Under the pieces are notes generated by a model. The model did not search any database and was not told where the DNA came from. It saw nothing but the letters and a program-made list of their open reading frames with translations. A stretch of DNA of 64,000 bases, from NCBI GenBank assembly GCA_964187785.1, contig OZ076410.1, forward strand, positions 26,784,001-26,848,000, read 5' to 3'. A program made the translations under genes and the position numbers. Positions 1 through 64,000 of this stretch are shown here, in pieces. This stretch comes from Amphiscolops sp. MND2022. Its lineage: Eukaryota. Numbering within the stretch: the first letter of the stretch is position 1; each line of letters opens with the position of its first letter.

Positions 1-180
1 AACCGATTTGGACCCTGATCAAGTTCATTTCTGTTCAAATCAAAGTAGGAAACACCTACCGCTTTGTGGTTAAATCCGAGGTTATGGCCGGTTGGATCAC
101 AGGGGTTTTGGAGAATTGCGGAATTGGTGTGAGGAGATGTATTAGAATGCCGGAAAGCAGTCTAAAATGCAGGAAGACAG

Positions 181-524
181 CTATCCAATGTATCCAAGTG
201 AAGACCACAAGAATGAGAATGTTGTAACTTTGTCAACAACTCTGTATGTATTTGATAGATATGACGGCGGAAAGCTCTGGTGTTCAAAAGTGTAGGGCGT
301 CAAAAATCTGCACGTGAAGAGAATTGAAATTGGCTGGGAGTTGTCAATGGGGACCTGGAGTCGATTGTCCCGGGAAAAATCCACAAGGGAAGGGGCGATT
401 GGACACTGAGTCCCAAGAGGAAGACTATGTTAAAGTGGAGTATAAATAAATATAAAGAGAACCTAATTGTCGAACTATCGGCTAAATAGTGATAATGACA
501 ATGATTAAATACTGGGTAATACAA
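181..524 (-). pseudogene. antisense accessory ORF B of G1 (hydrophobic N-terminus, frameshifted)
   Basis: LGLSVQSPLPLWIFPGTIDSRSPL / YRVVDKV aligns with LGHFVQSSHILWISRVFLRIVDIQSPL / FKVVDNL at 5342-5590 of G2. Confidence 0.4.
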
Positions 525-1240
525 GTGAAGAAGAAAATGGAAGAATTTATTATAAAGGAAATGAAAGTTGAATCAGCAGTGTGACAAGATGTCAAAATTG
601 GAGTTCGTGGCTATACAGTTTGGTGTCAAATTTGTTGTTATTTACAATTTACAGCATTATGTGGATAAAGTCTGCCAGCGGTATCTACATCATTTCATTT
701 ATTTCGAAAACTTCGTTATTTTTGAGAAATTTTTCATGATTTTATCATTCTTTTATTTCGTTTCAAAGTCACTTTTTATTATTCCTTATATGACTTGGGA
801 AGCCATTTTAACTGGGGAGGAATTTTGCTGCATTCCTATTGGTTGATCAGATTGATGGTGGACGGCGTGGCTGATTGCCATATCTTCACCTACTTGAAAC
901 TCTCAAGTACCTGATGAGTGTTAATAAACACTTGTAGTAACACTCCTAGCTTGAGAGTGCTAGCATAACTGATGATGAGTAACAAAGTAATTGTCGGCAG
1001 ATATGAAGAGACTTAGCGGCTTGATGAAAGGTTTTAAGAAGGAAAATTTTGTTTATTGAAATATTTCCAGACGGGAAACGAAACAGAAAACCCGGGAAAA
1101 AAATCGTGATATTGTGAAAATCCCGCGAGGCGAAGGATCGCCATTCGTACGATTTTAACCGCTCAAGTCAGCTGCCTCCGAACCCCAAAATACTAAAGTT
1201 CTTTCCAAAATTGCCAAAAAAAATAACAAAAGCTAGATTC

Positions 1241-2061
1241 ATGTCTGACTTTTCTGAAACATTCCCTTTGGAGTTCCTGGGCGCTGCTCAATCTGTTGGA
1301 GCTCCTGCAATAAAATACATTTCAAGCGACGAAGGCGAGAGAATGTATTCCTTCGACGGTGACTCAGGGACGGCGTCTACGTTTCATCTGAAGAAGAAAC
1401 GCTGGATATCGAAATTATGGCGAGATGCATAGAGAGACAAATGACCGAACCCATTGCTATTCCCAACGCTGAGACATCAGGTACTCAAGCTAGGTGCGGG
1501 ACACCTAAGCCAGATTTGCCGCCCTTCCCTACATTTACACAACAGTATTTCAACCTGGGTATGGGCAACGGACCTATTGGACGGGATGACCGAATTGACC
1601 CAATCATCCCATTAATATTTTCATACGACCTACGACCTAATATTGATACCCTAATGTTGCCACCGCCAGAAGATAAGGGACCAGTCTACGAACAAGATAT
1701 ACCGAGTTGCTCTTACTCGGCAAGCTCTACTTCAGTCGAGACTGTCGCAAATCACTTCAATGATATGACAGTGTCTGGAAACGCTGACCTGTTGGGCTGT
1801 TCAGACTGCGTGGTTTGTGGGAAGCCAGTTCAACAAATACAGGATGAAGCAACTATTGACTATCTCGACAAAACGGTTGTTCCAGGCGAGATGTTAGCTG
1901 AAACCGAGAGAAGAAAGAGAGCTTTCTTGGACGGTATGGCTGCTGGCACGTTTTTACTCGTGCCAGGGGGAGTGTCGCAGGCGGCCGCCTGCGATGCTAA
2001 CTGGTACACGGTCGCATATGGTTATTGCAGGGCCCTACCCGGAACAATTCCGCTAGATTGA
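1241..2061 (+). pseudogene. accessory ORF A of G1 (~270 aa, one frameshift near 1380), unknown function, CxxCxxC motif
   Basis: MSDFSETFPLEFLGAA... joins SSEEETLDIEIMARCIERQMTEP after a frameshift; contains LPPFPTFTQQYFNL, NGPIGRDDRI, CSDCVVCGKPVQQIQDEA. Homologue at 3880-4534 (-). Confidence 0.7.
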
Positions 2062-2429
2062 GGAAATACAAGCATTTGAGCCAAGAGGTCCAAGGCAGAC
2101 ATAATTAAAATTTTTACAAAAAAACTGTTTTGTATTACCGGTTTGCGTTATTATAGCATGTAATTGCGTACAGTCAGTAGCTATATTACTTGTTAGTTAT
2201 ATTTTAAAACAAGTAAATTTAATTAGATGTGCTGTGAATTGGACACCAAGGCGTACAGGTAGAGGAAACGCGTTCAAAGTGTTTCCTCTCCTGTCGCTGT
2301 GGACAAGCAGTCCAATTTAAATTAAACCAATCACATCTCAGCATTCAACTGAGCACTCTAATACAGCGTTGTTATTAGTGGACATTATGGCTACGCGCCG
2401 TTCATTTTCAAATAATGATATACTCGCTA

Positions 2430-3530
2430 AGGCGATGGGACACTGAGTCCAATTTGACTGGTGCTTTCATGATTGTAGTAATAGACTTATTTTGAAATAG
2501 AGTGTTGCGTACAATTACCTTCTTACAAATAAAGGTGCTATATCTGATGCCCCCCTTCTTGGCTCAAAGGCCGTATTCGACCACAGTCCAAATTCTCCTG
2601 TCTAAAGTATATGCGAGTGTGATCAAAACATGTAATTAATACATGAATGTTACATGCAGTGTTGCCTTCGTCGTCATAAAAGTGCAGTTGTCCCTTAAGG
2701 ACGAGAGAGGCGGTGTAACGCCTTTGAAGTGGCCAATAGGTCATTGCGTCATGTAACCCATAAATAGGTGATGCTATTTTTAGATTAGTACGTATCTATT
2801 TTTAGAACGTGACAGTTATTTTTTCGATAGTCATGCAGTCTATCATGTATATACCCGGGACTCTTGGACCGGAGGACACAATTAAGTAATATATGCAGCC
2901 TATCAATTGATCTTATTCTGTTTGCAAGCCTAAAGATAATTAATTCTTACCTCTTGCAATTGTCTCTTATGCCTTCTACAAGGAAACAAAAGGCGAAAGC
3001 TAGAAAGTCATGGGAAATGGACATGATGTCTGACTTTGAAAATATGGACGTAATGATGGGAAATGAAAATACTAATCCTATTGAACGTGAACTTTCAAAC
3101 ATGATCGGAACTGTGGTAAACGATCAAGACATTGAGTCCAATCCCCAATCTTCGCGGTATGAAACTCATGAAAATGAATTTGGGCATCATGCACTTGAAA
3201 ATGCAATTCCTAGGCAAGATAGGGTTCAAGAGAAAACCTTTACTAGAGATTTCAACATGAGATTTTCACAAGAAATGGATTCAATGATGTCATTAATGCA
3301 TAGTCAGATAAAGAGGGCGATAAGCACAGCATTAACCGAGAGAGTAATTCCAGAGATTCAAAATATAGTGAGTTCGATTTCATCCTCAGGGAATCGAGAC
3401 ACTGAGGCCAGTTCGTCACTCAATAGCCAGGAAAACGCTAAAATGAACAATGGGTTCAGAAACAAAATTGTGAAAAAGGACTCACAGTCTACTGGTGACC
3501 TTAGAACACCTAGAGACAGCAGTCCTTACA
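2430..3530 (+). repeat. 3' LTR of G1 (3' end firm, 5' end approximate)
   Basis: Ends ...AGTCCTTACA; carries the same ORF as the sequence immediately upstream of the PBS in G2. No clear PPT/TG start identified. Confidence 0.55.
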
Positions 3531-3541
3531 AAAAAACCTAA
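2969..3541 (+). CDS. LTR-encoded N-terminal Gag segment (~190 aa), open
   Basis: MPSTRKQKAKARKSWEMDMMSDFENMDVMMG...MHSQIKRAISTALTERVIPEIQNIV...DSSPY; homologous to 14790-14222 (-), where the frame continues into Gag. Confidence 0.7.
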   Translation: MPSTRKQKAKARKSWEMDMMSDFENMDVMMGNENTNPIERELSNMIGTVVNDQDIESNPQSSRYETHENEFGHHALENAIPRQDRVQEKTFTRDFNMRFSQEMDSMMSLMHSQIKRAISTALTERVIPEIQNIVSSISSSGNRDTEASSSLNSQENAKMNNGFRNKIVKKDSQSTGDLRTPRDSSPYKKT

Positions 3542-3879
3542 AAAAACTAACAAAACGTTTATTAGAGGTTTTTGCGAGATATTTGCAAGAATTTCTTGCA
3601 TGAATTGAGAACATGCGATGTGTTTCAGAGCGAAAAGAGAACAAAGGTTTCCAAAAAGTTCTAATCCAGAATTTTCAGTCAAAGTTGAGCCATTGTATTT
3701 TATTTTGACTGCGAAATAACAACTAAAACCACAAAATTTGGAAAAAACGTCGAAAATCATTCCATTTTGATAGAATAAGTTCTAAAAACACTCTATTCTA
3801 CTGGAATAACATCTAGTATCGCCGTATTCTGGTAGATTTCGTTTTTCGGTTTTTGCCTTTCCCTGGGTTTGCAAGCTGT

Positions 3880-4534
3880 TTGCAAGCGTTTCAAGCATCA
3901 TTCGTTAGCTCCTTCTTTGTTCCAGTTCATATTAACGGCTTCGCACTGAACTTGTTGGACTGATTTTCCACAGCCCACACAGTCCGAACAATTCATTAGC
4001 GCTGGGGTCTCTGTTAAAGCCATTCCATTGAAATAATTTGAAATTGTTTCCACTGAAGACGTGTCGATAGAATGAGAACAGACCGGCGAGTTCGGCCCGT
4101 AGTTTGGCCTCCTGTCCTCAATGGGGTGTCCACTTTCGGCACCAAGTTCCTGCATACGTTGATAGGGTGATTGTTTCGGATCCTATCGTCAAGTCTTATT
4201 GGGCCATTCTCAACAACGAGGTTAAAATATTTCTGGTCAAACGTAGGGAATGGTGGCAATCTTTGTCTCGCTGTACCACTCCTTTTTCGCGTCAATGCTG
4301 TCCCTGAGGCTGAATCGGGATTGGATCGGTCAACTGCCTCTCTACACAACTGGCCATCACTTCAATATCCTCTGATTCTCCATCTGATGATTATATCACG
4401 TCATCTACTGATCCTACACTGACAGAGTCCATGTGGGCGTCGTCGTCGGTTGATAGGTAAATTATAAGAGTTTCTGCTTCTGATCAAGCGGCGCCCAAAA
4501 AGTCCATAGGGAAAGTTTCTGATATATCAGACAT
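3880..4534 (-). pseudogene. accessory ORF A homologue in G2
   Basis: MSDISETFP..LGAA..SSDGESEDIEVMASCVERQLTDP, LPPFPTFDQKYFNL, NGPIRLDDRI, SSVETISNYFNGM, CSDCVGCGKSVQQVQCEA. Confidence 0.7.
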
Positions 4535-5341
4535 GAATCTTTTTTTGTTTTTTGTTTGTCGTTTTCAAATGCAGAATTGTGAAATGAGTTTTAGGTTTCG
4601 AGTTTAGAGTAGGATGCTGAACAGTAGGAACAAAATTGAATGAAAGATAATTTTCCTCGCTCGGGGTTGCGGGAGATTCACCCAAACTCGTTAGGTCTTT
4701 TCCCGGGTTTTGCATTTCTCTCTTCGATAAAATACGCAACAACCCCTCATCGCTCTTCGATGAAAGAGGACGGAGTCATTGTTATCTAATACCTTACTTG
4801 CTTCTTTAGATCCGTACGTATCCATCAAGACTTCACTGAATGTTTATTAACACTCACAAGCCATTTGAGATTCTCGAGTAGATGAAGATATGGCTGAAGC
4901 CCACGCTCACTTGTTTCATTACAGGCAGCCGATAGGATCGCATCAAATTTTCTTCCTTTTCAAAATAGCAACCCGAGGTCAAAATCCAAATCCAAATAAG
5001 GATTAGAGCAATATGACCTTGAAATAACGGAAAAAAAATAAGATAATGGTACACAGTAAAAAAGTTTATCAACTAACATAATGTATATATTTCCGGCAGA
5101 TTTTATCCACATGTCGATATAAAGACTATACACTTGTAAATTTTACACCAAACTGTAAAGCCACGAACTCCAATGCTCAATTTTGAAATCTTATCTGATC
5201 GCCAATTTTCCATTATAAGTCTTTACGTTCAAGTCATCATCTTAGTATCCTTTTCTTCGTTTTGTATTATCCAGTATTTAGTTACCGGCTGTATTTACTT
5301 CCACTTGCATTTAAGATATAGTTAGTCTTCTAGTCTTTGAG

Positions 5342-5590
5342 TTGTATTCATTCGTATTCTTCATTTATATTTCCATCTTGGGACACTTCGTGCAATCATC
5401 CCATATTCTGTGGATTTCCCGAGTCTTCCTCCGGATTGTCGACATCCAGTCACCTCTTCTTTGCTCACTGCTTTCTGTCTTTAAGGTGGTAGACAACCTT
5501 TCCCATTGGACACGCAGTCTCTATGAGTCATCATGCCCCATCTCTAGATCCCCATATTCAATCCACCGAAGCTGTTACTCCTCCGAGTGA
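5342..5590 (+). CDS. antisense accessory ORF B of G2 (82 aa, hydrophobic N-terminus)
   Basis: ORF track plus partial homology to 181-524 of G1; the ORF track start at 5342 is a TTG codon. Confidence 0.35.
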   Translation: MYSFVFFIYISILGHFVQSSHILWISRVFLRIVDIQSPLLCSLLSVFKVVDNLSHWTRSLYESSCPISRSPYSIHRSCYSSE

Positions 5591-5855
5591 GCCCAGATGT
5601 GAACCTAATTCAAGTCAAACAACTGCTTCTAGTCCAGAGTCAGCGAGGGTGACTGTGAATCTATATGTACTATCTGCCCGCAGGCCAAACACAAACCGGC
5701 CGTACCTAATCCCCCGCGGAAGAAGGGAAAATTGATGGGACGGCCTAGCAAGGTAATGAAGCCAGCTTAATTCAAAGGGACAAAGGTATTCGTCAACGGC
5801 CTCTTAAATCCTGTCCATATTAGATATAAATTTTACTGCCAGATATGTAAAACGA

Positions 5856-6911
5856 ATGTATCCATCTATTCCAAAGGAGCCGGGAAGATCGTCCGCCATT
5901 ACCAGTATGAGCCCCCCCCCCCTGCGAAATGACCAACTATGGAGGTACGAACATCTGAGAAGAGTCGAAAAGATCACAGGAGTCACAGTACACTCTGTTA
6001 GGGGGAAAGATGTGCACATTCTCTCTGCAAATGAGCTGGAAGAGGAAAAACCACTTCTCGAGTTTGCTCCACTATTGGACATTGGCACTCAATTCCCCTT
6101 CTACGAGGATTACATGGCTAACGCTGCTGGGTTGACTAGCCCTGAAGATGTTTGACTTGAGACCCAACTCTCCCTCATTGGCCGTTTTGTCCATTACTTT
6201 GGCAACTTCGGCATCTTTGTTGGGCTTTGGGCAGAAGCGGGTAACCAACTACCAGAACATGTTCAGAGGTCTCGACGGGGCTCCTTTACACTCACGTATG
6301 TACATGGTTTTCAACTTTCCTTTCTGAGTGAGGTTGTTGAGGGTAAAGCTAAGTATTGTCCATCACAGTCGTCTACTTCATGGTTTCAAATGATTTGACT
6401 TGTTTCAGGCCATTTTTCATCATGTTTTCGGCACAGCATGGACGATAGAGCCCAGTCTGTAAATGATGCAGAATTTTAGTCCCTCGAGTTTGCGCCACTT
6501 AGGATTGTACTCTCTCGAGTTCATTGTATAGTGTCCCTACGGTACTGGAAGTTCGACCATCTCGTCAAGGTTCAGCACTGCAGATATAGCCTCGCTACCA
6601 ATACAGGCCCCAATCAACTGCTTGCGATTGCTCGAGTTTTGTCCTTCCTTTCGACAGCTCCCCAGAATGTCTGCATGTCAGGCTGTACCTCTGAGGTCCT
6701 CCGGGCAGTAGAGCAATCTACTTTACTCAAGAGAGGGATTGAGTATTCTTTGCGTTATAATGCCTTGTCCCTGTCCAAGCTTATGCTTCAGTCTGAAGGG
6801 AGTGTATTTGGCCGAAGTGACTTCTACACGCAGTTGAAGTACCTCGTGGCCTATCTTGGCAATAGTCTTGATGAACCTTGGATCGCCAACACGCCTGAGC
6901 TAAGTAAGTAA
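5856..6911 (+). pseudogene. antisense accessory ORF C of G2 (~350 aa, disrupted), unknown function
   Basis: ORF pieces 5856-6155 and 6531-6911 linked by protein-like intervening sequence with stops/frameshifts; lies inside the G2 3' region. Confidence 0.45.
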
Positions 6912-7059
6912 GGTAAGTATCATAACTTAAGTCTGAACGCAAGTTTCCTTTTGTGCATAAGATCCACGTTAATGTTCCCTCCAGGCTGTATCCACGTGTG
7001 ATTTGCGAGATCGAGCCATTCCCTCGATTTGTTCTGAGATTCTCACCAGCTGGCAACCA

Positions 7060-7760
7060 GTTCTTGGATCACATCACTAAGATTGCAACGGGTACGAAAT
7101 GAAAGGAGTCAAAAAAAGGGTTATTCGAAGTTTCGTTATTGGTAAGGTTAGACCCTTAGTCCAAATATAACTAACGAGTCTTGTTTCTTTCCAGCAATAG
7201 ACTCTTGAGTGGCTCATCATCAGTGATGACTTCTTCCCATTCAAACTGGAATTCTTTGGGATGATCAAGAACGACTGTAAGTTTGTTTTCCTTACTTTCA
7301 CAATGGTACTTGAATGGGCTTTCCATTGGGTATTTCACTTCATTAAGTGCCCCAATTGTTACATTTTTCAAGAATCGGCTTTTCCTATTTAGACAAAAAA
7401 TGTTTTGAGATGAGCCTGGGGGATTTGTTTTCTGGATTTTTCACCTTTGGACAAATGAACAGCTTCGTCCGCAAGCTCTGTTGTCGCTCCCTTTTCCGAA
7501 ACACTTGCCTGAAAAAAACTGACTGGATACAATTACCCGTGACACGTAAAGCTGAGCCCCGTCAACTGTTTTCTCCACAGATTGCGATTGAAGCAAGATT
7601 TGGACGAAGCAGCCACAGCTAAAGTCAAGAGGGACCATAGCAAAAGAGAGGGCCCAATGCCCACCTTTGACGACCTGGTGGAAGAAGCTAGAGAAACGTT
7701 TGTTGCAAAAGCAAGGGGCTATCTTGTCGTTTTGCTTTAAAACCTCTCGGATCACTTTAG
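7060..7760 (-). pseudogene. sense accessory ORF D of G2 (Cys-rich N-part, fragmented)
   Basis: Consecutive fragments 7441-7755 (PCFCNK, FSCGCF, KCFG, ACGRSC), 7171-7371 and 7077-7301. Confidence 0.35.
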
Positions 7761-7785
7761 CCTGTATGCCGACAACGTGAGAGGA

Positions 7786-8515
7786 ATGGCCCGCACATTC
7801 TCCTGAGTTTACCTTTACAACCGGCTACATTCTGCGTCACCGCATTTTACAATAGATTTAGTCTTTCCTCTTAGGTGGTTGGAGGGGTCCGCAGAGGACG
7901 ATTTGCGGGACGAATATTTGGAAATTCGTGGGCCACTTTCGCCAGACTTCAAAGAATTCACCTGACGGGTTTACTGACTCGGTGAAATTATTGTCAGCTA
8001 TGCCCCAACTTCGAAATCGCCTCCACCTTTATCGTCTGTTTCTCTTGAGCTGTATGTGCCTAACCGAGGATACCAATTTGCTGCCTCCTGTGCGGTTTCA
8101 GGATGTTGATTCCCAAAGTCCCAGATGCAGATTGGATGACGTTTTGTTACTCGCAGAATCCTCTTTAGCCAGAGTTCCGGACTCTATTCCTGTTTGTTAT
8201 TACCCAACTTCATTACCCAATTTCCGTGAATTAGAAGACCATTTCAACTCTGGGAACGTTGCTGGTGATCCCTGAAATCATGTCGACGTCTTTGGCAGGG
8301 CTATTTTTTACAAAAACCTCTACACGACGTACAAATCTATAACGCTTCTTCCAGTCGCTCTGCCTCTTGTTCGAGTTCTCCTTCCACTAGTGGTTGTCAT
8401 AAGAGATCTTATGCAAAGGGGAAACGAAAAGTCGCTTTTGGTTCCACAGAGGCTGCAAAAGAAGATAAGGGCCAAACTAATTTGAACAATCTACTTCTAA
8501 AACCTAAATGTACAT
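7786..8515 (+). pseudogene. antisense accessory ORF E of G2 (~230 aa, disrupted)
   Basis: Stop-interrupted frame MARTFS*VYLYNRL...YLEIRGPLSPDF...LPPVRFQDVD...LEDHFNSG, ending near 8510. Confidence 0.35.
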
Positions 8516-8899
8516 AATGTACATTTGTTTCATAGACCTGTACTTTGTACTCCATGTGTGTTCATTTATTCTGTTTGTAATATTTTATAGCTTATGTTGT
8601 AACGTCTATTTGCCAGGCAGTCCAAATGTCAGAATATTCCAAAGAAAAGATGCATGCTATCTCGGCCAAGTAGTAAAAATGGGACATTACTTTTTACGTT
8701 CTGTCTTTAAGTTAGGGATGGGTTAGGTCGAAGAGTAACTTTGCTTCCTCTAGGGTTAGAGTTATCTTCAGTTTTTTTCTTTTTTCGATATACCGGGCAC
8801 GGTAAAATCTGCGCCTCCTTTTGAAACATTTTCCGCATCATTTAATTCATTAGTGACGTCATTTTCATGTTGAGCCACTATAGGCTTCTGGGGACGCCA

Positions 8900-10330
8900 C
8901 GCCTCGGCTTCTGGCCGGTCTCAGCCTTTTTCATTTTCAGTGATGTCATTTTCTGTTTTTTTCGTCGCTGCTGCGTTCATCGTCGTGTGCGCTGCTGCGC
9001 TCATCATCAGTGACGTAAGAGTACACTTTGCCGCTCGCAGCGTCGTTCGGTAGGCGTGGGGCCGTTGCCGGCTAATTGTCTTTTCTCGTTTTAAACAGCT
9101 CGTAGTCAAAAACTACTTACCATGAAATAGTATACAAGTCGAATTGCGGTATTACTATCTCATCGTTGGGCTGTATTTTCTCTCCAGAGTATTCGTCCGC
9201 AAAGGGCGTGTTAGGGACAACATGCTTGAGTCTACTTCGATATAATACTTTCGTTTTGTTGGTATTCAATCGACGCACAATATTCTTGTCATATGTCAGG
9301 ACTTTTTTAATCACAAAAGAACCAATCCACCGATAGTCTCTAAACGGAATTTTCGATACTTGGCTGTCTTCTTTAGGTTGTAGGGAAAAAATAACCCGTT
9401 TCTTTAATCGAAGCAGCTTTGGTCTTTCGGTCATAATAATCCTTGTACTTTAGGTACGATTGCATGATAATTTGTTGGTCTCGTCAATCAGGACTTGAGT
9501 TCTTTGCTGTACTTCTCACGCAAATTCAGTTGTTGGCAAAAAGTCTTTTATCAGGATTATTTCCTAATTTGTGATCTAGGACGTTGTATGGAATTCGTAC
9601 ATGGATTACTTTGCTCAACTCACATCCAATACTGGAATGATATGTAGCATTACAGTTGAGTACTGCTAGCGACAAGTATTTATGCCATTGACGTCGGTAT
9701 TCACCTGGGGTCATTTTCAAGATTGTTTTGAGAGATATATGTGTCCCTTCTAGTTTGCCAATTGTTTGCGGGTGTTTAGTAGTAGCGCATCATGCTTTAA
9801 GTGTTATCCCCAAAATCTGAGCATTTTCTGCGACCACTGTTGACGTAAATGCGGACCCCTTGTCTGTGATGAGGGTTGTCGTCAAGTATGAGTGTTTTGT
9901 CATGATATCATTTGTGATTTGGCTACAGTTGTAGCTGTTGCCTCAATTAGTGGACATTATCTTGAGAAAACATCAATTGCTGTCATCACCGTCTGGTAAC
10001 TGCCGCTGGTAGGTAAGTTTGGAAGTAAATCAATGTGCATGGCATCATCTGCTCCAAGACCCATTCTGGCAAAGTAAGCAGTTCGAGCGTTAGTGCGTTG
10101 TTTGGGACACATTCGTCCTTGGAACAATTTTCGCAGCCTTTTACCCATCTTTTACTATGTTTTGCTATTCCCGGGTAGTATTATTTTTAGCGAATTTCCT
10201 AAAATGTTTTGGATATACCAGGAGGTTTGAATGCCGTACCATGTGTCAAAGTGTTGTCTCTGAGGAATATACTATTTGGTCTTAGTTGTTCAAATAATGT
10301 TTGTACCGAATGTCCTGTTGAAGAATTTTT
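8900..10330 (-). pseudogene. gypsy integrase (G2)
   Basis: Degenerate HHCC (HGTAFKPPGISK..GCENC), MHIDLLPNLP..TAIDVFSR, DKGSAFTS, TTKHPQTIGKLE, YRWIGSFVIKKVL. Confidence 0.9.
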
Positions 10331-10399
10331 TCAAACTTTTCTTGTTTCACTTTTTTCGCTTTCAGTCGGAGTAAAATCGTGTCTCTAGATTGTTCCCAC

Positions 10400-11790
10400 A
10401 GCGTCTGGTTGGTTCTCTGTAATTTCTGGGGGACATTGGTATTTTCATCCACGTTAGTTCGGATATGGCATCAGTTTATATAACAGTCTCACAGATCTTG
10501 TGTCCCGTTCTGGACAGTGTTTTTCGTTCCCAAATCTGTTCTTCTGTTTCGTCACCTTCTTCAGTGAAGAACATTTGCTCTTCCTCCGACACGCCTGCTG
10601 ATTTGACAATGACCTCAACTGACCTTGTTTTGACGTCTTCTCGTGTTTTCAAGAGCAAGTTTTCGTTAAGATCCATTTTCATTCGAGACAGGTTCTCCGC
10701 TATGTATCGTTTTTTCCTTGAATAAGAGCTGTTATGTAATTGGAATGTATCACATAATCGCAAGCTTTCCAGAATGTCGGTGGTACGATTTTTGTCTGAA
10801 AGAACCTCGTGACCAATTTTTGTATGTGGGGATACTTATTGAAATTGGTGTTCCTCAGAAATCATGTCCAAACGCTTTTGAAGGCGTAATACATGGCTAG
10901 GAATTTTTTCATATATTGATATTTTCAACTGCGAGGGAGTAAATGTTTTCGATTCATAGACGATTGGCGTATAGAAGTTTTTGACCGAAGTATACTTTTG
11001 ATTTGGGCCATCTTCGGTCAGAATGGCATAATCCGCAGACGTGAAACTTGCGTCTGACATTAAGACCAGTTGTTTGTTTGGTTGTTTCAAGGCCAGTTAG
11101 CTACACCTGTCATGGTCTTGGTTAATTTCGTTAATTAGTCGTACCAGCTCCGTGGTCACTAAGACCTTCTCGTCCTTTTTAAGGAGTTGGAAGAATGGTA
11201 CCAGTTTTTCTGATAATCTTGGTATGTATTTCCTGTAGTAACCGAGGAAACCAAGATGTCGCTCAAGGCCTTCTTGGATTTTGGAAAATCGGTTTTCTCT
11301 AAAAAAAAAAGTGGCGATTCTTTCCTTTTGAGGTTTGACACCTTCTGGGGTGATTTTACTCCCTAGGAAAAGAACTCCAGTTGCACCAAAATGTCACTTG
11401 TGCATCGGTAATTTGATGCAGTGAAATTCACCGAATTTTTGCCAGCCGTGAGCTGCGCGGCGTCCGTCAGGGTACTGACTGGGTGATTATTATTTGTATA
11501 ATCATCTGAGATAAGGTTGTTTATCTTCCTCAGGTCGACTAGCAGTCGTAATTTCCCATAGGGCTACTTCTGCGCAAATATGGGGCTCGCATATTTGAAT
11601 AATGGTAGGGTTGTAATAATGCCATATTTATGGAGTGACACCGATTCAACCAGTATGTCCTCCTTTAAATTGATCGAGGTAGGCACACTTTGGCTTTATG
11701 CATTTGAAATGTCCATTGGAGTTATTTTGACACTGAATTCTTCTTTTATTCCGATGTCAAATTTTTGACCGGCGACGATGGAAATCTACA
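10400..11790 (-). pseudogene. gypsy reverse transcriptase / RNase H (G2), RT catalytic core deleted
   Basis: YASPIFAQK, RLLVDLRKINNLISDDY..HPVSTLTDAAQ, FLGSKITPEGVKPQ, LVLMSDASF, SKTFTPSQLKISIYEK; no YxDD motif present. Confidence 0.9.
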
Positions 11791-12900
11791 AAAGGGATTG
11801 AATTTTTTTGATTTCATGCTGTTGGAGCATTGAGTCCTGCCAGTCAAAATTGCTAAAAAACTTGCGTCGAGACTCTTCGTGATCGTTCGAACTTAGCATT
11901 TCCGCTTCTCGCAAGTTGCTCAATTCTTTGAGGATTCGTATCTGTACTGGCGTGTGAGACTCCTCGTCGCCTGGGTTTTCGGGTTTCGGGAACCAATAAT
12001 GTTCGTATTGGTCATTGTTGCGGTTCGCTTTGAGCATACTACTAATGTAGTAGACTGCATTTTCCTCATTTTCGTTGAGCAAATGCTACTTGGTCACTGG
12101 GTCCATTGGTTTTACGTGCTTCATTTGCTCTGGAATCATGACTGAGAGAATTGCAATGTGCAGCCCCTTTTTGAGTTTGTAAGGTTAATCCGAGAAAATG
12201 TTGATTGGTTTCCTCATTGTCCCTTCTAGTACGTGGCACAATATAGCCTCCATGACGTTCGAGTACTTGTGGTCAGCCGTCTTTATTTGCTTTGAGAAAA
12301 ATGGGAAATTCAAGTTGTCTTGTCGCATGTCCAGGACAGTGTGGTTCCTTTGCAGGAACAGTAGTCCTATTTTTGTGCCAGTGAGTTTCCCCATGGCGAT
12401 GAAAAGTTCGACGCTGCTTTTCGGAGTCTCAAGATGACCGTTCGCGACTAAACTTCGAAAGGTGGGCGCAGGACCTGCTTTTACTATCAACTGGGAGGGG
12501 GGGGGCAGAGAGTCGGATCCTACTGAGGTCAGCCTCTGGTATGGCAATTGATAATGCCCCAGTGTCTATTAGTTCATCAATGGTCAGTTCTACCAAATCC
12601 ATTGGAAAATATAGCATTCTTCGTTTGTATTCAAGAGCGTGGTTTGTCGATAGGGGAATCTATGTTGGTTCTCCTTATTTGGCGACTGGGACGTGTAAGA
12701 CTACCTTCTTGTCTAGCAGTCCTCGTTCGTCCTGAGGCTTACATTCGTGTAGTGATTCCGCTATTTCCTCTAAGGCATTAAGTTCCGAATTTGGCTGCCA
12801 AAGTTCGATGAGTGCTCGGGTTAGTCTGTTGTCTTCGATCACAGGATTGTTCTCATCGTCTGTTGGGGGGTAATCGTCGCATTTGAAATGTAGTCTTTAG
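11790..12900 (-). pseudogene. gypsy aspartic protease and PR-RT linker (G2)
   Basis: LIDTGALSIAIPE active-site motif near 12570; IGLLFLQRNHTVLDMRQ; YWFPKPENPG. Confidence 0.8.
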
Positions 12901-12999
12901 TATAGTTATTTTCATAGAATCTGTCTGGGCGATCTTTATGTACTTTTTCATAGGTTTTGATTTAGGCTTTTCCGTCTGTTGCTGTCAGACAGCGGACGG

Positions 13000-14790
13000 A
13001 AAACCATTTGTATCCTTGATAACTTGGCTGAGTTTAATTATTGGAGGGTCTGATTAGACGTACTGTCACGTACTGTCGCATCGACATGTAGTCATGTATT
13101 GCAAAATATTTTTTTTGATCGAGGCTTCCTTGAAATGATTGGCCTGAAGTTGACGATTCTGCATTCTTGGCCTTGTTGGATGTTCCTTCATCACTTTCGG
13201 GATCATTGGCTTTGTCATCTGGTCGAGTCTTTTTAGGACGTAAATGAGCGCGTTCCTTTCTTTGGGATGATTCTTTTTCTCACATGTTTCACATGGCGGG
13301 TTTGTTTGACGGTGCGGTTTTATACCACTTTTGTCCTCCATTTCTTTTTCCTTTTTAAAAATCGGACAACTTCTCCGGAAATTGTCATTTGCTTTGCAAA
13401 AAGAGCATTGGCACCTTTGTTGGTGTCAATCCCATTGGACAGCAAGTTGCTGATTTTGCTGAGGCCATCGTGGCCATTGGTAGGTCATCTGATTCCTCCT
13501 CCGATGCATTGAGTTCTAGCTCTTTTTCTATATGTGCAACAATCTCTTCATATGTACCGTTCTATAGGCGGTCCATATTGACAGATCGTTTTAGTTTTGC
13601 AGGCAGCCTAGCGTACAACAAGCTGTACATCTTGCTTTTTGCGTTTTCACCAAACGTTTTTTCAACACATTGGTTTAGTTATTCCAAGAAATCCGGCAGT
13701 TTCATGGTATCAGGGTCGAAAATGAGCCTATGTCTTTTGTGTTTTTAGTCGTTTCTTGTGATTCCGGTTTCACGTATTTTCTGCGAAAATTGGCCAGCAC
13801 GTCCTCCAACGTTTGACGGTTTATCGATTTTATGTTCTTGAATGTCTCCAATGGCCCTTGTCTCAGCAATGAGTTTGAAATGATTTTATTTCATTTGCTA
13901 TGTCATTGCAGGTTGCATTTTAATCATCGTGTGGAACAAGTCCTCGAAGTGCTCGACTTTCTCGCTCTTGCCATCAAATGTCATCGGTGTTGTAGTGATT
14001 GGTCTAATCGTCATTGATTGTAGTTTGTTCTGCAGATTGACCTGTACGTCGGCCAATCTGCTGAGAGGATCCTGGGGTGGGACAAGGAGACAGGGCTGAC
14101 AGGGTCGTGTCCAAAGAAATATTGAGGATCGATTCTTGTCTCTCCAGGTTCGGATTTGAATGGATTCGTCCTGTCAAGAATTCAGGAATTTGCCGTAGGG
14201 TGTCAGTAGCTCATGTCACCATGTAAGGACTCAGGTCCTCCGTGTCTCTTAGATGAAGAGCAGGCCCATGGTCCTTTTGTGTAATTTCAGTTTTTCAGTT
14301 GTTTCATTATTGTTCCCCTTATTATTCGATGACAAACCGGACTCAGTGTCTCTATTCCTCGAAGATATCGAACACAAAATATTCTGAATCTCTGAAATCA
14401 CTCTCTCGGAAATCGCACAGCTAATAGCTCTATTCATCTGGGAATGCATCGTGGACATCATGGAATCCTCATCATGGAATCCTCGCGAGAGCTTCATGTT
14501 GGTTTCATTTGATAATGTTTGCACTGATTCCAAAATTCTATCATGCCAAGGAGGCTGGCCTTCGTGGTCGTAGTTTCTGATTTCAATTTCATCAGAGAGT
14601 TTTGTCCTAATATGCAAATCAGACTCGAGGTCATTTTGCCAATTGAACCCTTGATCATTTTACCTAATTCTCTTTCTTGGAGATTTGCGTTTTCATTTCC
14701 AAGCAAAACGTCCATATTTTCAAAATCGGACGTCATGTCCATCTCTCTTGACCTTCTAGCTTTCTCCTTTTGTCTTTTTGTAGATGGCAA
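13000..14790 (-). pseudogene. gypsy gag (G2), including LTR-encoded N-terminus
   Basis: MPSTKRQKEKARRSREMDM... then SPYMVT*ATDT across the LTR/PBS junction, FDGKSEKVEHFEDLFHTMIKMQP, FRRKYVKPES, degenerate Zn knuckle PPCETCEKKNH. Confidence 0.8.
14202..14221 (-). promoter_or_regulatory. primer-binding site of G2 (tRNA-Leu-like, degenerate)
   Basis: TGGTGACATGAG directly follows the LTR end CCTTACA; resembles TGGTGTCAGGAG, the complement of a tRNA-Leu 3' end. Confidence 0.55.
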
Positions 14791-15294
14791 AAGAATTGTG
14801 CGAGAGAGTAATATTTAAACTGGTTATTTCAGAACTTTCAACTTTCACAATCAGGTTAATAAGGGAAAATGTGTCAATGCCTTCTGGGATGCTCTACATA
14901 TACTCCCAGAAGTATGATATTCCATTTCGGAGAAGTCATGGTACTAAAAATATAATCACTACCACCGAAAACAGAAACGTATCAATAAATAGCAACATGA
15001 CGTGTGAAGTTCAAAGCGCTAGCGGCAACATTTGTTTATGCCGCCACCTGGTCCACATAAACATTATATAACATAGCAACGTGTAATACATGCAAATCCG
15101 ATTGTCGTAACATTACATGTAGTGTATATGTAGGCAACATGACATCAAGCCATAAGGGCCGAAATGTATATATGTATACCGCAACAGTGAATGATTTTCA
15201 TAATCAGTATCAGTTATTTCATGCTGGGGCAGAATAGAGGATTATATAAAAAATACATGCATTCAAACTTACATAACAAAATACTTCACTTACA
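14222..15294 (-). repeat. 5' LTR of G2 (outer boundary approximate)
   Basis: Ends AGTCCTTACA at 14231-14222; candidate TGTAAG starts at 15294 or 15273 on the minus strand. Confidence 0.55.
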
Positions 15295-16524
15295 TGCATT
15301 GTTTGAAACAAGCTCAAATGATTGCTATAACTAGGCGTAGTTTTAGTTTCAAAGTTTTGTCTTGTTTATTCCAGGACGGCCTGTCGGGCTTTCTTAGTCG
15401 AGAGGAATTGTCCCAGGGAGAGTGTTATAGTAGTTGTAAGAGATGGAGTACCAATTTCCATCGCATGCGGCAGCTTGCGACAATAATCCTAACCATTATA
15501 TTGACTGTCAGTTGAAAGTTGCCGATCAGATTTTCATCACGGATAAAATTTGCGTTGAAACAGGGGCGTTTTAATACTATTTTATCTTGCTCCAAGCGTG
15601 AATTTTTGCATTTTGGACAAAAATATAATTAAACCAGGGTAATTTTTTGCCTGAAGTGTCAAAACAGTTGTGGAAACAATCCTTTAAGTATTTACATTCA
15701 TATAATATTCTCTAACTAGTGAAATATTTTTATTCAAGAACAAAATGTGCTTTCGTGTTGGGGGGGGTATGTAATTTCCAACAAGGTGTACCTGGGGGGA
15801 AATTCAACACATGGGTTTTTCTTGAAATGCCTTTGAGCCTTCAGGCAATCTTCTCTGGGTCCTCCCATTTAAATTTTTATCATTGTGTTGATCAGGTAAA
15901 TTGTTTTTTGCTTAAGTGGACTGCCCTCTGAGAAATTATTAATATACAACTGGTTTTCATATAGAAACTCGATCCCAGGTTGAATTTTTTGAAAGGTGTG
16001 TTTGCTTGAATAGCCTTTGTTTTGTTTGCGCTCTTTTTGTTATGAAAGAAATACAGTTTCTATTTAATGGAAGATTGTCTTTCAGTTCTAGCAGAACTTA
16101 GACAATTAGATAAAGGATAGGGTACACATTCTCTATTGCCACTAATGTGATTGATAGCTTACTAGACTGCCCTTCGCGTAATCACAACTCAGCAAAAGCT
16201 CTCAGAAATTGTCACTCATCAAGTACAAATAATGTCCATGCATTGAGAGAGGAGACAGACTTTTAAAATTTACGTACTCGCGCATGGTCGAAAGAATTTC
16301 AATATTGGAGAGCAGAGCGAATGAAACAACTATGTACAAAATGCTCGGTGGCGAAATTCAGGGTCAATGAAATATTGGATTTACTCTTCATCAGAGACTT
16401 AATCATTTAAGAAGTATTCATTTCGTCTATCGGTAAACCATGGAATTTCATTTATGAGTTTTTTCTTACTCGCGCATTTGTCAATAGGATCAGTCTGTTT
16501 CAGTATTCAGTAGTAAATTTCGAT

Positions 16525-16953
16525 GTGAATTTGTACTCTAACGGCTGCGAGAAAATTGAAAATTTTGAGTTTTTTTACTACGGACGCACATTTTCATCAT
16601 ACAGCAACACGAGCGCCCAAACGAACCAAAGGAGATTATTTCAAATTATTGCTGGATATTTTTTGAAAGATCTTTCAAACTACGAACTTCGCCAGGTCCT
16701 GGAGCTATTTGAAATTGGAATTGGCAACTATCTCTCTTTTCGAAAAGGTATGTTTAAAGACTTCGATATTCAACTGCGTGTCGCGTATATAGCCGAAATT
16801 GAAAAACTTCAAAAGGGAATAAATCGAGTATATTTACTTCTAACACATGACCGAGGTTTATTTGGCATCGACTACAGGCAGCACATGACTCCGAGGCCCA
16901 AGGCAAATGGAAAAAGAGAGTTCAAACAATGGGTTATTCACAAAAAACTGTAA
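16525..16953 (+). CDS. orphan ORF, 142 aa
   Basis: Long open frame in AT-rich DNA, starting at GTG; no recognisable motif. Confidence 0.25.
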   Translation: MNLYSNGCEKIENFEFFYYGRTFSSYSNTSAQTNQRRLFQIIAGYFLKDLSNYELRQVLELFEIGIGNYLSFRKGMFKDFDIQLRVAYIAEIEKLQKGINRVYLLLTHDRGLFGIDYRQHMTPRPKANGKREFKQWVIHKKL

Positions 16954-17239
16954 CCTATTATATAAACCCACGGATATTACCATCATCAGCAAATTTCAGT
17001 GAAGGGTGAAACTTTTTACCCAGATTCAAGGAGGAAATTAACAAGAATACAACCCTTTCAACAAGATGTGCCGAATCACTTTACATGGAATGGTTGTATT
17101 TTATAAATTTCAGACTGTTAAAGTAGACATTTTCAGAATAACCTATCAGCACATGTTTGAGAATAGGACGTACCATCTTACCATGGTAATAGTCGGAGGT
17201 TGGCGGTCTTTATTCCAATCGTTAGCCCAAACCCTAATT

Positions 17240-17560
17240 AGCTTATCCCCCAAGTTTCAAGTTCCTACCTATGGTAGTTTTTGAGAAAAGTGATTTTGAA
17301 AAAGCTTAAAAGCTCAAAAATTACGTGAAAAGCACTCAAGTGGAAACTTTTTCCAGACTTAAACTTGCAGAGATTACAAATAGCTCAATAAAAATGATAT
17401 AACTCGACAAATATTTTGAGATACAACAAAGTATAATATACTGTTGAAAAGGTCTTGACAAGGGCTATCGATCTAGATATATTTCGAAAACCTCGACTGT
17501 ATACGTTTAAACTGAAACTTCGAAAAACCTGAAACCCTTGAACATGAAGAGGTTATAATA
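17240..17560 (-). repeat. interspersed non-autonomous repeat related to the 30640/32900/35150 family
   Basis: Reverse complement contains ttttctcaaa.acta...gaacttgaaacttgg, matching ttttctcaaatacta...gacttgaaacttgg at ~30696-30735. Confidence 0.35.
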
Positions 17561-18029
17561 TTTCAACATATCACGGTGTATGATGCATCATTGGAAAGGT
17601 CTGGAAATTCTGATCACCGTTTTTAAAAGTCTTGATGATTGGGCATCCACAGCTGAAACTATACCATCTGCAACCCGAAATATTAATTATGTAGAGATTT
17701 TGAAACTTTTTACAATAGTATACACCATTTGAAAGTTCTTGAAAACGGAACTTCAAGTAAATTTATTCCAAGACTAAGCACTCAAGTTTGAAAAAAAGAA
17801 ACCGAAACCCCGAAAAATAACCCGGGAACACTGAGACGTGAAATTGAATCAGAGTTATTCATGAGGCCTAATGAAAGAAAAAACTGATATATATCATTTG
17901 AATGAAAAGCCAACAGTTTGAGTTTTAAAAACATCCGGCGAAACTATCACATCAATAATTGCACACCTAATGAAACAAAAAAATAAATCATGAACATGTC
18001 TCAGACATATACAAATATGTCTGAATGTA

Positions 18030-18680
18030 AACAAAGAATAACTAAAGAAGTCTTCGCCCCTGTAATTAAACAACTTGATCGCTTGAAAACATTTTCGTTA
18101 AAAAGACGATCATTGGTCTATCGACTTGATTGATCGCTCAAGTTTAGGCAAATACAAAAAGTGTGGTGGGATAGAGGTAAAGAGTTTCCGATTGACAACA
18201 ATTTTGGAGTCTCTTAAAAAAATGAACATGAAATTGATTCACCTCTTTAAGGTTTGAAAGCTGTTTTTGTTGAAGTCTTCAATAGAATACTAATAGATCT
18301 TATAAAAGAACCAAGGTATTTTGAAAGTAACCTTGTTGGTTGAATCAGCTTGATGCTGCTTTGGAAAAGTATAACAATCATGTGCATCGTGCGATTCGTA
18401 TGACAAGTTTTGAAGCAAGTAATGACAAACCAATGCCTAATATATTACCTGGTAAAAATTTTTTCCCCAAATTTTCAAATGGCAAAATTGTAACAGATCC
18501 CGATAAAAGGAACAATTATTCAAAAGGTAATACAACCAATTGGAACAGAAATTAGAACTTTTTAAAATGCAAAGAATTAACACAACTAACCCAGTTTCGT
18601 ATACTTTAGAAGACAAAAACGCCGAACATGTAGAAGGAAAACTTTCAACACATCTGATATGCCGCAAAAGTGGAAAATAT
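18030..18680 (+). pseudogene. Polinton-type retroviral integrase, copy 1 (internally deleted)
   Basis: DDHWSIDLIDRS, KVWWDRGKEF, FNRILIDLIKEP, PDKRNNYSKGNTTNWNR. Confidence 0.8.
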
Positions 18681-19029
18681 CATCAAGTGTAACGTGTTTT
18701 TTTCGTAGAACGAGACCGTACCGTATTCTCGTCAAACAGTGCATCGTGTTCATTGCGGATTGTGATGCACAGTGTAATCAAAATTTGTGATTGTGATTAT
18801 TGAGAGAGTCGTAATTATAGAGAGTGTAAAGTAGTCATTTACTGTATTTGTATTACTACGCCTGACGCCAAATCTTAACAGTGTTACGGGCAAAACTCGC
18901 AACACCTATCTGAAACAAGAACGCGTTTTTATCGGATGTTAATCTTACTTTCAAGATCTTGCTAGTTCGTTGCAGCACATGTATCATAATTTTATAAACA
19001 AGAACTGTTTAAAAATTATTGAACTTCGA

Positions 19030-19860
19030 ATCTAACTACAAAACGTTAGAAAATATGAATATTATAGATCAATATTAGTAATTATTCAATTATGATGGCT
19101 CTGGCAAAGTTTGATCTCATTCCTCTTTATAAAGATGAATATTGATCTATCAATTTATTTGATGGCTGAAGTTTGAGCAAATATAACAACAACCTCGAAT
19201 TTTATTTTTACGACCATTGATAAATATATACAAGACGCTTGGGCAATTCTTCTTAAAGATAAATCGGGAAAAAACACAAAGAGAGTATTCAAGAAACTAA
19301 CAGAGACTACGAAAAGATAACCTAAAAAGTGTGGTCGGATAGAGGTGAAGTATTTCATAATGAAACATTTTTGAAACTTCTTAAGCAAAGTGAACTTCAA
19401 ATTTATTCAACTCATTCAGATTTCAGAGCTGTTTTTGATGAACGATTCAATAGAACATTATTAGATGTTATAAAAGAACCAATGTATTTTGAAGGTAAAG
19501 CTTGTTGGTTGAATCATCTTGATGCTGCTTTTGAAACGTATAAGAATTGTTTGCATCGTGAGATTCGTATGACACCTTTTGAAGCTAATAATGACAAACC
19601 AATGCTTAATATAATACCTAGTAATAAATATTTTCCCTAAAATTAAATGGGAGATTCAGTAGGAGTTTCCGATAGAAGGAACATTTATTTAAAATGTTAT
19701 ACAACAAATTGTATTAGAAATTTTTGCTCAAAATTAACACTACTAACCCAGTTAATTATACATTAGAAAACGGAAATGCCGAACAAATGAATGGAATACA
19801 TTATGAACAAAAACTCTTAGGAAATGTATTCACCTTTGAATCTAACAACAAAATGTTAGA
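19030..19860 (+). pseudogene. Polinton-type retroviral integrase, copy 2
   Basis: AWAILLKDKSG, KVWSDRGEVFHN, FDERFNRTLLDVIKEP, IRMTPFEA, C-terminal VFTFESNNK. Confidence 0.85.
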
Positions 19861-20959
19861 CAGCATTTTCCGTCAATATGATTAATTTTTCAATTACAAA
19901 TGTCAGTATACAAGTTTGGTTATAGTGCTGAAAGCTTGCAAAAAGATAAATGTGAAAGTTTGGAAAACAACTGGAATCACAAACCAAATTAATTAACATA
20001 AAACCAATGGATATGTCTAATAATTTAGAAAACATGGTAATGAAAGTGATAGTCTTGATAGCTTAGAAGACATTATATTTAACAACGGCGAAACACAAGT
20101 CTTAGACAATGCAAAGTTGTTCTTAGATATAAAAAATATAAAAGATATTGTGATAGTTTTGAAATATTTAAAACAAAAAAAATAATATATTAGAAAGAAA
20201 TGAAATTATTTAGGATGCTGCTAATTTAGGAGAAGAACAGCAAACTTTTTTACGAAATCACTTCGAACGAAACCTCATTTTAGAATTTTGGAAGCAACAA
20301 GACCTGCCAGAGTCGAAGATGTTATCCAAATTTTGTATAATAAAGGACTGTTTGACTCATTTGAAGATTTGGACCAAATCTTTGAATCATATTTGCGCTT
20401 TACAGAGGAGACTTGATTGAGAAGTATGGAACATTAATAAAAACATCAGGTGGTGTGTATTGTGTATCAGACTTGGACTATTCAACAAGAGAAGATATCG
20501 ATCGTGAAGTGCCTGAATAGGATGAATTCTTAAAATTAGAAAGAAACTATCCAATACCGAGCTCAACGTCATAACTTTTGACTTTTTAAACGAGTGAAAA
20601 ACTTTTCCTAGTTTGCAGCAGCATGCGCTTTGATTCAGAACTTCAAGATGTTTTACCGACCTAAATGATCCGATCTGAATTTATATTCAGAATTACACAC
20701 TGGACAAAATTTCCTATTCATCTTCATTATTTTTACAGAATATATTAAATATTTACATTCAGTTTTAGAAATTATTCATTTTTTAAAAAAAATTGGGAAT
20801 AGATTTATCCAAGAATTTTTTGTATATTGAGTTATATCTGCATATGATTATCTACCACCAATAACGATAGGAGAATTTTTTCTCGTTCGAATATTTCTGC
20901 TACTTTGGTACATTTTTGTTGAATTTTGTATCATATTTTGGATATATTGGTCATTTGGT

Positions 20960-21890
20960 CATATATTTGCCCTAGGCATCGAAAATAACTATACAAACCG
21001 ATAAAACGTTTTGAAGGATTCAAGTATTGTCATTCAACAACTAATTGTGAAAACCAACATCTTACTACTCCAATCACCAATACAAGTTGTCAACTTTTGG
21101 TATATGATAGTTTATGCTCGGGCAACTAGTTTTTTTTGAAATTTTGCTTAGCTGAAAACTTAGTTTTTCGCAGGGACTCGACCGAGTTTCACGAACAAAG
21201 CTTTGTCGATTAACTACACTTAGGAAAAAATAAACATATATCAACTAGAAAACAAAACGGGAACACTGGACGATGCTGTTGCGTTCAAACAACCGAAAAC
21301 AAAAGTAGAAGACTTGTTCAGGTACGGACGTCATAAAAACAAGCAAGTATTTTACCTTGCATTTTATGCCAAAGATGTTCTCCCTGTAGTCAGAGAGAAT
21401 TGTTCAAAAGTTGTACATGGCAAATAACAACCCGTATAATCTCTTCGAAAGCATCCCAAGCACATATTCAATAAAAGATGCACTACAAAAGTGGAAACAT
21501 TGCCATGATCAGTTAGCCTACGGAACAACTGAGTTTGATACAAGATCACAAAGAATTTATAGAATTATAATCCTAAACGAGAAGTATAAAATAATATACG
21601 ATTATACTTTTAAAAACCAAGTGAGGTCAATTCAACCAATGAGAAATATTTCTTTACAGGTGATGAGTACAACCAGTTAAAAATTTTGCTAGAAGAGATG
21701 TCGGATCAGACTATCAAAATAACTCCTGAAATTATAACTTATTATTTTGTTGCATATTGCAAACAAAACAAGATCAAAGTGAAAGAATCTAAAATAGATA
21801 CCTATGGTGAACGTAAGCAACAACCCTTAATATCACCACAACTCACGAGGAATTCAAGAAAACAATTCTGCCCAGGCAGTCAATTTCACT
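20960..21890 (+). pseudogene. A32/FtsK-like packaging ATPase 1 (unit 1)
   Basis: Degenerate Walker A YDSLCSG(K)TS, Walker B TLDDA, FRYGRHKN. Confidence 0.7.
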
Positions 21891-21947
21891 AAAAATATGT
21901 GAACAATCTAGCAAAATTGATGGGTTTGATTTCCTAGTAATTTTTGG

Positions 21948-22051
21948 TCACTAAGCATTTCACAAAGAGCACTATGAGCATACGTTTTTAACACTACAAG
22001 GTGGGGGCCTCTGTTCCCCGAAAATTGCTGTCATAGTGAAATGCTTAGTGA
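21948..22051. other. 16-bp perfect inverted repeat / stem-loop between ATPase 1 and Zn-finger ORF
   Basis: tcactaagcatttcac (21948-21963) and gtgaaatgcttagtga (22036-22051). Confidence 0.85.
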
Positions 22052-22077
22052 TTTTCTCAGTGAATTTTACTAAATAA

Positions 22078-22320
22078 ATGAAGTGCCTAAGTTGTTTCGA
22101 AAGTAGTGAAAACTCAGTTTTTGCCGATTGTAAGAATAAAAAGAGGTGCAAGGAGTGTCATTTTTTGAATACAGGTTTCAATAAAGATAACAACACCAAA
22201 ATGCACGCCAAATCCTAGAAAGTTTCATTTAAATTGAAATGTGAATACTGTAATCGAGAATTCAACAAAACCTGCATATCAAAACATATCAAAATACAAT
22301 CGTTCAATCAAAATTGATAT
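22078..22320 (+). pseudogene. small Cys/His-rich (zinc-finger-like) Polinton ORF; copy at ~28858-29100
   Basis: MKCLSCF..CKNKKRCKEC..KCEYCNREFNKTCISKHIK. Confidence 0.5.
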
Positions 22321-22990
22321 GAATGATGCAAATACAAATAAAATTGATATGAATGAAATGAATAGAAATAAAATTGATGCATCTGATGAAGAATCGGCAT
22401 TAAATTGAACACTAAGAGTTGGTCCTCCATTTGATGGAAAGACCTACTTGTTTTTAAATAAAATACAATTAGTTCGGTTGAATATCCCCTTGAGAAGTAC
22501 AAAAAGAACAACATCTCCGAAACACTACGAGACTCTAAAGGCAAAATTGTCTGATATATCAGTGGAAGAAGATGTAAAAGATAGAACAATACAACACTAC
22601 CAAGATTGTTGTGTTGTGTTTGATGATATGTTAGACTCCAAGCAGGAATTACTAGATCCATTTTTCACAAGGGGAAGAAACTCAGTTGTTGATGTTTCTT
22701 ATTTATCAAAAAGTTACGTCGATTTACCTAAATGTACCATTAGGAACAACTCGAACCATTAAATTTTATTTCAACAAACAATGACGAAGTAGAACATATT
22801 TAAAGAGACACAGCTGGATTTGATATGTCTTAAGACGAGTTCAAAAGTTTATACTGGGAGGCCTGGAAAGAAAAGTATAACTATTTATTATTAAACAGTC
22901 TAGAAGATAAATTTAAAAGTAAATATAAAATCTGTAGTGAATCTAATCCGGAGTATAAAGTCTATAATCCGCAACCGAATCCATTTTGAA
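22319..22990 (+). pseudogene. A32/FtsK-like packaging ATPase 2 (unit 1)
   Basis: Walker A VGPPFDGKTYL, Walker B VVFDDML, FFTRGRN, LPKCTIRNNSN; N-terminal 30-bp tandem repeat encoding KIDMN units. Confidence 0.8.
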
Positions 22991-23218
22991 ATGAAAAAAA
23001 TACAAGGCTTTCTTTCTTTTGAAATAATTTATCTTATAGTTCAGCTTTAAATTTTGTTAAATCTTTGTCTAATTTGAGACCTAGTTGTTCAAAACACAAT
23101 AAATCGGATAGATTGTTTAGCCTTGATTGAAGTTCAAAATTTTCTTTCGGAAGGTTTTGAATTTCTGTTTTTTTTGAATTCATTAGATTGATTATCCTTT
23201 CTTATTTTTAAACTAGTT

Positions 23219-23440
23219 TCAAATTTCATCATGAACTAAAAGCTTAGATAATGTTTTGGTGTTGATGTGTTGTAATATATTCAAATTCCAGGAGTTAATC
23301 ACTGATGTGGATGATTTGTTCTCTAAGTATATAACAATCGATTCCTCTTTTTTTTCTAACGCGATTACTTTTAACTGATTTACAAGCTCATTTGGATCAG
23401 AAGGAAGAAAGATATATTGAACAGTATTCAACTTCCCAAT
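23219..23440 (-). pseudogene. conserved Polinton small ORF (LPSDPNELVNQLK motif); copy at ~30000-30200
   Basis: FLPSDPNELVNQLKVIALEK matches the DPNELxxxLxLL motif common in Polinton ORFs. Confidence 0.55.
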
Positions 23441-24280
23441 TGACGTTGAAATAAATGTTCATTTATTTTTATATCTGATTACTGTTTTATCTCCATAATT
23501 CAGATCATATTTCAAATCATCTAAAACCATTTGATTATGTCCGCGTTTTGTATATGTCTATCCATTTGCGTATTGATTATAAAATATGAAAGATCCGGAT
23601 CGTTTAAATCCTGTGTGTTGCCACTGCCACTACTCAAAACTGTCAGAGTTGTAGCTTTAATTAATGTTTGTTGAGGATTAGTGGGCTTAATTGTGAATAA
23701 TTGTGAACTTCCTTCAACAGGTTCTATAAATGAATTGACTTTTGTTTTTGTCAGGAAGTGTATTCACCTTTGAATCTAACAACAAAACCTTAGACAGCAT
23801 TTTCCGTCAATATGAGTAATTTTTCAATTACAAATGTCAGTACACAAGTTTGGTCATAGTGCTGAGAGCTTGCAAAAAGATAAAATTGAAAGTTTGGAAA
23901 ACAACTGGAATCACAAACCAAATTATTTAACATGAAATCAATGGATATGTCAAATAATTTAGAAAACATGGTAATGAAAGTGATAGTCTTGATAACTTAG
24001 AAGACATTATATTTAACAACGGCGAACCACAAGTCTTAGACAATGCAAGGTTGTTCTTAGATTTAAAAAATATGAAAGATAATGTGACAATTTTGAAATG
24101 TTTAAAACAAAAAAATTAAAAATAATATATTAGAAAGAAAATTAAATTATTTAGGATGCTGCTAATTTAGTAGAAGAACAGCAAACTTTCTTAAGAAATC
24201 ACTTCGAACGAAACCTCATTTTAGAATTGGAAGCAACAAGACCTGCCACAGCCGAAGATGTTATCAAAATTTTGTATAAT

Positions 24281-27091
24281 CACTTCATCCCAAAATAAGA
24301 AAGGACCTTAATCATCTGAACAAAAACTTATTTGAAAGCCTTTGGATAGAATGCAACCTGAACAATAACGCCCATTATAAAAAAAACAACTCATCAACAT
24401 CAGCTACAACCCAACAAAATCTTCAATGGATTCTTTTATTGAAGAATTATCAACCAGCATTGATTTTGCCGTTACCGAAAACAAGCCAATAACCTTGATG
24501 GGGGATTATAATATCGACTATCTCAATTGGAAAGAAAAGCAATGCTTAGATTCTGTCATTGTTCCCTATGGACTAAGCGTTATCAATAAAAACCAACCAA
24601 CCAGGATACAAGGAAATTCCAGCTCCTTGATCGACTATATTATAACTGATCTTCCCCATGCTGAAAACTTTGAGTCCGTTGTGTCTGATACAACATTGAG
24701 AACACTGAAGAATACAGACATTGATCACCTAGCTACCTCAATCATTACAACGATAGAAATGAAAACAAAATCAAAAGTTATAACAAAAGAAATTTTCGAT
24801 AAATCAAATTATTCGAAAGAGGTATTCCGCAACATCATCAATAATGCTAACTGGAGTAGTTTCTATAATCAAGATTGTGCTGAGGGGATGTACACAATAT
24901 TTTGCGACATCATTGAGAAAGCGCTTGATAAATGTACCCACAGAAAGACAGTTTTCGTCAGAAATGATAAAAGTATTCTTACTATGCATAATAAATGGAT
25001 CAAAACACAGACCCGGAACATTTATCGAAAAATCAACCCTAACTCAAACCCAAATGAGGTTGCCTATAAAACACTTAAACATGATTTCATCGATAATTTA
25101 AGCGCTAATGAGATGGAACATAAAATTAAATGCTTCAATGGCTTGACATCAGAAAAAGATAAATGGAAATTTATAAACGAAGCCAGAAACGCCAATAGAA
25201 CTGCAACGACAATATCGAGCCTAAAAAATTGCTTCGGTGATCTAGTAACTGACGACTTAAAAATTGCCAACTTATTGAATTATCGTTTTTCCAAATTGGG
25301 CAATTATCTAGGCGACTATACAAGCTATATTCCACAGCTAGATGGTGAAAACAAAAACAATGAATTTATGTTTCAACCCATAAGTCTATTTGAATGTAAA
25401 AAACAGATCAAGAACTTGAATATCAATAAACCTATAGGACCATCGAAAATTCCTGCGTGGGCTTTAAAAGACGCCATGAATGTAATTGCTGAGCCACTCA
25501 CTTTTCTGATTAACGCTTTTCTGGAGGAGGGAATATTCCCAAACCATTTGAAGCAAGCTTATGTTATACCAATATTCAAAAAAGGAGATTGCGAAGAACC
25601 TAACAACTATCGACCAATCTCTATTACTCCTGCACTGTCTAAAATTTTTGAAAATGTCCTAAGAGACCAAATCACTCAATTTTTGAACAGAAACAAACTA
25701 CTCACTTCATCTCAATTCGGTTTCCGTGAAAATTTTTCTTCTGTTGACGCGCTGTTGTATGCTACTGAGAACAACCGGAAAAAATTAAATGACAGCGACA
25801 ACGTTGCTGCTGCATTCTTGGATCTTTCGAAAGCGTTTGATTCTATTTCTCATTCTATTTTGCTGGACAAATTGCGAGAACTTAATTTTGGTAATCATGC
25901 AGTCTCATTGATAGAAAGTTATCTCAAAAAAAGAAATCAAAAAGTGATGCTCACCACTTGTAAATCGGATTGGATACAATTATATCAAGGTGTTCCACAA
26001 GGCACTGTATTGGGTCCTCTTCTCTTCAATATTTACGTCAATAGTATGAGAAAATCGGTTTCTAACAATTGTCAACTTGTACAATATGCTGATGATACAA
26101 TGATATTTTCAGCCCATCTAGATCAAAACCAAGGGATACAAAATCTAGAAGAAAATATCAGAAAACTGGTTCACTTTTTTGAAAGCCATAGACTGACTAT
26201 CAACGCAGATAAGGCTGAATTCATAGCTTTCTGTAAACCATCCAAAAACAATCAAATGAAAAATCAAGAATTGGTGGTGAAAAATGAAGTAATCAAAAAT
26301 TCGGACTGTGTAAAATATCTTGGAGTCCTTCTTGATCAGAACCTAAGTTTTCAAAATGAAGTGAAGAATCTTTTGAAAAAAATGGCATGCGGAATCAAAA
26401 CATTATACGCAATACGTGAATCATTTCCCGAGAAAACTCGGATACTGATAATGAATGCATTGGTTATCAGTCATGTTCATTATTCTGCTATCTTGCTTAA
26501 TGGAGTTTCAGAAAGTCTGTTGACAACTTTGGAAAAACAACTGAGCTGGGCGGTTAAAGCGTGTTTTAATAGGAGAAAATATGATCACTCAGCGGATCTG
26601 AAACTTTTACATGAGATACTACCTATACGATATTTCTTGAAATTAAAATCGGCTTTGTTTTTTTTGAAATTCTGTCACAACATGGTTCCTTCTTTAACGA
26701 ATGATAATAGACCAACTACTGCGGTTTTCAGAGAACATAAAAGAACGGATCAAATCTACCTCGATATCAAAAGAAACAGTATCTTTATTGAAAATAGCTT
26801 TTTCAACAAAGTGATCCCAATATGGAACAACCTACCGAAAAATTTGAGAACCGAACGACATTCATATCAAACAATAAAAGCGAAAATGAAAAGGTTATTT
26901 CTGGAAAAATTCAGAAACGAACTAAACCTTCCCGAATATAACAAAAAGTGTTGGAAAGATTTTAAATTTCATTAAACCCCTGCCATTACAATACTTATGA
27001 TTAACCTGAATTTTTTTTAGCGTAATACACTGCTTTGTTTTAAAACCAAGATTTTGTTTTTAATAACAAAGATATAATTCAGTGTTTTTTT
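24281..27091 (+). mobile_element. 5'-truncated CR1/L2-group non-LTR retrotransposon, with TAAT target duplication
   Basis: Empty site in unit 1 reads tgtataataaagg; here tgtataat|insert|taataaagg (TAAT at 24277-24280 and 27092-27095). Confidence 0.92.
24426..26975 (+). CDS. LINE ORF2 (C-terminal APE endonuclease half + complete RT), 849 aa open
   Basis: MGDYNID, PTRIQGNSSSLIDYII, NNYRPISITPALSKIFE, QFGFR, FLDLSKAFD, GVPQGTVLGPLLF, QYADDT, YLGVLLD, IWNNLP; frameshift in the A-run at ~24380 upstream. Confidence 0.95.
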   Translation: MDSFIEELSTSIDFAVTENKPITLMGDYNIDYLNWKEKQCLDSVIVPYGLSVINKNQPTRIQGNSSSLIDYIITDLPHAENFESVVSDTTLRTLKNTDIDHLATSIITTIEMKTKSKVITKEIFDKSNYSKEVFRNIINNANWSSFYNQDCAEGMYTIFCDIIEKALDKCTHRKTVFVRNDKSILTMHNKWIKTQTRNIYRKINPNSNPNEVAYKTLKHDFIDNLSANEMEHKIKCFNGLTSEKDKWKFINEARNANRTATTISSLKNCFGDLVTDDLKIANLLNYRFSKLGNYLGDYTSYIPQLDGENKNNEFMFQPISLFECKKQIKNLNINKPIGPSKIPAWALKDAMNVIAEPLTFLINAFLEEGIFPNHLKQAYVIPIFKKGDCEEPNNYRPISITPALSKIFENVLRDQITQFLNRNKLLTSSQFGFRENFSSVDALLYATENNRKKLNDSDNVAAAFLDLSKAFDSISHSILLDKLRELNFGNHAVSLIESYLKKRNQKVMLTTCKSDWIQLYQGVPQGTVLGPLLFNIYVNSMRKSVSNNCQLVQYADDTMIFSAHLDQNQGIQNLEENIRKLVHFFESHRLTINADKAEFIAFCKPSKNNQMKNQELVVKNEVIKNSDCVKYLGVLLDQNLSFQNEVKNLLKKMACGIKTLYAIRESFPEKTRILIMNALVISHVHYSAILLNGVSESLLTTLEKQLSWAVKACFNRRKYDHSADLKLLHEILPIRYFLKLKSALFFLKFCHNMVPSLTNDNRPTTAVFREHKRTDQIYLDIKRNSIFIENSFFNKVIPIWNNLPKNLRTERHSYQTIKAKMKRLFLEKFRNELNLPEYNKKCWKDFKFH

Positions 27092-27739
27092 TAATAAAGG
27101 ACTATTTGACTCATTTGAAGATTAAGACCAAATCTTTGAATCATATTTGCGCTTTACAGAGGAGACTTGATTGAGAAGTATGGAACAGAAATAAAAACAT
27201 CAGGTGGTGTGTATTGTGTATCAGACTTAGACTATTCAACAACAGAACATATCGATCGTGAAGTGCCTAAAGAGGATGAAGATACCGACCTTGTTCATCT
27301 TAAAAATAGAAAAAAACTAACCAATACCGAGCTCAACGTCATAACTTTTGACTTTTTAAACGAGTGAAAAACTTTTCCTAGTTTGCAACAGCAAGCGCAT
27401 TGATTTAGAACTTCAAGATGTTTTACCGACCTAAATGATCCGATCTGGATTTGTTTTCAGAATTACACACTGGACAAAATTTCTTAAATTTCTTATTCAT
27501 CTTTCTTATTATTACAGAATTTATTAAACACTTTCAGTTTTAGATATTGTTCATTTTTTTTTAAAAAAAATTGGGAATAGATTTATCCAAGAATTTTTTA
27601 TTTATTGAAAAATATCTGCATATGATTATCTACCACCATAAACGATAGGAGAATTTTTTCTCGTTCGAATATTTCTACTACATTGGTACATTTGTTGTTA
27701 AATTTTGTATCATATTTTGGATATACTGGCCATTTGGTC

Positions 27740-28671
27740 ATATATTTGCCCTAGGCATCATAAAAAATTTTGCAAACAGATGAAACGTTTTGAAGGATTC
27801 AAGTATTGTCAGTCAACTACTAATTATGAAGAACAACAACTCACTACTCCAATCACCAATACAAGTTGTCAACTTTTGGTATATGATAGTTTATGCTCGG
27901 GCAAAACTAGTTTTTTTAAAATTTCGCTTAGCTGAAAACTTAGTATTTCGCAGGGACTCGACCGAGTTCCGCGAACAAAATTTTGTCGATTTACTACACC
28001 TAGGAAAAATAAACATTTATCAACTAGAAAATAAAACGGTAACACTGGACGATGCTGTTGCGTTCAAACAACCAAAAACAAAAGTAGAAGACTTGTTCAG
28101 GTACGGACGTCATAAAAATAAGCAAGTATTTTACCTTGCATTTTATGCCAAAGATGTTCTCCCTGTAGTCAGAGAGAATTGTTTAAAAGTTGTACATGGC
28201 AAATAGCAACCCGTATAGCCTCTTCGAAAGCATCCCAAGCACATATTCAATAAAAGATGCACTACACAAGTGGAAACATTGCCATGATCAGTTAGATTAC
28301 GGAACAACTGAGTTTGATACAAGATCACAATGAATTTATAGAATTATAATCCTAAACGAGAAGTATAAAATAATATACGATTATACTTTTAAAAACCAAG
28401 TGAGGTCAATTCAACCAATGAAAAATATTTCTGTACAGGTGATGAGTACAACCAGTTAAAAATTTTGCTAGAAGATATGTCGGATCAGACTATCAAAATA
28501 ACTCCTGAAATTATAGCTTATTATTTTGTTGCATATTGTAAACAAAACAAGACCAAAATGAAAGAATCTAAAATAGATAACTATGTTGAACGTAAGCAAC
28601 AACCCTTAATATCACCACAACTCACGAGGAAATCAAGAAAACATTTCTGCCCAGGCAGTCAATTTCACTAA
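27740..28671 (+). pseudogene. A32/FtsK-like packaging ATPase 1 (unit 2)
   Basis: YDSLCSGKTSF, VTLDDA, FRYGRHKN. Confidence 0.7.
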
Positions 28672-28726
28672 AAATATGTGAACAATCTACCAAAAATAAT
28701 GGGTTTGATTTCCTAGTAATTTTTGG

Positions 28727-28830
28727 TCACTAAGCATTTCACTAAGAGCACTATGAGCATACGTTTTCAACACTACGAGGTGGGGGCCTCTGTTCCCCGA
28801 AAATTGCTGTCATAGTGAAATGCTTAGTGA
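28727..28830. other. 18-bp perfect inverted repeat / stem-loop (unit 2 copy)
   Basis: tcactaagcatttcacta (28727-28744) and tagtgaaatgcttagtga (28813-28830). Confidence 0.85.
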
Positions 28831-29098
28831 TTTTCTTAGTGACTTTTACTAAATAATTGAAGTGCCTAAGTTGTTTCCAAAGTAGTGAAAACTCAGTTTG
28901 TGCCGACTGTAATAATGAAAAAAGGTGCAAAGAGTGTCATTTTTTGAATACAGATTTCTATAAAGACAACAACACCAAAATCCACTCTAAATCCTAGAAA
29001 GTTTTTATTTAAATTGCAATGTGAATACTGTAATCGGGAATTCAACAAAACCTGCATATCAAAACATATAAAAAACAATCGTACAATCAAAATTGATA

Positions 29099-29770
29099 TG
29101 AATGATGCAAATACAACAAAAATTGATATGAATGAAATAAATAGAAATAAAATCGATGCATCTGATGAAGAATTGGCATTAAATTGAACATTAATAGTTG
29201 GTCCTCCATTTGATGGAAAGACCTACTTGTTTTTAAATAGAATACAATTAGTTCAATTGAATACCCCCTTGAGAAGTACAAAAAAGAACAACATATCCGA
29301 AACACTACGAGACTCTAAAGGCAAAATTGTCTGATATTTCAGTGGAAGAATATGTAAAAGATAGAACAATACAACACTACCAAAATTTTTGTGTTGTGTT
29401 TGATGATATGTTAGACTCTAAGCAGGAATTACAAGATACATTTTTCACAAGGGGAAGAAACTCAGTTGTTGATGTTTCTTATTTATCAAAAAGTTACGTC
29501 GATTTACCTAAATGCACCATTAGGAACAACTCGAACCTTATAATTTTATTTCAACAAAGAATGACGAAGTAGAACATATTTAAAGAGACACAGCTGGATT
29601 TGATATGTCTTAAGACGAGTTCAAAAGTTTATACTGGGAGGCCTGGAAAGAAAAGTATAACTATTTATTAATAAACAGTCTAGAAGATAAATATAAAAGT
29701 AAATATGAAATCTGTAGTGAATCTAATCCGGTGTATAAAGTCTATAATCCGCAACCGAATCCATTGGGAA
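29099..29770 (+). pseudogene. A32/FtsK-like packaging ATPase 2 (unit 2)
   Basis: LIVGPPFDGKTYL, VVFDDML, FFTRGRN. Confidence 0.8.
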
Positions 29771-30549
29771 ATGAATAAAAAAACAAGGTTTTCTTTCTTT
29801 TGAAATAATTTAACTTATAGTTCAGCTTTAAAGTTTGTTAAATCCTCGTCTAATTTGAGACCTAGTTGTTCAAAACACAATAAATCTGATAGATTGTTCA
29901 GCCTTGATTGAATTTCAAAATTTTCTTTCAGAAGGTTTTGAATTTCTTTTTTTTTCAATTCATTAGATTGATTATCTTTTCTTATTCATGAACTAGTTTC
30001 AAATTTCATCATGAACTAAAAGCTAAGAATGTTTTGGTGTTGATGTGTTGTATTATGTTCATATTCCAGGAGTTAATCACTGATGTGGATGATTTGTTCT
30101 CTAAGTATACAACAATCGTTTCCTCTTTTTTTTTCTAACGCGATTACTTTTAACTGATTTACAAGCTCATTTGGATCAGAAGGAAGAAAGACATATTGAA
30201 CAGTATTCAACTTCCCAATTTACGTTGAATCAAATTTTCATTTATTTTTATATCTATTTACTTTTTCATCTCCATAATTCAGATCATATTTCAAATCATC
30301 TAAATTCATTTGATTATGTCCGCGTTTTGTATAAGTCTATCCATTTGCGTATTGATTATAAAAAATGAAAGATCCGGAACGTTTGAAACCTGTGTGTTGC
30401 CAATGCCACTACTCAAAACTGTCAGAGCTGTAGCTTTGAATAATGTTTGTTGAGGATTAGTGGGCTTAAATGTGAATAATTGTGAACTTCCTTCAACAGG
30501 TTCTATAAATGAATTGACTTTTGTTTTAGTCATTGAGAAGGTTGGAACC

Positions 30550-33500
30550 TGTTGGCGGCAGTCATCAGCGGGGCAAAAAATGTCGATTTGGAACATGCTC
30601 GTTGAGAAAAAAGAGTTTAAACTCCGAAAACTCGGATGAAAAGTTACAGGAAATCCAATAATCACAAATCGTCAAACTATCCCCCCCCAAATAGGTTTTC
30701 TCAAATACTAATAACTGTAGAGACTTGAAACTTGGCACACTTATGCAGGTACATATCACAAAAACACCGGCCAAGTTTCGAGATCACTCACCCATTAAAA
30801 CTCCTTTTGCCTCCCACATGTGTGATGTTCAAGGTCATTGTGCCAATATTGCAAACATTGATACTTACCCTTATGACCACTTTAGTAAGTAACTCTGTTG
30901 AAACTGTTGATATTTACTTTATGTAAACAGGCTTCTGAGCCCACCTAACCATTATGCCAAAACCACCAGATTGTTTGTTTACATAGCTAATAACTTTGAT
31001 AATTCACCTAAAAGTTATATTTTTATACCACATATTTCAAACGCTACTTGCTTATATTTACTGTAGAATTGTGAACCAGGTTTATACCCTTATTAGATAA
31101 AGATTTGAACGACTGAATTGCTATAGTCAAGTTGGGTCTTAGGAGCATGAGACTAATTAGTCAACTTCTCAATCTTCTATAGTGCAAACAGAGGTGAACT
31201 TGTATGATCTGACGGAAACGAGGCAAGAGCATAGAAGCTCAGTATTCGCATCAAGCAAGCAAACTTCGGACGAATTGAGTGTGCAATTTGAACTGCTGCA
31301 AGAGAGTACCACTGAAGGTACCACGGAACTACAGCACGTAGAACACGGGAAGCTTCCGAATGACAAAGCTTTATGTCAGTAAGCTACTTCTTGAAGAAGG
31401 AGACAAATGTTTTGAAGTGAACAGAAGTTTTGGAATTGTGGATGAGCAACAAATTGCACTACAAGACGATTGCAATGAAGAATCCATGTATCAAAAGCTA
31501 TACCGCGTAGTAATGGTACATGACAAACCCGTGGAAGGCAATGCCAAAGATGCGAAACAACCATGAATGCAACCTTTGGAAAGAAATATGATTTTGACTT
31601 CAAGATAAGCTTTTATATGAAACTATTCCGAGTGATATTACTGTATGGCACCTTTGGACTGGTAATGGAAACTCTGGAATGGATGCAGTGACACAGGCTA
31701 ACGGCATTGATAAAAGTCTATTGACCAACGGCCGCCGCAAGCAACAAAAAGAGAAGACATTGGAAGAGTGAACCTAATTGGAACCCGATACATGGAATGG
31801 AAGAGAACTCTCAGTTGAACGACATTGGATAACAAGGAGACACAGTTTGGCTATGTGAGTTCAGAGTATTAGTCGTTTGATAAATTGGAAGTCTGCGATG
31901 ATCTATCAGAGCCGGTGAGAAACCCAAATGACAAGAAGTTGGCGTTTTGTGGTGAGAGAAGCTCGGTAACGCTCTACAATCAGAAGCGAAAGCGGAATTC
32001 CACAACATTGCAGTTACTGGGAATTAACACAGATTTAGCTACGGAAAACGAAGTGTCTGTTAGCACAGAGCAAAACGTAGCCCAGCAATTACATTCAAAG
32101 CACAAAACCGTTTCTTCTGGATGCATTGAGAACACTGAAAACAAGATGAACAAATTATGTGGCCGTATTGTTGAAACGTCACTTAATCTACTGATCATGA
32201 TGATGGATGATTCAACGACCTTTCAAGAAGGCTGGATCAAATATGTCTTGGGAATTATTAGAGAACGAACAAGCTTTGACATATCACCGACGTGGTCAGT
32301 CAACATTGATGATGAGATGTTTATCAGAGCAAATCTTGGGAAACAGCCTGGAGATATTTTCGACTTGCAGGGAAATCTACCTTTTGGATGTTGAAGTAGT
32401 AAAGGAAGCTGAGTTAAATGAACAGAAGCAATTTTGTACCATACCTATTAAAGGTTCAAAAGAAAAGAAACTGATTGAACTACATGATTGTTGGACGTTC
32501 ATGATGATCTTTGAAATAATTGGTAAAACTTTGACTTCAAATGAGAAAACTGTTTAAGGAAACATTTCAATGTGTTATGTGAACTTGTGGAAAACACGCT
32601 TATGGTCAGCGAACTGGATTATGTGTTTGAAAATCAATGCAGCAGAGAAATAACAGAGCAAACAACTGGTAAACAGGAATATGAATGTGGAGTCCTCCTG
32701 GGATAGACAACGACAATTGATGACAAGCTCAAAATACCAGCTGTGGAACTGGCACCCTTGTTCTATGAAAGTGTTGTTCCGGAGATAAGCAGGGCCGTCA
32801 ATGTTGTCGCCAGTCATCAGCAGGCAAAGAAAGTCGACTTGGAACAAGCTGGTTGGAAACAAGAAATTAAACTCCTAAAATTTAGATGAAAACTTAAAGA
32901 AATTCTAATCATCACAAATCGTCAAACCCCCAAAAATGGGTTTTCTCAAATACTAAAAACTCTAGAGACTTGAAACTTGGCACACATATGCAGGTACAAA
33001 ACACAAACACACCGGTCAAGTTTTGAGGTCACTCACCCATCATAACCACTTTTGCCCCTCACTTTGTGGTGTTCAAGGTCATTGTGCCAATATTGCAAAC
33101 ATTGCTATTTACCCTTATGACCATTTTAGAATGTAACTCTGTTGAAATTGATGATATTTACTTTATGTAAACATGCTTCTGAGCCCACCTAACCATTATG
33201 CCAAAACCGCCAACATAGTTTGTTTACATAGCCAATAACTTTGTTATTTCTCTGAAATGTCATATATTTATACCACATATTTCAACTGCTACTTGCTTAT
33301 ATTTACTGTAGAATTGTGAACCAGGTTTATACCATTATTAGATAGAGATTTGAACGACTGAATTGCTATAGTCAAGTTGGGTCTTAGGAGCATGAGACTA
33401 AATAGTCAACTTCTCAATCTTCTATAGAGCAAACAGAGGTCAACTTGTATGATCTGACGGAAATGAGGCAAGAGCATAGAAGCTCAGTATTCGCATCAAG

Positions 33501-35667
33501 CAAGCAAACTTCGGACGAATTGAGTGTGCAACTTGAACTGCTGCAAGAGAGTACCACTGAAGGTACCACGGAACTACAGCACGTAGAACACGGGAAGCTT
33601 CCGAATGACAAAGCTTTATGTCAGTAAGCTACTTCTTGAAGAAGGAGACAAATGTTTTGAAGTGAACAGAAGTTTTGGAATTGTGGATGAGCAACAAATT
33701 GCACTACAAGACGATTGCAATGAAGAATCCATGTATCAAAAGCTATACCGCGTAGTAATGGTACATGACAAACCCGTGGAAGGCAATGCCAAAGATGCGA
33801 AACAACCATGAATGCAACCTTTGGAAAGAAATATGATTTTGACTTCAAGATAAGCTTTTATATGAAACTATTCCGAGTGATATTACTGTATGGCACCTTT
33901 GGACTGGTAATGGAAACTCTGGAATGGATGCAGTGACACAGGCTAACGGCATTGATAAAAGTCTATTGACCAACGGCCGCCGCAAGCAACAAAAAGAGAA
34001 GACATTGGAAGAGTGAACCTAATTGGAACCCGATACATGGAATGGCAGAGAACTCTCAGTTGAACGACATTGGATAACAAGGAGACACAGTTTGGCTATG
34101 TGAGTTCAGAGTATGAGTCGTTTGATAAATTGGAAGTCTGTGATGATCTATCAGAGCCGGTGAGAAACCCAAATGACAAGAAGTTGGCGTTTTGTGGTGA
34201 GAGAAGCTCGGTGACGCTCTACAATCAGAAGCGAAAGCGGAATTCCACAACATTGCAGTTACTGGGAACTAACACAGATGTAGCTACGGAAAACGAAGTG
34301 TCTGTTAGCACAGAGCAAAACGTAGCCCAGCAATTACATTCAAAGCACAAAACCGTTTCTTCTGGATGCATAGAGAACACTGAAAACAAGATGAAGAAAT
34401 TATGTGGCCGTATTGTTGAAAAGTCACCTAATCTACTGATCATGATGATGTATGATTCAACGACCTTTCAAGAAGACTGGATCAAATAAGTCTTGGGAAT
34501 TATTAGAGAACGAACACGCTTTGACATATCACCGACGCGGTCAGTCAACATTGATGATGAGATGTTTATCAGAGCAAATCTTGGGAAACAGGCTGGAGAT
34601 ATTTTCGACTTGCAGGGAAATCTACCTTTTGGATGTTGAAGTAGTAAAGGAAGCTGAGTTAAATGAACAGAAGCAATTTTGTACCATACCTATTAAAGGT
34701 TCAAAAGAAAAAAAAACTGATTGAACTACATGATTGTTGGACGTTCATGTTGATCTTTGAAATAATTGGGAAGACTTTGACTTCAAATGAGAAAACTGTT
34801 TAAGGAAACATTTCAATGTGTTTTGTGAACTTGTGGAAAACACGCTTATGGTCAGCGAACTGTATTATGTGTTTGAAAATCAATGCAGCAGAGAAATAAC
34901 AGAGCAAACAACTGGTAAACAGGAATATGAATGTGGAGTCCTCCTGGGATAGACAACGACAATTGATGACAAGCTCAAAATACCAGCTGTGGAACTGGCA
35001 CCCTTGTTCTATGAAAGTGTTGTTCCGGAGATAAGCAGGGCCGTCAATGTTGTCGCCAGTCATCAGCAGGCAAAGAAAGTCGACTTGGAACAAGCTGGTT
35101 GGAAACAAGAAATTAAACTCCTAAAATTTAGATGAAAACTTAAAGAAATTCCAATCATCACAAATCTTCAAACCCCCAAAAATGGGTTTTCTCAAATACT
35201 AAAAACTCTAGAGACTTGAAACTTGGCACACATATGCAGGTACAAAACACAAACACACCGGTAAAATTTTGAGGTCACTCACCCATCATAACCACTTTTG
35301 CCCCTCACTTTGTGATGTTCAAGGTCATTGTGCCAATATTGCAACATTACTATTTACCCTTATGACCATTTTAGAATGTAACTCTGTTGAAATTGATGAT
35401 ATTTACTTTATGTAAACATGCTTCTGAGCCCACCTAACCATTATGCCAAAACAACCAACATAGTTTGTTTACATAGCCAATAACTTCATTTTTTCTCTGA
35501 AATGTCATATATTTATACCACATATTTCAACTGAAATTTGTTTATATTTACTGTAGAATTGTGAGCCAGATTTATAACATTATTAGATAGAGATTTGAAC
35601 AGCTGAATTGCTATAGTCAAGTTGGGTCTTAGGACCAAGAGACTAATTAATCAACTTCTCAATCTTC
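30550..35667 (+). repeat. 2.25-kb-period tandem duplication: repeat-cargo-repeat-cargo-repeat
   Basis: cagtcatcag at 30559, 32811 and 35057 (spacings 2252 and 2246). Three ~620-bp repeats (30550-31180, 32800-33425, 35045-35667) flank two ~1.6-kb cargo copies. Confidence 0.92.
31182..32560 (+). pseudogene. unidentified fragmented coding-like cargo (second copy 33430-34800)
   Basis: Overlapping ORF fragments of 66-169 aa on the same strand that read like one frameshifted protein; no family recognised. Confidence 0.35.
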
Positions 35668-36539
35668 ACAACTTTCCGCCAGAGTTAGAGCGACTAAGTA
35701 GTTACTCTCATAGTTGGAGAGCAGTAACGCGAGAAGATAGAGTGAGAGAAGTGTGTAACGGGTCACATCGGATCCAAACAAGTGCAAAGCGGATCGCCTG
35801 GAGATCCAACGGGTCAACATCGAACCTAACTGTTAAAAGGTACAGTCCTTCAAAGCGAAAAAACCAGGATTTGTTTAGTAACGGTCCACTGTAAAACTTG
35901 TCCAACCTCAGCGCAAGATAACGACAAGTTGCCGTTACAGAAATTGTTTTAACGATATAGGTGTCCACTTGGTTAGAATTAACAAGATTGGTAAGATATT
36001 GATTATTGCGGGTGTTAATTTCATTTAATTCTTGTATTCTTTTTTCAATCGATTTTTGTAAACTTTTGTTCATAGCCTTATTGGAGAGTTGTATTGCTCT
36101 AGTTTGATCTTGTGTCGTTTGTGTTGTAGTTTGAGTAGAATCGCGTAGCGCTTGTATTTGCTGGTTTTGTTGCTGTTGGATTTGGTTTTGGCTTTGTTTC
36201 TAGTTTTCTGTAACGGGTTCAAATACTTCCCCCATATCGTAATGAAGGTCCTGTTCCCCACGTTTCTCTTTTAATCTTTCAGCTTTCAATAATGATCTTG
36301 TATATTTTTTAGCTTTTCTAAATCATCACGACTATGAATTGAAGACATTCAAAAATCTTTAATTTTGAATATACAATAAATTTAAACGTTCAGACATAGA
36401 CTTATTCCGATGATTATGTCTATCGGTTCACCATGTATATGTCTGATGAAAATATTTTTCATGATACGATAGACATTATCATCGGAACATGCCTATGTCA
36501 TGAATTCTTGAATCGAGGTTAATGCCTTTGTCTCCAAGG

Positions 36540-36860
36540 AATTTTGCCCAAAAAATCCTTCCCCTGATGCACAAACGTCATAGTAACAGGAGCAGTTGCT
36601 GCAAATAGTTTTGTATTTTTACTTTCGAAATTTTCTTTCCAGCATTTTTGCAGCCTTGTCTAGATGTTCAAAGAAATCCAAAAACCCCCCAATCGTTCTG
36701 CAGCAAATGTTTGATCAGATATATGAGTGATTTACTTCTTCAACACGTTTCACACATGCCAGTCAATAATTTTACTGGTGCTGCTGTTTTATCATTTTGA
36801 ATAATACCTCCTTTGAAGTTTGTTGTGACAAAACAGTGTTTGCCATCAACACAATTTGAA
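36540..36860 (-). pseudogene. small basic/amphipathic virion core-like ORF with Cys-rich N-part
   Basis: CVDGKH..GMCETC..SDQTFAAERLG/DFFEHLDKAAK..AATAP..FVHQGK, in shifting frames. Confidence 0.5.
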
Positions 36861-36921
36861 ATACCTTTAAAATATTTGAAGCTCCTTCATTTAGGAAAAA
36901 AGCTCTTTCTAAGCTTCGCAA

Positions 36922-37720
36922 TTAAATCTTGATGGTTTGATATGTGAATGTGAGTGTCTCGTTGTTAAAATCTACTGGGTTATGGTTGGAGGCGTCTGAG
37001 AAAAATCTTGTTTTGTTTATCGTTTTGTAAAAATCAGTTGTGGGCTTATTTATATTTTTTTTATTCTGCAGATGCAATAAGATTGAAACTGAAGAAGATT
37101 TGTTCTCGAACTCCGTTAACAATTGAACCATCTACACATCGCACTTCAGACGAACATTGTCTACGCTCGATAACAAAACTTGTTTTTCTGATCTTTGAAT
37201 TCATTCCAGATATATTTTGGATGTATATCCTAGAAGTTTATTCATTTCTGAGTTAAACCTAGTAGGGTTCGAGGTTGTTAGAACTGATTTCATTGATATT
37301 GTATTAGCCTTCAATTGATCACTTTAAAAAGTTACTGTCTTTTCTAATAAGTTTAGAACTAGTAGAATAACTATTAGATGTAAGTGTATCACTTTTTTTT
37401 ACAATTTTATGATCGGAAGTATCATTTATACTTGCAACATTGGTTACTAATTCAGTGTCAATTCCATGTTATTATAGTTGTTGTTCTGTTGGAAGAATTT
37501 CGAGTTTGTTATTAGTGGGAGTTATATTATAAAATGTGTTGTATACTTCAAAACTTGTTGCTCCCATCATCCTTTTTTTCGTTTTATTCAAAAGGTACAT
37601 CAATCGAAACAGGTTCTTTTTGTTCAGGCATTTCAAATCCTACAGTTTCTTGTTGTTTAGAAGGAGTATTTTCATTATTATCTTGATTAAATTTTCCAAT
37701 GCTCAGCAAAAAAGATTCTT
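36922..37720 (-). pseudogene. minor capsid (penton)-like ORF
   Basis: MMGATSFEVYNTFYNIT and C-terminal NHNPVDFNNETLTFTYQTIKI*, typical of Polinton penton-like proteins. Confidence 0.5.
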
Positions 37721-37959
37721 TTTTGTCAAAAGTTACATTTACTTTGCAGAAAAATCTCTAAATCCACTGGCGGCTATGTTGTTTATAAATTCTTGCCTTT
37801 CTTTTGTTATTTTGTTTCCTATTATTATTTTTTGCATTATTTTAATTTTGATTGGGTTGTTCTGAGATGATTTTACAAAGAACTGAATAAGTATTATTTT
37901 TCTACATTTAATATTATTTATTTTTTGATAGTATAAATTTAGCACTGCATTTTAAAAGC

Positions 37960-38290
37960 TTAATAGGTGTGGGAGATAGTAAATGTATAAGCAATATACT
38001 GCAAAATACCTAAAATTTTTTGAATTTGGTATTCTGAATAGACATCTTTATTCTTGTTGATTTATTAATTTTAGTGGAGGAGGGCAGCCATATGAATTAA
38101 AGTAATTCTCGTTAATAAACATAACCCAGTGTGTTCCTTTAGATGGGTGTAAATCGACTATACCTGAAGTAGTGGTAAACGTATCATCTCTCATGTATAT
38201 TGCACACGGATCATGAATATGTCTGCCTAATTCGAATATGTCTAAGATTTCTTTTATTTTCACATTAGCAGTTGCTTTTTCAATCCATAT
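37960..38290 (-). pseudogene. adenain-type cysteine protease
   Basis: GIVDLHPSKGTHWV (His), YFNSYGCPPP, SEYQIQK, YFAVYCLY (expected catalytic Cys reads Phe). Confidence 0.8.
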
Positions 38291-39570
38291 TTATTTATAT
38301 ATTCTTTGAATGAGATGAACAATTACTAAATTAAAAACCTGATATATTTTAATTACAAGAAATTTGAACTAGTTTTTGATGACTACAGGGTAGTACGAAA
38401 ATTCATTCCTTGGATTAGATGAAATTTAAAAACGTCAAAGTCTTTTTGTTTGGTGTTTCGTCCCAAAAAGTCCTATATTTGTTGTTTTTAATTTTCGTTT
38501 GATGTAGGGAGGGAATTCTCTTACTACTTCCCTAATAAGTGGGCTCCAGAATTAGCAGGGGTTCAATAGTCTGTTGCCAGGGCTCGGATTTGTCAGAAGC
38601 CGAATAAGTCTTTCAACATTTCCTCTCCGGAAAGTTAATATATATCTTGATTAGAAACCGGTTAAAGGTAACATTTTAGGGGTCGAATTTGTTCACTCAC
38701 TACTTTGAGTTCATTTGGTTCTGAGCGTTTATATCTCAGTGGTTACATTCTTTTTATTATTCTTTAAGACTGGTTTCTAAAGGATCTTCTGTAGTTTTTG
38801 GTTACCGAATTCTGACCAATCAGAATCTTTTTCAAACTCAGACAAAAAATGCTCGAGTTTCTTTAATCGCTATTCATCAGAACGCGGGACCTTGAGCCGT
38901 TAAAAAAGTATTCCATACGTCAAAATATAAATGCATATTTAATGCTACAATTTCAACAATATTAACAACATTTGTTTCAATTCAAAGTATAGACGGTATT
39001 TATATTACTGCTGCAAAAACAGTGCTTTTTATCTCAATTCAGCTGAAAACCTATTTTGTTCATTTTAATCTGACAATTTTGTGAGTTTTGATGTTTCCCC
39101 ACTTTTCAATCATCAGTGAGCAGATAAAAATAATTGCCGCATTTGTCGCCTGGTGAGTACGGTTTAACGAAATATCTTCGTTTTTTTTTTGTTGCAGATC
39201 CCACAAAGCTAGACCGGTTGAGTTAACGCATTATTGCGCTGAGTTTTCAAAATTCTGTTTACAATTTGAGCATTGAAAGCAATAAAGCATTTTCCTTCGA
39301 TTCCTTTGGGTTGCTTTTTGCTTTTTACGCAGCTGTAATGGAGGGCAGCTTAGTAGCAACAGAATATCTAGCGTTATTGTTCGGCACTCTTATTGCCGGG
39401 TTCGAGATAGGCAGTGCAGTCAGGAGTTGCTACAACCAATGATTTTTAGCTGCGAAGTGGTATATTAGCATTGGTATAATAACAGTGTAATACTTCATAA
39501 TACGTTGGAACTTAATAACACAGTGCGATCACAGAGTTAGCACTATATCACTGAGAATATTTTATAATCG

Positions 39571-39693
39571 TGCGACGAGTTTCCCGCCGGAGAATTTTTG
39601 GCGAGTTGCTTTTCGACGAGTTTTCCGCCTAGTATTTTCGACCAGCTGTTTTCGCCGAGTTGTTTCTGGCGAGTTGTTTTCGACGAGTTTTCC
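39571..39693 (+). repeat. degenerate ~15-bp minisatellite
   Basis: Repeated cgacgagttttcc / ggcgagttgtttt units. Confidence 0.75.
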
Positions 39694-40604
39694 TAGATTC
39701 TCCGAAATTATTGATGGTGGTGTCAACGATAAATTTCTTGAATCACAAGAAATTGAGAATTAGTAGCTCACGAGCTAAGACATCAAGAAAATAAAAGATT
39801 TCACAGCATTATTGACTCTGCACGGCAATCAGAAACGACACAAGCATCGTAGGCTGGTTTAATCAGAAAGACTCGATTAAAGCAGTTATAACAATTAGTA
39901 CTACGCTAAACAAAGCAAAAGTTCCTTTCTGTTTGAATTCGTCTTGGCGATTGTAGCGCTTGGCTAATTGAGCCTGTTTCACACAATTTCCATCGGCTCT
40001 CAGATTTCCTTGCCGTGGCAATTGTTATTCTCATCCTTGTAATTTCTTGGGACACGTCGTTTTACTGAGACGGACACCATTTGCGGAATGTGACCAAAAA
40101 TGTAGTTCCTCGGATCTTAACAACTGTTTCAGCCATGTCACAAACATCGATCGGTGGTATAACATGGGAAGGTTACAATTCTGCGTCGTCCCAACACAAA
40201 ACCTATGAATGTGTCGACACTCTCATCTGTTTTTCATAGGAAGCAGTCCTGAGTGCATTTATGAAACTGCACTTTTCGAGCGTCGACTTCAGACGTTCCC
40301 ACTTTGTTAAAATAATGTAAACATACAAAGAGATTGTCTTTGTTTTGCAGAACGTCTCAGAGTAGACGATTGAATAATTATGAAGATGGCAATCAAAGTC
40401 GATTCGTTAGGTTAAAAGTTCGAGTTAAAGGACCTTTTGCGCATTATTGATGAAGTGAAACGCGACTATAATAGTGACTTTTTTTCAATCCACACGATCT
40501 CACCAAAATAATTCTACCAGTTCTACAAAATTTCAAGCGACCAAATTGTACCATCTGATCCTGGGAACCGAACTATAATAGTTGTTCCTTTTTTAGCGTA
40601 ACAT

Positions 40605-40750
40605 ACAAAACCGGGCGAGACGAAAGAGCTCTTTCGACTTTTTTTCTGCACTGAAACTTTCTTATTTTTTATTGTCTCCAAAGGGTCCCCTTCAATTTTT
40701 TGATAATTTGCAACAGAAAGGATGTTAAAAAACTCAAAGGGTCCTACTTC
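40605..40750 (+). repeat. partial copy of the 57657/60562 interspersed repeat family
   Basis: gactttttt..tgtctccaaagggtccccttcaattttttgat..ttgca matches ~57820-57920. Confidence 0.6.
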
Positions 40751-41281
40751 ACGCTTTGCTATTCTTGATATTTTTGAGCCTTAAATGCGACGGCGTCTTT
40801 TGCCATTCCCAGCTTGTTTATGTTTCTTACGTTTTCATCCAACAGGTGAAGAGACTCTCTGTAAAAGGCGTTGACTTCTTTCAAAGCGCCCTTCAAAAAG
40901 TTTTTGAATTTGGCGGTCTTTGATTTTTTTTTTAGGTTTTGTACGCTTTTAGTTGAGGATGCGAAGAGGTCCTGGAATTTCGTCGAGCGCAATGCATTGG
41001 GACCAAAATTTTCTAAGCTACATGGAACTTGCAGAAAGTTTTTCCGTTACGGTTGCATTAAGCATGACACAAATTCTGGAATCACTTGTAGTAGCATAGT
41101 AACAGTACTATAGCAAGAAGAATTTCACACAGAAAATTAAATTTTCACGATGAGATGAAACCAGTTTGAACAATTGTTTTTACTTATGCTGAGTGCACTT
41201 CTAAATAGAGTGCATTTCCTTAATTTTTTTGATCAAGTCTGGCTGCGATGATGAAAACTTCAAAGTTGTTTCAGAGTCACT

Positions 41282-41409
41282 ATGATGAAATCGGTGGTTC
41301 TATTCAACCTGATTTTGGCCATTTTTGCTGATTCCGATTCTAAAAGATGCGATAATTCGACTGTGAACATTTTGTTCTCGGGTGTTCGTCAAGAGTTTCC
41401 TTTCAACTG
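41282..41409 (+). CDS. REJ gene exon 1, 5' part (signal peptide)
   Basis: MMKSVVLFNLILAIFADSDSKRCDNSTVNILFSGVRQEFPFN-W; in frame with 42204 once the MITE and one TG are removed. Confidence 0.8.
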
Positions 41410-44400
41410 CCCATATTGAGTACTCCCTGTGAATCTGTACTGATCTGCACAGATCCTGACAGATATTCCAGGATTTGTCGAAAAAAACTACTCAGAAAAC
41501 AGTTTTGAAATTGAAACTATTTGAATGAAAAGTGCACTACAAGATAAACACCCCTCCTAGTTGAAGTTTTGAAAAAAAAATTTCGGTGCGAATCTGTACA
41601 GATCTGTTCAGATCCTGACAGATATTCCAGGATTTGTCAAAAATTAACCATACGAAAATGACCAATAAATTACTATAACGTATTCCAAGTTTCCAGCAAT
41701 TACTAAAACTACTCCAGCAAACCATGTTCCCGAAATATTTTAACCACGTCACTTTATCAACACCTCTACCAACCCAGACGGTAGCCACATGTCTAATTAC
41801 ATCCGCTAAATCGAAGTCAATACGGCAAACGAGCCTCTCAAAGTTGAACAACCACTTCTGGAAAGTTCAAGTGAAATGGATAAATTGGCGTGCAAAACAC
41901 CAAACTTACTGTGATGGGGACAAGCTTTCCTGCTCAAGAATTTTGGGCGATGGAGACTTTCAACTGACTGAGAATTGGTCAGCGAAAATACTTGTTGAAG
42001 AATCCCAAAAATGCAGTATATTGTTTCCCAGAAGCTCCGGAAAAAAATTTCCTAAAAAATCTGTACAGAAAATCCTTGAACATCTGTAAAGATCCTTACA
42101 GATCTGCAGTTGTCCTTACGTAGCAGTGGCACGATCTTTACAGATCCTCAAGGAAAAAAGGCTCACAGATCTGTACAGATTGTCAAGGAAAGCTCAACAT
42201 GGGTGGCCAATCACAAACGACTTGGAAATCGATGCTGAAGTTCATTTCGATTGCCCAGGTTCCTTTGTTAACTATGTTTGGACAAGTACATTCGATGGTG
42301 TTACTATCGAGAGATATTCATCTACCGACTATCAATTGCTATCGATAAAGAAGTTTGACCTGAACCCTGGATTGAATGCAATTTGTCTCAAAATGTACCC
42401 CAATGATCAGACTGATTTTTTTGATCAACAAGACTGCCGTTACATCACTATCGCAATTCCGGATCCTGTAGCTGTGATGCTTGAGTATGACCAAAACATT
42501 GTATATCTGGATGATACCCTGGTACTCGATGCCTCTGGCTCCTTTGATCCTCTGGACACGCCCGAAACCACCAAAGAGTTGAAACCAGGACCTCTTCGAT
42601 ACACTTGGACTTGTTACAGAGACAAATCACTACCCGTACCGTCTGATTTGACACATGAGCAAGCATCCAGCCACTGCTGGAGTACCCAGCCGAAAGAAAT
42701 AGACTTTTGTGATAATACAATTTGCCAGATACACCGGTCATTGTTGGATTACGTCAGTGGAGTTTGGTACATCTTCCAGGTAATGTTTTTGATCCGGTAT
42801 TTAAAAAAAACAAGCTTTTAAAATTAGATATTGTCCTAAGACACGTGACGGATCTTCATGAAACTTGGATACCTGTTTTTGGATAACCGAATATTTTTAC
42901 AAAAAAGTTTGTTTGTTTCAACTAATCTATTTTTATTATGACAACGCAGCTACAACTGAATTCAATCACAACTGCGTAGTCATAAAAAAGAACGAACACT
43001 TTTTTGTGAAAATTTTTGATAAACCAAAACCCGAATCCAAGAAAAAAAATGTTGTAAAAAAATTCCATCGTTTGCTGTAAGATGAATTGAAGAAAAGTAA
43101 CTGGAATTTATGCAAATAGAAAAGCAGTATTTCATAGATAATTCTCATGTTATTGAAAACTCTGCATGGTACCTTCAGAATCCTCCATTAGAAGTGCCAG
43201 CTTTCCTAAAACTAATTTTTGAACCTTTCGAAATTTCAATTTTGCTCATAGTTTTCAACAACCTTGTTAAAACGGACGCACTGGTTCTCATCTGGGATAA
43301 CATCTGGTGTGAAGTTCCATGGTAGTCCCTATGAATGTTGGAGAAGGCATTCGATTCGTGGATAATCTTGCAATAAAATGAGAAAATCTGAAAGTACGAC
43401 ATAATATATTTGTATCTTTAACGCTCACTGTTTATATAGTCGCTATCAGATTCCCAAAAAAGACAAATGATGTTACTGATGTTGAAGATGTTAATTGGAG
43501 GGAAGACGAGAAGTCGCAGCTCTTTTCCATTTTCTTTGCCCAAGTTGAAAATGCTCGGAACTTTTCCATGTTTTTATAGGCTACAGGACAAATTATTAGG
43601 TTTTTGGGAGCTGCTTAGAGAAGTTTTCATGCTCAATATTTTCATGCTGCGTCAAAAAGTTTTCAGTTATCTTTTTAGGATTTCTCTAAAACTTGGCGGG
43701 TTTTCAAAGCAACATCAAGGAAAGTAAAAAAAACACCCGCGAAATTTTGCAGGTTTTTCCGGACAAACCCTCAAATTTTGCAAGCACAGGCGCTATATTA
43801 TGACATTAACAAATAGTCAACGAATAGCAGTGTGGCAAGCAAATTCGTACAACTGGAATTTTTTTCGGTGGACAGTTTTTGTTTGTGCTCGCAACTTGTT
43901 GAAAACAAAAGGTTTATCACTTTTCGGGTTGGAAAAACGGAAGTATTTTCATATTGAAGTTCTGGGCGGTTTTTCTGAGAACTACTTTGGGAACGGAGTT
44001 CAGCTACGAAATTCGTAACAAAATCTGAGATACTGGAAAAATGTTATAATAGGCTTTTGTGTGCAGTTCGATTCAAATAACATGCGAATCATCAAATTTT
44101 TGAACATTTAGATGATGAAAATCATCGAATTTGTTTAAAAAATTCGAATTCTAGGAAAACCCTCAAACTACTAAAGTTTTAAAATTTTAGGACCGCGAAT
44201 AACATTTTAGGAACACTATCTAAATTCAAAACGGGAATAATGTCTGAAGACAAGTTATGCTTATTCTCTATCTTGATACGTTGGATTTTAGACGTTATTC
44301 GTTTAGACGTTATTCCGGAAACACTTTTAAACGTTATCCTTCAGACACTATTCGCGCTACTACTCAAATCTGTGCTTGTTTTTAATTTCTTTTTGTTTCC

Positions 44401-47400
44401 TATAGAAAAGTGTTGTTTCTAATGCAAAGCCGATTCAGACGTATTTTGATGATTTTTAAATGGTATTTTAGACGTTTTTCCCGAATTTAGACGTGGTCAT
44501 TGTTGCATAATCTGTCTTTTTGGGAACCTGATTGCAGCCGGTGACCTCAATGTCGACCACAATTTAGATGAAAGATCTGTCTGCGAATTCGAACAAATTT
44601 TTTTACCATTTAATTGAACATCAATTGATACAAAAACACAAGAAAATGGATGTTTTTCCGAACAAAATTGTAAAGTGAAGGATACATATCAAATGTGATA
44701 TTACTCAATGAATATACTGTAAATATTCCTTACGATCAATTTGCAAAATCACACAAGATTTTTTCCTTGTATTTCATGTTTAAGGTTTCAGTACGAGAAA
44801 GCGATACAAGAGATTCTTCTACAATGAGAAGGGTTATTTTCTCAACTGTGAAACCTCCATCTGTCAACATTCGGTGAATTTTCAACAAACTTTTGATGCA
44901 TGATCTGAAAACTGCCTACAAATAAGTCTCTAAAGCTTATACGAATTATTTATATTAGATATAAAGAACTTTTTAGCCCAAAACAACTTATGCAGATTAG
45001 AGAGAAAGAATTATAATGATCTTTGATTCTCAATCTAAACGCTCATATATTGACTCTTTCTGATATTCTTTCATTCCAATTGGTTTGAAAGCTTTGAAAC
45101 AGAAAGACTATTGATGCCGTTTGGCCTCATTTGAGAAATCTGACTTCAATCTCAGTTTTTTTCAAAAAAAAAAATCAATATAACAGACTCATTTATTTCA
45201 TTATTATTATTGAGTCCTTCAGTCCGGTCTCTTTGACAATTTCCTTTCTTGATCCATTCAATCATTTCCTAATCATACACCATCTCTGAAAATAATACGT
45301 CATCATCTTTCTGCTGATTTAAACGGACAGATTTGTCCTTTGTGCTGTGACTTTGAAACAAATACTCAAAATACTCAGAAAATTCGGGGATGGTTGACAC
45401 ATCATAAGAAACGCCATGAAGACATAAAGCCATACTTATTGTGTTTTTAACTTTTTGTGTCTGAATTAGCAGTTGAGTTCCGGACATTTGTCGCCCCATT
45501 TTGTATCCACTCCAGTGGTAGGATAGGAATCTTGGTGACACAAAACTCTTGAAATTCTTGATATGAATCTTACAATATGTTTAAGATATGTAAGAATGTG
45601 TGTAAGAATATATGTAAGAATATATGTAAGAATATGCAAGATCTTTGCATGGATTTCAAGATGTTTTGCACTTGGAAAACACGTTTTCATTATGTTATGA
45701 ACTGGTAAAATAAATCTTTTGCAGTTCCTGAAGCAAATATTCGAGAGTTTTTTGACGAGAGTTCTTCGTTGACTTTGTTGAATGAATCAAATTTTAAAAA
45801 CTAGGTATTTGACAGTTCTTTCAAATTCGAATTGCCTTCCTTGGACTGTTGTCTTCGGTATTTAGAAAAAGAAGTTACTCCGGCAATTTGAAACGGAATT
45901 GAGAACTCGCGGAGCAAACAAAAAATTGACTATGATAGAATAAAACTCTTCCCGAAAGATGAAAAGATTGTTGATGTATTCTTTCTCAAGAAATCACTAG
46001 TTTGTTTCCATTGACATATACAGCCTGATGTTAACAGATGCTTCAAAAACTGTGAGAAAAAAGTCAATAGCGCCGCGGAACTTGTTCTGGGTGCGACCTT
46101 CGATGAGAATGAGTTATCATCAACTGCAGATCTCAGCTTCACATGGTTTCTCTCATATCTTGACAACACTAACGACAAGTGGAAGGACATCTCCAACCTA
46201 GTGGAAATAACTGGTTCCAAAGGTTACTATTAACAATTTCCGCCCTCAAAACTTTATTTGTGTAGAGGTAGAAAAATGACCATCTGTGTAGCTGTTTTTG
46301 CCCATTTAAGTATGGGGGTATTTTAGTCACAGAGGTCCAGTTGGTAGTGCTTCCGCATGGCAGTGAGTCCGTCGTACGTTCGAACCTGAGCTGGAGACTG
46401 AATTTTTCTGCTTTTCCAGGAAGTAGGTGGTCGGTACATCTCACCTCCTTCATACTTTTTCCCTACATAAGGAAGTATGGTTGGGTTTTGAACCTTGTCT
46501 TTTCAAGGTTTTTTGGTGTCGCGTAAAATTTGAATTCTTCAAACAGCCCGTTGCTGGAAGTCTGCAAACTCGTGGGTAATTAACACACTTTTGCACGTTT
46601 TTACATATCACTGTTCACTCCTTAAAGCCTTGTAACGACAAGCTCTCACCAAGTCGTCATTTTGCCATAGAGTCGGAGGAACCTACAGCTTGGGTGATTG
46701 CCCGGGAAGGCTCCCGTAAGCATAGATCCATTTTCCCTCCTTCGGGTAAAAGTTGTCCCGTCAGAGGAGGATTCCGTCTCGTGCGGAGTAGTCGCTGACT
46801 TTTTTCCGATCTGTAACTGCTATCCATAGTGCTAATTACGCTTTTCTGTAAAAACTACTACTCAGACAGCCTTTAAAAATTGAGGTGGTGAGAAAGATAA
46901 ATTCCGTGTCAGGTTATGCTGAAATTAGTAGCTCACGAGATAAACATTCCGGTGAATCGGTGTTTTATCGGTATTTCACTGCACAAATCTCATGGCAAGA
47001 TGATAATTAAAGAGGCATGCAAGTACGGATGCTTGATTAAGCAACTACGAGACGCATTTATAGTGTTTGCAACAATTACTAGCAACATGCTTATGAAAGT
47101 GCGAAAAAACGATGAAAAGAGTCTTTATAATTGGCAAGTTTGAGCTTGTTTCTTCACGGTCGTTTTTGTTCAATATTTCGCAGGATGTCTCTCTCTCTCT
47201 CTCCCTCTCTCTCTCTTTGTCGTTCTGCGCCTTTTCAATTCTGCTGGCTGACCTTTTTAAAGACACGGAGTCTTTCAGCGGAATATGGTTGAAATTGCCA
47301 GATTCCAGTTCCCTGTTCTGAGCTTGAACGAATTTTCCAGAAATTTTTCTGTCGACGATAGGTCATCATTACATCACTCTCCGGGGTTAATGCTTGACGT

Positions 47401-50400
47401 CCAAGTCAAGTGGGCAGTGGACAGTTGAATAGAGTGAGACCATATCATCGTCGTCATTGATCAAACTTCATTGCCATTTGGGTCATCATGCTAGAATCCA
47501 CGCGGGATTTGCACGATTAAGCAAAATCATCCGCAAACAACTTACTATACTGCAATAGTTAGATGTTGCCTATCGTGAGCAAACTAGGCAGATAAAATTT
47601 CTTTTCGGTCTTGTAGAAAGAAATATTTTTTGTGACCGCTATCTTTCAAAATTTCTTTTACGTACACATGACACTATTTAAACATCTCTTCAGAAGCTTG
47701 GTAGCTTCCTACTGCTCGACTGAAGGAAAACTTTTTTTCGAAAGCAGCTGCATTAAAAATAGTTTAATTCTGATTAAAACATCTCTTGTGAGATTCTCTT
47801 GCTTAGCCTGTGACTCAAGGGAAGAGATCATTAGTTTTCCATTGGTTTCTATTCAATTTTTCGTTTTTGTTGTTTCTTGGTTTCTTTGTTTAGTAAGGAC
47901 GGGTAATAACCAAACATAACTATGAAATCAAAATCATTTCTCTAGCGCCAGCATTCAGCACTAAGCATTGACTCGGAACGCTAACATAAATTGCAAATAT
48001 TTATTCGGTAGTGTAAATAACATAGACAACGTAATGTAGAATGCGCGTAGCCTAATCAAGTTCTAGCTAAGTAGGAAAGCGAAGCACTTGGGCTTCACTT
48101 CCAACAACAATATCATCATGTAATTAATCGTGGTAGTGTTAGTCATGCGATCTTGTATCATGGGGCTGCGGAATTGTGCCTCTGCTTCTGGTGGTCATAC
48201 TCATTTTCTCTGACCTCAACTAGGGATGCTCTCCGTTCGCGGCATCTTTGATCATTCTGTTCTTCCCTTTCTGTAGTTTCTGGAGTGATCGCACCCTCGG
48301 GTGTGTGTTTGGGCCCTTGTTATCTTCCAGGAGGTTTACGATAGATGTAGGAGTTAAGTGCTCGGGGGAGTGTTCTCCTCTTGTCTCCTGATTGGTCATT
48401 GCCTGTGACGAATTGGTGATTTTGGTAACATAATTTCTCGTGGTTGCCGGATTTTCAACGTGTAACTGGCAAGAGTCTGTGAAGGGGGCATTCATCGGAG
48501 TTGTTGTTTCTGGTCGTGGAGCTATGGCACCCGTTGTTTTTCGCATTAAGTTCCGGTCGCAGGCATATCGTTACCCATAGTTACCCTTGCTTCCGCGTTC
48601 CGCACCGGTGCAACCTCGGGTGGTACAACATTGCCTCTGTGACTTGCCTGTACTATATTGTCCGAGAGATCCAAATTCCCAATTTTTAGTGGTCACAATT
48701 GCCGCTCGCCGGTATCGTGCCGGAATCTTGATCATCTGGAAACTGTGATTTGTATCTGCGTTGCCACCCAGAGCTCGGAAGCTCTCGTTCAGATATGCCT
48801 TGAGACTACTCACGTTCCAGGTATAGCGTATTGGCATTCCTGATGTGTCTAGTTGCGATCCTTACAAGTTTACTGGTCCATACTCACGTGATAGGGCCCA
48901 TGCTTTCTTCGTTCGAGTACGTACGATCCCCATCAGATTTTTGTCTTGCGGTTTTGCTGATTTTTTTGTGGTGTTTATTCGAGGCACTAACAGGAATAAA
49001 CCTGGTTCCAGCATCTGTTGGTAGTCTTGCGGCTTTTTGTTCTTGAGGAACGTCAGAATGTAGTTGCTTAGTGTTTCCGGCACCAGAAGTAAGGGTTTTC
49101 GTGGGTCTCTGAGAATCCCAATTGCATCGTGGATGGGGCAAGCGCGGGTGCTAACACTGGCATCAAGTCCATCCGACAAAGTGAAGTCAGCCAACTGATT
49201 TGGCGTCCAGAATCCTGCAACCTTTGAAGTCAGTTGTCAATTGTCGTATAGGGGCTGAGAAGAGTCTGTACCAACGAACACGCCCAAAAAATATACCAGA
49301 CTACAATATATCCAATGCCATAAAGACAATTTCATTGACTCCTACTGCTCTGGATACCCTTGGGCATCTCTTCTCTTCAGAATTTTGGCAAATGCAAGGA
49401 GTCCATTCATATCGCCCCATATCGCCCCTTGCCATCACTAGATACGAAAAGAAACGTTCTAAGCTGCATTCCGCTATTAACTCTGTGAGGATCATAACTG
49501 GTTCTGCTACAAATCGTTGCTGGCCAAAAGCCAACATCAGGGACAACACCTCGTTGAGACATTTCTTCGATTGTCTGACTCAGTTCCACGATGACGTCGT
49601 TTTCTTCCAGTCCGAATTCCACGCGAGTTACGTCTCGGCTCCAGCCCAGTCCTAGACACAGCGAACTGGTCTCTAGTTAGCTCCAACTCTTTTGCCGCCT
49701 CGGCAAGTTTGACTGCTCGTGATCTTTGGTACCAGTCATCGTAGGTCGTGTTGCGCCTCCGTCAGCAGGACTAAGGGTTAGGTTAAACTGAGCTACTGTT
49801 AAATAAAAGGTTAAAGCACTAAAGTTTTGGCTGAAGGATGAATAAGGAAAACTAGGGTATCCGAATGGGATCATTCGAATCAAAGGGAGGAGTATACTCC
49901 CACCTCTATGCCGAGTATGGACGCATGCGAATCGGTCCATCATCACATGACAAAGATTGACCAGTAAATATGCCTGTCAGGATCCAAGATTGGAAAGTGA
50001 ATACGTGGCGCTCCTTCGTCGCCGAGCCGTTGGATCAGCTTTTCTAAGCAACGTATAAACTTATCTGCTATCAGCGGTTCACGCTGATTAGCTCGAACTA
50101 TCAATAAATGAATGCTTTGGAAGGAATGTTAGTCAACGCACGGGTCAGCGTCAAGACCTGCCCTACTTTCGGTCGCAAGGAACAGACTTGCTCTCTCACA
50201 CACTCACGTAACCCATAGCGCAGTGCAGCAGAATTGGCTGAGCAGGCTGCAATGTTGACCTCTGCCTGCAAGAAGTCGGTCATGTCGTAGGAAATGTATT
50301 CCACCAACTTGGGATGCAAGATGCTGGGATACACAAATTCCAGTCCAGGTCAATTGTCTGGAGGTAAGCGCACACGAGGACAGCGTCCTTGCACCGCGGG

Positions 50401-53400
50401 CAAATCCTGCCACACAGAGCGTGGCAACGCCTGGTTATCAACGTTCGCCCTGACCCATGTGCCCAAGGTGCTCAGCGTTGCTTTCGCAGGCAGCACTTCC
50501 TCAAAGTTTGCGTCCACTCATCCAATAGACGCAATCACGGATAGCTGGCAAATCTTGTGAAAATCAGGTCCAGCAACCATCTGAATTTCAGTTTTCTCCG
50601 ATACCAATCAATGACATGGAACCGCAGAATCAGCTCTGCGGTAGTGGCGGTCCTCAGATATTCGAGACATTCAAGCAAGTGTTCTGGACTTACCAGTGCT
50701 TTTACTCGTGGAGCGCTGACCAGCAACCACCAAAAAGGGGCTGGACTAAAAATGCCGCCAGGCTCAACCTGCATGCCATTGCGGCCGAGCAGCAGGTCAG
50801 ATGTCACACAACGTGCCATTTGCACTGGTTCTCGCTCGAAATTGAACAGGCCAAAAACGATGCTAGGAGGAACAGGAGGGGCCACAGTGGCCAACGTGAA
50901 CTCCTGACCTTTCCCATCACTGGTCCACTATTGGAACCGGGACATGTCGCTTTCGCGACCCCAGGTGCTGTCTTTCGTTAGAGAATCACATCAACAGGGT
51001 ACTTCTCTGCCCGTTCAGGTTATTTTGTCTGACCTGAAAAGGTCTTTTTGGATCGTATTTAATACGATGAACGCATCCAGTTTCTTGTCCCACCTGGGGA
51101 CTCCGTGGGATCTAATGAGTACCTCCCGGTTATCATTCAGAGCCGACATACAGACTCAGTCGGGCAACCCACACGTTCCAGACTTGTACCGAGGCTGCCG
51201 CTTTTTTCGTAACTGGTATCGATCTTGTGATCCAGTCGGGGCCTCTGGCTTTCGCAGCCAGAGCTAGTTTTTTCCATAGTGTATTTTTCTGTCGAGCAGC
51301 TCGTGACTTCTTGCGCGGCGCATTCCCCCGGAAATTAAAAGGAGCTGTCGGAATCATTGCATTAGATGGGGTAGTTTTGATTTATCTGGCCAGATGGGGT
51401 AGTTGCTGAGAAAATCCGTCAGCGAAGAATTAGTTAGCAACGGGGTAGAAGTTCCAACCAGGGATTGTGACTGATTATAATCGGAAACAGATAGTTGTGG
51501 TGACGGAGTGCGCACAGGTTCATAGTCAGGAAACAACTGAAGAAGATATTCGATGAAGAATGTATCTGAGACAGGGACCGGAGCCTCAGGCTCAGGTTTC
51601 TGTTCAACAAGTACATCAGATTCATCTAATGGCGCTTGATGGGTAGGAATCGGCAACATGGCATCAGACAACTCATTACCTGTGCCGAAAGTGGAATGTG
51701 GTGAATTTCCTGTTGGCGGGCCAATACATGATCCACGTAAGCTTTATGGGTTTCAGAAGTTTTTGCGGCGAAGTTGGGATAGAGGTTTGTGAGTGGGATA
51801 GCTTTCTCCGTCCCAAGGGCGAGCATAGAGGGAGAGAACTCTGTGGTAGCATGCCGAGTAGAATTGTTATCACCCGTACCTCATCCAGTTGCTGGTACCC
51901 ATCCCGCATACGTCGCGAACAGAATACCTTAACAACGTCAGAAGCGTGGAATTCTGACTCTCAACCAACCCCTGGTTCCAAAGATGATCAGCTTTTGAAG
52001 TGACCTTGGTGACCTGAGAAGGCTTCATGATTTCGTTAAAGACTTCAGTGGTCAGGTTAGGAACGCAAGAGCAATCGAGAGATTGTGATCGCATCATATT
52101 GGTCATGGCTGAAAGACACAGCCTCTGCCAATTTCGTAAACTGACTAATGATCACCAGAATTCCTGTGTTGTTGTTGTCAGAGGGGCAAATTTTAAAAAG
52201 ATCGTACTGTACCAACTCCTAGAAAGACCCACTCTTGATGTTTTTCAAATGGAACCGAATGTCCCCAGGTTTATCCCGCACTTTTTGACACGAGAGGCAT
52301 TGACTCACATACTGCCATACACTGCGGCGAATACCAGAGCACGTTTGCCGTACTGGGATACGTGCCACTACCTTAGTGATTCCTTGGTGTCGCACGGAAC
52401 AAGATTTCTTTCTGGTACACTTGTGGCATCACAATCAAACAATGACGTTCTTGGAGCAAACAATGAGAAGGGGTATCTCGCACAAGTAACTCGATTTTTG
52501 TGGATGAACAGAAGACCTTTTTTCTTTTTTTTTCTTTTTGAATACACGCAGGTCCTCAGGAAAGATATTCTGATCGATGTTCTCCTGCTGGACTATCTTT
52601 TCCAATACCTGGATGTGAACATCACGATTCTGAGCTAGCACCAAGTCCTTTCTGCCATGCACACATACACAGTGTTGGCATGTTCGTGAAGCTCAGTGTT
52701 CAGATAGCGGACGGCCAAGATAGCTTGTTTCACACCCGTTTGGCACTACCGGGCCGCTGGCCTCATCCAACGTGTAGGTAGTTCGCCAAGCCACATTGGT
52801 AGCAATTGTGGGCAACAGTCAACCATGGCTTGCTTCCTCAGTCACTTCTATCCAATCGTCGGGAGTGTCAGGATAAAAATCCTGTTGAGCCTGCAAAACA
52901 GGTGGGGTGGTTCAAGCAGAGGTGCATAAAACTTCTCATTCTGCCGATCTGGTTGTTTTGTTCGCTGGGTTCGCCACCTGTTGCAGATGCGTGGAAAGGT
53001 CTGGGTGATTGGGTATAAACACGACCCCGCACATCAAATCAGGCTGCTACTGGTAATTGATCATATTCGTCCTGTGATAGATAGTCCCATCGTTCGGCCA
53101 TGAGTGGCAGCTTCTCGAGCTGTTTTTCCAGCCAACGAAAGTCATTGGTTCGTTTGGACAACCCATCGGCAATGCGATGTTGTGTCCTTGAACAATGTTT
53201 TACACTAAAATGGTACTTTTCAAGTGCCATCATCCATCAACCAATCAAAGCTTGATCCGTGGAGCCTGGTAGTCCACCCTCAGGTAATTTTTGAGGACAC
53301 AAACAACTGTTATTCTTGACGATCAAGTGGAAGGTGCATACATCTAAAGCTTAGGCGCATCAGACTCAGCTTGAAAAGCACTTAGTTTTCTGCTACCTAA

Positions 53401-56400
53401 GACAATTGGTTTAAGGCGTCGGTCTCCGGGAGGAGATATCTCCTGGTGCAAGATTCCGGAGATTGCAACAGCGCTGGCGTTAGTATCCAGTACAGACTCG
53501 CCTTCGGAGTGGGTCTGCGCTAGAGCAGTTGCCTCAATCAGTGCTTTTTAAATTGATTGAAGGCATGTTGTTGTTCGGAACTACCAGCTTACCATGCCAT
53601 AGAATGAACTCGTCGTGATGAACAGGGAATGTCCGAGTCGCGCAATTTTCCATTTGCTTTGGGATTAGGCTTTATGCGCTCCGCAGAAACTACACCACCC
53701 AAATACTTGTATTCAGACTTCATGAAGTCACACTTGGCTACGCGCATTTTGAAGCCAGTTTCACGCAAGCATTCACACACTTCGCGCAATCCGATCATGT
53801 GATCCTCTACGCTTTCCGTAGCGGTCACAATATCATCAATGTAGGCCAAGAACTTGCTTCTTTCACGATTCACATTTTCAGCCTTAAACATTCAGCCTGA
53901 CAGCCTCCGTAGCTGTTTGGAAAGTTTGCGTACTATGGTTACTGAAGAACTCATTCTGTATTTCCACATCATTGATCTTCGTCGTGGGAAACTTCAGTTT
54001 TGATTGTGGTTGGAGTTGAATCACCTTATTCACCAATTTCCCTCGTGTCCAGCTCTTGGATGACTGGACCAATTCCCGTAACGAGCCCGTAACGGTCCAG
54101 AATGCAATTGGTCCTCTCGACGCATGGTCGACAGCAAACGTGGATAATCAGTCCCTCTCAAGGTCCGTATGGCAGGATATGATTGCTATTCGTGGACAGA
54201 ACCATCTCGATCTAGCTGACGAGAAAAGACACAGATTTCAAATGTCTTGGTGCCTTACGACCCAACTTGGTCGATTATTTTGTAAACGACCAAACTGACT
54301 TCTTACAGGTGCAGTTTTAATTTTAAAACTCTGCAAATTTTAGCGTTAGTCTGCTGCATTGCGCTTCTTTCTTCGCAGGTGTGGTAGCTACAATGTATTC
54401 CAACTTCGCCCAGATTATCATCGTTTATGGATAAACAGGTAATTCACTTACTGATACCATGCCCCTCTTAGCTTACCTCAAAAGTTCCCGATGATTTCTC
54501 CATATGCTTGGAGCTTTTGAAGGAATCATTATTGTCCAACGAAACCCCTGATATTAACTTCCCCAAAGTGGACCCTGAGCGCCCACTTCGCAGCTTGGAC
54601 ATTTTCTATCATAGTTTCATGGACATCTTTGCAGCAACTGGTATCACAATTATTCTGCAAGATCGTGTCTAATTCTCCATTGCCAGTATTGTCCCATTTC
54701 TGGCATCACCTAACTTAATTGTTCTATCGTTTTGTTTATTTCTATTTGAGTTCCTGATACTTAACGAGTCATACGTTCTGCTGGTAGCACGTGTTGCTAC
54801 CGGATGCTGCTGCCTACACATTCCAAACTACACTTCCCTACATTTCATTGTCGTCAACGCCCACTTCAAACTCTTGCATCTTTTGTTGAGCATTGATATC
54901 TTCTTATCAAAAAGGGTGCTCAATGACTAAAACCCAGTGAGTCCACTAAAGCCCGGGGTATCAACTAAGGCCCTGGGATTAACAGTGGAGGAGTGACGCT
55001 CATTCAAGCAGTTATTAACAAAACTTTAGTTGTAGTCATGTGACCGTCGTCAAAACCGTCAAAACAATGATTCTCTGCCATTAGGAGAAGCCTGATTCAG
55101 AATACTTCTGTAAATGCGACAAGCAACACAGAAACACTAAACACTCTACAAGTATCGAGTCGCTGAAAGGTGCTATTTTTGTATTTGCTGCGAAACTTTT
55201 TCAAGCTTTCCAGTATAATTTTTCTGATTTCAACGTGACACTCGAAGAATGCGGAGCTTGGGTGCTCGAGATATCTGAATTTTAGGATTTCGTCTATCTT
55301 TGCCTACTTTAGTCCAGTGCTTACTCTGACGAGCAGTTCGTAGATTGCTTTTGAAGCGCTCCTTAGCAGATGCTACTGAACTCTATACAGATATGGAGCT
55401 GCACATCAGTGCGTGTTGCCCAAACCAAGCCGAACTATGACGTTTTGAAAACAAATCGGAAAAAGCATGTTGTCTTCCTTCTGTTTTAAGCAGGGGTTTT
55501 ACCGCTGAAAAGAAGAGTTATTGAGAACAACTTTTTTCTTTGCTGCAAATTGAAACTTTATTGCAGTGGAAAATTTTTTTAATGAGAACTCCGTGCCCCG
55601 TGGAGCTGTAGAGCTCCGGAAAAGAATTTTCAAAGGTCCAAAAGCAAAATGCGAACAAATTGAGATTCAAACTTAGTGCAGAAAGCTCGTGCTGACAAAT
55701 TGGTGCTCTTGGATTGATGTATGGAACTGTTGATTAGATCAATTTCAAGATGCATTTTCGAGTAATTGTTTTCTAGCTCGAGAGCTAGCCCTGTTTTCAT
55801 CAGTTTGTGGACGATACATGCTGTGTGGATGGCAAGAAGCAAGACCTCGAGGTTGCCCAACCAGCGAAAGAAGACATTGCTACTGTACCCTTGTAACATC
55901 AGTTTGAACTCCCAGTGGATTGCAAGGATGATGTGGAGATGTTTCCAGTGTCAGCTCCGCATGACAGGGACGTCATGCCTGATGCCCGGTAATAGATGTA
56001 GCGGCAACCTGTGGTATAGCAAACTCAGCCGATACTGCAACTTTGACATCTTAAGAATTTTTGTCAAAAATTTTAATTCGATGTGTGACGTGGCACTGAG
56101 CATGTGGTTGCTATTTTCGCTGTTTTCGCCATTTGCAATGCAAAACAAGGATGAGAGCAGACCGAGCGAGACACAGGGAACGACATGGCCTCAGAGCCCA
56201 CATAGACTGTGAAAACTCGTTGAAAGACTCTTTTTGAGGTGCTAACTGCGGTTTTCATCGATTTTCAGCATTATGCTACCCTATGTATCGGAAACCAAAA
56301 AATGAGCCTTTTCGCCTACAGATCTTTGTTTAGTACTTGGCGCCCCGCTTTCCAGCTTTTAGCTGTGTGATTTGCCTGATTCATGTGAGCTTTGATGTCT

Positions 56401-59400
56401 TTTCACTGGTTTCAGCTAGATCGAGCGCTAGTTTAGACAGTTTTAGATACTATTCCCATGTCACCCTGGAACAGGAAATTTACCTTCTTCTTGGCATTGT
56501 TTTGATGTGCTAGTTAAGCGGTGGTCTTTAGAGAGTCAAGAAGATGCCCGATACTATTATCAATCAAAGATTAGGACCGGTTGGACAGTATTCGTCGAAG
56601 CAACCACGGTCTCGGGACGTTTTTCACACTTGGATGCAAACTGGATCTGTGGCGATGGGTGCCTGTCACGAGCGATCTACCAATTTCCTCAGGTTCCTCC
56701 ACCTCTGTTAACGCGTTAAGCAACCGAAAACAGCTTGCCGTTACAGTGCATTTTTTCTGATTCGAAGCAAATTCTCGATCAAAACAATTCATTGGGTTCG
56801 GGAGATTATAGGGAGTTCCCGAATGAAAAAAAAATCTAAAACTTTCAATTCTAAGCTACTCAAATTCGAAAAAACTCAACTTCCAATTAAAATTTTCTAA
56901 AAGTTGCATTTTCTTACTTTTTTACTATGGGTCGTAGAAAATTCAAACAAACATTTTGTAAACTAAATGAAATTCTAAGATAAAATTCGAAAGTATTTGG
57001 TTTTGAATTTTGCCATTTTAAGCAATGAGGTTGCGATGTTTTAGAACGCTACTATAGGGGCGGGACATTTTAAGTGGAAAGTTTCGCAATTCAGGATGTA
57101 ATAACTTGGCTTACAGCTTGAACGACCGCGTCATAATAAGTATACTGAGCCATATGCAGTTAGCGATAGTTTGTAGACAATTCTATCCACTTTGATTAGC
57201 ACTTCTGTTCCAACCCCCGGTACAATAACGTCAAGGTCCGAAGCAAGATTGAGATGTTAGGTTGACTTTGACGTCTATCAATGGTTTTTACACCACAATT
57301 GCCTAACTTAAGCCTTGTCAATCAATTGTGTCGGACCTGAATGTTTAAAAACTTTCCTCACTATGTCATTCCTCGTGGCATCGAGTAAGTATTCAAAAGT
57401 AGTTGCGTTTTTGAAGGTTCCAGTATATTATTGATTTGCTGATAGTTCATTATTTGAGACATCGACCAGCTAAAAAAGACTATTGATCAAGTATATCAAC
57501 TTTAAAACTCAAATAGTACAAAAATAGTTTATGGGCACTATTGTTCAAGAGCTACTTTTCTCACCGGTATTTATTTTGAAAATATCAATTATAATTTTTT
57601 CAGAGTTCCTCAATTACTATTATCACTGGTTGAAACTGTTTGAACTTTTCACAAGTTTTTAGTCGGCGCTTTCGTAGAAAGAGCAGACTATAGTACTACT
57701 GTTGCTCACTGACTTGTACCTTCTACCCATCGGTTTAGGAGGAACCCAGGTTCAAGTCCCGGCTTCAGTCAGAAACTTTTTCGTACATTTGCAAAACCGG
57801 AAGATGCTGAAGGGTCCCACCTTTTGACTTTTTTTCGGCTTCAATAGACCTTTATTTCCAAAATTATTTCATGTCTCCAAAGGGCCACCCTTTCAATTTT
57901 TTTGATATTTTGCATCAAATTGGACCTTCCAAAAGTCTAAAAGGTACCTTTTTGTACAATTTTCGGCATGATGAGATTTTTCAAAATGATAATTTTTTGT
58001 CCTAAAATTAGGTTTTCTCAGCACACTATTTCCGAATTTCGTTTTTTTTTCAAGACCGGCGTTTTTTCCACGTGACTTTTTTCTAAGTGGTTTTAATCAA
58101 AGCTCCCACAAAATTTCCTAGAAGGAAACGTTTTGCGAGCATACATGGCTCCTTATGGTTTTCGGCAATATGAGCCTTACTGGAGAACTATATAAAAACG
58201 TGTCCAAATTTTGAAAAAAAAATCCTCAATTTTTCGCTTTTTGGAAGTCTGTAGTTGAGGGAAAAGTGGTTTTCGATAATGATGCGTATTCTTTGATGCT
58301 TTTTGGCGCTAAAAAGTTGACGAAATTTCAACAAAAGTGTAATTTTGGGTACTTAAAATACTTTACATTTTTGAACCTTGAGCTGGGCGCCGACTTGAGC
58401 CGGTCCCGACTTGTTGTATGGTACCCAGCTAGTTTTCTACAATTTAATAAACTTTTAAAGGCTTCCTCTGGAACCAATTGATTTTTGTGAAATTTTTTGT
58501 GCTTGCTAGTGGTGATTTGTGACTTTGTCGAAGAAATTTTTTTTCCAGAGCGTAGTTTCGGGATCTTTAGACTAAATAGTTTGTGAATTCCTAAAAAATT
58601 CCTTTTATTTAGTCAGCGGTTTTTTTCAAAAAATATATATTGTTGTGGTTTTTATAAGTGACCGACGAACTAACGCATTGTTTTAACTTCTGCAAACGTT
58701 CTAAAAGTTTTTATTTTGTTTCCGACATTGAAGAGTTACTGAGTTTTGATAACCAGCTTCCATCATTGTACGAATGTATTTCCTAATTTGTCTCAATGAT
58801 ATGCTTTTCCAAATTTCTTAAGTACAATTATCCTGGTTGAATTTGCTTGAATTTTCCACAAGTTTCTGTAGGGTACCAAGCTAATTTTTCATGAATCTAT
58901 AAAATTCTCAAAGAAACGTCTATGCATTAAAATTTCCCTGATTGAATTTTATTTTATTAAGCTGTCTGTAAAAGGGATCCTAGTTTGCCGGCAATTCCGA
59001 GCTGCGAAGTTTTGCAGGTTTCATTAGGAGGCAGTTGCAAGTTTGAAAGGAGCTACGACTGCATCAATTTTACAGCAATTTCAATTCAATTAAACTTCGG
59101 TCACTTTATAGGTTTGACACTAACGTCATATTCAGCGTGATATTCCACTAACGGTGATTGCATAAGGTACTTACCTGAGAAACTTAAGCGTGAAAACAAA
59201 GTGATCATGACGTAAAGAAGTGAACACGTTTTCAGTTTTAATTGAAATAGTGGAAGCTGCATTTTAATCCTGCAAAATTGTACCATGCATGCTCCCTGAA
59301 TTTCCCATGTTTTGTACAAAATTAGCTTACGTGTTTCCAAGCAGCATGTAAAAAGTTCAAGCAATCTCGACTTGGGATACCTTTCACAATCAAAAGTCGC

Positions 59401-60535
59401 TTGTTATAATGTGAGAACGTTTTGATAATATGCCGTTTTGAATCCCTTCAAGTTTAGAGTTTAACTATATCCATATCGAATCTAACGTTTTTTGCGAAAT
59501 GAATTTTCCCCGGTTACCATCGCAAAAGCTGCAGATGCCACCGAGTGGACTCAGGTGGATGTTTGATGACCACTAGTATCTCGATGTTCTTATCATAACA
59601 GTGTAATTCTTCTGCTTTTCAAGAGTTTTTAATACCTAGGTTGCGTGTTATTGCTTGCTTAAGAAAAAACATCCTTGATCATGGATGTTTGTACCAAGTC
59701 GAAAGTCATGGATAAATATGTCTGACACCATTGCATGATTCACCTATTATAATGTTTAATCTACCCATGGTCAGTCCAAGAAAAGCGATGGTGAAACCAT
59801 GAATGGATCCATAACCTGAGAACTTGAGTAGAGGCGAATTTAATTCCGATTCAAGATTCAACAAGACATCATGCGTGTTCTCAATGTCGTTCTCTTAGGC
59901 TACCTATGTGTTCAGTTTTGCTTCAGTTGAACACATTCCATAGGTGAAATGGTTTTTTCACTTCAAGCGAAAATTTTGAACTGAGTGTTGACCAGGCTGA
60001 ATTTGGAGATGTAATGTACATTGCATCAGTTTGGATGAAAAACGGGAGCCAATCCGTTGCGTCACAGTTGTACGAGTTCGCAATAAATCTTCCGCCGTAT
60101 GGGGGTTCATGTGAAGTTTCTCCTGTAACAGGTCTGTATTTTGAAGCCAATAAAATTTCTTGAAAGCCCTTTCTTTTTTTCTTATTGTTGCTGAAATGCT
60201 AATAGAATCATGAAACGACCTTGGTGTTGATGTCAGCAAAGTATTGATGATGACTTTGAAAGTTCAACGTTTTTGAAAATTTGAATTTTCATGTTCCGAT
60301 ACAAACATGTTTCCATTACAGGTGTCGTGTACCGGACAAAGTTCACAATCCAATGTTCTGGGTGGCGTGACGAAGACGACCGTGTTTCAAGGTCGGATTC
60401 TGATTCCCATCCGGAAGATGCTACCTACTGGTACCGCGCCTTTTTTCCTCAAAAATCAGTCTCTGGGCTACCAGAGAGATGCTACGATTTCTCGGAATTA
60501 GGAAGCAGCAAGTTTGAGAGCTTGAGTGGATTCGC
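41282..60535 (+). CDS. host gene: signal peptide + REJ domain (polycystin-1/PKDREJ family), multi-exon, exon 1 interrupted; probably continues 3'
   Basis: Six exons with GT-AG junctions give REJ hallmarks: LVLDASGSFDPLD, LRYTWTC, CFKNCEKKVN, LSFTWFL, NLPPYGGSCEVSPVTG, TKFTIQCSGWRDED. Phases match at every junction except exon 4-5, which has two possible solutions. Confidence 0.85.
41410..42203. mobile_element. 794-bp non-autonomous CACTA/EnSpm-like DNA transposon (MITE)
   Basis: Imperfect ~38-bp TIRs (cccatattgagtactccctgtgaatctgtactgatctg vs reverse complement cccatgttgagctttccttgacaatctgtacagatctg), CCC...GGG ends, 2-bp TG duplication, subterminal palindromic atctgtacagat repeats. Confidence 0.85.
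42204..42779 (+). CDS. REJ gene exon 1, 3' part
   Basis: WPITNDLEIDAEVHFDCPG...LVLDASGSFDPLD...LRYTWTC...WYIFQ|GTAATG. Confidence 0.88.
44785..44873 (+). CDS. REJ gene exon 2
   Basis: ttaag|VSVRESDTRDSSTMRRVIFSTVKPPSVNI-R|gtgaat; phase 0 to phase 2 fits both neighbours. Confidence 0.8.
45583..45640 (+). repeat. 12-bp minisatellite (tatgtaagaata)
   Basis: About 4-5 tandem copies. Confidence 0.8.
46038..46222 (+). CDS. REJ gene exon 3
   Basis: ttaacag|CFKNCEKKVNSAAELVLGATFDENELSSTADLSFTWFLSYLDNTNDKWKDISNLVEITGSK; donor gttact is weak. Confidence 0.8.
46327..46422 (+). CDS. REJ gene exon 4 (putative)
   Basis: ttttag|(V)TEVQLVVLPHGSESVVRSNLSWRLNFSAFPG|gtaggt; phase 1 to phase 1 (alternative donor at 46427). 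Confidence 0.45.
47188..47218 (+). repeat. (CT)n microsatellite
   Basis: ctctctctctctctccctctctctctct. Confidence 0.9.
48220..49640 (-). pseudogene. G3 accessory ORF cluster 1 (sense, fragmented)
   Basis: Consecutive minus-strand ORFs 49301-49622, 48862-49194, 48571-48837 and 48220-48546; no known motif. Confidence 0.45.
50100..50900 (-). pseudogene. G3 accessory ORF 2 (sense, fragmented)
   Basis: MATVAPPVPPSIVFGLFNFERE...FWWLLVSAPR...LILRFHVIDW, continuing through fragments 50204-50413 and 50101-50334. Confidence 0.45.
51130..52680 (-). pseudogene. gypsy integrase and Pol C-terminus (G3)
   Basis: HQGITKVV..YVSQCLSCQKVRDKPG, ELVQYDLFKICP, FTKLAEAV, QGLVESQNSTLLTLL. Confidence 0.85.
53000..53990 (-). 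pseudogene. gypsy RT C-terminal part and RNase H (G3)
   Basis: FLAYIDDIV (YxDD), KCDFMKSEYKYLG, VLDTNASAVAISGILHQE, HRIADGLSKR. Confidence 0.88.
57657..58415 (+). mobile_element. non-autonomous interspersed repeat, DINE-1/HINE (Helentron)-like architecture
   Basis: 5' agtcggcgc (57661-57669) inverted to 3' gcgccgact (58387-58395), followed by a short GC-rich segment and cttgtt; homologous copy at 60562-61232. Confidence 0.6.
59968..60131 (+). CDS. REJ gene exon 5 (5' boundary 59968 or 59944)
   Basis: ENFELSVDQAEFGDVMYIASVWMKNGSQSVASQLYEFAINLPPYGGSCEVSPVT-G|gtctgt. Confidence 0.85.
60322..60535 (+). CDS. REJ gene exon 6
   Basis: ttacag|(G)VVYRTKFTIQCSGWRDEDD...YWYRAFFP...SGFA|gtaagt; phase 1 matches exon 5. 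Confidence 0.88.
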
Positions 60536-60561
60536 GTAAGTTTTTGTTACCAAAATTTCCG

Positions 60562-61232
60562 TTTTTAGTCGGCGCTTCCGTAGAAAGAGCACACTATAGT
60601 GATGACTTTATTTTAGACCCACGAAGTAAAAGCTTCTATATGTTTTATAAACTGTTGCTTAGTAACTTCTACTTTTTACTGCCACTTGGCACAGAGGTTA
60701 AACAAGATTTTTGAGGTCTTAGAAGCAGAAGGGCGTGGGTTCAGTCTCGCACTTGAACAAATTTTTGTACTCGGTATTTCGACTTTGCGAGAAATCAGAA
60801 TATTTACTTTCCGTCTCAAAATTAGTTTTTCACAGCACGCTACATTCGGATTTTTTAAGACCAGCGTTTTCATCATACAACTCTTTTCTAATTTGTTCTT
60901 AAAGAAACCCCCTCGCTTTTTACTAAAAAACGAAACGTTTTGCGAGCATAGTGTTTCCGGCACTAAGAGACAAGCGACTTACCTTAGACATTCATCAAAA
61001 ACTTTTTTCGGAAAAAAATTCCGAAAATTGTTCCCATTTTTTCGACTTTTGAGAGGTTTTCTGTGGGGGAAAATGGGGCAAAACTGGTTTTCGAGTCTTA
61101 TGTGTATCTTTTGGGGTAGTTTTGACACTGTAAAAAAAGAAACTTTAACAAAACTGTCCTTTTGAACATTTAAAGTACTTCACTTTTTCGAACCTTGAGC
61201 GGTGCGCCGACTTGGCCTGTTCACTACTTGTT
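60562..61232 (+). mobile_element. second DINE-1/HINE-like repeat copy
   Basis: agtcggcgc (60567-60575) ... gcgccgact (61204-61212) ... cttgtt; shares internal blocks such as aaacgttttgcgagcata with the 57657 copy. Confidence 0.6.
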
Positions 61233-62069
61233 TTGTGTCATTTAAAAGTTTGAATGTAGCCACTCGAAACCAATACACCATTTAATAGCACCAATCCTAG
61301 AATTCCAAAAAAAACGAGAACTTCAGAGTATGTTTTTTGCATACTCCATCTTCTACACTAGTCGAGACTGCTGGAACTTTTACATGCAGCAGGTCTGCAT
61401 TCAGGGTACTTTTTCAGGAAACCTAGAAGTTTCAGTAAGATTTGGGCGACAAACGTTTAGGAATTACACTGAATTTTCCACTACTGAAAGTAAAGTTGAA
61501 AATTTTTCCAAATTCGGTAAAGACACCATGACTGTCACAGTCCGCGCCCGGACTGGCTTGTGGGTGCAAAAAACAGGAATCGGGATAGGCCACGGATGCA
61601 GCGCAAAGTTCCTGAGGTGGGTTTTCAACTTTTAAATGAACTTCCTGAACAAATAAATAAACTGTGACTGAAAAGGAAACACTTTACCGGAATTTAATGG
61701 CCTAAATGAAAATGATTACAGAAATGTAGGGAATGAAATATTTTCACACATTTCCGCTGAGACGCTCCAGTCACGTTAAAATAAAAGTATTCTCAACGTG
61801 AAAACTAGATTAAAAGACGTCTTGTGGTCGGGATCATAGAATAATCTGAAGGAAACCAGAGTTGAAAGATTATCTCTCAATAGAAAACAAATGCAGATCT
61901 GGAACAGAAATTATTATGAAATACATAGAAGAAAGATACGCCTTTCTGAGGAAAAGCAGCTTAATTGCACTTTGAACGGCACTTAGTGCGAATTAAAACA
62001 ACGATTCGTAGTCAACTAAACAATCTAGACTACGCCGGCTAGTATTGGTATACTTGTGTCGTCACGTAT

Positions 62070-62930
62070 CTCAAATATAAGATGACAATCATACCCAGAA
62101 AAGTTATGGAAAAATATAGGAACAAAACTTGATGACTTTTGTTTACAATTTATGTTACATGTATTATGAGCTGCTCCTCGGCAACGGCCTGTAAGATGAT
62201 CATGATCTCTTACTGGTTGTTCATATTCAGTAAAAGGTTGTTCACAAAGCCAACACTCCTCTGCAAGTTTGAATGATTCTTCTTCTTGAGGAGCTATTTG
62301 TAATTCTAAGTTTGTTTTAAAATATTTATTTGCTTCTAGTTCTAATTTTAACATTTCCTTTACAAACCACTTGGTACAATCTGTTCCAAAATATGAATAA
62401 TACTTGCTTTCAAATGGTGAAATTACATAAAATCCTACTGCAATTGGAATTTGTTTAAATAATACATTAGGGATGTTTTGAGGTTGAATGATCATGATCT
62501 CTTACTGGTTGTTCATATTCAGTAAAAGGTTGTTCACAAAGCCAACACTCCTCTGCAAGTTTGAATGATTCTTCTTCTTGAGGAGCTATTTGTAATTCTA
62601 AGTTTGTTTTAAAATATTTATTTGCTTCTAGTTCTAATTTTAACATTTCCTTTACAAACCACTTGGTACAATCTGTTCCAAAATATGAATAATACTTGCT
62701 TTCAAATGGTGAAATTACATAAAATCCTACTGCAATTGGAATTTGTTTAAATAATACATTAGGGATGTTTTGAGGTTGATTGATACATTCAAAATCTGCA
62801 TATACTCTTATTGGTACAGGAATTTTCATGTGGTAGTGTTCGAACTTTACCTGATCCTTCCAACTGAATGTGATTTTAGTTGGTTGCTGTTTTTGACAAC
62901 GATCTATATGATCAATTAGAACTGGTTGTG
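62070..62930 (-). pseudogene. protein-primed DNA polymerase B, exonuclease-region fragment with internal 292-bp duplication
   Basis: VYADFE (ExoI), CWLCEQP..RDHDHLTGRCRGAAHNTCN, FFHNFSGYDCHLI (ExoII). Confidence 0.9.
62196..62779. repeat. 292-bp direct tandem duplication (62196-62487, 62488-62779)
   Basis: The copies appear identical by eye and give identical translations in the ORF track. Confidence 0.95.
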
Positions 62931-63002
62931 AACTAAATGTGAGATACTGAGATAAATTTCATACTTTTTGAAAACTAAAATTAAGTTTTTATTTAAAATT
63001 AA

Positions 63003-63524
63003 ATGAGTGAAAAATTGTATCCTTGTTTACGTGAATCAGATAATCTTGATATGCGATTGAAAGAAATAAATAGTTTCAATAATTCAATTCAAAATATAAA
63101 AGATATTCAAAATTTTTATAATCATGAAGCTAAAAAATATAAAAAGAAAAGTAAACAATACAAGCTTATAAATTGTTTAATTCAATCTATTGATGGAGTG
63201 TCGGTGTTGGGTGTATCATCAACATGTGTCACGTTGAGTGTCACAGGAGTTGGACTTGTTGTTGTACCTATAGCAAGTGGTATAGGTGCAGGTTTATGTA
63301 TAATCAGTAAAATTGCTGGAGAGTATCTGAAAAGAAAAGAACAACACAATATTAAAAAATATACTCTTGCTGGTAGAACACTACACGACTACCAAAAACT
63401 ACATTCAAAATGTTTAGAAGATAATAAAATAGATCTGAATGAATACAACAAATTAAAACAAACTTATGATACATACAAAACGAACAAAACTAAACTAAAT
63501 TCTGAGTTTACTTTTTTAGGATAA
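63003..63524 (+). CDS. Polinton/adintovirus two-TM membrane protein (GasderminX-like), 173 aa, intact
   Basis: Coiled-coil N-part, hydrophobic hairpin GVSVLGVSSTCVTLSVTGVGLVVVPIASGIGAGLCII, C-terminal LEDNKIDLNEYNKL. Confidence 0.7.
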   Translation: MSEKLYPCLRESDNLDMRLKEINSFNNSIQNIKDIQNFYNHEAKKYKKKSKQYKLINCLIQSIDGVSVLGVSSTCVTLSVTGVGLVVVPIASGIGAGLCIISKIAGEYLKRKEQHNIKKYTLAGRTLHDYQKLHSKCLEDNKIDLNEYNKLKQTYDTYKTNKTKLNSEFTFLG

Positions 63525-63585
63525 ATATTTTAGGTAAAAATAAAATCAGTATAAAATTTAAATCCTAATTTTTATTCCTATTTAA

Positions 63586-64000
63586 ATGGAAATATTTTCA
63601 TTGAAAAATAAATATGCTATGGATAAACCTATTCATAAAATTGATTTTATCAAATATAGTCCAAGTAGTTTAGCTACAATTAATAATAATAATTCAAATA
63701 TTTCCATCATCTTCCCAAGAGAAGATGCATATATTTGTTTACAAAACTCATACACATCATTAGAATTTGAAGTTCTTAAAAATGATGATACAAGACATGC
63801 AGATGGTGATCAAATAAGAGTAGTTAATTTTGGACCCGTTGCTTTATTTAGTGAAGCTAAGTTAACTACTAGGTCAGGTAAACATTTAGAAAAAGTTGAT
63901 AATCTACACCCAATTTCATTGATGTATAAACTTTTAACATCTAATCAACAAACAAGTCAATTGATGTACGGATTTGAAGAATCACAAGCAACTAGAAGAC
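63586..64000 (+). CDS. Polinton major capsid protein (double jelly-roll), N-terminal 138 codons open to the window end
   Basis: MEIFSLKNKYAMDKPIHKIDFIKYSPSSLATINNNNSNISIIFPREDAYICLQNSY...GPVALFSEAKLTT..GKHLEKVD; not listed in the ORF track because no stop falls inside the window. Confidence 0.75.
   Translation, partial: MEIFSLKNKYAMDKPIHKIDFIKYSPSSLATINNNNSNISIIFPREDAYICLQNSYTSLEFEVLKNDDTRHADGDQIRVVNFGPVALFSEAKLTTRSGKHLEKVDNLHPISLMYKLLTSNQQTSQLMYGFEESQATRR

Follow-up and report, generated by a model that had tools for sequence, protein, structure and literature searches.

A selected accessory gene of Ty3/gypsy elements in Amphiscolops sp. and its possible role as a SUMO-binding regulator

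Results

Two broken copies of ORF A in the window

The window analysed here is a 64,000-nucleotide stretch of the Amphiscolops sp. MND2022 genome (contig OZ076410.1). It contains two broken copies of one open reading frame, ORF A, each within a gypsy-type element (G1 and G2). The G1 ORF A (1241-2061, plus strand) is in two pieces, 1241-1366 in frame +2 and 1369-2061 in frame +1, with the frame change near 1366-1369; natural relatives matched it by tblastn with 76% identity over residues 1-42 and 84% over residues 44-273. The G2 ORF A (4534-3916, minus strand) is spread over three frames with several stops, and its similarity to ORF A ends at about residue 211. The tblastx blocks between G1 and G2 had 51-58% identity (combined E 1e-63), and the shared peptide blocks listed in a preliminary description of this DNA were found at the positions claimed. 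That description also called the elements tail-to-tail. The orientation is indeed convergent, but the term holds for orientation alone, because the last third of ORF A and the 3' LTR are missing from G2.

The colinear non-coding sequence reported upstream of both copies was confirmed as two pairs of blocks, 597-700 against 5174-5071 and 877-930 against 4894-4841; the G2 spacer blocks (4841-5174, minus strand) are inverted repeats of those in G1. Codon periodicity was absent from these blocks (0.19/0.19/0.15), indels broke the frame and the ATG was not kept, which ruled out a small ORF (MSKLEF...) there. The G1 spacer carries the conserved non-coding boxes I and II (599-678, plus strand), which are candidate internal promoter elements. 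Of 16 elements, 12 had box I (-580 to -650) and 11 had box II (-510 to -580). A TAAACAC box (916-932, plus strand) lies about 285 nt 5' of the putative start, with TAAACACT in 13 of 16 spacers. The conserved AATAAA was rejected as an internal poly(A) site, since it was absent from 5 of the 14 elements with a retained TAAACA; the box itself was missing in 2 of 16.

A polypurine tract (PPT; 1963-1972, plus strand), a purine run immediately 5' of the LTR start, lies within the G1 ORF A. The last ~30 codons of ORF A lie at the start of the G1 3' LTR (1973-3530, plus strand; TG...CA), and the end of that LTR contains the 5' part of gag (2969-3505). In G2, the remains of gene B (5633-8338, plus strand) are antisense to the element and multi-exon, with a zinc-finger-like N-terminal part and a hAT-like last exon. 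They are followed by the remains of pol (8716-13119, minus strand; order in relatives PR-dUTPase-RT-RH-IN) and of gag (13112-14790, minus strand), which start inside the 5' LTR and span the PBS. The first ~90 nt of the G2 5' LTR (14222-15482, minus strand) duplicate the codons for the ORF A C-terminus (tblastn of residues 243-273 at 15489-15397, 71%). No Rfam match was found within positions 1-16000 of the window.

Host element

In the Amphiscolops sp. genome, at least hundreds of Ty3/gypsy copies contain ORF A, and other hosts have it too. Its subfamilies diverge to 25-30% identity with the reading frame still kept. All 16 mapped elements had the same layout, in which an antisense spliced gene (gene B) and a spacer of ~1 kb precede ORF A, whose last ~30 codons cross the PPT into U3. 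The pol order of a natural copy in Pfam was that of Ty3/gypsy: protease (220-307), dUTPase, RVT_1 (618-783), RT_RNaseH, Integrase_H2C2 and rve. Direct terminal repeats were found in 15 of 16 elements, a 5-bp target site duplication in both copies inspected, and a PBS after and a purine run before the LTR.

The last exon of gene B may resemble the C-terminal helical/dimerisation region of hAT transposases. In the Atlas it scored 0.90 against a cluster in which PF05699 occurs in 60% and 0.88-0.89 against FAM200-like entries; in the fold comparison, Hermes ranked third (Z 5.8, rmsd 3.8, 85 aligned residues), with no Pfam or Foldseek match. Homology between this exon and ORF A was rejected, as the comparison gave no similarity.

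Selection and exchange of ORF A

ORF A is a gene under strong purifying selection. The maximum-likelihood codon model gave an omega of 0.09 for 11 subfamily copies (0.08 when the LTR overlap was left out) and a lnL gain of 605 over the model with omega fixed at 1, so ORF A is a real selected gene. The preliminary description had proposed that a retroelement lineage encodes an accessory protein under selection, and this was borne out; a dN/dS near 1 did not occur. Synonymous sites were saturated between subfamilies, and the closest unsaturated pairs had a dS of 0.95-1.97 and a dN of 0.10-0.13. For 16 more distant elements (19 of 120 pairs unsaturated), the NG86 omega was 0.27, about ten times the RT value. 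Within subfamilies omega was 0.18-0.32, a value lowered because the copies were chosen as best protein matches with open frames.

That choice of copies would favour reading the conservation as a DNA-level effect or an artefact of intact-copy selection, with no protein that matters. The final 30 codons, which overlap the PPT and U3, also have reduced dS. The most conserved C-terminal block, SQAAACDG, coincides with the LTR end where dS is lowered, and its conservation is therefore partly at the DNA level. As an account of the whole gene, this reading has a negligible probability: it is refuted by the codon analysis, with an omega of 0.08 before the PPT and saturated synonymous sites, and by a frame maintained across the subfamily divergence.

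Across elements, the median identity of ORF A was 34%, against 92% for RT. Element pairs with an RT synonymous difference of 0.07-0.16 had an ORF A difference of 0.69-0.72, and ORF A together with ~300 nt at the start of U3 was exchanged between near-identical gag-pol backbones. Fast divergence and exchange relative to pol form a pattern that host-facing genes tend to show. The joint exchange with U3 could stem from adjacency alone.

Putative AUU start

In 105 of 112 ORF A 5' ends, coding constraint began at an in-frame AUU or AUA codon flanked by -3 A and +4 G. This codon lies 6-13 codons 5' of the first AUG. Among the 105 copies, 97 had ATT, 8 had ATA and none had ATC; the motif was in frame in 101, and -3 A and +4 G were present in all. 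The -2 and -1 positions varied. From the Ile codon on, codon positions 1 and 2 were fixed and position 3 was free, and the four AUU-to-AUG spacings were each a multiple of 3. The 100 nt upstream contained 4 ATGs over 16 elements, compared with 19-47 in each of the other ten bins. A splice acceptor at this place is excluded in 44 of 105 copies, where the interval from the upstream in-frame stop to the Ile codon has no AG. A spliced leader supplying the AUG was also rejected, because many copies lack an acceptor and the leader of a related acoel contains no ATG (PMC9911081).

The results suggested that ORF A probably starts at an AUU-type codon, upstream of the Met used in the preliminary description. 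In G1, the putative start (1210-1212) and the basic N-terminal extension I-A-K-K-[IL]-[IL] occupy 1207-1240 (plus strand); the AUU is 31 nt from the ATG and thus out of frame in this copy. The criteria for conserved non-AUG extensions, as given in passages of PMC3105428, fit the ORF A 5' end. The human extensions described there share AUU/AUA, -3 A, +4 G and constraint up to the next AUG with ORF A; they belong to human genes, whereas ORF A is an LTR-retrotransposon accessory gene. No non-AUG start of such a gene appeared among the literature matches listed. ORF A is thus a clear example of a probable conserved AUU start, which gene callers miss.

Features of the ORF A protein

ORF A encodes ~275 aa in a single exon, with a pI of 4.1-5.7 among 19 non-redundant representatives. 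The first 70 residues have a net charge of -7 to -21, with aromatic and aliphatic residues interspersed. A SUMO-interacting motif (SIM) is defined in an excerpt of PMC12751080 as a four-residue hydrophobic core flanked by Ser or acidic residues in a disordered region, and the sequence of ORF A agrees with this definition. Twelve of 19 representatives had the strict pattern, against 0.06 in shuffles, and 7 lacked it; S28 and D30 were present in all 19. The predicted pLDDT of the region, about 50, fits a disordered setting. In G1 the SIM-like segment, a hydrophobic core with SS and an acidic run, is degenerate (1310-1339, plus strand; IKYISSDEGE). The motif is loose, and the acidic-hydrophobic tail suits an activation domain equally well. 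A complex prediction of the N-terminus with SUMO scored 0.06; run without alignments or controls, it was counted neither way. A [ST]PxSP motif was found in 18 of 19 representatives.

The CxxCxxC motif of the preliminary description did not hold as a conserved unit: its first Cys was kept in 2 of 19 members and CxxC in 17. The conserved residues were C128 (18/19), C190 (19/19), C193 (17/19) and C251 (18/19), and G194 was also conserved. Since this set consists of CxxC-G-K/R and the distant C128 and C251, metal binding is possible through ligands other than CxxCxxC. In G1 the CxxC-G-K knuckle (1807-1824, plus strand) is followed by a predicted two-helix hairpin (helices 197-211 and 219-236, pLDDT 79-89). 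The model was otherwise poor and mostly disordered (mean pLDDT 56, pTM 0.26), with C128 and C251 in low-confidence regions, so the zinc site stays a candidate. LxCxE, PxDLS, PxVxL, RxL and classical NLS motifs were not enriched, the last occurring in 1 of 19 representatives. The RACK1-type FPxL motif did not fit, the ORF A motif being FPxD[FL].

No family match for ORF A reached the cut-off in Pfam (31 + 31 members), NCBIfam, PDB sequences or the ESM Atlas. With the low-confidence model, the viral fold library gave no match at E<=0.001, and the VIA fold search gave a best Z of 6.2 from generic two-helix matches alone; given such a model, the absence of a fold match proves nothing. These searches agree with the earlier failure to name a family, and no confident match to a known Env or accessory family emerged. 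An entry for the lineage may exist in Repbase, Dfam or GyDB.

Discussion

ORF A is an accessory gene flanked by an antisense spliced gene on one side and the 3' LTR on the other, and its product may be a SUMO-binding regulator that blunts host silencing (probability about 0.35). The ~1-kb spacer would act as an internal promoter in both directions, with a short sense mRNA for ORF A and a spliced antisense mRNA for gene B as its products. Ribosomes would initiate weakly at the AUU to make a form with the basic M-A-K-K-I-I-K tail, and leaky scanning to the next AUG would give a shorter form. The hydrophobic-SS-acidic motif would be a CK2-tuned SIM, and T/S-P-x-S-P a kinase switch; together with C128 and C251, CxxC would form a small zinc-held module. 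The protein would then compete with or divert the SUMO-dependent co-repressors that silence transposons, and the zinc-finger protein made from gene B might recruit it to the element. A SUMO gene is present in the host. SUMO-SIM contacts drive piRNA-guided silencing in flies (10.1101/533091), and silencing in acoels may depend on SUMO as well. A broader picture is speculative and, taken whole, improbable. It holds that an env-less animal element has assembled a control cassette like that of complex retroviruses, in which a two-way promoter drives a disarmed hAT-derived DNA-binder from one strand and an AUU-initiated, LTR-overlapping SUMO decoy from the other. The pair would make up a sequence-specific anti-silencing system, with parts swapped among lineages in an arms race against host piRNA/SUMO silencing.

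The same acidic N-terminus could instead activate transcription. ORF A would then be a transactivator of the element's LTR or internal promoter, akin to foamy Tas or further 3' regulators of retroviruses, with the Cys module binding DNA or a host factor; this is possible but not favoured. Foamy-virus Tas/Bel is likewise placed after an internal promoter and before the 3' LTR, and ORF A co-travels with the start of U3, although this follows from its overlap with U3. A basic DNA-binding region is absent from the acidic representatives, and the fixed SS-D spacing after the hydrophobic core exceeds the specificity that activation domains usually need. The four conserved Cys and T/S-P-x-S-P would also suit a phosphorylated nuclear protein, CERV- or Rev-like, that exports or protects full-length genomic RNA. 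CERV, as outlined in PMC10309623, is an accessory product of a gypsy element, encoded in the pol-3'LTR interval; it has a loop of four Cys and requires a phospho-serine. It has 517 aa in three folded domains and is spliced from gag exons, against the short, acidic, mostly disordered single-exon product of ORF A, and this function is considered unlikely.

A motif-rich hub of the E1A/E7 type, aimed at the host cell cycle, degradation or death and not at element chromatin, would account for the disordered chain, the acidic CK2-type patch, the proline-directed sites, the small Cys module and an AxCxE helix in 10 of 19 representatives. LxCxE in 1 of 19, PxDLS in none and RxL at 12 against 9.4 in shuffles, which is not above expectation, make this quite improbable. 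ORF A occupies the env position on the sense strand, as a remnant of Env or a structural protein of the particle might. Its 19-residue Kyte-Doolittle hydropathy maximum of 0.49-1.61 (<=1.31 in 17 of 19), acidic N-termini, absence of a signal peptide and transmembrane helix in the hydropathy scan and lack of an Env family match among the Pfam members searched leave that origin very little probability.

The view that gypsy elements encode only Gag and Pol, sometimes Env, is too narrow, as accessory ORFs are described in parts of PMC10309623, PMC5408684 and PMC7264820. CERV of C. elegans Cer1 is encoded in the interval that separates pol from the 3'LTR, spliced to gag exons and well folded in the account of PMC10309623. 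ORF A differs from that description in its single exon, PPT/U3 overlap, SIM-like motif and probable AUU start, and the AG-free copies show no CERV-type splicing from gag-frame exons. The bdelloid Vesta, Juno and TelKA are, like the carriers of ORF A, invertebrate LTR elements with a dUTPase in pol and exchangeable extra ORFs; their ORF3 types in passages of PMC5408684 (Env-like, GDSL esterase, DEDDy nuclease, coiled-coil or TM) do not match ORF A. Plant Retand TRP28, Grande gene23 and RIRE2 have an extended stretch from pol to the 3'LTR with conserved, probably regulatory extra ORFs, and the antisense ones resemble gene B in position (PMC11963269 and PMC7264820, in part). Unlike the Retand TRP28 antisense ORF, ORF A is on the sense strand and, as with the gene B pieces, had no PF04195 match in Pfam. 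Unlike plant gypsy elements, sense ORF A and antisense gene B diverge from one common spacer.

Anti-silencing proteins encoded by elements are established mainly in plant DNA transposons. VANC of VANDAL/MuDR, in excerpts of PMC13547354, is a fast-evolving, element-encoded counter to silencing, and the role proposed for ORF A would be analogous; VANC belongs to a plant DNA transposon and has a DNA-binding domain of other origin. If true, anti-silencing by ORF A bears on how animal LTR retrotransposons persist against piRNA/SUMO silencing.

The protein family of ORF A has no name; it is under strong selection, and the lineage that carries it is very abundant. HIV nef, foamy Tas/Bel2 and MMTV sag are accessory ORFs that cross the PPT into U3. 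The searches run found no sequence or fold similarity between ORF A and such 3' accessory genes of complex retroviruses. ORF A crosses the PPT into U3 as they do, but in an element without env; gypsy elements thus reach a complex-retrovirus layout without env.

Selection on ORF A

ORF A, the sense accessory gene of a Ty3/gypsy lineage, is almost certainly a selected protein gene. Selection was investigated in 11 clusters that comprise 78 distinct uninterrupted copies. Inside the six clusters with three or more copies, pairwise omega (dN/dS) was 0.18–0.32; the sample consisted of intact best matches, which biases these within-cluster values downward. The closest between-cluster pairs had omega of 0.07–0.10 at dS of 0.95–1.97, and most other pairs were saturated. 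The choice of intact copies cannot yield saturated synonymous sites beside a dN of 0.1. With one natural copy per cluster, a codon model gave omega of 0.09 (0.08 when the LTR overlap was excluded) and improved lnL by 605 over omega = 1 (kappa fixed to 2). This value, not near 1, bears out the selected protein proposed in the preliminary description. Because dS was lower in the segment of ORF A overlapping the LTR, there is a sign of added DNA-level constraint there. Across the mapped elements, median identity was 34% for ORF A versus 92% for RT, and NG86 omega was 0.27 (19 of 120 pairs usable) versus 0.025 (16 of 120). Pol is under much stronger constraint than ORF A.

Copies in the Window

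The two coding traces of ORF A described earlier, G1 and G2, are present in the window, and natural relatives align to both. G1 ORF A (1241–1366 and 1369–2061, + strand) aligns in two pieces and continues into a full LTR (1973–3530, +). G2 ORF A (4534 to 3916, − strand) aligns in three frames and stops near residue 211 without a 3′ LTR; the G2 5′ LTR (15482–14222, −) is followed by gag, pol, the antisense gene and ORF A. Therefore, both copies are broken. The analyses beyond these two used natural copies without interruptions, taken from other places in the genome. The G1 accessory region (part of antisense gene B, spacer and ORF A; window 1–2061 and stretches L031–L032) is present as three near-identical tandem copies with a period of 5.2 kb and protein identity of 97–99%, which may be either a recent duplication or an assembly artefact.

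Other features were also observed. An open frame of 864 codons that encodes an RT domain (24381–26975; PF00078, E 2e-39), apparently another retroelement, has a copy of a 6.8-kb direct repeat on either side. A tandem repeat with about three copies of a 2245-bp unit lies at 30606–35748, and an open frame at 42090–42821 matches the REJ domain (PF02010, E 4e-8) and is probably one exon of a host gene resembling polycystin. Outside the window, L141 and L143 contain intronless frames of 506–511 codons that encode tandem ubiquitin-like domains joined to a C-terminal domain; the latter carries a YHGT...GKGIYSTP motif, which may point to ADP-ribosyltransferases.

Element Structure and Exchange of Parts

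Sixteen elements, picked to cover the ORF A subfamilies, were mapped. The order pol, antisense gene B, spacer of ~1 kb and ORF A was found in all 16, and gag capsid and paired terminal repeats each in 15. Pol follows the gypsy order of protease, dUTPase, RT, RNase H and integrase. Both copies inspected (n = 2) end in TG...CA, have a PBS and are flanked by a 5-bp target duplication. ORF A contains the polypurine tract and the LTR start, at about residue 242–245; its final 30 codons therefore belong to U3 and are repeated at the 5′ LTR. The start of gag lies some 550 nt into the LTR, and its frame runs across the LTR end and PBS (window 2969–3530; L037, L040), so each 3′ LTR holds a gag fragment of ~185 codons. 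Whole elements also occur in head-to-tail arrays with shared LTRs (L033–L036, L161–L162, L163–L164; periods about 14.2–14.7 kb). A 60-nt U3 block (L160:8094–8153 and sister LTRs), 87–93% identical in LTRs otherwise unalignable there, is a candidate promoter or poly(A) element.

Gene B (window 5633–8338; L048–L049) is antisense and intron-containing, with a CxxC...H...H finger. Its GT-AG introns are at matching positions in all four families viewed. The last exon gave weak, concordant leads to hAT transposases, and no Pfam or Foldseek match. A similar short motif opens gene B (FPLDL) and ORF A (FPMDF) (L040, L048).

Gene B appears to have been exchanged independently of gag-pol and of ORF A. 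Three elements are near-identical in gag-pol (RT synonymous difference 0.07–0.16); their ORF As are 48–78% identical, with saturated synonymous sites. In trees, one of the three has its gene B nearest a second lineage and its ORF A nearest a third. The LTR of this element is a mosaic: over its first 310 nt it resembles the ORF A sister (72%), and in its 3′ part the gag-pol sisters (90–91%). Such a pattern would be expected from template switching in reverse transcription. Identity ranks are still correlated overall (rho 0.41–0.79).

Translation Start and Spacer

The motif I-A-K-K-[IL]-[IL] lies in frame 18, 30, 33 or 39 nt upstream of the first ATG in 16 of 16 elements. It was found in 105 of 112 distinct ORF A 5′ ends (in frame in 101), and the other seven carry degenerate versions. 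The motif opens with ATT in 97 copies and with ATA in 8, and in all 105 the context of this codon is A at −3 and G at +4. From there onward, codons hardly vary at positions 1 and 2 and are free at position 3; the third position of the Ala codon takes all four bases, four times each. Upstream, conservation is limited to an A-rich context, and an in-frame stop can be present three codons away. AG is absent between this stop and the ATT/ATA codon in 44 of 105 copies. The 100 nt before that codon contain few ATGs (4, versus 19–47 per other bin), and 7 of 16 elements have a pyrimidine at −3 of the downstream ATG. The pattern agrees with criteria for non-AUG starts published in PMC3105428. Translation of ORF A probably starts at the AUU codon.

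The colinear sequence upstream of G1 and G2 is non-coding, as had been claimed. Three spacer boxes conserve sequence and distance to the putative start, and the RTAAACA core of one resembles a forkhead site. The simplest reading of the spacer is a putative internal two-way promoter.

Protein Features and Possible Function

Motifs were counted in 19 representatives (<62% identity) drawn from 29 full-length sequences. The strict pattern [VIL][VIL]x[VIL]SS[DE], of the SUMO-interacting motif (SIM) type, was found in 12 of 19 versus 0.06 in shuffles, a figure that measures conservation, not function, for patterns picked after viewing the alignment. [ST]PxSP was found in 18 and CxxC in 17. The CxxCxxC motif proposed in the preliminary description is not conserved (2 of 19); C128, C190, C193 and C251 are each retained in 17–19. 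The protein is acidic, and no clear transmembrane stretch was found in the 19 representatives. The AlphaFold model has a mean pLDDT of 56, and its sole confident part is a CxxC knuckle with two helices (190–236).

According to PMC12751080, a standard SIM consists of a hydrophobic core with serines and acidic residues after it, and is often CK2-phosphorylated. Fly piRNA-guided silencing works via SUMO and SIM-bearing SetDB1/Wde, as described in 10.1101/533091 and 10.1101/2021.07.27.453956. Through its SIM-like motif, the ORF A protein may counter a SUMO-dependent step of element silencing. This is the best reading, at a probability of roughly one in three, because ORF A is small, fast-evolving and exchangeable and has a SIM-type motif. 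Two other functions remain close to it: ORF A might be a transactivator, which is rather unlikely, or an export factor like CERV, the accessory protein of C. elegans Cer1 (cf. PMC10309623), which is slightly less likely still.

Distribution and Comparison with Known Elements

In the 1.07-Gb genome, each of four ORF A variants used as query gave at least 140–152 matches; a stop-free match was present in 132 of 150 among the matches listed for one search. A word-based search gave 105 homologues, and a profile search at E ≤ 0.001 gave 526 representatives, 150 of which were listed. Subfamilies diverge to 25–30% identity. Three distant homologues are without a close copy in this genome (best copies 47%, 39% and 45%), so the family is also present in other hosts. 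The host SUMO protein is nearest to named SUMOs of acoels (83% and 80%); the host is thus probably an acoel itself.

In line with its earlier description as uncharacterised, the ORF A protein gave no match in family, sequence and fold searches, and no named protein was seen among the members inspected from 15 homologue clusters. Among the papers listed by literature searches, none was found to describe the lineage or its protein. In its available text, the acoel genome paper reports the LTR share only (PMC9911081), and a term search of the accessible text of a survey of env-carrying elements found no mention of acoels (PMC13524379). Accessory ORFs of gypsy elements are a known kind, as described in PMC10309623, PMC5408684, PMC7264820 and PMC11963269.

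What the first reader, a model, noticed from the sequence alone, without database searches (positions are those of the whole stretch)
41282..42779. Hidden host gene: a CACTA-like MITE splits the first coding exon of a secreted REJ/polycystin-family gene
Seen: removing 41410-42203 and one TG fuses MMKSVVLFNLILAIFA-DSDSKRCDNST...EFPFN to WPITNDLEIDAEV... in frame, giving a signal peptide followed by a REJ domain. The ORF track misses this and reports a chimeric ORF at 42126. The identified downstream exons remain open. Inference: a recent insertional knockout allele, or a tolerated insertion, in a polycystin-1/PKDREJ-type receptor gene; REJ proteins act in sperm-egg interaction and sensory/ciliary signalling.
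Basis: partly seen in the sequence, partly recalled or inferred. Interest (0 to 1): 0.8.

Follow-up and report, generated by a model that had tools for sequence, protein, structure and literature searches.

The report
Transposon-split polycystin-like gene, heterozygous null allele
A small mobile element sits inside the first coding exon of a polycystin-1-like receptor gene on one chromosome copy, while the other copy in the same sample has the uninterrupted gene, so this is an ordinary but well documented natural knockout allele.

Summary
Window 41410-42203 is a 794-bp non-autonomous inverted-repeat transposon. Its termini are CCCATGTTGAGC...GCTCAACATGGG, it is flanked by a 2-bp duplication (TG), and the first look found 3384 candidate copies. 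It lies inside exon 1 of a PKD1-like gene with REJ, PLAT and PKD-channel exons on one strand.

Five paralogues read straight through the junction. A second public contig (L031, protein P0021) is collinear with the window at 93-98% identity. It lacks exactly the element plus one TG and encodes the uninterrupted N-terminus. Short-read contigs of one sample appear to hold both forms at about equal depth, which suggests a heterozygous polymorphism.

In the insertion allele the frame stops after 45 codons. The same haplotype contig also carries an in-frame TAG in a channel exon about 190 kb downstream, where the other haplotype has GGG. It probably also has a 1-bp frameshift at the start of exon 4. 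This points to an aged null allele rather than a fresh hit.

"CACTA-like" is not supported, and the product would be a membrane receptor, not a secreted protein. No RNA data exist. The scan had not noted this finding on other DNA.

The parts
41282..41409 (+). Exon 1, first part: start codon, hydrophobic signal-peptide-like N-terminus and the conserved C-x3-[ST]-[IV]-[ND]-I-x2-SG motif. The last two bases (TG) are the left copy of the target duplication.
   Evidence: It aligns without a gap to the residues just before the REJ start in five paralogues. Mean Kyte-Doolittle hydropathy is 2.5-2.9 over residues 4-16.
41410..42203 (.). 794-bp non-autonomous inverted-repeat transposon with subterminal 10-bp-period repeats (GATCTGTACA-like). 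It has no recognisable coding capacity.
   Evidence: Repeat family in the own genome. Conserved termini and 2-bp duplications. Inverted and direct repeats. Its two longest ORFs have no Pfam hit. It is absent from the allelic contig L031.
41417..41419 (+). In-frame TGA supplied by the element. It ends the interrupted reading frame after 45 codons.
42204..42205 (.). Right copy of the 2-bp target duplication (TG).
   Evidence: The empty allele has a single TG.
42206..42779 (+). Exon 1, second part: the N-terminal third of the REJ domain. It ends at donor CAG|GTAATG.
   Evidence: Pfam REJ positions 1-159, 33.6 bits. Paralogues are 34-47% identical.
42126..42821 (+). Chimeric ORF reported by mechanical ORF calling. 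It starts at a GTG inside the element and is not a real product.
   Evidence: A gene caller called it on the public contig as P0001.
44785..44873 (+). Inferred exon 2.
   Evidence: tblastx to paralogues parE and parD. Splice sites read from the sequence. One base differs in L031.
46038..46222 (+). Inferred exon 3 (RCFKNCEKKV...). It ends with one extra base, as in the paralogues.
   Evidence: tblastn with paralogue exons. Intron phase from paralogues. Identical in L031.
59968..60131 (+). Inferred exon 4 (...NLPPYGGSCEV...). With the conserved phase-1 acceptor, the frame meets TGA after five codons. The homologous frame is offset by one base, so a 1-bp frameshift at 59968-59975 is probable.
   Evidence: Weak REJ hit at profile positions 305-326.
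60322..60535 (+). Inferred exon 5 (...FTIQCSGW...). The gene continues beyond the window end: exon 6 lies at L038:9348-9614, and the PLAT and channel exons are 100-195 kb downstream.

Best explanation
A cut-and-paste, non-autonomous inverted-repeat transposon of a family with thousands of copies inserted into the first coding exon of one member of a seven-gene PKD1-like family (REJ, PLAT and PKD-channel exons in that order). The insertion duplicated the target TG. On this chromosome copy, translation from the normal start meets a stop three codons into the element. The product would be a 45-residue peptide and the transcript would probably be degraded, so the allele is null (inferred; no RNA data). 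The other chromosome copy in the same sample carries the uninterrupted exon. The insertion is therefore most likely a segregating, heterozygous polymorphism and not a fixed feature of the species. The insertion haplotype has at least one further disabling change in cis: TAG in place of GGG in a channel exon. It probably has a third, a 1-bp frameshift at the start of exon 4. The element copy also carries about 2% private substitutions. Together these indicate that the allele has been non-functional for a long time and is decaying as a pseudogene allele, while an allele intact at the two checked sites persists.
For: The element and its limits.

The interrupted frame.

Junction homology: five paralogues read, for example, KKCEVTSINILLSGTKIDVPQSHF-ITEPLDIDAKV where the window has KRCDNSTVNILFSGVRQEFPFNW-PITNDLEIDAEV, with no gap. 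In parE the two pieces are 12 nt apart. In the window they are 808 nt apart, and the difference equals the 794-bp element plus the 2-bp duplication.

Empty allele: P0021 and L031 come from ENA assembly ERZ25074608, contig ctg175498. L031 is collinear with window 29001-51159 at 93-98% identity. It lacks 41410-42205 and carries TTCAACTGGCCAATC at L031:10214.

Both alleles in one sample: a contig spanning the right junction (42177-42317, no differences) has depth 40.8 in run X2. A second contig has depth 46.1 and carries L031's own variants at 42259 and 42286-7. Its pieces end at 41407 and begin at 42204.

Phase: the chimeric ORF P0001 and the TAG lie on one 290,575-bp contig, ctg184201. The other haplotype contig, ctg178901, has GGG at that codon, matching Gly in the paralogue.

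Gene architecture: REJ pieces hit the Pfam profile in collinear order. A PLAT exon lies at C2:26928575-26928730. PKD_channel exons lie at C2:27019099 and just after. Each of the seven family members has one such set on one strand.
Against: No RNA run exists for this organism in the index, so loss of function is inferred from the reading frame only.

The joint 41407>42204 was not printed among the 15 joints shown by read laying. The empty-site contig in the reads is deduced from identical depth figures and distances to piece ends.

Whether the short reads and the ENA assembly come from a single diploid individual is not stated.

The other haplotype could not be read at exon 4 or exon 6, so it is shown to be intact at only two sites plus exons 1-3.

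Assigning the PLAT and channel exons to this gene rests on strand, order and the absence of another REJ start in between, not on a transcript.

dN/dS between the two exon-1 alleles is 0.48 from 17 differences, which is uninformative.
Confidence: 0.82

Rival explanations
1. The gene was already dead on both chromosome copies, and the element landed neutrally in a pseudogene. In that case the empty allele is merely older, not functional.
For: The reference haplotype has a probable frameshift at the start of exon 4, and its state on the other haplotype is unknown. The family has seven members, so redundancy is plausible.
Against: The other haplotype is intact at both sites that could be checked: the empty site, and GGG in place of TAG. 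Exons 1-3 are open in L031. Every exon found keeps paralogue-like residues and open frames.
Confidence: 0.1
2. The insertion is tolerated. The element is spliced out as a new intron, or translation restarts, so the allele still makes a receptor.
For: 32 GT...AG pairs around the element would keep the frame open. Another first-stage note on this genome describes a MITE inside an exon that could be spliced out in frame (not tested).
Against: No donor near the left end resembles a consensus site; the best scores 5 of 9 positions, for example cgg|GTGTTC. Every such splice removes or adds conserved residues at a junction that is gap-free in five paralogues. The same haplotype carries a TAG in a conserved channel exon, which argues against maintained function.
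Confidence: 0.05
3. The insertion or the empty site is an artefact: a misassembly, or a paralogue or other species taken for an allele.
For: The element is highly repeated, so assemblers can misplace copies. The two forms differ by 2.4% in the exon and by about 5% around it, which is high for alleles.
Against: The genome has only one match to exon 1a, and the next-best match to exon 1b is 47% identical. A short-read contig with no differences spans the right junction. The public contig ctg184201 is 100% identical to the window over 18 kb. The same reads carry L031's variants at about the depth of the filled form. Collinearity extends over 22 kb.
Confidence: 0.03

Closest known systems
Polycystin-1 family receptors with a REJ domain (sea-urchin suREJ proteins, mammalian PKDREJ and PKD1L genes)
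   Same: A REJ domain is followed by a PLAT exon and PKD-channel-type transmembrane exons, in that order on one strand. The gene belongs to a multi-gene family, partly in tandem clusters, and has an N-terminal signal-peptide-like start.
   Different: The sequence is very divergent. The REJ hit is only 33.6 bits, and the library search of 1.84 billion proteins gave no named animal relative. The paralogues carry long Thr/Ser/Pro-rich repeats in front of the REJ domain, which this gene lacks. The GPS motif, tissue of expression and any role in fertilisation were not tested. That sea-urchin suREJ acts in the sperm acrosome reaction comes from my own knowledge, not from a tool.
MITE insertion polymorphisms that disrupt coding exons
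   Same: The element is short and non-coding, with inverted ends, a target duplication and a high copy number. It introduces a premature stop, and filled and empty alleles segregate.
   Different: At 794 bp it is at the upper size limit usually allowed for MITEs (800 bp in PMC6004678). Its 2-bp duplication has no fixed sequence.
CMC (CACTA/EnSpm-Mirage-Chapaev) transposons of animals
   Same: A 2-bp target duplication is reported for animal CACTA elements (PMC6004678), and 2-4 bp for CMC in general (PMC4482050). The element has arrays of short subterminal repeats.
   Different: The termini are 5'-CCC...GGG-3'. CMC elements have 5'-CAC...GTG-3' (PMC6004678) or 5'-CA...TG-3' (PMC12730594). Two EnSpm-type transposase loci of this genome share no sequence with the element.

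Membership tests
Polycystin-1-like / PKDREJ-type receptor | REJ domain | tested here: met
   PF02010 at 33.6 bits (cut-off 25), profile positions 1-159, in exon 1b, and 30 bits in the uninterrupted allele P0021. Later exons hit profile positions 305-326 and 324-345 weakly and in order. Exon 6 is homologous to the paralogue exons that hit positions 378-448.
Polycystin-1-like / PKDREJ-type receptor | PLAT/LH2 domain downstream of the REJ domain | tested here: met
   An open exon at C2:26928575-26928730 on the + strand is 60% identical to the paralogue exon that hits PF01477. That it belongs to this gene is inferred from strand and order.
Polycystin-1-like / PKDREJ-type receptor | C-terminal PKD-channel-type transmembrane region | tested here: met
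   PF08016 hit at C2:27019099-27019344. The region is 50% identical to the paralogue exon. P0022 carries a precomputed PF08016 hit. On this haplotype the next exon has an in-frame TAG.
Polycystin-1-like / PKDREJ-type receptor | GPS/GAIN autoproteolysis motif between the REJ domain and the first membrane span | not tested
Polycystin-1-like / PKDREJ-type receptor | N-terminal signal peptide | tested here: inconclusive
   A hydrophobic core over residues 4-16 is followed by polar DSDSKR. No signal-peptide predictor was available.
MITE (non-autonomous inverted-repeat DNA transposon) | Terminal inverted repeats and a target-site duplication | tested here: met
   The 12-nt termini are perfectly inverted in most of the copies examined. 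The flanking 2 bp match in 10 of the 12 copies examined; here they are TG/TG, and the empty allele has one TG.
MITE (non-autonomous inverted-repeat DNA transposon) | High copy number, uniform length, no transposase | tested here: met
   3384 first-look candidates. Most of the 42 scored matches cover positions 1-794. Its ORFs have no Pfam hit.
CACTA/EnSpm (CMC) superfamily | 5'-CAC(TA)...GTG-3' termini | tested here: not met
   All 12 copies examined begin CCCATGTTGAG (CCCATATTGAG in the window copy) and end in CATGGG. The empty site shows that the CCC and GGG belong to the element.
CACTA/EnSpm (CMC) superfamily | Target duplication of 2-4 bp | tested here: met
   2 bp, of varying sequence: TG, TT, AA, GA, AT.
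CACTA/EnSpm (CMC) superfamily | An autonomous partner with an EnSpm-type transposase sharing the termini | tested here: inconclusive
   The genome has 19 Transposase_21 matches. The two loci fetched (L046, L047) share neither termini, subterminal motif nor any BLAST match with the element. The others were not examined.
ISL2EU group (PHIS superfamily) | Target duplication is always AT | tested here: not met
   Only 2 of the 10 matching duplications are AT. The rule comes from PMC4482050.

The most novel reading that the evidence does not exclude
The filled and empty forms are a long-lived functional/null polymorphism of a REJ-family receptor that is kept in the population by selection, for example sexual conflict over gamete recognition. 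The high divergence of the two haplotypes around exon 1 (about 5%, against about 1% at the 3' end) would then reflect balancing selection and not just a very polymorphic species.
Probability: 0.06. Interest if true: 0.6.

Novelty: new member of a known kind. Interest (0 to 1): 0.33.

Why it matters
The finding shows that mechanical ORF tracks can hide a real gene start behind a transposon. It also gives a clean, phase-resolved example of a natural null allele: an insertion plus a nonsense codon in cis, with the allele intact at both sites on the other chromosome copy, in a large polycystin-1-like gene family. For whoever annotates this genome, the reference carries the broken allele of this gene, so the gene model should be built from the other haplotype. 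If the family acts in fertilisation or ciliary sensing, as REJ proteins do elsewhere, carriers and homozygotes of the null allele would be a ready-made knockout. Otherwise this is ordinary biology: transposon insertion polymorphism in a redundant gene family of a very heterozygous animal.

Tried and rejected
- **RNA evidence:** both run searches found only four runs of one sample, and none is on record as RNA.
- **Joint in the reads:** the single read-laying run did not print the joint 41407>42204 among its 15 listed joints. It had to be deduced.
- **Named relatives:** the exhaustive protein search gave only ORF-type fragments and distant prokaryotic PKD-domain proteins. No named animal protein appeared and there is no clue to the organism. 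The assembly accession is in no paper.
- **Other haplotype at exons 4-6:** the exon-5 ORF is not on record. Of ten neighbouring ORFs, nine are absent from the collection and one sits on the reference-type contig only. Walking along called genes always returned the same contig, ctg184201.
- **Rest of the gene:** Only selected exons were read.
- **Superfamily of the element:** Tc1/mariner (TA duplication) and ISL2EU (AT duplication) are rejected on duplication sequence. CMC is not confirmed (termini). Two EnSpm-type transposase loci are unrelated.
- **Which allele is derived:** polarising the ten amino-acid differences between the alleles with the paralogues gave no skew.
- **Cryptic splicing:** only weak donor sites were found.
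- **Earlier notes of the scan:** nothing bears on this locus.

Full report
**1. What is in the sequence.** The window is part of chromosome-scale contig C2 of a 1.07-Gb eukaryotic genome.

- An ATG at 41282 opens a frame that reads MMKSVVLFNLILAIFADSDSKRCDNSTVNILFSGVRQEFPFN and then runs into TGA at 41417-41419.
- From 42204 a second frame reads WPITNDLEIDAEV... to a CAG|GTAATG donor at 42780.
- The mechanical ORF list shows only a chimeric ORF at 42126..42821, which starts at a GTG inside the intervening DNA.
- Piece 42204-42779 hits Pfam REJ at E 2e-8, 33.6 bits against a cut-off of 25, profile positions 1-159.

**2. The intervening DNA is a transposon.**

- The 794 bases at 41410-42203 have 42 scored matches in the same genome, out of 3384 first-look candidates. 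Most matches run from position 1 to 794 at 82-94% identity.
- In the 12 copies I aligned with their flanks, the ends are the same: CCCATGTTGAGC...GCTCAACATGGG. The two bases on either side match in 10 of the 12 (TG, TT, AA, GA, AT). L004 and L006 share the same flanks and look like one duplicated site.
- The arms are 38 nt long and 79% complementary in this copy. Both ends carry arrays of a 10-bp-period motif like GATCTGTACA.
- The two longest ORFs inside the element have no Pfam hit.
- This copy differs from a consensus of eight other copies at 17 of 792 aligned bases (2.1%). That places it among the younger copies, which range from 2.2 to 8%.

**3. The element interrupts a coding exon.** Exon 1b has five paralogues in the genome at 34-47% identity. 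In each one a single open frame runs across the point where the window is interrupted.

- L014, for example, reads ...KKCEVTSINILLSGTKIDVPQSHF ITEPLDIDAKV... against the window's ...KRCDNSTVNILFSGVRQEFPFNW PITNDLEIDAEV....
- A multiple alignment has no gap at the junction.
- In tblastx the two window pieces are 808 nt apart and the matching pieces of paralogue parE are 12 nt apart. The difference of 796 nt equals the element plus its 2-bp duplication.

**4. The empty site exists.**

- The 90%-identity cluster of the chimeric ORF P0001 has a second member, P0021. P0021 reads ...MMKLVVIFNLILAIFADSDSKRCDNSTVNILFSGVRQEFPFNWPITNDLEIDAEV... without interruption.
- P0021 lies on contig ctg175498 of ENA assembly ERZ25074608 (locus L031).
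- L031 is collinear with window 29001-51159 at 93-98% identity. It jumps from window 41413 to 42204.
- With the element and one TG removed, exon 1 differs from L031 at 17 of 702 bases: ten non-synonymous and six synonymous codon differences, dN/dS 0.48.
- The genome holds only one match to exon 1a, so L031 is an allele and not a paralogue.
- A clean single TG, with no footprint and no gap against the paralogues, is the state before insertion and not the product of an excision.

**5. Both alleles appear to be in one sample.** Four short-read runs of one sample hold the region as contigs.

- A contig with no differences lies on 42177-42317 across the right junction. Only 27 of its letters lie in the element, just under the tool's 31-letter bridging rule. 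Its depths are 12.5, 40.8, 47 and 28.3 in the four runs.
- A second contig has depths 10.4, 46.1, 46.4 and 38.7. It carries G>A at 42259 and GT>TG at 42286-7, which are L031's G61D and S70M.
- The same four depth figures are the only depth at 41356.
- The printed distances to piece ends place its pieces at ...41407 and 42204.... That is what a contig across the empty site would give.
- The joint itself was not among the 15 joints printed, so this step is a deduction.
- With near-equal depths, the sample is most simply a heterozygote.

**6. What the gene is.**

- Downstream exons were found by comparison with the paralogues: 44785-44873, 46038-46222, 59968-60131, 60322-60535, and a sixth exon 9.3 kb past the window end at L038:9348-9614. 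Each keeps a paralogue-like open frame, apart from the exon 3/4 phase problem described in section 7.
- They hit the REJ profile weakly but in order: positions 305-326 and 324-345.
- Each of the seven family members has one PLAT exon. This gene's lies at C2:26928575-26928730 and is 60% identical to the paralogue exon.
- PKD_channel exons were found for the window gene at C2:27019099-27019344 and for six paralogues.
- No other REJ start lies between exon 1 and these exons. The gene is therefore a PKD1-like receptor of about 195 kb, not a secreted protein.
- The N-terminus has a signal-peptide-like hydrophobic core.
- The paralogues carry long Thr/Ser/Pro-rich repeats before the REJ domain, which this gene lacks.

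**7. More damage on the same haplotype.**

- The exon after the channel exon is homologous to the paralogue on both sides of an in-frame TAG...FFQPIL*RLYFVWFMS... against ...AYQPVLGGFYFVLFMS....
- The public assembly holds two contigs for this place. Contig ctg184201 (290,575 bp) also carries the chimeric ORF P0001 and has TAG. Contig ctg178901 has GGG; the two contigs differ here by two adjacent bases. The insertion and the nonsense codon are therefore in cis.
- ctg184201 is 100% identical to the window over 18 kb, so it is the same haplotype as the reference.
- Four paralogues have a phase-1 intron before exon 4: the donor is G|GT and the acceptor is AG|GN. With the corresponding sites in the window, the frame meets TGA after five codons. 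The homologous frame is one base off.
- That fits a 1-bp loss in the run at 59968-59975. It rests on an inferred gene model.
- I could not read the other haplotype at exon 4.

**8. Mechanism and rivals.**

- Shown: a transposon insertion with a target duplication in a coding exon; a premature stop; an allelic empty site; and a second nonsense change in cis.
- Deduced from depth figures, not printed as a joint: that both alleles are present in one sample.
- Inferred: loss of function of this allele, its age, and a functional partner allele.
- The main rival is that the gene is dead on both copies. It stays open only because exon 4 was not seen on the other haplotype.
- Splicing-out of the element is unlikely. 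Only weak donors exist, and the haplotype has a stop in a conserved channel exon.
- An artefact is excluded by the reads and the second contig.

**9. Superfamily of the element.** The 2-bp duplication of varying sequence excludes Tc1/mariner (TA) and ISL2EU (AT, PMC4482050). It fits CMC elements by length only: animal CACTA make 2-bp duplications (PMC6004678). CMC termini are CAC...GTG or CA...TG, whereas here they are CCC...GGG. The genome has EnSpm-type transposases, but the two loci fetched share nothing with the element. "CACTA-like" is therefore unproven.

**10. Verdict.** It is a well documented natural null allele in a polycystin-1-like family, and ordinary in kind.

Noticed in passing
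L040:1466-1468 (= G000 C2:27019765-27019767), about 190 kb downstream of the window gene's start: There is an in-frame TAG in a conserved PKD-channel exon on the reference haplotype. The other haplotype contig (L042) has GGG, two adjacent base changes. The TAG is on the same 290-kb public contig as the transposon insertion.
   Followed up: yes
window 59968-59975: The start of inferred exon 4 is one base out of phase with the phase-1 intron conserved in four paralogues. Using the conserved acceptor gives TGA after five codons, so a 1-bp frameshift is probable. Its state on the other haplotype is unknown.
   Followed up: partly
L031:11737-13585, against window 43728-44001: The empty-site haplotype has about 1.6 kb more DNA in intron 1 than the reference. 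This is another large insertion/deletion polymorphism between the two haplotypes.
   Followed up: no
L014 (G000 C8:7818176-7821616) and L015-L018: The paralogues carry long Thr/Ser/Pro-rich, mucin-like tandem repeats directly in front of the REJ domain, in the same exon. L014 has more than 500 residues of a unit of about 24 residues. The window gene has a signal peptide there instead.
   Followed up: no
window 62025-64000 and onward (L048:3523-9522): An element lies inside the intron after exon 5. Its ORFs hit a double-jelly-roll capsid-like domain (PF21738) and, weakly, Endonuclease_7, next to DNA-polymerase-B-like fragments. It looks like a Polinton/Maverick-type insertion. I only observed it.
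   Followed up: no
window 48000-59400: The 15-kb intron between exons 3 and 4 is filled with repeats. They include a reverse-transcriptase fragment (53589-53891; RVT_1 on L044:12009-12311) and a repeat at 58814-59400 that is also present in the introns of paralogues parA and parE.
   Followed up: no
ENA contig ctg184201 against G000 C2: The distance from the exon-1 ORF to the TAG is 176.5 kb on the public contig and 193.6 kb on the chromosome, although the stretches compared are 100% identical. The two assemblies therefore differ by about 17 kb somewhere between window-equivalent position 84,000 and the channel exons.
   Followed up: no
L002 and L003 (G000 C3:73899345-73900311, C6:61646666-61647633): The two copies closest to the window's element (94% identity) each carry a tandem duplication of the first 234 bases of the element.
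   Followed up: no
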